A stretch of DNA of 64,000 nucleotides from Paragordius varius (taxonomy: Eukaryota > Animalia > Nematomorpha). Location of the stretch: NCBI GenBank assembly GCA_964247055.1, contig OZ176052.1, positions 9,176,001 to 9,240,000 on the forward strand, written 5' to 3'. Within the stretch, counting starts at the first letter, position 1. Each line of letters starts with the position of its first letter. The notes under the pieces were generated by a model that was not told the origin of the DNA, did no database searches, and saw only the letters and a list, made by a program, of their open reading frames with translations. The translations under genes were made by a program, and so were the position numbers. Shown here piece after piece: positions 1 to 64,000 of the stretch.

Positions 1-1490
1 AAATTAGCTCCAAAGTCACGCCATTTTTGTATGGCGTCTCGGTTTTAAACCGGTAGACCCCTACCCATAGGCCTATATAGAAGCGCTAAGTTATTTGCCT
101 TTATAGGGATATTTGGAATCATCTTTGAGACCATCGTCTCATGGGTTAATCGAAAAAATTAACACTAAATAATCGTTATATGGCGTATTTTTACGGCATA
201 AAGGCACCAAATTGACGGCTAATAAAAAAAGGCCTGACCTTAATTTTTTCCTAGTTACAGTTAATATTTTGAACTTTAAATGAGCTCGTATTGCATAAAT
301 TTTAAATTAGTTCCAAAACAACGCAATTTCTATATAGTGGCACAGTTTTTGGCGGGTAGCTTCTTATCCAGAGGCAGTAAAAAAGCGTCTGGCAAAATTT
401 TTGTCTTTACATGGGGAATATTTGTATATATAATGCCCACATGTTCCTATAAGTTCTTGGAAATATTGCATCAAAACCAAAAATTGTTCTATGGAGGCCA
501 ATTTTTCAGGGCGTAAAACTTTTCTTAAGGACTCATTGATATAGCCCCCTATACTAAAATATTTTTTAAAGGGGTAATAAATTCAGACCCTTAGGCCTAA
601 TAGGTTTTCTGAAAATTAACTCCTAAACAACGCAATTTTGATATGGTGGCGCAGTTTTAGGCGGGACCCAGAGACTGATACAAAAAAGCGCTTGATTAAA
701 ATTTTGCCTTTTTACGGAGAATACCTGGTACATAATTGATTTCATATGCTCTCATTAGTTTTAGGAAAAATTACCTCAAAATTAAAAAATTATTCTATGG
801 TGGCGCATTTTTCAAAACGTGAAGGGCCTAATTAACGGCTAATTTAAAAAATCCGCTCGACTTAAAATTTTGACGTTTTACGGGTAATACTTTAATCAGC
901 TATTTAATTCATATGGCCTGATAGGTTTTTTGAAATTTAGCCCCAAAGGCACACTATTTCGACGTGACGGATTAGTTTTTAGCGGGTAGCTCCTTACCAG
1001 GCAGCCATAATAAAAGAAACGCACGACTAAAGTTTTTGTCTTTTAACAGGGAATACCTGGAATTATTAAATTTTTACGGTCTCATACCTTGGCGAAAAAA
1101 TAGAATCAAAAAATATTTTTTTGGGCTTTGTTTTCATGAAAAAATGGCATTTAACGGAAGGGTAATAAGAGGGCCTAAATAAAAAAGGCGAGCCGACTAT
1201 GTTCGGCGCAATCGAAAAAAAGTAAAAAAAAATGATATTTTAAATCGAATGGTCCAACAATTTTCCGGAAAATTGAAAGACACTATTTTTGTGGACTTCT
1301 TTTATCAAAAAAAACCGTTTTTTACACTGGGTGGGCCCGAACTGGGGGCCTAATTCAAAAAAGGGCGTATTGTTGGGGCATTCATTAATGATTATATTTT
1401 TTCGATATTTGGATTTAAATGGGTCTACCGGTTTTCCGGAAACAGATCACAAAGCCACCACTTTCCATTTTTATAAATATATAGATACTT
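1..1490 (+). repeat. Unclassified interspersed element built of ~310-bp diverged tandem subunits (copy 1, cut by the window start)
   Basis: Reverse complement of 25430-27620. Subunit starts (CTCCAAAG/TTCCAAAA/CTCCTAAA/CCCCAAAG) at ~8, 311, 620 and 941. The terminal block has GCCGACTATGTTCGGC and GGGTGGGCCCGAA motifs and ends near TTTTATAAATATATAGAT. Confidence 0.85.
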
Positions 1491-2754
1491 TATTATGTTT
1501 TAAATTTTTATTTGAGGGAAAAAATTTGCCATAATTTTTGTCCCAAGTTTGGAATTTGTAAATTATATGGTTAAAATATATTTTGGTTTAATTTAATTTA
1601 TCATTTGTGTGTAAATAAGAATTTAGTTTTTGGGAGTTTTGTCTTCTCAATTAAAATAAAAACATCAAAACTAATTAAATAAAAATCAAATTAATAATAT
1701 TACCGAATACATGCTGTTAAAACATATTTAATATTAACGCCCGCCTTTTAGCGAATAAAGATTGTATAAAGCTCAAACTATCGGTGTAAGAACTTTTACA
1801 TGCTTTAGGCATATCAAAATAAACAGTTTAACGAAATTAAATTTAAAAAAATAATTATATGTTTATCTATTTCACGACAAAACGGTTCGTTAAACTCTAA
1901 GCAAACACCTTGTTTGTTAGGGCTAAAAGATTTTGTTGAAAATATTATACAAAATAATAATTTTGTCAGTAACAATGGTTAAAATGATATTTCTGCACTT
2001 AGCAAACATACCCATTTAAAGTTGTCGAAACTCAGTTAGCAAGTTTTATAAGGTGAGATGTAGAATTAAAACGATACCTACTGTATAAACGTAAGTGTAA
2101 CAAAGTTCCTCGATACTGCACAAATCATTTATGCTCCATGTCAGTCAAAAACAGGCGAGTGTTAAAAGCTTTAGGCTTATTTTTTATACAGTTTAAGTCC
2201 ATTTTATAAGAAAATTTACTTTTAAAGAAAAATTTACGCATTCAAATTAAGCCAAAAATAACAAATCCTTTGATTATTAAAGAATTATCCCAAATTTTAT
2301 CGAAAAGCCCACAGTGATGGCATGAACAATTCAAAATTAAATGTTGATTATAATTAATCGATGGATGGTCTCTATAGGAAGACAAAGTGACGAAACTAGT
2401 GTAAAAATTTACTCTTTAATAAATCAGTATCAGGGATGAAACAAAATCAATCTGACTTGACAGTTGTCTGCACAAGATTCCTCAATCTCCTCACAGCATA
2501 GCCTTCCCGGGGCATTGATTACAAAAGTTTGATTTAATGTAATATAAATAAGGAAGTTATATTTAAAGTTATAGCGGTTTACATTTATTCAAAAAAGAAT
2601 TTTTTTTTATTATTAGGATTACCTTAATTATATTGACATATTTTTTTATTTTTTGTTAATATTTTATGGGATGTTTTGGTTAGATATCTTCAAAGGAAAA
2701 AATGGTTGTTTCTAAATCCATTATTTGCAATAAAATGTTTGATATACAGTCATG

Positions 2755-4934
2755 TAGACTTTATATTGTTAAAGATTTACTTTTTTTCGTTAATTGGGTA
2801 TTAATATTTGGTAGAATATAAAAACAAGAGCAATATGGTATTACCATATCATATTCTTTAAAAAAGTAAAATATAAGTGTGGGGGAAGGGCGTCGGAAAT
2901 ATTTAGTAAAAAATGAAAATCTTAAAATATTGTTATAGGGGAATGGTATAATATTTTTGTTAATCTTTTAGCAAATTTTATATGTTGATTTTTTTTAAAT
3001 TTATTTCGCACTACACATATGAAAGAGGATTGACGTGAGAATTAACATAATTAATTTGATGAATATTTTGTATGTTAAATTTTAAGAATATTACAGCAAT
3101 TTATGTTAACATTTGAAATATTGTTGTTACGTATTTAGATGCGGAATTTTGTGGGTTTTTATCTTTAATAATTTAATAAATAGTAAAATGGTTATTTTAT
3201 TATTATTTAGGATTCATAATTAAATTCAATAATTACTATTTTTCAACATGATAAATACCTGTATTAATCGAAATTGGTATTATTATTTTAAATAGTTGTT
3301 ATTAGTAATTAAAATACAGGTTATATATTTGTGAAAATTTAGTTAGATTATAGGTTGGTTTTGTTTTTATGTTTTTCATGGTTAATTTTTATGTGTTTAC
3401 ATTTTAATCAAGTAAAAATTGCGGTTTTTAAATTTAGTCAAATTTAATTTTTTTGTTTTTTATTTAACATTGTTAATTGTAATTAATTACTACATATTTT
3501 AAACATTTTAATAAATACAGGTGAAAATTGTGGTTTTTAATAAATTTAGTTAAATTGAATTTTTTTGTTTTTTAGGATTTGCATTGTTAATTGTAATTAA
3601 TTATTACATATTGGAAATTTTAAAAATACAGGTAAAAATTGCGGTTTTTAACAAATTTCAAATTTTTTTTTTCATTGTTAATTGTAATTCCGCAATTTTT
3701 ACCTGATTAAAATGTAAACACATAAAAATTAACCATGAAAAACATAAAAACAAAACCAATCTATAATCTAATTAAATTTTCACAAATATATAACCTGTAT
3801 TTTAATTACTAATAACAACTATTTAAAATAATATAATTTCGATTAATACAGGTATTTATCATGTTGAAAAATAGTAATTATTGAATTTAATTATGAATCC
3901 TAAATAATATAAAAATACCCATTTTACTATTTATTAAATTAATAAAGATAAAAACCCACAAAATTCCGCATCTATATACGTAACAACAATATTTCAAATG
4001 TTAACATAAATTGCTGTAATATTCTTAAAATTTAACATACAAAATATTAATCAAATTAACACTTCGATTCAAATTGGGGTATCTAAATACCCCAGACTAA
4101 ATTTAAATTAAATTTTTTAAAAAACTACTGAAGGAAACGGTCCCAATTTAAATTTATGCTTCTATCCTGATAAATATTATATAAATATGCCAAAATATCT
4201 TGATAAAATTTAGTTTTGAAAAAAAAGTTCCACCTCAAACTACTTCGACGCCATTTTTATTTTACAAAAAATTTGCAAAATATCGTCTTCCTTTAATTTT
4301 AAGGGTAAAACTAAAGCTTATATTTTATAATTATTACATCTAACATTAATAGAAATAGAAAAAGCGGTTTATTTTGTATTATTTTTTAATTTTACAATTT
4401 GACACATGTCATTGACTAAATTTTTACCTTTCAGTTTTAGCTCAAAATAAGTAATATCAAGTATTTTTGAATAAATTTTTTTATATATTTCGGTCTATTA
4501 ATGTTATATAGGTGCAAAATTTTGCCATGGTTTCGATTGCTTCCATACTTTTTAAACTATTTGATTTTAAACAGGCCTGGGGTATCCAACTACCCCAATT
4601 TGAATCAAAGGACTAAAATGAGTGTGTTGTATCCAAGTGTTAATTATGTTAATTCTCACGTCAATCCTCTTTCATATGTGTAGTACGAAATAAATTTTTA
4701 AAAATCAACATATAAAATTTGCTAAAAAATTAAAAAAAATATTACCATTCCCCTATAACTATTTTAAGATTTTCATTTTTTACTAAATATTTCCGACGCC
4801 CTTCCCCCACACTTATTTTACTTTTTTAAAGAATATGATATGGTAATACCATATTGCTCTTGTTTTTATATTCTTTACCTAATATTAATACCCAATTAAC
4901 GAAAAAAAGTAAATCTTTAACAATATAAAGTCTA
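2755..4934. mobile_element. Foldback/long inverted repeat: arms 2755-3424 and 3690-4934 (right arm interrupted by a MITE), spacer of ~3 x 110-bp tandem repeats
   Basis: TAGACTTTATATTG at 2755 pairs with CAATATAAAGTCTA ending 4934, and the arms stay complementary through to AAAAATTGCGG (3424) / CCGCAATTTTT (3690). Spacer units GTAAAAATTGCGGTTTTTAA...CATTGTTAATTGTAATT start at ~3412, 3520 and 3631. Confidence 0.9.
4060..4639 (+). mobile_element. piggyBac-like MITE, family A (580 bp), TTAA TSD
   Basis: TTAA(4056-4059)-CACTTCGATTCAAATTGGGGTA ... TACCCCAATTTGAATC-spacer-CAAGTG-TTAA(4640-4643). The sister arm of the foldback has a single TTAA at the equivalent site (~3051), i.e. the empty site. 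Confidence 0.9.
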
Positions 4935-5206
4935 AGTATTTTTAATTCTGTTAATATTATCGTACTTATTAAAGTTACAGTTTTTAGATTCAAATTTAGT
5001 TTAAATATTATAAGTTTAGTATGTTTTGGAAATCAAATTCGTTATATACAGTAGCGTATGGTGAGAAAAAGATTAAGATTTGTAACCTTTTTTAATTAAT
5101 TATAAACTTTATTTTATTTGTATTATTTACCATATATATAAAATCTGTGTTACCTGATTGTTGCATTTAACGTTAAGATTTTATTTTGTAACTTAAAAAC
5201 AACAAA

Positions 5207-6094
5207 ATGATACCAATGTGTTGTAATTTATGTAAGGTTCCTTATCAATTCCCTTTAAATCAATCAATACCTTTTAGACCGCTAACTTCATCCAATCCTA
5301 ATTCCCCTGTAACTAAAAGTGATAATGATAATAATAGTTCACCCATATCCCCACAAAATCCTAATAATAATCAAATGGATAATATGCAAGCTATTTCCAC
5401 ATCCAACCTTGATCCACCAAATAATTGTAACTCAAATTCAAACAACAATTTGTCTCCAACATATAAACCGTCAGGCGATTCAGAAAGTAATGCTGGTAGT
5501 TCCGATAATCATATCAATAATCGTAATCGGGATAATGGAAATATCAATCGTAGAAATGTCATGAATGATGACAATATTTATGATTCAAATTACGAATCAT
5601 TTGACCGTGGTGGTAGATGTGGTCAGCACAAACAAAGTTTGGATGAAGGTTTATGCGAAAGTATTATACGGCAAAAAATGTTACAAGATGAGGAAAAATA
5701 CAATTGTCATACATCTCTAGGAACGAAACAAGGTAATAACAAAAACCGTAGACGAAAATCCATATATGAGAAGCAGAGATCAAGCAGTAGTAGTAGCTCA
5801 GAATCGTCAACAAGCGACGAAAAAACGGAATCATACAAAACAACAGCATTTAAAACATCATCACCATCTAAGGATAATATTTTGGTGGATAAAGAATTGA
5901 TTATTAAAACTTTAAAGTTATACGAAGTTTTACAGAGTGAACTATTTTGTGTAATAGAATTAATAAAGCACAAACATTATACAGGAGAAATGGAAGCTAT
6001 ATTGTCAGCTACTGGTCAACAGCTTTACCGAACGATGCCAATACATATAATTCTTTTTTTAACATTTGTTATTTTAGGTATCATATATAATTGA
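5207..6094 (+). CDS. Unknown protein, 295 aa: N/D/S-rich low-complexity N-terminus, helical segment, hydrophobic C-terminal tail (possibly tail-anchored)
   Basis: An 888-nt ORF in AT-rich DNA with protein-like composition, ending IHIILFLTFVILGIIYN. No family recognised; start and last codons are uncertain. Confidence 0.7.
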   Translation: MIPMCCNLCKVPYQFPLNQSIPFRPLTSSNPNSPVTKSDNDNNSSPISPQNPNNNQMDNMQAISTSNLDPPNNCNSNSNNNLSPTYKPSGDSESNAGSSDNHINNRNRDNGNINRRNVMNDDNIYDSNYESFDRGGRCGQHKQSLDEGLCESIIRQKMLQDEEKYNCHTSLGTKQGNNKNRRRKSIYEKQRSSSSSSSESSTSDEKTESYKTTAFKTSSPSKDNILVDKELIIKTLKLYEVLQSELFCVIELIKHKHYTGEMEAILSATGQQLYRTMPIHIILFLTFVILGIIYN

Positions 6095-7196
6095 AAAGAT
6101 TTGGTACCGACGAAATAATTTTAATTAGATACCTTATAATAAATCAAAAATAAAAATTCTTTTTTTTAATATTTAAAATAAAATATCATTTCATCAACTT
6201 TTTCAACAATATTTTTCTTGTTAAAGCATACAAATTCATCAGAGTTGTGTTAAAACAAAAATAATAATAAATATTTATTTATAAATCGAATTAATAAAAA
6301 GATGAGTTGGAGTATTAACGCTGTGCTTGATGCGGCGAAAGGCAACCGCCAAAAAATTATAAGTTGATTTCGTGCTAAACCGAACCAATCCATAGAACTT
6401 CAAAACGCAGGGACATGGGTAAAACAGGCGAGTTTTCTCAACAAAATAAAATAAGCACAAAATATGACAAAGTCTGTAGGGTCAAATTTTTTTAATGTTG
6501 GTCACGTCTCTTTAATATAAAAATTAATTATATTTTCGTAATTCCGATTATTGAGATGTTAAATAGGCACATGGATGGTGTGCCACGCGATTTCAAATAA
6601 CAAAGGCGCTGCAACAAAAAAGCCCATATTCAAGCAGAATTAACGATTCACTTTAAATTATTTATTTAATTGGTTAATTACAAAAAAATTGGTCGATTGC
6701 TTGTTTCAATTATACATAACCATATATCTAAAGTATATCAACCCGCTCAACTTAATAAGTTATATTGAAAATTAAATTTATAAAAACAGCTGACAGCTTT
6801 CAAAAATTTCCTCTGATTTATTAAAATCTCATCTCACATAGATAGTATTCTACCTACATCAAATTGTTCTAATTAAATGTAATATTTTAATTCGATATTA
6901 GCGTTTACATCACGTAATGTAGTTGTGTGCATTTATTTATTTAATAAAAAAGTTTTTGAATTATATTTTACTTATGATTATAAAAAATCAAGGTACTTTT
7001 TTGATTAATAGCTATCTTGGGAAAAATTAAACACAAAAATGATATATTAAAATTTTTGTAACCATGACAAAAATAATTGCCATGATTAAAAACCATGTAC
7101 GCCTAAAATAAGATTAATCTAGAAAAATATACAATTTATTTTATTGAATTACTGTATTGTATACAAATTTACAATATAAATTAGTAATTATATGAG

Positions 7197-10100
7197 TTAA
7201 TATTGGTGATTGATAATTACATCTTTTATTTTCTTCAAAAACCCATCTCGAATTCGTGAAAATTCCATAATATCACGAGGTTTCTCAGCAATCCAGTAAA
7301 AATGAAATGATATCATCATTTGACCTAATAATGTAAAAAGCAGTTACTTTACTTACAACTATTTATCACGACATAAAATAAAAGTAATCGGATAATAAAA
7401 GTAAAGTCAAATTTATTTTAACTTCTAAAATTTTTAAAAGTTATGCTGTAATCTCCTTAATATATGAAGGACAATTTTCACATATATTGATAATTATTGT
7501 TCCACTCGAACCAAGAATGGTATTCTTGTTTTAACCCTTTCTTCGGTGGTTAATTATTTTTATTTAATTTTAAAATACAATCGTTGTAAGTGAATAAAAC
7601 TTAAAATTCCCTATAGCCTAATTTTATTCAATTGAAATGGTTTATATAATGGCCGCAAAAGAATGCCACTGCTTTTTACCCGACTTACTATAGTATTTAA
7701 ACCCAGACTAATATCTATGTATAAAACAATTATTTTGTAATACACCATCATCTATCCATAATATTTTAACGGAAAATAAGCTTTACGCTTATTTTTACAG
7801 TTTTCCACCCAAATGATGCTTGACCCAGAACCCGCAATAGAGCTGGACGAGCAAATATAAAACTATTATCAATTTAAATTCGAAGTGTTGGTTCAGAAAT
7901 TCGGTTTATAGCCATATTTATCCGCATTACTATCAAAGTGAAAACTTCATCGTTAAAAATAAGGCTATCAGATAATTCGAATAATAAAATGATACATAAA
8001 CATTAAACGATCCTATACCAGATCTCGTCAATCATTACCGATTTACCTATGAAAAGCGTCAACAACTAGAATGTAATTTAGATAACCGCCATTTTGTTCA
8101 TCTGACATTGAACGACAAAATAGAAGTTGATTCCGCCAAAAACTAGCGTTTTATTATCATTCCGTAGGGCCGAATTATGGTCTGAAAATAAACATTTGCG
8201 GCACACATTGCCATCACAAGGCTGTTGAAGGTTAGCGTTTGCTGGCAGAAACATATGGTGAACACTCTCTATCGATTCAATGAAATAAGATTTTAAAGTT
8301 ATAATTTCATATGAATGAGTGTGGGCGCTTTGGTAGACCAGACAACGGCTAAGACGCTAAAGTGGAAGAATTTGGATGATCCAACTATCATTGGAAGCAT
8401 TTCAATTAGAAAATACAATAAGTAGACACACACGAGCAATGGGAAATTCCAACAAACTAGTTAAATGGGTCTCATTCGAATGAACGTCAAAAAAACTGCG
8501 AAGAGATTCGTAAAATCCTGCTTCAACGTCAAGAAAGGAAAATAATTTTGCATTGACTTATAAGGTGATGAGAAGAACTTATTTTGTAAATTCAAAGCAG
8601 AGAAAATTGTGGCTTTCATCTTACCGACCGCTCCTTCAACACCAGGCGAAATCGCTTTGGCAAGAAGACGATGATCTTTGTCTGGTGAGACCAGAGGAGT
8701 ATCGTGTATTATGAACCTTTGAAACCCGATTGTTAGTACACAAGCTATCGCCAACAAATTATTAAATTGAACCATGCATTAATTAAAAAAACCGGACGAC
8801 ATATGGCAAAATGAAATCGCCACATTGCTTCGCCTCTATTAGCCAAAATAGTGTTAAAGTCGCTTTGATTGGAAATTCTATCGTATTCACCGCACCCTGA
8901 CCCGGCGCGCAAACTATTAACTCTAAGAACCAATGAAACACACGTCCGCACACCTTAATTTCGAAGACGTCGGAAAATCAATGAGTTTTTCAGGCATGGC
9001 ATTTATATATTAGAAGAGAGATGGGTGAAATATGTAGAAGACGATGGACAGTATTTAGAATAAAAATAATTGATATCCCTTAAAAATTACGTGTTTTTAC
9101 CAAGAAAAACGGGAAAGAGTCATGAATACACCGGGTACATAAGTATCTGGAATAAATATTCAATGTAAATTGCATTGCCAAGACGTGTTGCGATGAAATA
9201 AATAATTAATACATTTTAATTTGGTCAACAAAGTCCTCTTGACAGCCTCCCCGCGGTGCTGGCTAGGTCATGAAAATGCGCTAACGGCAAAGCCTAGTTT
9301 TTTTAATGATCTGTAAAATCATCAGCTGTGCAGAAGGGCATATGTTGCGTAAAAAATCACCTCAATAAACCATGAAATATGACCATTATAAAATTATTAC
9401 GTGGTAAGAAAACCCCGACGGAGCCCTGATCTTATACCTATCAACCTACATTTTAATTTACTTCTAAAAATGTAAAACATATGCTTACTAAAAATTTCAA
9501 AAAAATCCAATATGTCAGTATCGTGATAGAGTAACCGTTCATTTAAAACAAAATTCTGACTACAATTCAGCTTTGGTTCGATAATTGATAGTTGATAATA
9601 ATTATGTTTATGTGGAACGCGCACATTATAAAAATAATGTTTAAAAGTCCCATCCGCTATGAGATCTTTAAGCATAGAAGCCATGTTAATTCCGACTATT
9701 GCAAATGGATAGCTAAAGTAAAAAATAATTAGTAACAGTGTATAGTATAATATTTTTATTTTTCGGGGTTACAGTATAAAAATTTATAAAACTACAATTT
9801 CGTCATAATTTGACGGTTTAAAACTAAAAAATGTTTGGCATATAATGTTTTATATGTTTTTAGCGCAAAATATGTTTATAGTTTCCCAAAATCGTTCCCA
9901 AATATTTTTTCGTCACTTATTTTGTATCAAACAAATTCTAAACGAGCATTATATTTGATGATATTAATAGGGTATTATCTGAGAAATATAAATTACGTTT
10001 ATAAGCATCCGGTTTAAACACGGAAATTAATATAAAACCTTTTAAAATTAAAAAGCTTTTGCGTAAAAATTATTATGGTAAATTGATATGAAATCATCTG

Positions 10101-11482
10101 CTCACATGCTATCAATTTTTTATCTATTTGCCAATTGTACCTTTTTAACTAAATTTCTACTAAAAATATTTAATACCTTTCGTAAGACCATATTAGTAAA
10201 ATTTTATTTTTTTTTCTTTAAATTTTTAATATTCAACAATTAATTATATTGTAATTAAATATATGAACTTCATAGTAATACTATGACAATGCCTTACTTA
10301 GCTTAATTTTTACAAAAATTAATTTTAAAATAATATTAAACAATATAATTGAGGAATTTTTTACATAAAACAATTTTAAATTTATTGAAACAAAATGTTT
10401 ATTATGAAATTTAAAAATACGCATTTATCGTTAAATTATAAACTCTCAAAATTTTTGCCGCATTAGATTATTTTGTTGCATTTCTTAAAAATGTCATTTT
10501 ATATTGTATTTAAAGTCAAAAATATTCGATTTTAAGGATCAACTAACTTACCAGGTATTTTATATAAAATTTTTAGGTGTAATAGAGGAGGGTGTGCAAC
10601 TCAATGGCTTCACGGGCCGCATTAAAAAAATATATGGCATTAATACATATTTCATTACACTTCAAACATAAGAATGTTAAAAAAATAGCTAAATTATTGT
10701 AATTTGGAAAGAAGTATTAAATTTATTTAAGATTTATTAATTTTACTTAGACATGTATTTGATAGAAATTTCGCGCGGGCAGAACAAAATTTTGGGGGCC
10801 CCTGTAATAGAGGTTTTACAACTAAAAATCAATAACATAGTTAAAAAAATACCTTAGAGTAAATGTAAGTTTTATATTTGATTGCAATATTGATACCTAT
10901 AAACCCCATCATTTAAACCGTGTTCCACCATAATTCTGGATTCGGATTTATGAAATTCGGTAAAATAACTAAAATTAAGTATTATTTATACACTAAGGAA
11001 GCAAGGCCTAAAATGCCCATACCTCTTAAATCAGTGGTTGGATCATGGCCCTGAAAACCCAATAATTGCCAATCTTTGTGCTTAAGGGAGTGAAAAGTTT
11101 TTATGTGTCCTAAACAATTATTCCATAACTAATTATATAATTAAGTTACTTTTTTAAGCAAAGTTTGTTGGGATGTCCTTTCATCGTAGTTTACCTTACG
11201 AGAATATTCTACAATATCAATAAAATTGGAGTATGCATTTATTTGTGATGCAATATGCAATTTATTAATGTGTATATCAGCATCATATTCATATATGAGG
11301 TTAGTTTTCTCGCTTTTATAATAATCTTTAATTGACAAATTCTTACCTATATTTAATATTCGATTGTAATGTGTTTCATTTTTTATGCAAAGTCGTTCAA
11401 CGTGGTTTAATCCTGTTATTTTAACAAATAACCAATCGGTAATCCAACAATAAAAATCAAGTAAAATTTTTTTGAAAAACAT
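7197..11482 (-). CDS. ELMOD: ELMO domain-containing protein (ELMOD1/2-like Arf-family GAP), 5 coding exons, ~297 aa
   Basis: Exons 11482-11150, 11128-10992, 10968-10897, 9712-9489 and 7324-7197; all junctions are GT-AG and phase-compatible. Motifs: LWNNC...DWQLLGFQGHDPTTDLRGMGILGLASLVYF, YSYPFAIVGIN, FHFYWIAEKPRDIMEFSRIRDGF, matching the ELMO/CED-12 domain. Confidence 0.93.
8015..9135 (+). mobile_element. Degraded Mos1-like (mauritiana-type) mariner with transposase pseudogene, in the last ELMOD intron
   Basis: Frameshifted fragments ENKHLRH, RLLAETYGEHS, MG..KWVSFE (WVPHEL motif), NRFGKKTMIFVW*DQRSIVYYEPLKP and RW.KYVEDDGQYLE* (stop ~9062). TIRs are degenerate, so the ends are approximate. 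Confidence 0.9.
10588..10804. mobile_element. hAT (Charlie/MER1-like) MITE, 217 bp, 8-bp TSD, in ELMOD intron 3
   Basis: TAATAGAG at 10580-10587 and 10805-10812 flanks GAGGGTGTGC...GGGCCGCA...GGGGCCCCTG. Confidence 0.8.
10969..10991 (-). other. 23-nt GT-AG micro-intron in ELMOD
   Basis: gtataaataatacttaattttag. Removal gives LGLASLV-YFTEFH, collinear with ELMOD LGLxNLVYF; retention gives an immediate TAA. Confidence 0.9.
11129..11149 (-). other. 21-nt GT-AG micro-intron in ELMOD (3n, contains an in-frame stop)
   Basis: gtaacttaattatataattag. Removal gives TLLKK-LWNNCLG (ELMOD LLxKLW); retention reads GTA ACT TAA. Confidence 0.88.
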
Positions 11483-11619
11483 GCATGTTCAAATTTCATG
11501 CACTAATAAATCTGGTTATACTTACACAGTAACCACAAAAAAATTCGGATAAAATTTACTTTCTAAAGAAATATGTATGATTATCATGGCGCTTTTAATT
11601 TTGAACATCACAAATGATT

Positions 11620-12000
11620 TGAGAAATTATTACAATTTTGTTGTAAGTGCTCCATATCAGAAAGTGACAAAATTTGAGCATATTTTTTTGAATAAATTTG
11701 GTAAAGCTAAATGGTTTATTCAAAAAATATAAATACATCATACAATGCATATAAAAAACAAAATTTTTTTATATATATGTGGGCTTCAAAAGTGTCAATT
11801 TTTTTGCACTGCTAAAATGACTTAGTTTGCATAAAATAAACGCAAAAACTTCGACCGATAAAAATTTTGAAAACTAACACTATCATTTAAAAAATGCCCA
11901 TGTTTAAAAAAAATTATCATTGTTGAAGCGTACTTCATATTATTTTGAGGTTTGAAGGAAACGGTATAGAAACGCTTTAACCTTTTATATAACATCTTTC
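11620..12000 (-). mobile_element. Degenerate fragment of the family B element
   Basis: CCATATCAGAAAGTGACAAAATTTGAGCATATTTTTTTG is the reverse complement of the internal block at ~13990 and ~60510. Confidence 0.55.
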
Positions 12001-12211
12001 AATTCAATGATGCAGAATATATTTATTACCTCAGAGTTTTAATTAACACTCTACTGCATTTTCATTTTTTAGTCCTTGTTTACCTTTTGGGAAATTTCCC
12101 AAAGATACATTTTGTAAATAAACTACTGTTATGAAAGTTATTTTATTTACAATATATTTATTAAACATTGTTCTCATGTATTGAATATAAAAGCTCATTA
12201 TTAGAATTTAA

Positions 12212-13278
12212 CACTTCGATTCAAATTGGGTTATCTAAATACCCTGAAAGAAACAGTCTTAATTCAAATTTATACTTCTATCCTAAAAAAATTATATAAA
12301 TAAGGCATATTATCCAAATAAAATCTCATTTTGAAATAAAAGTTCCATGTCAAACTACTCGACACCATTTTTTTTTAATTTTGCAAAATATTGTATTTTT
12401 TTAATTTTTAAGATAAAATCAAAGCTAATTTTTTATTAAAATTACATCTAACATTGATAGAAATAAAAAAAGTATTTTGTATTATTTTTTAATTTAGCCG
12501 ATGCACAAATGTTACTTTGACTAAATTATTACCATTGAGTTTAACGTTAACACTTGAATACAAGACATTCATTTTAGTCTAATTCAAATTGGGGTTAGTT
12601 AAATACCCCAGGCCTGTTTAAAATTAAATTCAAAAAATATAGAAGGAATCGAAACCATGGCAAAATATTGCACTTATTATATAACATTAATAAACCGAAA
12701 TATATAAAAAAATTTATTCAAAATACTTGATATAACTTATTCTAAACCAAAACCGAAAGGTAAAAATTTGGTCAACGTGACATGTGTGTGTGCAATGGTA
12801 AAATTGAAAAATAATATAAAATAAACCGCTTTTTTCTATCAATGTTGACGTAATTAAAATAAAAAAAAATCTTAAATTAAAAATTTTGTAAAATAAAAAT
12901 GGCGTCGAAGTAGTTTGATATGGAACTTTTTTTCAAAACAAAAGTTTATTTAGATATTTTGGCATATTTATATATTTTTTATAAGGATAGAAGCATTAAA
13001 TTGTTACCGTTTAATTTAGTAGTTTTTAAAAATCCTAACTTAAATTTTGTCTAGGGTATTTAGATACCCCAATTTGAATCGAAGTGTTAAAATAAGTAAT
13101 ATCAAATATTTTTGAATAAAATTTTCTATATATTTAGGGGTTTTGATAATATATATGTGCAAAACTTTGCCATGGTTTCGATTCCTATTTTTTTAAGTAT
13201 TTAATTTCAAACAGGCCTGGGGTATCCAACTGCTCAATTTGAATCGAAGGATTGAAATGAATGTATTGTAACCAAGTG
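12212..13278 (+). mobile_element. piggyBac-like MITE family A, outer copy
   Basis: TTAA at 12208-12211 and 13279-13282; both halves align with 4060-4639. Confidence 0.88.
12551..13086 (-). mobile_element. piggyBac-like MITE family A, inner copy inserted in opposite orientation
   Basis: TTAA at 12547-12550 and 13087-13090; both ends are intact and the outer copy resumes with AATAAGTAATATC. Confidence 0.9.
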
Positions 13279-16200
13279 TTAATGACTTCCAGAGTCTTAA
13301 ATTCAGACAACTCCAAAACACGATTAAAACAAACAGCTGATATCAAAACCAAAATATATCAAATTTTTATTGGTAAACCGTAACCTGAAAGCTTTTTAAA
13401 TAAATTTTCTAGCCATTTTATACTTTTATTTGTCTCCTGAATTAGCAATTTAGAAAATATATAGAAAATGGCGGCAAAAAGGTTGAGATGGGAATTTTTT
13501 ACAATTTAAATTTTTAAAAAAAATTATGAGCCTAACGACTAAAGACATTCGAATTTTAATAGTTCTGGGTAATAAAACAAAACATCCCAAAATAAGGGAA
13601 AGAAATGCTAAGCATCATCAAATAATATAAAAAAAACTGTTTATTATATTAATTTAAAGCGTTTTTATATTCATCTCTTTATGCTTCAAAATATTTTTAA
13701 AGTAGATGTCAGCATAACTTTGCTAGATATTAAATTTTTGAAAAAAGTATAATATTTTAAGAAATCGTTTTAGTTGATATCAAAATTTCAAATTTTTCAT
13801 CTCCTATCTGTATTTTTTGATTATTTTAAGAGAATTAGCTAATTTTAGAAGAAAATTTGGGATTTTGGAGCTCACATCTAAAAATCAAATTTTTTAAAAA
13901 ATATTGCTCAGCTTTATATGCGGTAATATAGTTGAATGGTATTTTTGGAAAGCACTAGCTTTCACCAAAAAAAATTTACTTAAAAAAATATGCGCAAATT
14001 TTGTCATTTTCTAATATGGATTACTTACCACAAACGTGCAAATAACATTTTTAAATCACTTGAAAAGGCTAAAATCAAAAGGACTTTGATAATCTGATCC
14101 ATTTTCCTATCAGAATAATGTTTCACCGGTATGTTTTTAATGCTTCCGCCTCGGTAAGCAGTGTTATGATTATAAATTCTTTAACAATATGCGAATGATC
14201 GAACCAGAATTATAAGTTAAAATCAAAACCTATTTTTATTAAATATAAAAAATCAGTAAAGAAATTTCCAAATCAAACATAATTTTTGGATGTAAAACAA
14301 ATAAAAATCTACATAACATTTTTATTTATTATTTTTCTAAGCAATCAATAATAAGATAATAATTCCGAGGCATAGCAAAGCGCTTTTCGGGCCGCATTGC
14401 CATCCCTGGGCCGCGGTTTGTGTATAAGGTTAGATAGGTTGCCAGATTTAATCAAACAAAGTGGCGACCTTACAAAAATCAATTTGTTGCCAAATTCTAG
14501 TGTAATGCATTAAATAATTAAAATGTTTGCTAAAAAATTATTTGAAATTTAGCGTTTTCCAAATAAAAAAATTGACGACAAGTTAAGATAGCGATTTTCC
14601 ATTTAACGATTTAGATTAATATAATGTAACTACCAGGCCAAAGAAACATATTTTACGCTAATGTCGGTATATGATATTTTAATTTAAAACTTGGGGAAAA
14701 TATTAAAAATTAAGGCGTTTATAAGATGTCTATTTCTTTAATTTACACTTATACGAGATGTCCTTTGCGAAAACGCTTTCACAGCTGATTATTAGTATTT
14801 TGGCATTTTAATAATAAAATATTTGTGCATGTACACAAATAAAATATTTAAATCCATTTTTAATAAAATTAAGGATTTTTAAATCCATGTCCGATGGATT
14901 AATTTTTTTTAATATAATGCTTTATTTGTTAGTTAACTCCAAAACCTTTTGGGGTAATTTAATACCCCAGAGTGATATATAAATGATCTAAAAAAGTATT
15001 TAAGGCATTAAGCCGATTAAAATGTTTTCTTTACCCTTTAGGCGCATTACAAAAAAAATTTAAAAGATGTTAAGTTGTAAAAAAAATCCTTATCTAAAAC
15101 CTTTTCGCCGCCATTTTTTTATAATTACTTTAAGTTACTAATGCAACTAAATGTATATTTTGGTTAGAAGATGTAAATTATTAACTTTTAAAAGATTTTT
15201 ACATTTTATCAGTAAAAACTTTATAAATTTTCGTTTTAATATCAGCTGTTCGTATTAATCGTGGTGCTGTCTAAATTTTGACTCGTCACTAAACTGTTAA
15301 ATAAAGCTTTTTTATCCAATACATAAGAAAAATGTTGGATTAAATTTTAACTAAAATAACTTTCAAATAAATAGTTTATTTACAAAATTGAGTTTGGGGA
15401 TATAAAAATACCCCAATATATCAACTAGGACAAAAAGAGGTCATGAAATGGTAATAAATCGTGTAACAAGATAAAAATAACAATATATTTTCCAATTTTA
15501 AAAAGCTTCTTAAATATAATTTTTCTATTTAATTTATTTTGGTTAAATATATTTTTAATTACATTAAGAGATTAATATTGTTGATTGGATAAAAAAAAGT
15601 TTTTTTGACAAAAGCAGATTTTTTCGTGTCTACCTTAAAAACTTCATACTTGTTTACACTAGTATAATTTTTAATCTATACGCCAATTTAAGTTTTTAAA
15701 TAATAATTTTTCATGTATTATTTAATAATCTCATATTTTTAAAATAAATTCATAGTTTCCGGATCAATCGTATTTAAATTATTGCTCAACTAAGGCCCTT
15801 AAAGCAGATTTGTGGTGCGTTTTAAATTCACATAAATATGCTAATATTAAAGGTATTTGATTATTAGAATAATGTAGAAAGTTACTGCTTCACCCAATAA
15901 ATCTAATAAATGCACCAGAAATATTATTTATATAGACAATTTAGACAACTATTACAGTAACGTGAGCTATTATTGGTCATTAGGGTATTTTAATTGGCTA
16001 ATGTGGGATTTTATTTCCATGGTTGTTGATATGCATGATTTTTCATGTTTGTTAATTACATAGTTAGTATAAATTGCATAAAAATACAGTGGTACCTATT
16101 CACGATGTAAGCGAAATTTTTGCTGCAAATGAAAAAAACATGCCAACAGACAGGTATTTTAAATTTCCTTTTAGCCGCCTGAAACACTGAAATGGCTAAT

Positions 16201-18096
16201 AATTGTCATATATTGGGTTAAAATGTTCTTTTATTTTTCTTATTTGTAAATAGAGAGATTTATCATCTTTCATCAGATAAAAGTAGGAGTCACGTTGCCT
16301 ATAAAGAAAATAAAAGACCAAAAACTGATTATGATCAGTCATTTGTTTTTTATAATAATTCGTATTAATATTTATAGGTTAGTGTAGAAAATCGCTAATT
16401 TATTAAATTGTGTTCACGAAAAACTGAGGGAGAATTTGAATGAGTGAATGAGAAATTTGATTGTTATGTGGGTATATCTAATAAAAATAGTTAAATATCA
16501 AATGTCCAGCGCATTTGTATGTTAACACTTTCGTTTATTACTTTTAAAAAATGGCTTCCCGCTAAAACAAATTGAAAGACGTAATAGTTGAAACTATCAT
16601 TTATATATGCACATACTCAAACTTAAAAAGTTTTATTAAGATGAGAATAAAGCATTCAAGTAATAATTTTTTAAAATATAAAATAAATCCAATTGATACA
16701 TGTTTAATATTTGAAATAAAATATGATTTTTTATATAAATCATTTATTAATTATTGGGATAATTATAGAATAATTTATAAGTTATTTAACCGACCAAATC
16801 TGTTTTAATAGCCATAGAAGATCTCCTAGGACTTATTATGGTACTAATTTATATTTTATAACTTCATTACTCTATATAATTTTAGAATTAAAATGATGTT
16901 TTATGATATAGATATACAAATAATTGATTTGATTTAAATTACGATATTTAATAAGAAAATCCGTATTTAATAGTTCTGAAATATTTTAATATATGTAACT
17001 CAATTAGTTTGTGAACTTTTAATTTATATTTTTTTGATTTAATCATTATAATTAGTTAGAGAATGATTATTAAGGACAACGGTTGTCTAGGCAACTGGCT
17101 TCAGACTAAAGTAAATTAATAATTTTGTTTGATTCATGCTTTAAAATGTATTTTATTCATATAAACATGAAAAAATTATAATCAAAAGATTATGCGTTTG
17201 TATTGAAACATTATTGATACACCTGTTATTTTTAGGGTTTATACAGTTAATGACATTCCCTAAAACTGTTTGTTTTTTAGGACTATGAAGCGACTTAGCT
17301 AATAATTTTTTAAGCAAAAAATAATTGACCAAAAAAATTTATGAGCAATAAATAATACCTAAAAAATGATGAAACATGTCTAGGTTATTTTATAATACAA
17401 ACTTATATAATTCATTCCAATTAACCACTATTTTTAACCGTTTAAAACCTAAACTCTGAATAAAAATACTGAACCTGGGGAAATGTTGAACATTTATCCT
17501 AAAGTATTAATTAAAATTTAAATTTTAGCTAGATAAATGCAAAAAATTAATCTTCAAATGCGCATAATGCATATAAGATTGGTCATAAATTTGTGTTTGT
17601 ATAACGCTTTTAAATTCGAATTTGTGCATATTGTTGATTAAATTTCAGAAAATTTTTAAGGTCATAAGACAGAGTAAGGTTTATATTTAATAATTAATTT
17701 TTTATTTTGTCGAAATCGAGTTCCGTTGGACCGGGATGCCAAAAAAATCGGGAAAAAATTTTGATTGGAAATTTTATTTTGGCAAATAAAGCTATATTGC
17801 TCACACGATAATTATGCTAGAAACGTGGATCAAAAAACATAAGATAGGTTAAAGCGTGACCCACATATCTACTCAAAAAAATATTGGAAAATAATTATTG
17901 ATCAAGGTGAAAATTTGAATTAAAGACCGATGAACTAGCACAAACTTTAGGTATTTTATTTTGTTTCTCATTTTTTTCTCTTTTCTTTTTTCTCCATACA
18001 TTATTATACGTTTTAGGCGCTTATACATACTAATGTACATGCATAATATTAATAATGTGCGCGAGGGTTTCGGAACGGTCCGCACTCATTAATATA

Positions 18097-18108
18097 TAAA
18101 AAGGCTCA
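18097..18108 (+). promoter_or_regulatory. Candidate TATA box of the H1 gene
   Basis: TATATAAAAAGG ~230 nt upstream of the H1 ATG. Motif only; the background is AT-rich. Confidence 0.35.
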
Positions 18109-18328
18109 TGTTTTGTCCGTTCTGTAATCAGAATATTTTTATCTCTATTTTATTATCGACTTCAAGTCTTTTTAAAACTTTTTATTCGACAATAAAATTG
18201 ATTTCCTTTGCAAATTTTTATTTAAAAGTAGTCAATCCTTAGAAAATAACGACGATATAAACACTTCTTTAACTAATTCAACTACAAAGTTATCTAACGG
18301 TTTTATAAAACATCCTGAAAATACCACA

Positions 18329-19240
18329 ATGACTGAAATTAATGAAACTACCAATGTTGCCAATACCAATGAGGTTGACAGTGCTGCACCAAAAAAGAAA
18401 GGTCCAGGTCCCAAATCGGCAATGAAGAAATCGACTAAACCAGCCAAGGCTGCACCAGTCAAACCAAGCGCTACAACAACCAATGAAATGCCAATGGAAA
18501 AACCCAAAACAATTACACCCAAGAAAATTGGCAAAAAGCCTGCTAATGGCGGAGCCCATCCACCCTATTCAGAAATGATTTGCAAGGCTATCGCTGCACT
18601 CCACGATAAATCTGGATCATCCAGACAAGCCATCACAAAATACATTATTGCCAACTATTCTTTGGGGGATGATATGAAAGCCATAAACCACCATGTTAAA
18701 ATGGCGCTAAAAAAGACAGTTACTGTTGGCAAAGTTAAACAGGTAAAAATAGCCTTCTTTTTAATTATATATATATATATATATATTATGCATAATATAT
18801 AAATTATATTTATGATTACCTGTTTAATTTTTTAGTCGAAAGGCCTTGGCGCTTCAGGTTCTTTCAAAATGGGCGAAGTCAAGGTTGAAAAGAAAATTAA
18901 AAAGGTCAAGACATCTAAAACAGCGGTCAAGCGAATGAAGAAGCCAAAAGTTGCTGGTACTCCGACAAAACCTAAGACCAAAACAGCCACTAAATCACCA
19001 ATGAAAAAAATGGTCCCTAAGGCCAAAAAACCAAAAACGACAAAATCGGTTGGAGCAAAGAAGCCAAAAATGGCAACAAAAAAGATGACACCCTCAGTCA
19101 ATGAAACCACGAAACCAATCACCAAAACTATCACAAACAAACCCACAGTTGTCAAAAAAGTTACCACAAAATCAAAGCCCATAATGAAAAAGCCAGCAGG
19201 TCCAAAATCAATTATGAAGAAGGTTAAAATGTCCAAATAA
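18329..19240 (+). CDS. H1: Linker histone H1, 2 exons, 272 aa
   Basis: Exons 18329-18742 and 18836-19240 with a 93-nt GT-AG intron. Globular domain HPPYSEMICKAIAALHDKSGSSRQAITKYI...VKQ-SKGLGASGSFK; K/P/T-rich tails. Confidence 0.95.
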
Positions 19241-21329
19241 AAATGTTCCAACTTCTCTTATAAATATGATTCTCATTATATTGCAAACCTAGAATAATTA
19301 ACACATGTTTGTATCTATAATATTCAATATTATACAAAAACCTAATATATTTATTCATATCATTTTAACAAAGTTATATCGCATTATACAATAAATACTC
19401 CCGTCCATAATTCTTTTATTCACCATATCTTTAATAATATCATGGTAGGGGTGCTACTTTACCAAATGAGACCATGTTGTTAAATTGCACCTCATATGAT
19501 TTGGCATTGTAACCAAAACGGTTTCAGTTTCATGCACGTTATTTTGTCTGAAACCCCCCAAGTTTTTTAACAAAGGATTAACGTTTGCTATTTGAATAAT
19601 GTAGTGCAGGTTGATTGATCGGCCAAATTGTTCTGATTTCGATTTAATGTTTAATTACGTTTCATTTAAATTATTTTGTTCAATATATACAATCTATAAA
19701 TTTCATTATGTAAATGCATTTATAACACTTGAAGCAGTGATACTCACGAGGCCCAAAAAAGTTTTTTAATGGCCCTGAATTATTTATAATTTTGGATGTA
19801 CTTATTTAGAGTATAAATATCTCCAAATTTGTCAAACAGCTTTCGAATTTTTACGGGTATTATGGCCCTTCATATATTTTGGTGAGTACCATTTATTTAT
19901 TAATTTAAAGTACAAAAAACTATGCAATATTTGTCGATATTATATTTGCAGGCCCTTACAAAAAATATGCCCTTCAAAATTTGTTGGTTGCTCGTGACTT
20001 ATCTGATTTTAAATGCTGCCTGCCGAACTTGTTATAAATTTAAAATTGCCACGTTAAGCTCAAAATTTTCATGGGTATATAAACTTAAAATCTGGTTGCT
20101 ACCTTTAGCAGAAAAAATATTAATTTGATTCATAATACAGCGATATACTCATCAAAATATTAAAAGGGTCGCAAAAAATTTCGTTTTAGACTATAATACC
20201 GATAAAATTTTCATAGCTGTTTGATGACACATTTACAGATATTTATTTATACTAAAAAAATATATATCAAAAAATGTAATAATTCAGGGACATAAGAAGC
20301 ACTTTTAGGCCATGGCCTAGGGCCAGAGCAAGGAAGAATATTTGGAGATGGGCTTCAATTTTAGCAATAAAAAAATTAAATTATATTAGATTATTGCAAG
20401 CGATATATTTTATAAAATGTAGCAAATTCAAACTGGAAAATTATTAATTTATTAATGCCTTTAACCATAATATACCTTTTTAACGGCCCCACAACGTGGG
20501 ACAATAGGGGTTTAAACAAACACAGGTACACAAAAATATCCTTAGGACAAGGGTGACCAACACGCCGCTCTCCGATATGTGCGACCCGCGAAAAATTTGG
20601 AAAATTACTAAAATAGGAAATCCATAGACAAATTTTATGAATAAGTTTTTTCAATTAGCAACGATTGGTCAATAGTTATTAAAATACACAATTTTTTGGC
20701 GACGTCACCTTTATAATTTATAACAAATTTTTATGAAGATCATTATTATTAGCCTACCACTGCAATAAGTCATAGCTTTTCATATCAAGCAATAATGGCT
20801 TTATGAAACGAAAATTTTAAGAGGTCTCACACTATGACACGTGGTAAACAATGTCTTCTTAAAATTTGTCTCATAAAACCACCAATTGCTTGATAGGAAG
20901 TTGACTTCTGATTGTGATTGTAGGCTAATAATAATAATATTATGTTGTTTTTAAATAGTATTGTGTTTTTTTCCATTTTTTTTCAGTTTAAATTTAAAAC
21001 TAATAATGATTAATGACCATATATTTGTCAAATACGGGCCGCCTGATTTTTTGAGAAAATGCGGTCCGCGAAGCCATTTCAGACAACTTTCCAGAAAACA
21101 TGCTGGCCCATGAAGAGAAAATTTGCAATCCATTATGAATGCGTAGTCTAGCGACTTCTTTAATAGCTTCTTTCACTCACTCGTTCTGTAAAATGTCATT
21201 TGGTTCAAAAACCAATACAATATACTATACATGAAGATATATTTGTTTTCCCTTGATTTGAGAATTACTAGGAAATAGTAAAATCAAATACAAAAGTTTT
21301 TTTTAATTTACTCGATCTTAATCCATATA

Positions 21330-22650
21330 TAATATTAATAATAAGGTATTGGCTTTAATAATATTTTTCAAAAACGGGTAGTCCCCGTCAAATTCAAAAG
21401 CGGAAAATTTGTATTGAATTATAAATCTGCCAACTATTGTCGAGGCATTTAATTGTAAAGCCCCACAACTTATGAAAACAGTTTTTAGAAACAGAGAAGT
21501 CCTTTGAGATAATAATCCCACAAACGTGAGATCCATTAAACTAGATATTGTTTTTTACTTTCTCACGAATTCGCCGAACATAGTGGCCACTTTTTGTGGA
21601 TTCTACACTCCCACCGTATGACATTTTTTTGCAAAAATTAAGTCTTAAATTTTTTAATTCCTCTGCAAGTCATGAGACTATAACAAGTCAATTGTAGGTA
21701 TTCTTAGTTTAAAGGCAAAAGTTTTGTCCCAACTCATTTTTAGTTGCCGTATAGGGCACCCTCAGTAGCGCCACTATATAAAAATAACGTGGCTTGGAGC
21801 TAATTTCCGCCTAACTTATGATATTAAATAAAATATATGATGTAGTTTTCCATTAAGCAAAATTTTGTTAGCACTTTTTAAATAAAAAACTAGTTAAGGT
21901 TCCATCTGTAATGCCTAATATAAAATAACCTGTTGAGACATTTCAAAGCCATAAGACCATATAATATCTAACAATGTTTTTAAGTCTTACCGTATTAAAG
22001 CAAAGATTTCAGCCAATGCTTTCTTTAATTTTCCAGAAATCCAACCTATGTATATTACGCTGTAATGATAACATGTTTTGAAACAATATCTCATCTTATA
22101 TTAAATGGTTAAGAGTTCCTCCTATTAAGGCATTTAGTTAAATGTTTTTTAAGATTAGCCACTAGTAAGGCTCCAATCTATCTAAAATACGCGAGAATAT
22201 AGGAATTGTTTGAAACAAAATCCCATCCGAGTTTAGATACTATGATAATGCATATTAAAGAAAAAATGTCATCTAGCGCGTTTCTCAAATCAGGTACCAG
22301 GTAAGACTCGACCGTCTCTAAAATACGCCACCAAGTAATAAAGTAGATTTAAAGCCAATTTTAGGAAAATATATGAGACCTTATGATTATAAAAATGGTC
22401 TTAGTTTCCTGTATAAAGACACGCCTTTTTAAAGTAGCCGCTGAGTAGAACCGATCTCCGTATAATAGCCCATTATTAAAAAATAACCCATAGTTATGAG
22501 ACTATATAAAAATAGTAATGTTGTAAGTTTTCGCCGTATAAAGGCAAAAAATTTATTTAGGCTCTCTTTGATCGACCCCTGGGTTCCCCTATATTAAGTA
22601 CGCCACCTTATAAAAAACGTAACTGTCAAGCAATACCATGTAATATCAAT
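21330..22650 (-). repeat. Older, diverged relative of the 310-bp-subunit element
   Basis: Shares CAAATTCAAA..GAAAA, CAGTTTTTAGAAACAG, CGCCGAACATAGT, GCCACTATATAAAA..CGTGGCTTGGAGCTAATTT and AAATACGCCA blocks with 25430-27620, in the same order. Confidence 0.65.
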
Positions 22651-23274
22651 GTTTATGTTAATTTGTATTGCGATTGAGCTACTCACCCTTTTAATTACTT
22701 TCTGTGTTTATCCATAATGTTTACAATAAGGTATAAATATATTTTATGTTAGGTATTTTTTTTATATTAACATAAATATAAATATTTTAAATTTAAAAAT
22801 TTAAATTATCAATTTTATAAGGGCCTAGTTTTGATCTTTTTTACAACTACCGATTTTCATTGATGTTGAATATTCCCGTTAACGCATGTCAATTTCTATA
22901 ATTATAAAAACTTAAAAATACAGCCAATTGGTATTTAACATAAAAGCCGACTCAAATAATAAATAAATGATAATATTGCAAAACACTATCAGTACGATAA
23001 CAATTTTATTTTTAGATAAGCTAGAAAATAGGTAAAAACAAGGTACTGTAACAATTTTATTTAGCCTTCTATACAATATTTTGCTTATCTGTATGTTTTT
23101 ATATATGATGCAATAGTAATCAAAGCTAAAAGGTAATAATAATACAAATTTTATAACAATATTTATATAAACACCCTGTATCAGGCCCAGCAAAATTGTA
23201 TATACATTCTCCAACCTAAAAAACTTAATGATTATCCATTATTTTTGATTTTTCGCTCTAGCTTTATTTTCATA

Positions 23275-26200
23275 ATGTTACATAATTTATACTATTTTTT
23301 CATGATAGTTTCTTTATCTATAAAATACAGTCAATGTCATCACGATCTTTTGCATTTATGCGAATATGATAATGTCAATGAATCATATTTTGAAATAGAT
23401 GAAATTCACCTAAAATATACCAACAATGCCCTGTCTACTGATATAAAATTTTTACTATCAAATGAAACAATTGGTATTGTGGCAGGATCTCCTATTGAAT
23501 CCATAAATAGATTAATAAATGATACCAAATGGATTAAAATCAATATTGATTGGGGCAGAGATCATGCTTGTGATCAACTCGAATTAAAATACAATACATC
23601 TGGTATATTTTACCAGTCCTTTAAAAATTATACGGTAAAAAATTTATTTATTTAAATTCAAATTATTTTATTTATTTTATGCATATTGGAGAGTTTAAAC
23701 TTTTTGCTAACACAACCCTATTTTGTGGGGAAAAAATTTAAAACTTCCTTGAAATAGGATTAAAATATATGATATATTTAAATTATAAACAGCGCACATT
23801 AAAAATATCTTGATGCATATTTATTCTGATAGATAAATATATAAGGTCTAATGGTGCCTTAAGTTTTGGGGCGAATGAAAGTTATTTATTGTATAATTGC
23901 TCAATATAGAATAGCAAAATTAACGATTTTATTAAATATTTTTTTGACCAATTGCTACATTCCAAATATCACTAAAATATATCATTTAAATAGATTAAAA
24001 GTGAGACAATATTTTTATAATTTTTTTTCGATAAAGCTGAACTACCTCATAATGATTAGTTTAGCTTACTTTTAAATTTGAGTAAGATTTTGTTTAAACC
24101 CAATGTATTTAAAAATGATGTAAAAGCAAGCCAACCTTTTATACAAAGTTCTGAGGTATCATGGAATTAAATATAAAAAGCGTTTTTATTATACTAAATC
24201 AGTTTTATATCGTTATACCATGCTTAATAAACAGAATTTCCTATAAATTAAATTTTTTACTATAATATCAATTTTTATTTTTATTTTTTTTTAAAATTTA
24301 CAATATATTTTAAAATTCTATTGCGCATTATCGGCATTTACATTGGTTTAACACTTGTTTGCAACACACTCACTTCAGTCCTTCAATTTAAATTGATTGG
24401 GGACCCCAAGCCTGTTTAAACTCAATATTTCTTAAAATATGGAACAAATTGAAATAATTGCAAACACACTTATATAAAATTGATGCACCGAAATAAAAAA
24501 GATTTAAAAAACTTATTACTCATTTTATGGATAAACCTCAAAATAAACATTTATTCAATATGCCATGTGTGCATTAACTAGATGTAAAAATAACGCAAAC
24601 CACTTCCTTTGTTTATATCAATTTTAGATGGAAAATTAGCTTTTATTTTAGCGTTAGAATCAAATAACACGATATTTTGCAAAAATGTTGTAAAATAAAA
24701 ATGGAGTCGAAATAGTTTAGTAAAAAACCTTTTTTAAAATGGCTTATTTTATAATTTTAATTAGGAGAGAACTATAAATTTAAATTGGAACCGTTTGGTT
24801 TTTAAAATATCTATTAGAGTCACTATCCCAATTTAAATCGAAGAGTTAGGAAATGTTGCCCACTTAAAAGGGTCCAAATCCACATCTATTTTTTTTCAAA
24901 AATAATTTTTCGATTTATCTATATGTTTTTATATATATAGTTAATGATATATTTTAATGAAATTGTTGGAAGCACTCATTATCAATTTTTTTAAAAATGT
25001 GGGCTAACTTTGCGATTTTTCGATATCGAACAATTACCACAAAAATGCAAATTAGTTTCTTATATCACCGTGAGCCCCGAACCATAATCATTAGGAGAAT
25101 CCTGATTTATCGATCAGAACATATATATTTTATTAAGATATTTTTTATAACCCTGATTTCGTGCATAGTGTAATCTATGGCTTTATCCATTTATATGATT
25201 CTATGGTCCAATCTTTTTGATTTTTTTATAAAATTGTGCAATGCTCAACTAGAAATCTTTGCAGACAAATTTGTGTTTTTCTATAATCAGATATCAATTA
25301 ACTGTATTTATTGGCACCGAATTCTATTATTATTAACAATCTGCGGTGTGCCTCAATTAGATTTTGGAAGCTATCATAATTTTAAACTGTATCAATCTAT
25401 AAATATAAAGCTTTTTTGTTTTGTTTATAAATCTATATTTTTATAAAAATGGAAAATGCTGACTTTGTGATCTGTTTTCGGTAAACCGGTATACCCATTC
25501 AAATTCAAATATCGAAAAAATATTATCATTAATGAATGCCCAGACAACAGCTTCGCCCTTTTTTTGAATTAGGCCCCGAGTTTCGGGCCCACCCCGTGTA
25601 AAAAACGGTTTTTTAGAAAACAGAAGTCCACAAAAATCGTGTCTTTGAGACAATTTTCCGGAGAACATGTTGGACCATTCAATTTCAAGTATTTTTTTAC
25701 CTATTTTCGATTGCGCCGAACATAGTCGGCTCGCTTTTTTAATTTAGGCCCACTTTTTACCCGCACCCCCCGTGAAAGGCCATTTTTTAAGTCCACAAAA
25801 ATAATTTTTTGAATCTATTTTTCGTCCAAGGTATAAGACCGTAAAAATTCAATAAGGATTCCAGGTATTCCCTTTTAAAAGGCAAAAATTTTAGTCAAGC
25901 GTTTCTTTAATAATAGCTGCTGGGTAAGGAGCTGCACGCGAAAAACTGACCCGTCATATCGAAATAGCGTGCTTTTGGGGCTAAATTTCAAAAAACCTAT
26001 CAGGCCATATGAATTAAATAACTGATTAAAGTATTACCCGTAAAACGTCAAAAATTTAAGTCGAGCGGATGTTTTAAATTAGCCGTTAATTAGGCCCTTC
26101 ACGTCCTAAAAAATGCGCCACCATAGAATAATTTTTTAATTTTGAGGCAATTTTTCCGAAAACTAATGAGAGCATATGAAATCAATTATGTACCAGGTAT

Positions 26201-28192
26201 TCTCCGTAAAAAGGCAAAATTTTAATCAAGCGCTTTTTTGTATCAGCCTCTGGGTAGCAGCCTACAACTGCGCGACCATATCAAAATTGCCTTGTTTAGG
26301 AGTTAATTTTCGGAAAACTTATCAGGCCATAGTTTTATAAGGGCATGAAATATTACCCGTAAAAAGGCAAAAATTTAAGTCGAGATTAGCCGTTAAATAG
26401 GCCCTTTACGCCCTAAAAAATGCCCTATCATTGAACTATTATTTAGTTTTGAAGCCATTCTTCCATAAACTATTAAAAGCATACGGAATGAATGATGATT
26501 CCAGGTTCCCATATAAAGGCAAAAATATTATCGAACGTCTTTTTGTTATTGGCCTCTGGGTAGGAAGCTACCCGCCTACAATTGCGCCACCATATCGATA
26601 CAATGTGACTTTGGAGACAAATTTTAGAAAACTTATCAGGCCATATGATTTCAATAAAGGCTTGAAATATTACCCGTAAAAAGCAAAAATTTAAGTAAAG
26701 CAGTTTTAAATTACCCCTTAATTAGGTCCTTGCCCCTAAAAATGCGCCACAATAGAATGACTTTTTGGTTTTGAGGCAATTTTTCGAAAATCCCACGAGA
26801 GCATATGAAATCAATTATGATACCAGGTATTACCCAAATTAAGGCAAAATATAATAATCGAGCGTTTTTTGTTTCGCCACTGGTTAGGGGGCTACCCGCG
26901 TTAAATTGCATCACCATATCGATACAGCATGCCTTTGGAGCCAAATCTCAGAAAACTTGTGAGGCTATGTGAATTCAATAAGGGCCTAAAATATTTATTA
27001 CCATTTATAAAACAAATATTTTAGTATTGGGGGTCTATTTTAATGAGTCGCTAAGAAAAGTTTTACGCCCTCGAAAATCGCCGCCATAGAACAATTTTTT
27101 GGTTTTGAAGCAATATTTCCAAGAACTTATAGGATATGGACATTGTAATTCCAGATGTTCCCCATATAAAGACAAAAGTTTGCCCGACGTTTTTTTATAC
27201 CTGCCTATCGGTTAGAAGCTACCCGCCAAAAACTGTGCCACTATATAAAAATTGCGTTATTTTGGAAGTAATTTAAAGCTTATTCCATATGAGCTCATTT
27301 AAGATTCGAAATATTACCCGTAACCAGGTAAAAAATAAGGTCAGGCCTTTTTTTATTAGCCGTTAATTTGGGGCTTTTATGCCCTAAAAATACGCCATCA
27401 TATAACGATTATTTTGTATTGAGATATTTTTTCGAACCCATGAGACGTGGTCTCAAAAATGACTCCAAATATAAAAATTTAACTTAGCGCTTTTTCCATA
27501 TAGGCCTATCGGTAAGGGTCTACCGGTTTAAAACTGAAGCGCCATACAAAAATGGCGTGGCTTTGGAGATAATTTTCAAAAAATTTTAGAAGCCATACGA
27601 GGTCAATAAAGGCTTATTTTACGCTAGTAACAAATATAAATAATTATTTTTAGCAAAAAACATCAAAAAATTCGGACTAGAGCTATTATTGCTCATATCG
27701 GTATTGTAATTGGCCTAAAAAGTATTTATTTACACATCAGTTAGCATTTGTATTTTTTTTATTTTTAACAATTTCAAAATCGTAGAAATAATACAGTTTC
27801 AATTAATATGTAACAAATAATTTTAAAAATCTCATACATGTTAACAAAGGTAGAAATCAAATACCCTTAGCCATTTAAAAGAATGACATGACCAATAAAA
27901 GCTTTGTAACTGTATTTTTTGTATTTTTAAATTTCTGGAATAGTAAAACACCAAAAATGTATTCTTATATAACAAAATTTTATGTAAATAAACTGTTGAA
28001 TCAAAAATACTTAAAATTTAAATTACGCTATAAGTTTTTATTTCCTATATTTTTTATATTTTATCTATATAGCATATATTTTTCGACAAGAAAAATACTA
28101 CCTCAGCCAAAATCAAAGGATCTGAAACTAAACAAAGCTGTTCGAAACAACTTGGCACAATAAATGTCGAAGTTATAAATTGCAACCATTAA
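23275..28192 (+). CDS. Orphan secreted glycoprotein, copy 1 (2-exon model, 159 aa)
   Basis: Exon 1 23275-23634 (signal peptide MLHNLYYFFMIVSLSIKYSQC, donor ACG|gtaaaa). Exon 2 28073-28192 (pyrimidine tract + ag, phase 0, HIFFDKKNTT...NCNH*). Six N-x-S/T sites. Confidence 0.65.
24352..24845 (-). mobile_element. piggyBac-like MITE family A, degenerate
   Basis: TTAA-CACTTGTTTGCAACACACTC... at 24348; the other end reads CCCAATTTAAATCGAAGAG-TTAG. Confidence 0.8.
25430..27620 (-). repeat. 310-bp-subunit element, six-subunit copy
   Basis: Subunit anchor TTTGG(A/G)G at ~25974, 26295, 26610, 26934, 27261 and 27562 (spacing ~300-327 bp). The distal boundary is approximate. Confidence 0.85.
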
Positions 28193-29549
28193 CCACAATA
28201 TATATATCTATAATATCAATTCAATAATCGATTTAGTGATCTACTAATTTAGCTTTAAATAAATAATGATTTTCTTTTACGAAATTTAATAAAGATTACC
28301 TATTAAACTCTTCCCCATCACTCATTATGATTTTGTTAAACTGTTTTTCAGGCTTAATAGTGGTTTATGATTGGAGCATGTACAAAGAAAATGTTCAAAC
28401 TAATTAAAAAATGCTGGGTTTTCACAAGAGGTTTGACACATTTACTATTTATACTAAAAAATAGACATTAAAAAATGTAATAAATAATTCAGGGACATAA
28501 AAAAGCAATTTTAGGCCACCTACGCCTAAGGTCATACCAAGGAGGAATATTTGGAGTTGAGCTATAAATAATCTTAGCAATAAAAAAATGAAATGTTAGA
28601 TTATTACAAGGGATATATTAAAAATGTAGGAAATCTAATAATTTATTGATGATTTAACCATACCTTTTTAATTTGGCCCCACAACGTGTGACAATAGGGG
28701 TTTAAATAAACACAGGTATCCAAAAATATGTTTATGACAAGGGTGTCCAACACGCTGCCTCCGATATATGCGACCCGCGAAAAATCTGAAATACCAAAAT
28801 AGAAAATCCATAGATAATTTTATGAATAAGTTTTTTTAATTAGTTACGTAAATTAGTGAAGCAAATAGTATTCATTAAAATACGCAATTTTTTGGCGACA
28901 CCATCTTTATATTTAATAACAAAATTATATGAATATCATTATTATTAGCCTACTATTGCAATTAGAAGTCATAGTACTTAATATCAAGCAATTGGTGGCT
29001 TTATGAAACGAAAATTTTAAGAGGACATCTCATACTATGACACGTGGTAAACACTGTTTTCTTTAGTGTTATAAAACCACCAATTGCTTGATATGAAACT
29101 ATAATTTCTAATTGTAATGGTAGGCTAATAATAATAATATTATGTTGTTTTTAAATAGTAATTATGATTTTTTCCATTTTTTTCAGTTTAAATTATAACT
29201 GATAATAATTAATGACGATATATTTGTCAAATACGGGCCGCCTGATTTTTTAAGAAAATGCGGTCCGCGAAGCCATTTCAGACAACTTTCCAGAAAACAT
29301 GCTGGGCTATGAAGAGAAAATTTTCAATCCAATATGAATGCGTAGTCTAGCGACTTTTTTTAATAGCTTCTTTCACTCAATCATTCTGTAAAATGTCATT
29401 CGATTCAAACCAATATACTATACATGAAGATTTATTTGTTTCTCTTGAAAATTTGAGAATTACTAGCCTTATGGAAATAGTAAAATCAAATACAAAAGTT
29501 TTTTTTAATTTACTCAATCTTAATCTATATATCATATTAATAATAAGGT

Positions 29550-30850
29550 ATTGGCTTTAATAACATTTTTCAAAGACGGGTAGTCCCCGTCAAATTCAAA
29601 AGCGGAAAATTTGTATTGAATTATAAATCTGCCAACTATTGTCGAGGCATTTAATTGTAAAGCCCCACAACTTATGAAACAGTTTTTAGAAACAGAGAAG
29701 TCCTGTTTTTGAGACAATAATCCCACAAACGTGAGATCCATTAAACTAGATATTGTTTTTTACTTTCTCACGAATTCGCCGAACATAGTGGCCACTTTTT
29801 GTGGATTCTACACTCCCACCGTATGACATTTTTTTGCAAAAATTAAGTCTTAAATTTTTTAATTCCTCTGCAAGTCATGAGACTATAACAAGTCAATTGT
29901 AGGTATTCTTAGTTTAAAGGCAAAAGTTTTGTCCCAACTCATTTTTAGTTGCCGTATAGGGCACCCTCAGTAGCGCCACTATATAAAAATAACGTGGCTT
30001 AGAGCTAATTTCCGCCTAACTTATGATATTAAATAAAATATATGATGTAGTTTTCCATTAAGCAAAATTTTGTTAGCACTTTTTAAATAAAAAACTAGTT
30101 AAGGTTCCATCTGTAATGCCTAATATAAAATAACCTGTTGAGACATTTCAAAGCCATAAGACCATATAATATCTAACAATGTTTTTAAGTCTTACCGTAT
30201 TAAAGCAAAGATTTCAGCCAATGCTTTCTTTAATTTTCCAGAAATCCAACCTATGTATAATACGCTGTAATGATAACGTGTTTTGAAACAATATCTCATC
30301 TTATATTATATTAAATGGTTAAAAGTTCCTCCTATTAAGGCATTTAGGTAAGTGTTTTTTAAAATTAGCCACTAGTAAGACTCCAATCTATCTAAAATAC
30401 GCGAGAATATAGGAATTGTTTGAAACAATATCCCATCCGAGTTTAGATACTATGATAATGCATATTAAAGAAAAAATGTCATCTAGCGCGTTTCTCAAAT
30501 CAGGTACCAGGTAAAACTCGACCGTCTCTAAAATACGCCACCAAATAAAGTAGATTTAAAGCCAATTTTAGGAAAATATATGAGACCTTATGATTATAAA
30601 AATGGTCTTAGTTTCCTGTATAAAGGCTACGCCTTTTTAAATTAGCCGCTGAGTAGAACCGATCTCCGTATAATAGCCCATTATTAAAAAATTACCCATA
30701 GTTATGAGAATATATTAAAATAATAATGTTGTAAGTTTTCGCCGTATAAAGGCGAAAAATTTAATTAAGCGCTCTTCGATCAACCCCTGGGTAGGATTCC
30801 CCTATATTAAGCACGCCATCTTATAAAAAACGTAACTGTCAAGCAATACC
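29550..30850 (-). repeat. Duplicate of the diverged subunit element at 21330-22650
   Basis: Near-identical to 21330-22650. Confidence 0.65.
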
Positions 30851-31422
30851 ATGTAATATCAATCATGGTTTATGTTAGTTTATATTGCGATTGAGCTACT
30901 CACCCTTTTAATTACTTTCTGTGTTTATCCATAATGTTTACAATAAGGTATAAATATATTTTATGTTGGGTATTTTTTTTATATTAACATAAATATAAAT
31001 ATTTTAAATTTAAAAATTTAAATTATCAATTTTATAAGGGCCTAGCTAGTTTTGATCTTTTTTACAACTGCCGATTTTCATTGATGTTGAATATTAACAT
31101 AAAAGCCGACTCAAATAATAAATAAATGAAAATATTGCAAAACACTATCAGTACGATAACAATTTTATTTTTGTATCAATAGGTAAAAACAAGGTACTGT
31201 AACAATTTTATTTAGCCTTCGATACAAAATTTTGCCTATCTGTATGTTTTTTATAGGATGCAATAGTAATCAAAGCTCAAAGATAATAATAATACAATTT
31301 TCATAACAATTTTTATATAAACACCCTGTATCAGGCCCAGCAATATATTTACAATCTCCCACCTATAAAAATTAATGATTATCCATTATTTTTGATTTTT
31401 CGCTCTAGCTTTATTTTTCATT

Positions 31423-34400
31423 ATGTTACAAAATTTATACTATTTTTTCATGATAGTTTCTTTATCTATAAAATACAGTCAATGTCATCACGATCTTTTG
31501 CATTTATGCGAATATGATAATGTCAATGAATCATATTTTGAAATAGATGAAATTCACCTAAAATATACCAACAATGCCCTGTCTACTGATATAAAATTTT
31601 TACTATCAAATGAAACAATTGGTATTGTCGCAGGATCTCCTATTGAATCCATAAATAGATTAATAAATGATACCAAATGGATAAAAATCAATATTGATTG
31701 GGGCAGAGATCATGCTTGTGATCAACTCGAATTAAAATACAATACATCTGGTATATTTTACCAGTCCTTTAAAAACTATACGGTAAAAAATTTATTTATT
31801 TAAATTCAAATTATTTTATTTATTTTATGCATATTGGAGAGTTTAAACTTTTTGCTAAAACAACCCTATTTTGTGGGGAAAAAATTTAAAACTTCCTTGA
31901 AATAGGATTAAAATATATGATATATTTAAATATAAACAGCTCACACTAAAAATATCCTAATGTATATTTATTCAGATAGATAAATATATCAGGTCTGATG
32001 GTGCTTTAAGTTTTGGGGGGAACGATATAAAGTTATTCATTGTATAATTGCTCGATATAGAATAGCAAAATTAACGATTTTGTTAACTATTTTTTTGTAA
32101 AAGGCAAATGCTACATTCCAAATATCACTAATATATCATTTACATAGATTAAAAGCTAGACAATATTTATGTAAATTTTTTTTCGATGAAGCTAAACATT
32201 CACCTCAGAATTTTGATTAAAAAATTAGCTTACTTACTTTTAAATTTAGTTTTGTTTAAAACCAATGTATTTAAAAATGATGTAAAAGCAAGCCAACCTT
32301 TTATACAAAGTTCTGAGGTATCATAGAATTAAATAAAAAAAGCGTTTTTATAATACTAAATCAGTTTTATACCGTTATACCATGTTTAATAAACAAAATT
32401 TCCTATAAGTTAAATTTTTAACTAAAATATCAATATTTATTTTAATTTTTTTAAAATTTAGAATTATTTTAAAATTCTATTGCTCATTATCGGCATTTAC
32501 ATTAATTTAACACTTGGATGCAACACACTCATTTCAGTCCTTCGATTCAAATTGAGGTATGGGGACCCCAAGCCTGTTTAACTCAATATTTCTAAAAATA
32601 TGGAACAAATTGAAATAATTGCAAACACACTTATATAAATTGATGCACCGATATAAAAAAGATTTGAAAAACTTATTACTCATTTTATGGATAAACCTCA
32701 AAATAAAAATTTATTCAATATGCCATGTGTGCATTAACTAGATATAAAAATAACGCAAACCACTTCCTTTGTTTATATCAATTATAGATGGCATTAAATA
32801 AAAAATTAGCTTTTATTTTAGCGTTAGAATCAAATAACACGATATTTTGCAAAAATGTTGTAAAATAAAAATGGAGTCGAAATAGTTTAGTAAAAAACCT
32901 TTTTTAAAATGGCTTATTTTATAATTTTAATTAGGAGAGAACTATAAATTTAAATTGGAACCGCTTGGTTTTTAAAATATCTATTAGAGTCACTATCCCA
33001 ATTTGAATCGAAGAGTTAGGAAATGTTGCCCACTTAAAAGGGTCCAAATCCACATCTACTTATTTTACAAAAATAATTTTTCGATTTATCTATATGTTTA
33101 TATATATAGTTAATGATATATTATAATAAAATTGTTGGAAGCACTCATTATCAATTTTTCTAAAAATGGGGGCTAACTTTGCGATTTTTCGATATCGAAC
33201 AATTACCTCAAAAATGCAAATTAGTTTCTTATATCACCGTGAGCCCCGAACCATAATCATTAGGAGAATCCTGATTTATCGATCAGAACATATATATTTT
33301 ATTAAGATATTTTTTATAACCCTGATTTCGTGCATAGTGTAATCTATGGCTTTATCCATTTATATGATTCTATGGTCCAATCTTTTTGATTTTTCTATAA
33401 AATTGTGCAATGCTCAACTAGAACTCTTTGCAGACAAATTTGTGTTTTTCTATAATCATATATCAATTAACTGTATATTTTGGCACCGAATTCTATTATT
33501 ATTAACAATCTGCGGTGTGCCTCAATTAGATTTTGGAAGCTATCATAATTTTAAACTGTATCAATCTATAAATATAAATGAATGCTTTTTTGTTATGTTT
33601 ATAAATCTATATATTTATAAAAATGGAAAATGCTGACTTTGTGATCTGTTTTCGGAAAACCGGTATACCCATTCAAATCCAAATATCGAAAAAATATAAT
33701 CATTAATGAATGCTGAGACAATAGCTTCGCCCTTTTTTTGAATTAGGCCCCGAGTTTCGGGCCCACCCCGTGTAAAAAACGGTTTTTTAAAACAGAAGTC
33801 CACAAAAATCGTGTCTTTGAGACAATTTTCCGGAGAACATGTTGGACCATTTAATTTCAAATTTTTGATTACTATTTTCGATTGCGCCGAACATAGTCGG
33901 CTCGCTTTTTTAATTTAGGCCCTCTTTTTTCCCGCACCCCCCGTAAAATGCCATTTTTTAAGTCCACAAAAATCGTGTTTTTGAGAGAATTTTCAGTAGA
34001 ACGTGTTGGACCATTCAATTTCAAATATGATTTTTGTTTACCTATTGTCGATTGCGCCGAACATAGTCGGCTCGTTTTTTAATTTAAGCCCTCTTTTTAC
34101 CCTCACCCCCCGTAAAATGCTATTTTTTAAGTCCACAAAAATAATTTTTTGAATCTATTTTTCGCCCAAGGTATGAGACCGTAAAAATTTAATAAGGATT
34201 CCAGGTATTACCTTTTAAAAGGCAAAAATTTTAGTCAAGCGTCTCTTTGATGATAGCCGCTGGGTAAGGAGCTACACTCGAAAAACTGATCCGTCATATC
34301 GAAATAGCGTGCTTTTGGGGCTAAATTTCAAAAAACCTATCAAGCCATATGAATTAAATAGCTGATTAAAGTATTACCCGTAAAAAGTCAAAAATTTAAG

Positions 34401-36574
34401 TCGAGCGATTTTAAATTAGCCGTTAATTAGGCCCTTCACGTCCTGAAAAATGCGCCACCATAGAATAATTTTTTAATTTTGAGGCAGTTTTTCCGAAAAC
34501 TAATGAGAGCATATGAAATCAATTATGATACCAGGTATTCTCCGTAAAAAGGCAAATTTTAATCAAGCGCTTTTTTGTATCAGCCTCTGGGTAGCAGCCT
34601 ACAACTGCGCGACCATATCAAAATTGCCTTGTTTAGGAGTTAATTTTCGGAAAACTTATCAGGCCATAGTTTTATAAGGGCATGAAATATTACCCGTAAA
34701 AAGGCAAAAATTTAAGTCGAGATTAGCCGTTAAATAGGCCCTTTACGCCCTAAAAAATGCCCTATCATTGAACTATTATTTAGTTTTGAAGCCATTCTTC
34801 CATAAACTATTAAAAGCATACGGAATGAATGATGATTCCAGGTTCCCATATAAAGGCAAAAATATTATCGAACGTCTTTTTGTTATTGGCCTCTGGGTAG
34901 GAAGCTACCCGCCTACAATTGCGCCACCATATCGATACAATGTGACTTTGGAGACAAATTTTAGAAAACTTATCAGGCCATATGATTTCAATAAAGGCTT
35001 GAAATATTACCCGTAAAAAGCAAAAATTTAAGTAAAGCGGTTTTATTAAATTACCCCTTAATTAGGTCCTTGCCCCTAAAAATGCGCCACAATAGAATGA
35101 CTTTTTGGTTTTGAGGCAATTTTTCGAAAATCCCACGAGAGCATATGGAATTAATTATTATGATACCAGGTATTACCCAAATTAAAGCAAAATATAATAA
35201 TCGAGCGTTTTTTTTGTTTCGCCCCTGGTTAGGGGGCTACCCGCGTTAAATAGCATCACCATATCGATACAGCATGCCTTTGAAGCCAAATCTCAGAAAA
35301 CTTGTCAGGCTATGTGAGTTCAATAAGGGCCTAAAATATTTATTACCATTTATAAAACAAATATTTTAGTATTGGGGGCCTATTTCAATGAGTCGGTAAG
35401 AAAAATTTTACACCCTCAAAAATCACCGCCATAGAACAATTTTTTGGTTTTGAAGCAATATTTCCAAGAACTTATAGGATATGGACATTGTAATTCCAGA
35501 TGTTCCCCATATAAAGACAAAAGTTTGCCCGACGTTTTTTTATACCTGCCTATCGGTTAGAAGCTACCCGCCAAAAACTGTGCCACTATATAAAAATTGC
35601 GTTATTTTGGAAGTAATTTAAAGCTTATTCCATATGAGCTCATTTAAGATTCGAAATATTACCTGTAACCAGGTAAAAAATAAGGTCAGGCCTTTTTTTA
35701 TTAGCCGTTAATTTGGGGCTTTTATGCCCTAAAAATACGCCATCATATAACGATTATTTTGTATTGAGATATTTTTTCGAACCCATGAGACGTGGTCTCA
35801 AAAATGACTCCAAATATAAAAATTTAACTTAGCGCTTTTTCCATATAGGCCTATCGGTAAGGGTCTACCGGTTTAAAACTGAAGCGCCATACAAAAATGG
35901 CGTGGCTTTGGAGATAATTTTCAAAAAATTTTAGAAGCCATACGAGGTCAATAAAGGCTTATTTTACGCTAGTAACAAATATAAATAATTATTTTTAGCA
36001 AAAAACATCAAAAAATTCGGACTAGAGCTATTATTGCTCATATCGGTATTGTAATTGGCCTAAAAAGTATTTATTTACACATCAGTTAGCATTTGTATTT
36101 TTTTTATTTTTAACAATTTCAAAATCGTAGAAATAATACAGTTTCAATTAATATGTAACAAATAATTTTAAAAATCTCATACATGTTAACAAAGGTAGAA
36201 ATCAAATACCCTTAGCCATTTAAAAGAATGACATGACCAATAAAAGCTTTGTAACTGTATTTTTTGTATTTTTAAATTTTTGGAATAGTAAAACACCAAA
36301 AATGTATTCTTATATAACAAAATTTTATGTAAATAAACTGTTGAATATCATTTCGCTGCCAAAGAAAGTTACATGGTATTTGTCAAAAATACTTAAAATT
36401 TAAATTACGCTATAAGTTTTTATTTCCTATATTTTATATACATAATCTATATAGCATATATTTTTCGATAAGAAAAATACTACCTCAGCCAAAATCAAAG
36501 GATCTGAAACTAAACAAAGCTGTTCGAAACAACTTGGCACAATAAATGTCGAAGTTATAAATTGCAACCATTAA
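31423..36574 (+). CDS. Orphan secreted glycoprotein, copy 2 (2-exon model, 159 aa)
   Basis: Exons 31423-31782 and 36455-36574. Five nucleotide differences from copy 1, four of them synonymous. Confidence 0.65.
32511..33015 (-). mobile_element. piggyBac-like MITE family A (duplicate of 24352-24845)
   Basis: TTAA(32507-10)-CACTTGGATGCAACACACTCATTTCAGTCCTTCGATTCAAATTG; the other end is CCCAATTTGAATCGAAGAG. Confidence 0.85.
33610..35960 (-). repeat. 310-bp-subunit element, six-subunit copy with an extra ~165-bp internal tandem duplication
   Basis: Collinear with 25430-27620. The AGTCCACAAAAAT...CGCCGAACATAGTCGGC block is present twice (anchors ~33798, 33961, 34130). Confidence 0.85.
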
Positions 36575-39117
36575 CCACAATATATATATCTATAATATCA
36601 ATTCAATAATCCATTTAGTGATCTACTAATTTAGCTTTAAATAAATAATGATTTTCTTTTACGAAATTTAATAAAGATTACCTATTAAACTCTTCCCCAT
36701 CACTCATTATGATTTTGTTAAACTGTTTTTCAGGCTTACAAAATAGTGGTTTATGATTGGAGCATGTACAAAGAAAATGTTCGAACTAATTAAAAAATGC
36801 TGGGTTTTCACAAAAAATTTAAAATTACGATTTTTTTGGAGGAAGGGGTGAGAAACGGTTGTTTTTCAGAGTTCTATACTCCAAGGTTTATTAAAAAACG
36901 CTTTATACGCCTTCATAAGATAAATACCTATGATTTTTATGGTCACATGCGTTTAATGATGATTTGGTGATTGAAAAAATATACGATAAGGCTCAACACA
37001 GATACATAATGCACTCTTTGTCTTATGTATAAATATAAGTTAAATAATTATATTGAAGCCAAAATCTTATATAAATTATATTTTGTAGCATAGAGGTTAT
37101 GAAACATAGCAATAAATAATTATAATATAGAGTTTTGACAATGAAGTTTTATATGGGATAAAACAATATAACTAGTTGGCCCTATCACGCGTCGCAGTGA
37201 TTTAGTCTGAATGATAATTAGTACACTTAATCAAAATACGCAATAAACAGATGAAATGGATAAAAGATTAATAAATACACTTTAACCGTACATTTATTTA
37301 AACGATATATTCGTGCACAAAATTGCCATATTAAAATTCTACATTATCAAAGTTATTTATCAATTATTTTTCGAAAATTATTGTTATCCAAAAAATTGAT
37401 AAAATGTTTCTATTCATCATATTGCATTTACACATAAACAGGGGCTATAAGTACAAAAGGGATACCAGAAATAATTAAACGATTATTTTATTTTGAAGCG
37501 TATTCTGCTGAGCACAGAACTTTACCCAGCGTTTAAAAAGTGCTGACTAATAATGTTTAATTAGATGGAAAAGATAAGCAGGACCTCAACGAATTCATAC
37601 TCCCATATACGTTAGAAAAATTGTTACAAATTGTTTTGGGAAAATTAGTTGTTTTGCAAAGTACGGATTCTAGGGGATGGGATAGATGCAGGGACTAATT
37701 CAATAAAATAGCTATAACACCCTCGGCACACGTAAAAATATAAATAACGATTAATAAATTATAATACCACACGTTTTCCTGAAAATGGACTCAAAGCCTA
37801 GATATTTAAAACCATTTTTTGGAAGGGGTGGGGGAAGGGCAGGGTTAAATTGAGGAATTAATTCAACTACTCTGTCACTTTCAATGCGTTTGCAAAAATC
37901 AGAAAACCCATTATTACATTTGAATAGGCCCATACGTTTTTCGAAAAATTGCTTCAAAGCTGATTAGATTAAAAACCTATTTTCAGAAAGAGTAGGGGGC
38001 TCTAAAAAATGTCATAGTCACCATCGGCACATTTTTTGACAAAATCTTTCTTTTCCGGTAAATTGCTTTTAAAAGAATATTGGTTTTTATTTTCAGGGAA
38101 AGGGGCTAAACTGATGGGAATTTGACAAAATGTCATAGTCACCTTCACCGAATTTTTAAACGAAAATTTTCAGTATTGAATATGAAGCATGTTACCCGGG
38201 ATATTGCTTCGAACGCTTTTTTTAAAATTCTAGATTTTCATGTAGGGCTAAACAAAGGGCCAAAACTTAAAAAATGCCTGCCAAATTTTAATAAAGGTAA
38301 ATTTGAATACTTTCAAAGGGAGGGTGATAAAAGTCGCACTTGACTGGCAAGTCAGGCTTGGTAAGTTGAACATGTTTACATAAGCCAGCAGGTGTACACT
38401 TGAAGATCGGTGATAAAACACTTAAGTCAAGTCTTAATTTATTAAAATTTTTTTGCTGCCCAACTTCGATTTTTCCTGATTATATTTTGATCATTTTCAT
38501 GAAATAAGGCATTAAAAAGATAAATAATTAATACAATATATATTTATTGAAGTTATTCAAAACTCAATGGCATGTATGTTAAAATATATTATTATCGATT
38601 TTATAAATTGAGCCAACCTAAAATATGTAAGTTTGTGAAAATATTTGCCTTTAATACACTCTTTTATCATACCTCATGTATAGCATAATGTTTCAGATAA
38701 AATAAATCTAATTATAGAGTTTCTAATTATCTATTCTCCAGAATTATCATGAAATAGTTGTATTTAAATTTTGCCCTATTTTTGTCGATCGAGAATTTCC
38801 CTGCTTACTGTTTACCACGAATTCTAGTTTTGCTCTCAATTTGTTGCCCTTTTCAAGTATAATGGGATGTTTAACATCATATTATTTTTAGAATAATTAA
38901 GTTTGAAATATTTATAATAAAAAACTCTTTATTAACTTTTAGCGTTTATAATTATATGAAACGAAGATTTGTCAATTTTAAACAAGATTATTTTTTAATT
39001 ACATAGATATATATCTTCATAAATTTTTAGATATTTTTGTCAATTAAGGTTTAGCGTAAATATAAGATATATCGTTTTACTAACCTATTTTGATCAGTAA
39101 TTCATATAATATTTTAT

Positions 39118-39663
39118 CACTCGGATTCAGATTGGGGTATATAAATACCCCAGGTTTAAGATGATATTTTAAAAAACTACTAAAAGAAACGGTTCTAATT
39201 TAAACTTATGCTTCTATTTAAATAAAAATTATTTAATTAAAAATATTCAGATAAAATTTAGTCTTGGAAAAAAGTTTCGTAAACCTGTTTGGACGCCATT
39301 ATTTTACAACATTTTGGTAAATCTACGTTAGATTTTAAGCCGAAAATTAAATTAAATTTTTTATTAAATCACATTTAACAACATTGATATCAACAGAAAA
39401 GTGATATATTTTGCATTATTTTTATGTTCAGCTTATGCAGACATGTCATTTGGGCTAAATTTTTACCTTTGCGTTTTTCCTCTGAATTAGAATGTAGTTT
39501 TTTTGAATTAATTTTTATTATATTTCGGTTTATTATTGTTATATAAAGGCAAACTTTTGCCATGCCAATTTATTTCATAGTTTTTAATATTTAATTTTAA
39601 ACAATCCTGGGGCATCTAAATACCCCAATTTGAATAGTAAAAGGAATGCGTTGTATCCAATAG
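39118..39663 (+). mobile_element. piggyBac-like MITE family A, degenerate
   Basis: CACTCGGATTCAGATTGGGGTATATAAATACCCCAG ... TACCCCAATTTGAAT..GTTGTATCCAATAG-TTAA. Confidence 0.8.
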
Positions 39664-40949
39664 TTAAATATATTCAAACTACATTTTTTGGTAGGCCTTC
39701 AAAAGGTTGCTAAATAAAATTATTTTTAGAAATTATTTTTGTTTTTACAATTAGCCAATTTTTTTTAAATTTTTACGATATAATAATCAAATTTAATAAA
39801 ATTGGCAGTAAATACACACCTAATACCAAAAAATTCTTGATTTTCATAATATAAAATATATTTAATATATATCAGAAATTTTTGAGTTTATTGAGGGTTC
39901 ACGGAGTTGATGAAATTAGGATCTTTCAGATGTATCTTTAGCAGACTTTTTTCAAACCTTTAATACTTTTCTAACACCCAATTTGAATTGGTTAATTAGC
40001 TGAAATATTAAATAAAAAATTAATAACATTAAAAAAGGTTCCAATTATATATCAAATCTAAATTATATATATTAATCTTTTTCAAAATAATTATGTGCCT
40101 ATTTATCTATCAAGGGGGCCCTACATCACACTTGCAAAATCTTGAAGTCTTACAAGATCATAATATTTTTTATTGCCTCGGAAACTTTCTGGCATTTAAG
40201 TCCTCAATGTTAGAATTTTTTTATCACATGAAACAAGCCATGAGAAAAACCTGCAAGTCAAGTCAAAATTTTTTTTTATCACCCCACCCAAAGCTTTGGG
40301 ACTTTAGGACGTATACCTAAAAATTAAAATTTAATATAAAAGCTTTACTTTTAAAATGCACTATATGGTATATTTTAATTATATTTTTTGGTTTGTACCA
40401 TCTATAATTAGCACAATTGCTTCAATATTACAATTCTTTATGTGGAGGAATTGGCACAATTATATTGTCATTCCTTAAATGACTCGTGTCTTGACAAGCC
40501 AAGTAATGTTGTGCTACCTTTGTCATTTTTTTATTCTTAATAATAATTTTTGTACCGTACTTAATCAAATATCATATTTTAATTTGTAATAAAGATAAAA
40601 TAAATTAAATTTTTTTTTAGTTATAAATAATCCGTCCGCTTTGTTATGAAATGCATCTAAAGATAAATCCACCTGATTGACAATTTAAACAGCAGCAACC
40701 TAGATTAAATCCAATCAAAATATCAAAACAACATATGACTTCTTTGTTTACTAGACCTTTAAATTTACGTAACTTTTAATTGGTAATATTATTGATTAAA
40801 TTGTTTTAGGTGTATATCAATCTTATCATTATTGAAATAAAGATACATATGTTACCGAATGAAGAATATACCAATAAAAATCTGTATTGATTTTTGCAAT
40901 ATAAATTTGTCTAATTGTAGTAATAAAAGCCTTACAAGGATTTTTATTA

Positions 40950-43900
40950 TTGTTCACACGGACGGTATCACTCCTAATTCTGGCATCGTCATCGGAATCT
41001 GAAATTGGTGGTACCACACCTCCACCAGCTAAGAAACAACGCGTTGTTCCACCTATTGCAGATTCCAATACTCTTCTCCTTACAACCGCCGGTAACATAG
41101 CATCTGCTTGTCAACTTTCTATTAACCCCGTCGAAATGAATAATAACAGCAATGATTGTTTCATAGACAAACTGCCTTGTGCAGAACGATTGAAATCTAA
41201 ATTATCTGGCGATAGTATAGCGTCCTCAAATGGATCTAATGGTACCAATAATTTTAATAAAAAAAGTCAATATCCGTTTCCCTACACTTCGTCGTCCACC
41301 ACATCAAAACACAATAATAACAATATTATTGTAAATGCCGCGATATCAACTTGCAATTGTCATTGTTGTTCCACATACCAGCACCACCAACAAAGTAAAC
41401 AAATGTCATCGCTTGTTTTTCACGATAATAACAAAAATGATAAAAATAATTTTTTGACAAATTTGAATCGTAATTTTATTACTAATACTATACTAGGCTC
41501 ACAAATTTATGATTGCTGCAATAATCTGGATATTTCAAGTTCGAAACTTACCAAATCAATGTTTCCACCCATGCATCAAACTATCAAGTCAAACACTATA
41601 ACTCATTCTACTTTGGGTCCGCTGAAAAATTTGTTCTCATTCGAAAATAATGGTAACAATACAACCAATAATATTGTTGGAAAAAATGGAATTTATCTCT
41701 GTAACAAACATGTAAATACCATAAAAAGCAAACATTCTGACTCATCTAAAAACATTTCATGTCACAACGAATTACATCATGTGAACACACAAAATGATGA
41801 AACAGCTCAAGTAAAACCCCGTGGTACTATACATAATAATGCAAATAATAAACATCAAGGTAAAATCAGTCATCATAAAAATACCAATAAGCTTAATGGT
41901 TCAATTAAAGCTTTGAACAAACTTACAGCAGTTGTAAATGGCGATTCACAAAAAGCAACTCAACTTACTTCTCGAAAACCCAAAAAACAAACGATTGAAA
42001 AAACGAAACATTCCGATTTGGTCGTTGCTGATATTCAACCCGTACCTCTGGGTTCGGCTTCAGATTACGAAGTTATACGCATCATTGGTCAACACCTTAA
42101 AAATTTGGGTTTAAGGTACTAAATTTTTTTATGTTTCATACCAACTTTTTTTTGGGGTCCTATAGGATTTTTTTACATTTTTGTATTATAATTTTGCTTT
42201 TAAGCCAAATTTATATTATAAAATATATCACACGATATTTCTAAACAATAATGATAATTTTTTTTCCATCTTTTTGTCAATTTGTTCCAATTTTTTGCGC
42301 GCTTGAGATATATGTTGTGTGCCATACGTTGTATATCATCAATATTAATTAAATTTAATCAATATTTATACATATAATATTTACCGTTTTTTTTCGGAGA
42401 AAAATAAAAATAAAATTCACAAACGGGTATCAAATATAAAATAACATTCTTATTCTTTTACAAAGCACGTAGTTTAGCGATATTTTTTTGGACACTACTT
42501 TTTTTAAAGGATAACACTATCCTATTTGAGCCAAATCACATTTTGTTTTAAATTCTTACCAAAATGAAAAAAAAATGCACTATCGTATATACGCAATCTT
42601 TATTTTTCTCTCTCCTCTCTTTACGTATTTTTAATATAACGACACATTATAATAGCAACCACTTTATTTGCAAGTTTTATACACCCATTGTAGAAAAAAA
42701 AGCTAAAAATAGATTTACAAATCAAATTAAATCAAACAAAGAATATGCATAGAGAATGAAGATTGTCACTTATATTTTTGAGATATCTCAACTAAATGTA
42801 TTGTATCTTTAATAAAACGATCAAAAATTAAAAACAGTTTGGAACTTTAGGCCTGAAATACTCCATTTTTACCCACTTTACAAAATTATGAACCCTAAAT
42901 TATGGCTAACTTAAGAAAAACATCTGATTTTGAAGCCTAATATTTTTCATAGAAGACAATTTTATTTCAGTCATGTATCCTTTATTTTATCAAAAATTTA
43001 TATTTATTTAACAAAAAAAATTAATTTTTAATAAAAAAAGGATTGACTATAACTGCTATAAAAACAGTAATTTAATTATCAAATTTTTTTGTTTAGCCGA
43101 TCAACCGAAATACTTATCAAAGAAGCAGGATGTTATTTAGAACACCCAGTGGCGGCAGCTTTTAACAGGCACATTTTGAATGGTGAATGGTCAAAGGTTT
43201 TATATATTTTTCTTTTTGAAATATCTTTAATTTTTAACCCGTAACCACCATATTTTATTATGTTTTGTGATTGATGAAATATGAGAGCTGTTATAATATT
43301 ATTAAATTGAAATTTTTTTAGTAGGTGTGTATGTGTTTTTATTTTAATAGTTAAATATTTATTTAAATTGCATCAATTTTTTACATAATAAAATTGTTAT
43401 ACCACGTGTTTCCAACATATATATAAAATAGTAAGATAGAGCTATATAATCTTAGTCTTATAACTATAAAACAATATATGAAACATTTTTGAATTCGAAA
43501 AATGTTTATGGGAAGGTTAGCGCTCTTTTTTCTTCACAAAATAATAATTCATTCGATTAACAAAATTTGACTACATAATGTTAGATTGATCTAATCTGTG
43601 TATGTTTCAAATATACTAAACTTTTCCGGCCAATAATTTATATTTTTTAATAATGTCTTTTCTAATTGATTGGCTGGTTTTATAGCTATTATTTTTAAAA
43701 TACACCAAGCTGCTTGCATGCTTAATTATGCATTAAATATCACACTAAAGTGTGCTTTAACATACATAACATAAAACAAAATAACATTAATAATTTTTTC
43801 CGATCAATTTTTTTTTCGATTCAAAAAACATTGTAAACAACTAAATTGTTTTGCATGCATGTAGTATATAATCAATTGTATTTATATATATGTATTTTGA

Positions 43901-46019
43901 AATGAATATCTATCATATTAGATATCATTTATATATTTATTGTTGATTAATGATTATTACCTTGGCCTTTTAGGCGTATATTTTCAATCCCATATAACTA
44001 CTATGTATATAACTAACGAAATTTACATTACAAAACATCGATACATTTGCATTGTTGTATACATTTATAAAACAGTCACCTTTTCCGATTTTTATAATAT
44101 TCCAAAATTATAAACATTTGAAAAATTTAGTTGGGTGGCAGTATTTTTCTAATATCCCATTTTCTTTTTTAATGTCTATTGGTTTAATTTTATAAAATGA
44201 TTCCTAGTTAGAGCTTAAAATATCCTTTTGTTAGGTATAAACTGCAACTGGCTTTGATAAACGGCAAATAAATTGGATAGTTACTATTATATGAGATAAT
44301 GAGTTATCATTTAGTTCTCTATTGAAATTAATTTTTTCACGAATCCAAGAAATTAGTAATTCGTTTAATAAAAACGGAGTTTGTTTTAAGGAATATAGTG
44401 GACAGCTTATGACACGGGTATAAAAGATACTTATAAGGTTTCATGAGGAGAAATTTTTTAACTTAAACACATTTTATCGACAAGCTTTTTCCTATCAATC
44501 AATATGTTGGATATTTAGATTTTTTTGCATTTTTTCATACAAATTTAAAGACATTGGTTTTATTTCGTACATATTTAGTACTAGGAGCATATTTATCTTT
44601 TTAATTGTTTAAAATGAGAGGGAATTATTTTATCGGTTCTTTTATACGAAACTTTCTTAAAGCTGTTTTTAGTGTACCGAAACAACTACTGGTTTTAAAA
44701 CTTGAAAACCTCGTTTTTTATTTTTTAATATCTAAATAGTTGTTTTTTATTAATGAAAACATGATAAATTTTAAACAATGCCTATTTATTTAGTTACCCA
44801 TAGGCTAATGTATATGCAATAAAATGATAATTTTAATCATACGCCAAAATCATTTTTCATACCATTTTGGAAATCGTACGATTTAAAATGCCCCTTTTAA
44901 ATATGACATATTTTTGCAAAAAATATTTTATCAATACAATAAGTAATGGATTAGTTGCTAGCGAGTTCATATTCACAAATGCATGCCCTAAAAATATAAT
45001 TACCAAAAATATCAAACTAGATATGATAAATTATTAGATTCACTAGGTTTTACTGTAATTTGTTTTTATTATCATGGAGTTGTGGATACCACATTTCTAG
45101 AAAAATAATTATATTTTTTAACTTTTATAAAACAATTTAATATTTTTTGGTAACACAAAGTTTGTGGCGCAAAAACAGATACCATTTTTTAATATTATCC
45201 ATCCATAATATATAAGTATGTTTTGCATCTTTCCAAAAAATTTTATGCGTAAAGTCTAAATTTCATTGTAACCTAATATTTTGATGTGATTAACAAGTGT
45301 CGCCACAATAATTTTAATTGCATACATACATATATACATATACAGTAAAGAGTTTTAAATATTTTTCTCTTATAAATGTCTTTTTATTGGTGTATAAAGA
45401 AAGCACATCTACATATATGTATTATATAAATGACTAAAATTTGAATATTTTTTCTATACACCAATTAAAGGACAACCCTATTATAACCAATAGTATGACT
45501 CTTTTTTAGCAATATTTTTATTGCATTTTGCACATTTTTGTATGCTTATACACACAATGAAAAATCCAATAAGTCAGATTTTTTATCAGCAGCAAATGAA
45601 CGCACAATATAAACATATATAAATAGAGAACTGCCTATCGAGTTTTCAAGGTTTTTCTGTTGATGCCAAATTACTTTTATACTTCTTATTCTCTTAATGC
45701 ATTTTTTTTTTTCAGTATTTCATTTCCCTTATATGAAAAATAATATATTTTGGTGTGTAAATGGTAACTACAATATAATTTTGATTGCAATCGTTACGCA
45801 TTTAATATAGGCCCATCATTATTTTTTATTTATATCGATTTGGCAAATATATACCCATTTTTGTGTTACGGGTATTAATAGTGGTGAGTTGCTTGGGAAA
45901 ATTATAATTTCTTTTCTATATCGAAAGTTCTGATATAGTTGTAAAATTCGTAATTTATATATCATATAATTGGATGATTACAAAGCATTTGTTTTATATC
46001 CGAAACTATAATTATCGCT

Positions 46020-46050
<31 letters not shown>

Positions 46051-47989
46051 GAAGCTTTACAATATAATAATTTCTTGTTTCGGAATAAATTGAGTTTATA
46101 TTTTTGTTGGGCCTATTTTTAATATGCACAGTATTATGTAAATAGAGGGATATGTCATACACAAATGGCTTCACAAGCCCCACACGCAAAAAATATGGGC
46201 ATTAACAAATATTTTATACATTTAAAAAACTAATATTTATTTTAATTTTTTCTTGATCATGCCCAGATTCGGAAAGACTTTTATTTAAAAAATTTGTTTG
46301 ACACAATGAATTTTATTAGATTTCTTAAAATTTTGTATTTGATATTTCTTGCGGCGCCAGAGCATATTGGACACCCCTGGAGAATCTAAAATTGGCTGAT
46401 AAGATTACGTTCATATTATATGTATAAAAAATTTTTTTATTAAATATATTTTAAATCTGTTAATAAAGGCAGTACAAAAATATGTATTTCAATTTTAATG
46501 GCCATTAAATTGTTTAACAAATTTAGTTATCTACAAAATATACTAAAGTTTAATTTATGATATATAATGTATTTTATAGTCGTTGAAAGATTTACATGCT
46601 CTCAAGCCTTTGCTTCAAACCGATGTTATGGAAGCTATACCAGTATGTTTTATAATTTATATACATGAATTTAATTGTTTTCAATTTAACCATATGTTTT
46701 TCCATGATTTATTAACCTTTGGATATAGTTTAATTGTTTTTTTTAAGTCTGGTAATTTTGGAAAAAGGCTTTGAAATTAAATGGAATTCATATAATAAGC
46801 ACTTGAATTTTAATTTATGTATCAGTAACCGAAAAAATTTTGGTTTGAAAATAAAATTGTTGGGTAATTTAAAATTACAAATTGTAAAAGGAGATAACTT
46901 TACAATTACTATAAATAATCCATATTTTTAATATGTTAAAATATTGTTTTAAATAAATTATATACTGTATATCTTATAATATAATTTTGTATTTTGCAAT
47001 AAATTTAGAAAATGAAATTCTATATATTGGAACAAAAGTTTTTGGAATTGTTGGATGAATCTAAAACATTGGATGCCCTTTACTGCCTCCGATTCGAAAT
47101 ATCAAAGCTTAAGCATAATTCAGACACGGAATATCTGCATAAACTAAGCAGGTAGGGTTTAATATCCTATTAATAAATATTCTATTTTTTCTATTTTGTT
47201 TTGAATTTTTATTTTTTAATATATATTTATGAAGGAAAATGTATTTCCACTCTCCCTTGCTTGAGAAATGAGAATCTAAGATTTTTTTTATCAACCTTGT
47301 TTAATTTATTTTGTTTCCTATTATGTACGTTTTGAATAACTTACTTGTTGTCTCTGTTAATGCAATGATGGATGATGGCACTATATATAATTTTTGGTTA
47401 ACAGAGTGTAACATCCATTAAATTTATTAAATTTACGAACGATAGCTTGGAAAAAAAGAATAATTTTGTTTGGTTAAAAACCTTGAAACTTAAAAAAAAT
47501 TATCCATTTAGAAACGGAAACCATTTTCTTACTGACCAATAGTATTTTGTTGTATTATGAATATCCCTAAAAGTTAATACTAAATATACATAACTCTTGT
47601 TCTTTTGCATATACTTAATTATAATGTTTTATACCTTAATTTAGTGGGACGTTATTTCATATATTATTAGCTTTATCCTTAGAGTGTGGTTATTTCAAAC
47701 AAATTTGTTTTTTATATCTCCATATAAATAAATAATATTAAGAATTCTTAAATATTAATTTGTGATGTTGCTCCATTAATATAAATAGGGTAATAAATAT
47801 AAATGTTTTAAAGATTATTGGATAATATTTTTGCACGGATCAGTAGTATTTTCTTGTTATCACAATTGTTTTGGTTTCAAACATGCGTGTGACTTTTTTT
47901 AATATTTCAATATTAGTACAGCAACAAAGTGCAATGTACATATAACCTTCGATTTTTTTCTGTTATAAATGCACATTCTATCCCTTAAC

Positions 47990-48021
<32 letters not shown>

Positions 48022-48649
48022 GGTTTTTTACTAATATATTTAGTTCTAATTATTAAAATTCTTTTTGTTCTTTAGTTATCTATTGTGCAAAGGATCTCAC
48101 GATATCAGAAATGCCGCAAATTGGTCAGGCAAAGGTCCAGAATCACGACAAAAGCTTATGGAGAAGTTACAAGGTGGTTAATACTGGAAATTGTATTTGA
48201 ATCTTTTTTATTTTTTTAATAATTTTTAAAAAAATTAAATTTTTTTAATATTTTATTGATCCATTTAACTCCATCTGGTGAGTGTCATAAATATTGTTTA
48301 TAGGAAGCTTTGATAGAAAAAAGCCATTTATTTATGTGACAATTATTTATTTTTTTAATTTATTAATTAGTATTACTTTTTTGATGCACTTATACCATAC
48401 CATATACTAACTTTACTCAAAATTTCACTAAAATAAAGGCACAATTTTGGAATAATGATTTTGGTCATTTTGTTTTATCCTTTCTATATAAAAAGAATCA
48501 CAGAAATCTACCTTAAAAATTTTTATGACTAAAATATTTATATTTTAGCACATATATATATTCTTTAAATTGTAATATCTAATACTATTAATTCATGTTT
48601 CATATCTAAGAAATTGATATACGTAATCTCAAAAATGATTTTCTTATTC

Positions 48650-48680
<31 letters not shown>

Positions 48681-51600
48681 TCTATGTATTAATTTGATTC
48701 AATAGTGTTTTTACCACCAAACATTATGCTCCCACCCAAAAGACTTCAAAAATTGTTGTCACAAGCCCTTGAATTGCAAAAACAAAACTGTTCTTTCCAC
48801 AATTCTGCCCAAATCAATGATCCATCTTCCTTCCCTAACATGATATTTTGCTCATCCAATAATTGTAACTACAACGCAGCAACCAATATGTTACACTTGA
48901 CTACATCAAGCACCAATCCTAATCCATTCATCTTTTCACCGTATTTTTTATTATCGTTTTTTTGTATGTATTGAGAGTCCAAATTCAATTATTAAAACTG
49001 AAATTACAATGCTACTGTATAGGAATAAAAAATGTATTACCTAGTTTGTGGATTGTTCTGAATTTATGGAAACTATTTAAGAATGGTTTAAATTAAGATG
49101 AGTGTTTTGGAAAATAGGACATTAAAACAGAGTCAATCAAATTTTTGATAGAAAAGCCGCTATATTTTCATACCATGTTATGAATAATGGCAGAAAAAGC
49201 TATGCACATTTATTAATAAAAAATATTACTGCCATTAAATAATACATTTTATATATTATATTTTTCGATTTACATGAAACCAGAATCGTTTTATATGCCT
49301 TAATCACAATATGTATATGAAATTTTACACTTAATTTTTCAGTAACAACGCCAACTTTGGTCAATTGAATCCGACAGCTCTCACCAACCCAATTAATATG
49401 CAACAACCCTATATTCCATTCCAATCTCCTGGCGCCTCGGATTATTCTCGATTCACTGGTCTTGAAGGATTGCTTCAACGCGGTCTCAAACAACATTATC
49501 AAGATGATAATGCTCAACATAAGAAGTCGTCACAACTTTATCCTCAAACAAGTGGCCGCCGAAGGACTAAAACAACATCTAATACTGGTATACATTTTTT
49601 CACTTGTAAAACTTGAGGATGTTTGAAAAGTTTTGACTTTAAAGTTTTTGTTGGGTTAATTTTTTTAATATAAAATTAGTTTGCTTTTGCGTTTAAAATA
49701 AATATTCAATTATAAATTTAATTTTATAACAGTGCTTTTAAAATGTTAGTTACTTGGTTCCATTGTAATGACATTGTTTTTTATATAATGATATGAATTA
49801 TAATACATTTTATGTTATTGGCAATAAAAATGATTAATCTTGTCAGGCAAAATGCACTATTATTATTTCAAAAATCAATTATTATAATGAAAAATATTTA
49901 TTGTTATAATCCAGCAATAGTACAACACACTGCTTCTACCTCCCTATCAATGCCTAATACCCCTCTTGATATCCAAAAACCCGGTAAATATAGTTGAATA
50001 TTAAAAAAATATTTTGCGCATATAATATGGACTTAATGTTTCCAATTTTATAATATTTGAATTTTTTCATGGTTAGAAAACCAAAATATGCCAATGTGTA
50101 ATAACAATGCTTCAATTATTGATAAAAAAGGCAAACGTCATTCCAAAAAAATGCTCCCCATTATTTCCAACACTTTAGATTTATCAACAAACTTTGTAAA
50201 TGCGAATCCGAATATTTCCGGCCCCAATAGTAAAACATAAATTAATGCTAAGTGATTTGATATAAAGTCAAAATTTAACAATTAAAAGACCAATATTTTA
50301 TTAACAAAACTATTTATTCAATATTTTTGGGTTACGAAAGTGAGAATAGAGATGGAAATTGTCAACATACTCATTTTTATATATTACATTTGCAATCACA
50401 TAGGTTATAAATTATAAACAAGGATTTTTAGATGCAAAATTATAATAATACTTTAGGTGCACCACAAACGGCTGGTATTCAGCACATGAGACAATGGTCC
50501 ATGGGATCTATGGGATGTTATTCAGCTCCTGCTAATCAAATGAGTCTCCTTACTGACCACACTTGTTCAAAGTATAACGCTTATTTGTTAAATTAAACTC
50601 TGTTATATAATTTTGGGCACTTTTAAAAGAGATTTTTTATCGTAGGTCACTTTGGATTAATATTGATAAAATTACCGATATTTACTTTTTGGTAAATTGT
50701 TTGAGGCGTTTACATTTTATGAATAGGAATTTTTATATATGTGCTAAAACATTAGATATTATCTCGGTATTTCAAGTGAATAAATTATATTATCAAGTTT
50801 GTCATTTAAAATTAAAAATGTAAAAAGAAGAATTTATTAAAATATGTGTATGTTAAAGCGTCTGTTTATCATACTGTATTTTTTTACAGAGATATGTTTC
50901 CTCATCAAATTCAACAAATCCTAACGGATCACATTGATGAAGTTTGGTTTTGTGCCTTTTCTCACAATGGTCAATATTTAGCAACCGGTTCCAAAGATAC
51001 TACAGTCATTATATGGGATATTGATTTGGTAAATTATGTGTTACATATGAAATATTTTTTATTTGATCTTATATTTAGCTGGCCAGAATCGTGAGTTACA
51101 ACTTTTCTTTTTGACATTTTTATCATTTATTCGTGCAAATACCACTATAAATGCGCAAATAAGTCAAAAAAGGATTTTAAAACTTTCTCTGCATAAATGG
51201 AATAATTGCATACAACATCTTTTCCAATCGAGCATATAAGCGCTTTAAGAATCCTTTTATTTAATTTATGTGGTTGGTGCAAAAATTTTTTATGCAATTA
51301 TCTATTTCTTAATTATTAAATATGTGTGGTCTCATGTCTTTGACAAAATCGGTTTCATAACATACTATTGATTTTACAAAATCTACAATTTATTGGTCAT
51401 AATTATATAACAAAATTCCTTAAATTTTACTCATTTCCCACCTAGGAAACGCACCAGGTCAAAAAGAAACACACGTTACAAGGTCATTCATATGGTGTTT
51501 CCTATTTATCATGGTCTCCTGACAACACAAAACTTATTGCATGTGGCCCAGATGATTGTCCTGAAATTTGGATTTGGAACATTGAGGTATTACAAAAAAG

Positions 51601-52576
51601 TTTTTAATTTTTCTGTATCAAAAAGTTTTATGTAATTGATTTTTTATATTTAATTCGAATTGATCTTCGATCAAAAATGAGTTTTTTTGATTATTAGTCT
51701 AAATTTTAAATCATTTATCCATTGTTTTATTCCAGTCAAATGTTTAAACATTTAATCTAAATACAGATAAGGTGAGAAAATATATCCATTTTTAAAACTA
51801 AGTTATATATTAATCCCTAAATTCATTAGTTTTAAACAAAAATAATCATTGTATAAATTAAGAATGGGAATTTACACATAAAAATGCGTCACTCTCCGGA
51901 TGATAGTTTAACTTCGGCAGCTTGGCATCAAGATGGAAAACGATTTGCTACTGGTGGGACTCGGGGCCAATTTTACCTTTGTGTAAGTGATTTTAATTTA
52001 TCTTACTCTTTTTTATGATATATAAAAATAATCCGATATATATGTAATTATTTTTTAAAATTTATATACCCTTATTTTAGTATACCAAAAAAGAGAAATT
52101 TTACCATAAAATTTAAAACATAGTATTATGTTTACATGTAATTAAGCCAGCAGTGTTTTTCTGCCTACTGTATATCGATATTTTATTATTCACATTATAT
52201 ATGAATATTTATATTTTTTTTAATTATATGTGAAAAACAAATATGGTCAACATTTTTGTTGCGATTAAACATTATATTTTGAATAGTAATTTCTATTATA
52301 TAACATCCATTGTTATATAGCTTCATAAATTTATTAGGATATTGATGGGAATATCTTGGAATCATGGGAAGGCGTTCGCATTCAATGCATGTGGGCTCTG
52401 CATGATAACAAGACCATTTTGGCTTCTGATACGCATCACCGTTTACGATCATACAATTTCGACGATCTCAAAGATAAAACAATGTTAGTTTATGGCAATA
52501 ATTATTCGTTATTTAGAATAAAACGATTGTTTCATAAATTTTGTTAAGGTTGACTTTCTTCCAAAGTTTATGTTTA

Positions 52577-52614
<38 letters not shown>

Positions 52615-54010
52615 ACTCTTTTTACTATACTAATTTATAATGAATTTTTTATTTTTTTCTTTTAGTATACAAGAAGATCATGCAATAATGTCATTCATTT
52701 GCAGTGATGACGATCGACTTGCTTTGCTCAATGTAGCTAATCAGGTATGATATGTTTTCTCTATCATAAATTTATGGTAAATATGGGATACTTTTAACCT
52801 AACAAAATTAAAACCAGAAGGAATATAAGTTTTATTAAACTTTTGTCTTATTATAATTTACAGGGTGTACACATGTGGGATTTGGAGGATAAAATTTTGA
52901 TTAAAAAGTTTCAAGGTCTTACACAAGGGTTTTATACCATACATTCTTGCTTTGGTGGAGCTAACAAGGATTTCATAGCCAGTGGAAGTGAGGGTACATT
53001 TTTTAATATTTTATTTTGAATTTTTACTATTAAATTTAAAATTATTAATATCATATCCAGGTTTTTCCACACCGTATCTTTTTCATTTTTATATTCATTA
53101 AATATTTTTTTTGAAAAAATAATAAATATAATATCTGTTAAGCAATCAATGATTTTATTTTTCACAAGCAAAGCACGGTTTCTTAATAATTAACATTGGA
53201 TTTAATTAATATACACTGCTAGTTTTTCATTTAGGTTTACAGTTGACATTTACAGTAAATAACAATATTATTGACTTAACTTTGTTGCTAAAAATATGTA
53301 TTTTATTCCCTTTTTCTTCCGTTGGCTAATAGAATTGATTTTTACTATAATCATATAGCCAAACTTAATTAATAATTAGCCATGTTTAGGTTTTCTAATT
53401 AAAATTCATTTTAATCATTTGTATATCAGATAACAAAGTTTACCTTTGGCATGTGAGTAAACCCAAACCCATAGCTTGTTTGGGTGGACATACACGGACA
53501 GTTAATGCCGTAAGTTGGAATCCAGTTTTACCGACCATGATTGCCAGTGCATCTGATGATTCTACTATACGGATTTGGGGTCCAGCGCCCTCTTATCGAG
53601 TTTTTAACAAGAAAAATGGCGGCGAATACACTAATAATGGGCTTATAAGCAGCACACTTAATCAATCCAATGGTAATTTCATAAAAACTCAACAACGACC
53701 GGCTGGTACCAATTTTAAAGCAGGAGGGAATGTTACTTTAAATGATAGTAGAAGAAGGAATAATAATAATAATAAGAATCAAAGTACATCCCTTTTCCCA
53801 TTTTTCTTGCCACACTGTCGAAATGTCGTTTGTAATGACCCTAATATGGGAATTTCTACAAATCTACCGTTAGGTTCTTCATCTGCGATTTTGACTCCTA
53901 GTACAATAACGAATTGCGACAATATTACAATCCCTGCTTCATCAACAAACATTTTGTCTGCCACCACAATATCATTGAATTCTACACAGCCACCATTATC
54001 TTCTAGCTAG
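40950..54010 (+). CDS. WDR26: WD repeat-containing protein 26 (CTLH/GID E3 ligase subunit GID7), 17 coding exons; start codon unresolved
   Basis: Exons ~40950-42115, 43097-43196, 46580-46642, 47009-47151, 48076-48173, 48706-48940, 49343-49587, 49915-49983, 50077-50229, 50457-50571, 50890-51028, 51446-51586, 51863-51982, 52338-52483, 52666-52744, 52864-52993 and 53430-54010, all phase-compatible. Lis[64 protein letters not shown]40 repeats through [14 protein letters not shown]. Confidence 0.95.
46020..46046. repeat. (TA)n microsatellite; others at 18765-18786, 47995-48021, 48654-48680 and 52581-52611, all intronic
   Basis: Direct inspection. Confidence 0.95.
46150..46380. mobile_element. Degenerate hAT/Charlie-like MITE related to 10588-10804, in WDR26 intron 2
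   Basis: Shares AATGGCTTCAC..GC and AAAAAATAT..GCATTAA blocks and ends TTGGACACCCCTG; no TSD found. Confidence 0.6.
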
Positions 54011-55199
54011 CTACCTACCTACTTTCTTTTTATTTTTACTGTAAAAGTAAGTAATAAGCTTGTGAAATGATATTAACGCTTTTATAAGTGTTCATATCTA
54101 TCTTTTGATTAAGTAGTTTGATTGATATATGTCAATGTTGTTTTTTGTTTATTTTTAATCTTTGTGACTTATAAGCTTACGTTTTCTTATGCGTTTTAAG
54201 CGTATATATATATTTATTAATATATATCATTTTAATTTATAATTTATACTCGATTAATTTTGTATATTTAGGCTCAATTATTATCCCAAAAACATTTCAA
54301 CTGAATTTACATTTGGGATTGAAGAAAGAAACACCTTTTTGCAGTCGCAACTAATTACGTAACCCACTTCATGCATTGTTATTATAATCAATCGCAATTT
54401 ACCTGAATAGCATAAATTATTATTGTATTATTACATTGTAAGTCTGTTTATTACATACGCTTGATCACTTAAAAATGATGAAAAAATGTAAAATAATGTT
54501 ATGCGCACCATATAATAAAACACATGAATATAGCTTTGTAAACGTCGAATATGTGAATTATATCTTTTTTTCTTTAGCTAAAATTGTTTAAAGAAAGCTT
54601 ATTATAGCACACAAAAAAAACATAAATTAATTTCCGTTTTAATTGAACTCTTCATGTTTGCTAATTATTGGACATCACGCAAGGCTTTATCAAAAAAGGC
54701 CTAATTTCCACTTTTTTAATTATCAATACGATTGCTTGACTTAACATATACAAATTTTTGGTCAAAATCTTTTTTATAAATAATTTGATTGGTGGTGTTA
54801 GAATGAATCTAAATCATTATCTATCATAACAAAATAATTCTACATGTTATTATTATTGTTTATTATTATGGTTTATCAAATTAATAATTATATTAATATA
54901 TAAAATATTTTCTAGATAATTTATAATTTATTAATATTATTCAAATGCGATTTTGCCCTATTATTTTTTTGTCGATTCCCTGTTTATGATTATATTCATT
55001 AATATTATCATTGTCACATCAATACACAAACACATAATATTTGACTAAATTTAACATAAAATAAATGAATAGTTCATTTAAATTGCAAGCCATTTTTATT
55101 TTTAATTATGTAATAAGGCTATTTCAAACTTAAAACTTTTTGTAAATTAATGATACGTTTCGTTAGATAAATTTGACTGCCGAGTTAAGAAGATTTTTA

Positions 55200-55850
55200 T
55201 GGAGCGTTTGTACCTTTTATGAGAATTTAGCTATTAAAACGCAACAAAAAGTAAAAGTTATGAATAGGTAAACAGTTTCTTGAATATAGCCAGGGAAATA
55301 ACCCAAATAATAATTATAACATAATATACCAATTAGAATAAATCATGCTTTAGCGTTACTAAAATCGGGGCCTAGAAAATTAGAGGTTGCATGAAAAAAA
55401 TATTCTTCCCCGTGCTGATATCAAGAAAACATAACATTTTTCCGGTGCCCAATAAAAAAGAACCAAGGTTTTGATTCTGATACATTTTTAGCAATTTTCA
55501 TATTTCTAAAACTTTGCTTATAAGTTTGGAAGGGTTTTTTTCATTATTGCTGACAAGAGGTTATAAATGACTCCATGAATAGTTTAGTTAAAAGAAAATG
55601 TAAATGCTGATGTGGTTTAATTAAGATGCCAAGAACTATTTTTGCCGACTTACTTATTTTGCCATGACCAATTATACAGGAGATAAGGCCCAAAATAGGA
55701 AATCTCGATTGCTATAATGGGTTCTTTTTTAAAAAATAAATGGGCTTACTTGTTTCCTAACGTTAATCTTTATGGATTTTTTTAGTAAAAGGTGGGCCTG
55801 AATTTAGTAGTTAATTCAAAAAAGCGGCCAAATTGTAAATAATATTAGAT
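55200..55850 (+). repeat. Highly decayed relative of the 310-bp-subunit element
   Basis: GGTGGGCCTGAATT..TAATTCAAAAAAGCG resembles the terminal GGTGGGCCCGAA..TAATTCAAAAAAGGGCG block. Confidence 0.35.
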
Positions 55851-56505
55851 AGTGAAAGATGGCTAAAATGTCTTCTATTGTTCGTAATTAGCTAAAATGA
55901 AGAACATGCTTTTTGACAATAAAATAATAATGTTTAAATATTCATATTTATTTTTTATAGTGTATTTGGTCAAATTTTACAAAAAGCATAATTAATAAAT
56001 GGAGCTTTTTACAGATACAATTTTAATTATAATCATGCATGCATACATTGTAAATAATATTGTGTGTTTCTTTCATAACATAATCAACCATTCAAAAGTG
56101 TACTAAAACCCACATATCACGTGGAAACATATAATGCAACTATATTATTATTTTATATTATAAAATCATATATCTTCAAATATATAACAAATGCTTTGGA
56201 TATCGATTCAATATTTTTATATAAATAAAATTGGAAACATTTGTAGTGGTATGGTTTGTTTGTTGATATATGGTCTCTGATTCTTATATGCGCAATAATA
56301 AAAAGGTAATTGACTTTATTATTCGTTCGAACGGACAAATTGATTTAAAATAAATTGGGCAACGCCTGTAAATGTGAATTTTAATTTTTTCGTTTTATAC
56401 TTTTAGATATTGAATCACAATGTATATTGAATGTGATATGTTTTGATGCTCTATAATAGTAAGGCCAATGGCTGGATATCGTTTATTTAGATGCCAATTA
56501 ATAAT

Positions 56506-58619
<2,114 letters not shown>

Positions 58620-58729
58620 TTGAGTATGATAAAAGCGTATATGATATCACTAGAAATGAATGTTATGAGTGTAATAAATACATATGTTAAAACATCGAAA
58701 TGCACTTTCAGCTTCGCGAAATTAGTTTA

Positions 58730-59163
58730 CATTTTTATTGAAATTGGTGACTAGTGGCCCCAAATTAAATTAATATTATTTAAAACTACGGAAACTATCC
58801 CAATTCCGAAATAAATTTAGTTTAAACAATAGCTCCAATCAAACCACTTACGCCATTCTTATTTTATAACATATTTGCAAATATAACGCTTAAATAAATG
58901 TTAAATTTTATAAAATCACATCTAAGATAAAAAAAGCAAAAATGGATGTTTATGCATTTTTTCATATTTATTTAATTCACAGTCATGCTGGCTTACTGTT
59001 TACTTCGGGTTTATCCATATAATAAGTAATATCAAATTTTTTGAATGTATCTTTTTTTTATTTCAATCAATGTTATATAAGTGCAAACGTTTGCCATTGT
59101 TTCAATTTATTCCGTATTTTGAAATATTTGATAACAGGCCTGGGAATTTGTTGAATCCAAGGG
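58730..59163 (+). mobile_element. Decayed piggyBac-like MITE family A immediately upstream of PP2A-C
   Basis: Internal blocks ACGCCATT, ATAAGTAATATCAA, GTGCAAACGTTTGCCAT and AACAGGCCTGGG, ending GAATCCAAGGG-TTAA. Confidence 0.7.
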
Positions 59164-59283
59164 TTAAGAATTTTACTATAAAAAGGGCAGCACGGATAAA
59201 AGAACAGATATATAGTAAATTTTTTCAGTATACAATGTAATTAACTTATAAAGAAACCACATATTTCAACCAGCTTTTATTAA

Positions 59284-61190
59284 CACTTTATTATTTTTCA
59301 CTTATTTGTCCTAATTTACCTTTTGGGTTAGTTTTATATCCCAGAGTTTTGTGAATAAACTACAGTTTTGTTTATTTCAGTTAAATCTAATTATTCACTG
59401 TTCTTTTGTGATTTTTAGAGTCTAGAATTGGGACAACCTTAAAACACGATTGAAACGAACAACTGATAATAAAAACAAAATATATCAAGTTCAAAAATTA
59501 CAATTTCTTACCATATTATACATCTATTTGCCTATTGCATTATTAGCGAAAAATATGAAAAAAAATGGCGGCAAAAAAATTTGAGATGAAGATATTTTTA
59601 AAATTTTTTATATTAAAAATGTTTTCTGGTATAATGCGTCGAAAAGGCTATAGAAAACATATTTTTAAATTCGGCTTTTTAAAAAATTCGAAATGAAAAT
59701 CGCTCTGGGAGATAGAGCTACTTCAAAAAAAGTAATGAAAACAAAACCATTTTTTAAAAAATTTAATTTTATGTGGACTCCGAACAAATTTTTTACCCTT
59801 CCAATATGGGCTGTCTTAAAATAAACACAAAAACGCGAAAATTGAGCAAAAAAATTGTTAAAACTATATAATTTTTCACATAATTTAAAAAAATGCATAC
59901 TTTTTACAAAAATTGAATTTTTAGCAACATTTTGTTGAAGCGAACTTCATATTTTGAGGCGGTATAACGCTTTTGGATATTAAAAACACTTCTTCTATTT
60001 ATTTCGATGTTGCTGGACATATTCCTATTGCTTCAAAATTTTATTTTAATGGTATACTTTTTTGTTTATTTTTTGTAAATAAGACATAATATATTGAATA
60101 TATGTCAAGATATCAATATTCTGAGATGATTGCAATCTTGAGTCAACGAATTATAAAGAAAAAATCTAATAATATCTTAAAGCGTTTTTATACCTTTTCC
60201 ACCATGCATCAAAACAATATGAAGTACGCTTTTAAAAATATTAAAAATTAAGTTTTTGAAAAAAGTATGCCTTTGTAAAAAATATTTTTTTATTGATACA
60301 AAATTTAGGATATATTTCAATTTTATATCGCACACTGGCATATTTGCATTTGTTTTAAGAGAACATGCCCATTTTCGAGCAAAAAAATTTAGGACTTTCG
60401 GGGCCCACATCTAAAAATTATTGGAAATATTGTTTAGTTTGTGACATATGTTATTGATATTATTTGGATTAAACACTTTAGCTTTCGCTAAAAAAATTAT
60501 TCCAAAAAATGTGCGCAAATTTTGCCATTTTCTGATATGGATCTTTTACCACAAAAGTACAAATAACTTTCCTAAATCGCTCGGAAGATCCATAACCAAA
60601 AGTACCTAATTTTTAGTTTTTCTATCAGAATATATATTTTTCATTAGGTTATTTTCTACCTTCCGATTTTGAACGCAGTGCATATTGTATTCTTACCGCA
60701 AAGTCTCGCCATTTTTGCATTTATTTCAAAAATTTAGCTCTTTCATAGGCGGCAAAAATATGAAACTTATTTTTAATAAAAGAAATTGATTTTATCAATA
60801 TGGTATTATTAATGATTTTGAAAGGAAGCGTTTAGCTTTTAACGAAAAAGTTACATTTAGTACAATGTGCGCTATGCGATTTTCTATGTAATAAAAAGAG
60901 GTAATATTTTCTTATATCAATTGTAAGGGAAACCAAAAGCACTATGATAATCCTACAACTACATTTCTTTCAAAAATACAAAATTGTGAAAATTCAGCTC
61001 AACTTTAATCGCCATTTTTCGCTAAATCGCTAGAACAAACTGTCAGAAAATTTATAGATGAATGCTAAATCACTATAAAATGCTTTAATTAAAATAAATT
61101 TCTGTTAAATTTTGATTTAAGCTGTTTTAATCGGAATCAGCTAATTAAACTTAGACTCTTAAATGCAAAACGTTAAACTAATATCATTAT
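59284..61190. mobile_element. Family B element, second copy (right end degenerate)
   Basis: TTAA-CACTTTATT..TTTGTCC..TTTTGGG start. AGAGTCTA (~59418) pairs with TAGACTCT (~61155). Internal similarity to 13290-14160. Confidence 0.6.
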
Positions 61191-61612
61191 ACTAAAATAA
61201 TATGTTTGATGTGTTCCATAACAATATTTTTTTTACACATGATAAAGACCTTTAAACCAGTATCGAAAAAGTTAAAAAGGCGCAATAAAATAAATTAAAA
61301 AAAATTATAAATTAAAAACATCTTGATACACCTTGATAACACCGTTCCGGTTCTAACGGTTTCAGAACTCTTTTGAAAACTTTAATAAATTCTGTGCTTA
61401 GGATAGGTGTCATAAAGTAATATCCTAATTAAATAGAAATATTTTAATTACAAATGCATCGGAATTTTCAGTAAACTTTTGGTTTTGAAGCTTATAATCA
61501 TTACACTTGAATACGAATTATATTGACACCTTCCCGTTTTAAAAGTGTTTGCATATAACATTGATGTACCAAATAATAAAAATATTTTTCCAATATCTTA
61601 ATGTATTTTATT

Positions 61613-62720
61613 TTACGGTTGGATACAACTAGGGTTGTGCTGACTGACTATTTATTTTTTAACCATGGTTAAAAAAATAGCTGTTTTTAGAAAAATTGCT
61701 GGCAAATTTTTTTTGGAAAAATAGTAAAATATAAGTGTTTTTCAATATATTTTTTAAAATATAAATTAAATATTTAAATAAGCTTATTTAACAATATAAA
61801 TTACACGCATCGTTATAACATTAGCATTTAAGCATATCCAGTTACTTCGAAAAACAAAAGAATCAAGCACTTTGCAAAACATGCAATTATTCCATAACCA
61901 ATAACATGAGAAAGCATCTCATATTTGGATATTAATTCATTGATGAAAGAAAGTGTAAAATAAACTAGGTAAAATTTAATTTGAAATATCCAGTGTTAAA
62001 AGCTATGTATTTGAAGATTCAGAAGGCCACACAATTTGAAAACAATATTCTTGGTTTGATTGAAAATATTTGTAAATAATAAATATCAAAAAATAATAAA
62101 CTTTTAAGAAAAAACATGATATTATTAGTGAAACGCTAGTGTCGTAGGAACATTATTTCCACAATCCAATATCGCATGATATTTACTTAGGTAAAAAGTG
62201 GTCATGACCGTGGTCACCATGGTCTGACTGGGTCTGACCGGACTTTTTTGAAAAAGCATTCAAATGCACAACCCTAGATACAACACATTCATTTCAGTCC
62301 TTCGATTCAAATTGGGGTTTTTAGAACCCCAGGCCTGTTTAAAATCAAATATTTCTAAAAATATTAAAAATGACACCATTGCAAAAGTTTGTACTACTTA
62401 TATAACATTGATGCATCGAAATATAAACGATTAAATTAAAAAAACTTGAGATTATTTGAATAAACCTCATAAACTTTTAGTCATGACATTTATGCATTAG
62501 CTAAATATAAAGATAATACAATCCACCTTTTCTGTTTGTATCAATGTTAAATGTGATTATATAAAATTAGTTTTTCTTTTAGCAGCCTTAAATACACCTT
62601 GATATTTTGCAAAATGTTGTAAAATATGACGTTGAAGTAGTTTGAAATGGAATTCAAAAGTAAATTTTATTTAGATATTTTCGCTTATTGATATAATTTT
62701 TAATTAGGATAGTATAATTT
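61613..62720 (-). mobile_element. piggyBac-like MITE family A, interrupted in its terminal repeat by a hAT MITE and truncated distally
   Basis: TTGGATACAAC at ~61619 continues as GATACAACACATTCATTTCAGTCCTTCGATTCAAATTGGGG at 62277. Confidence 0.8.
61630..62276. mobile_element. hAT MITE, 647 bp, 11-bp TIR TAGGGTTGTGC, 8-bp TSD GATACAAC
   Basis: TSD at 61622-61629 and 62277-62284; perfect TIRs; clustered TGACC/GGTC subterminal motifs at ~62200-62242. Confidence 0.9.
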
Positions 62721-62869
62721 TAATAAATTACTAGCGTAAGTCTCGTGCTTCTACGCAGCCCGAGAAAGTCCTTCACACTTCTGGGGGGCTATTCGAAAAA
62801 GGGATTATCATTATCTAATAGCTATGATCTCATAGGAATTTCAAAACGGTGCATTCATAATATATTGTT

Positions 62870-63290
62870 TACTTGGGCGAAAAATAGATTCAAAAAATTA
62901 TATTTGTCGACTTAATTTTTTTTGAAAAAATTTTTACGGGGGGAGCGGGTAAAAAGAGGTCCTAAATTAAAAAAGCGAGCCGACTATGTTCGGCGCAATC
63001 AAAAATAAGTAAACAAAAATCATATTTGAAATGGAATGGTCTCACACGTTATCCGGAAAATTGTCTCAAATACACGATTTTTGTGGACTTGAGTTTTCAA
63101 AAAAACCCGTTTTTCACACGGGGTGGGCCCGAATTGGGGACCTATTTCAAAAAAAGGGCGAAGGTATTGTCGCAGCATACACTAATGATTATATTTTTTC
63201 GAAGTTTGGATTTGAATGGGTCTACGGTTTTCCGGTACCAGATCACAAGGCCAGCATTTTCCATTTTTATAAATATATAGATGACCATAA
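62870..63290 (+). repeat. Terminal block of the 310-bp-subunit element
   Basis: Matches ~1090-1490. Confidence 0.85.
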
Positions 63291-63519
63291 ATAATGTTTT
63301 ATTATCCATATATTTTTTAATATCCAATACAAATGATAGATAAATAAATAAATTAAACTAATACGATGTTATGTTTAAAATCAATAAAGTCTGAGTGATC
63401 ATTTGATTTCGTTTGAATATTGAGAAAAACAATTTTATTTGAAATGAGCATAATATATTTTTGATTTTATCAGCAATTTTGTTATGACGCACGAAGTTTT
63501 AAAATGACACATAGTCTCA

Positions 63520-64000
63520 TAAGTTTTCTTTAATTTGGCTCCAAAGGTATGCTGTATCGATATGATGGAGCAGTTGTAGGCGGGTAGCCCTACCCAGAGG
63601 CCAATATAAAAATGAAGTTAGATAAAAAAATTTGCCTTTACTGGAATCATCGTTCATTCCTTACAGTTTATGGAAGAATGGCTTCAAAACTAAATAATAA
63701 TTCAATGATAGCGCATTTTTTAGGGCGTAAAGGGCCTATTTAGGCTAATTTAAAAAATCCGCTCGATTGAAATTTTTGACTGTTTAGTGTAATGCTTTAA
63801 GCAGCTATTGAACTCTTATGGCCTGATAGTTTTTCTGAAATTTAGCCCCAAAAGCACGCTATTACGATGTGATGGGTCAGTTTTTCGCGGGTAGCTACTT
63901 ACTCAGCAGCTATCATCAAAGAAACGCTTGACTTAAATTTTTGCCTTTTAACAGGGAATATCTGGAATACTTATTGAATTTTTACGGTCTCATACCTTGG
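63520..64000 (+). repeat. 310-bp-subunit element, chimeric subunits, cut by the window end
   Basis: Matches in turn parts of the subunits anchored at 26934, 26610, 26295 and 25974. Confidence 0.8.

Follow-up and report, generated by a model that had tools for sequence, protein, structure and literature searches.

How introns of 21 and 23 nt come to lie in the same gene as introns of one to two kilobases is the question raised by an ELMOD-type gene in the window, i.e. the whole 64,000-nt stretch of Paragordius varius DNA analysed here, which is rich in repeats and has a GC content of about 27%. The gene lies on the minus strand (11482-7197), and its frame is open only after the excision of GT-AG segments of 21, 23, 1184, and 2164 nt, which leaves five coding exons and 297 codons with no internal stop (Table 1). 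The preliminary description had given the coordinates and lengths of the two small segments correctly, both being found on the minus strand, and its claim that their removal is needed for a gap-free ELMO domain is borne out by the five-exon model. Judged from the sequence, the two segments are very probably real ancestral introns.

Table 1. Positions of the features discussed in the text, in window coordinates
Feature	Position	Strand	Details
ELMOD coding exon 1	11150..11482	-	111 codons; aligns with the N-terminus of animal ELMOD orthologs; may contain an extra 21-nt intron
Candidate hidden GT-AG segment	11326..11346	-	21 nt, 3n, stop-free, phase 1; inside ELMOD exon 1
ELMOD intron 1	11129..11149	-	21 nt, phase 0, GT-AG; in-frame TAA and terminal TAG
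ELMOD exon 2	10992..11128	-	Pfam ELMO_CED12 (exon alone), E 3.7e-12
ELMOD intron 2	10969..10991	-	23 nt, phase 2, GT-AG
ELMOD exon 3	10897..10968	-	72 nt; length equals that of the ortholog exon (23 columns between introns)
ELMOD intron 3	9713..10896	-	1184 nt, phase 2, GT-AG
hAT-like MITE in intron 3	10580..10812 including TSDs; element 10588-10804	-	217 nt
ELMOD exon 4	9489..9712	-	carries an insertion of about 30 codons relative to orthologs
ELMOD intron 4	7325..9488	-	2164 nt, phase 1, GT-AG
Broken Mos1-like mariner transposase relic in intron 4	8461..9063 (left limit uncertain)	+	frameshifted
ELMOD exon 5 and stop codon	7197..7324	-	maps right after the last ancestral intron of orthologs
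PP2A catalytic subunit intron 1	58489..58511	-	23 nt, phase 0; next exon begins at human PP2A residue 35
PP2A catalytic subunit intron 2	58253..58278	-	26 nt, phase 0; flanking exons map to human residues 35-104 and 105-162, gapless
Inverted repeat pairs	3051-3424 with 3690-4059; 2755-3054 with 4640-4934		

The homology searches were run with single exons, and the joined frame was translated only locally, for stop counts and splice alternatives. Homologs were sought with exon 1, with reference proteins that align with exons 1 and 2, and with exon 2 among representative sequences, and eight ORFs of the window were looked up exactly; no protein from a hairworm or other close relative was retrieved. 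Exon 3 alone, whose sequence is too diverged, gave no BLAST match to orthologs. Introns 1 and 2 have a GC content of 13-14%, against 26-38% in the flanking exons. Retention of intron 1 places a stop at codon 114, and retention of intron 2 places one at codon 160.

A comparison of intron positions with ELMOD orthologs had also been proposed in the preliminary description. For seven animal orthologs, the gene structure was derived from an exact spliced match between each protein and its own DNA, and the exons of the window were placed separately on the alignment. Because all four introns agree in position and phase with those of annelid, scorpion, and fish orthologs, they are taken to be ancestral. 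The position and phase (0) of intron 1 are shared with Trichuris (58 nt), Capitella (55 nt), Owenia (992 nt), Synchiropus (1945 nt), and Centruroides (2523 nt), and those of intron 2 (phase 2) with Capitella (52 nt), Brachionus (60 nt), Owenia (556 nt), Synchiropus (1470 nt), and Centruroides (4371 nt). Each of the two tiny introns thus has GT...AG ends and restores the frame at a site shared, in the same phase, with five orthologs, as expected of a U2-type spliceosomal intron. Exon 2 between them corresponds end to end to exactly one ancestral exon (135-178 in Synchiropus, 120-163 in Owenia). The position of intron 3 is ancestral as well (ortholog lengths 49, 68, 70, and 2892 nt), and so is that of intron 4 in six orthologs (50-1067 nt). 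Within the ortholog set, the intron at a given ELMOD site may be short or long, depending on the species.

ELMOD2-type ELMO-domain genes (Pfam PF04727) and the Paragordius gene have in common the domain, the size (297 aa), and the four ancestral intron positions. They differ in that the Paragordius gene lacks one or two upstream ancestral introns and has an exon 1 shorter by about 20 residues and an exon 4 longer by about 30. For the second upstream ancestral intron, a phase-2 intron in five orthologs, a GT donor is lacking here, and it appears to have been lost; the shortening by about 20 residues relative to orthologs falls in the region around its site (11150-11325, minus strand). The insertion of about 30 codons in exon 4, absent from the animal orthologs, lies at 9500-9620 (minus strand) in an open frame; a hidden intron within it was considered and judged unlikely, the donors being weak and no ancestral site being present.

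The frame could also be kept open by longer, conventional introns that use neighbouring sites (e.g. 11194-11129, 66 nt; 10991-10936, 56 nt) and leave a shortened protein. Such open-frame GT-AG pairs do exist, and 56-66 nt is a normal length for short animal introns. However, all other open-frame GT/GC..AG pairs near introns 1 and 2 are longer (56-132 nt) and delete at least 11 residues, and those inspected intrude on sequence alignable with the orthologs. The 66- and 56-nt pairs would delete 15 and 11 residues, respectively, that have counterparts in the orthologs, and would shift one boundary off the ancestral position. A further argument is provided by the PP2A catalytic subunit (PP2Ac) gene on the minus strand (58619-56506), the introns of which measure 23, 26, 59, 475, 202, and 393 nt. 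Its product is almost identical to the human protein in the exons tested, and when placed on the human protein, the exons around the 26-nt intron adjoin without a gap. The use of longer introns is accordingly considered highly improbable.

It is equally to be asked whether ELMOD is a decaying pseudogene, or whether the small segments are assembly errors. The protein has diverged, exon 1 showing a deletion and exon 4 an insertion, and no transcript was found: a search of sequencing runs revealed none with RNA of the gene, and two RNA-labelled runs gave no coverage of it at 80% likeness, which does not show it to be silent. Because these two runs did not cover the gene, its splicing is something that we infer. 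On the other side, 297 codons are open, and intact splice sites stand at the ancestral positions. In an independent DNA run, one contig spans 11041-11277 without a gap and with two substitutions, both outside the intron; the 21-nt intron is identical in the two samples, and therefore the segment is not an assembly error. The 23-nt intron is spanned by no single contig among those listed from this run. Four of the six coding substitutions in the independent sample are synonymous (two of three in exon 4), as expected for a working gene. Moreover, the highly conserved PP2Ac shows the same pattern. Decay or misassembly is thus regarded as extremely improbable, and the reading of the two segments as ancestral introns is retained.

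The intron sizes were collected for four genes of this one window, namely ELMOD, PP2Ac, a WD40 gene, of which the well-supported introns were counted, and a linker histone H1 gene (23 introns in all). The histone H1 gene (18329-19240, plus strand) is interrupted close to the end of its globular domain by an intron of 93 nt. The WD40 gene (40950-54010, plus strand; WDR26-like by our reading) carries long Asn/Ser-rich extensions; its 12 well-supported introns measure 119-3383 nt, none being tiny, and its middle exons (about 48900-50500) lie outside this set. The 23 introns comprise lengths of 21, 23, 23, and 26 nt and, after a gap, a continuous range of 59-3383 nt, with a median of 355 nt. The four tiny introns are each the first or second of their gene and lie 108-470 coding bases from the start. 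They are the first two introns in both ELMOD and PP2Ac, an arrangement with a post hoc chance of about 1/90. The 21- and 23-nt introns of ELMOD (by ortholog positions) and the 23- and 26-nt introns of PP2Ac (by protein contiguity only) fall into the ultra-short class (< 30 nt) of animal introns. The donors of the set are mostly GTA, with G at +5 in only six of 23, and the acceptors are TAG (18), CAG (4), and AAG (1). The long introns of the window keep T-rich acceptors. Candidate branch-point A's are present in the tiny introns, but they are expected by chance in such AT-rich sequence.

A length of 21 nt leaves scant room for U1, U2, and U2AF together. This, with the rarity of G at +5, would favor the view that the tiny introns need a modified spliceosome, in which U1/U6 pairing is altered and U2AF is replaced or bypassed, beyond a lower tolerance for size. 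Against such a need, the same machinery handles kilobase introns with T-rich acceptors here, and myxobolids with equally short introns keep both the branch pairing of U2 snRNA and the two U2AF subunits (PMC13644364). A modified spliceosome is therefore considered rather unlikely, and a major spliceosome that would tolerate about 21 nt between splice sites the most likely.

The preliminary description had called intron size strongly bimodal in a genome that is not compact. That bimodality is the surprise is not supported, because Capitella, Centruroides, Synchiropus, and Owenia, four of the orthologs compared, mix introns of 49-147 nt with kilobase introns in ELMOD, and two-class distributions of intron length have been published for teleosts (PMC9438311) and flatworms (PMC4040987). 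The neodermatan flatworm Gyrodactylus salaris resembles Paragordius in having a short class that dominates intron positions 1-2, beside introns of up to many kilobases (mean 659 nt), but its short mode lies at about 32 nt (PMC4040987), whereas the 21-26 nt of Paragordius fall under the 30-nt line. The unusual feature is the floor of 21-26 nt, in a minority class at the 5' ends of genes.

Introns below 30 nt have been proven in myxobolids and Dicyema (PMC13644364; PMC6736024). In a September 2026 survey of 51 animal genomes, they are recorded only in myxobolids and a dicyemid, and more cases are predicted (PMC13644364). The myxobolids and Dicyema japonicum are similar to Paragordius in that they have GT-AG introns which measure 20-27 nt and occupy positions conserved among animals, the donor being cut to about GTA (PMC13644364; PMC6736024). 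They differ in that the tiny class dominates in myxobolids (median 22-27 nt) and in Dicyema (mean 38 nt), whereas it makes up four of 23 introns, with a median of 355 nt, in the Paragordius window. An architecture of the myxobolid and dicyemid type, with a tiny majority and a median below 30 nt, was thus not found in this one window. Literature searches gave no report on hairworm intron sizes, the word "intron" being absent from two hairworm genome preprints. The Gordionus genome has 26.9% GC and 64% repeats (bioRxiv 2023.06.26.546503), to which the GC content and repeat richness of the window are similar.

The statement that the two long ELMOD introns carry a hAT MITE and a mariner is fair as to the labels, but the named elements fill just part of each intron. 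The hAT-like MITE of intron 3 has identical 8-bp target-site duplications (10580-10587 and 10805-10812); its ends, which begin CAGGGG and GAGGGT, match only in part and are imperfect hAT-like ends. The homology of the intron 4 relic to mariner transposase was found on short pieces, one of which matches Mos1 residues 317-345 (E 1e-4 to 3e-4, best 1.4e-4), while a second has matches to Mos1 only (E 0.13); a Pfam search of the short pieces gave no match. Neither terminal inverted repeats nor a TA duplication were found for this element, an old relic. In other runs, many partial contigs stack on introns 3 and 4, as expected for dispersed repeats.

Other repeats were observed in the window. Positions 20225-28427 and 28434-36813 form a tandem duplication of about 8.3 kb with 90-95% identity, each copy of which contains an ORF for a possibly secreted protein with no Pfam match (23245-23655 and 31423-31803). 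Both copies also carry an array of long degenerate repeats that recur at 1-1500 and 62870-64000. Positions 2755-4934 are occupied by nested inverted repeats, the arms of which are 300-370 nt long and 95-96% identical. At 5207-6094 (plus strand) lies an Asn/Ser-rich ORF of 295 codons with a CxxC-like start and a hydrophobic end, which may be an exon of a larger gene and for which no convincing Pfam match was found.

The argument of the preliminary description against general genome streamlining is reasonable, although it is not new, since Myxobolus provides a precedent. Myxobolus honghuensis has a genome of 206 Mb with 36-51% repeats and a mean intron of 507 bp (PMC8855578, bioRxiv 2024.02.09.579586), and it also has ultra-short introns (PMC13644364). 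Another Myxobolus genome measures 185 Mb with 68% repeats (bioRxiv 2024.02.09.579586). A repeat-rich genome is hence common to Paragordius and some myxobolids (PMC8855578; bioRxiv 2024.02.09.579586). Uniform genome shrinkage fails as an explanation here because the tiny introns coexist with transposon-bearing kilobase introns. The 185-Mb genome is presumably that of the species later named M. rasmusseni, in which the median intron is 22 nt.

The 21-nt intron is a multiple of three in length (3n) and contains an in-frame TAA, as the preliminary description had pointed out; it reads GTA ACT TAA TTA TAT AAT TAG, with two in-frame stops, one of which is the acceptor TAG. This is no evidence of the Paramecium pattern, however, because a stop occurs by chance in 70-86% of simulated 21-nt introns of the local composition in phase 0 (37-58% in phases 1-2). 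Paramecium uses one stop codon, TGA, and a stop is therefore informative there, whereas with three stop codons and a TAG acceptor it is the default here. Paramecium tiny introns are likewise about 21-26 nt long and AT-rich (PMC5014332), but Paramecium has tiny introns only, while Paragordius ELMOD mixes tiny and kilobase introns. In ciliates the bias of 3n introns toward stops is a statistical enrichment (PMC5014332), and a single intron is uninformative for this reason.

The window offers one firm case and one possible counter-example. The latter is the stop-free 3n segment at 11346-11326, which sits exactly at the position of a phase-1 intron of six orthologs. Its donor score of 8.3 exceeds that of 20 of the 23 real donors, and similar exonic positions are rare (2/1434). 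Its splicing yields Asp at a column with Glu in all 18 references; left unspliced, it yields Gly at that column, yet the next four residues then match better. The acceptor is the rare AAG, without a T tract. That the segment is a hidden third micro-intron is held to be somewhat less likely than not, its position otherwise being a coincidence after intron loss. Discovery based on reading frames misses stop-free 3n introns, and all lists obtained in that way are biased.

It may be added to the explanation preferred here that the tiny introns splice inefficiently and that selection keeps the 3n ones stop-bearing for nonsense-mediated decay (NMD), as in Paramecium. The two stops of intron 1 and the non-3n lengths of the remaining three firm tiny introns are in favor of this addition, as is the documentation of the pattern in ciliates (PMC5014332); the high frequency of chance stops and the stop-free candidate speak against it. 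The chances for and against it are taken to be about even.

The explanation preferred here, and held with high confidence, is that these are ordinary U2-type GT-AG introns of ancestral origin, for which the size floor was lowered to about 21 nt, some being trimmed and others grown by transposons. The introns would have been inherited from the animal ancestor, and the lower size limit for splicing would have fallen to about 21 nt in the lineage. Deletions would then have trimmed some introns, chiefly the first ones in a gene, to this floor. Further introns in these genes were probably enlarged by transposon insertion, for which a 21-nt intron would be a very small target. The tiny intron would be recognised as a unit by both of its ends (intron definition), an internal A would serve as the branch point, and closeness to the cap may help the 5' introns. 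Unspliced transcripts would be subject to decay by NMD, since retention gives stops at codons 114 and 160 of ELMOD.

The 21- and 23-nt introns thus belong to a known but rare kind, introns below 30 nt having been published for two other animal groups (PMC13644364; PMC6736024), and they probably mark a further animal lineage. A broader proposal is plausible, though somewhat short of an even chance: a third animal lineage, probably the hairworms, would splice introns below 30 nt as a separate, cap-proximal minority class, in genes of which the remaining introns are of ordinary size or swollen by transposons, its transcripts would switch from extreme intron definition near the cap to normal splicing, and stop-free 3n micro-introns would perhaps serve as optional in-frame segments. 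In the Paragordius varius genome, annotation with a default minimum intron length may yield faulty models at the 5' ends of genes. A lineage with introns of 21-26 nt and of several kilobases in one gene would permit within-gene tests of the minimum intron size, and also of the shaping of introns by cap distance and NMD under the standard genetic code.
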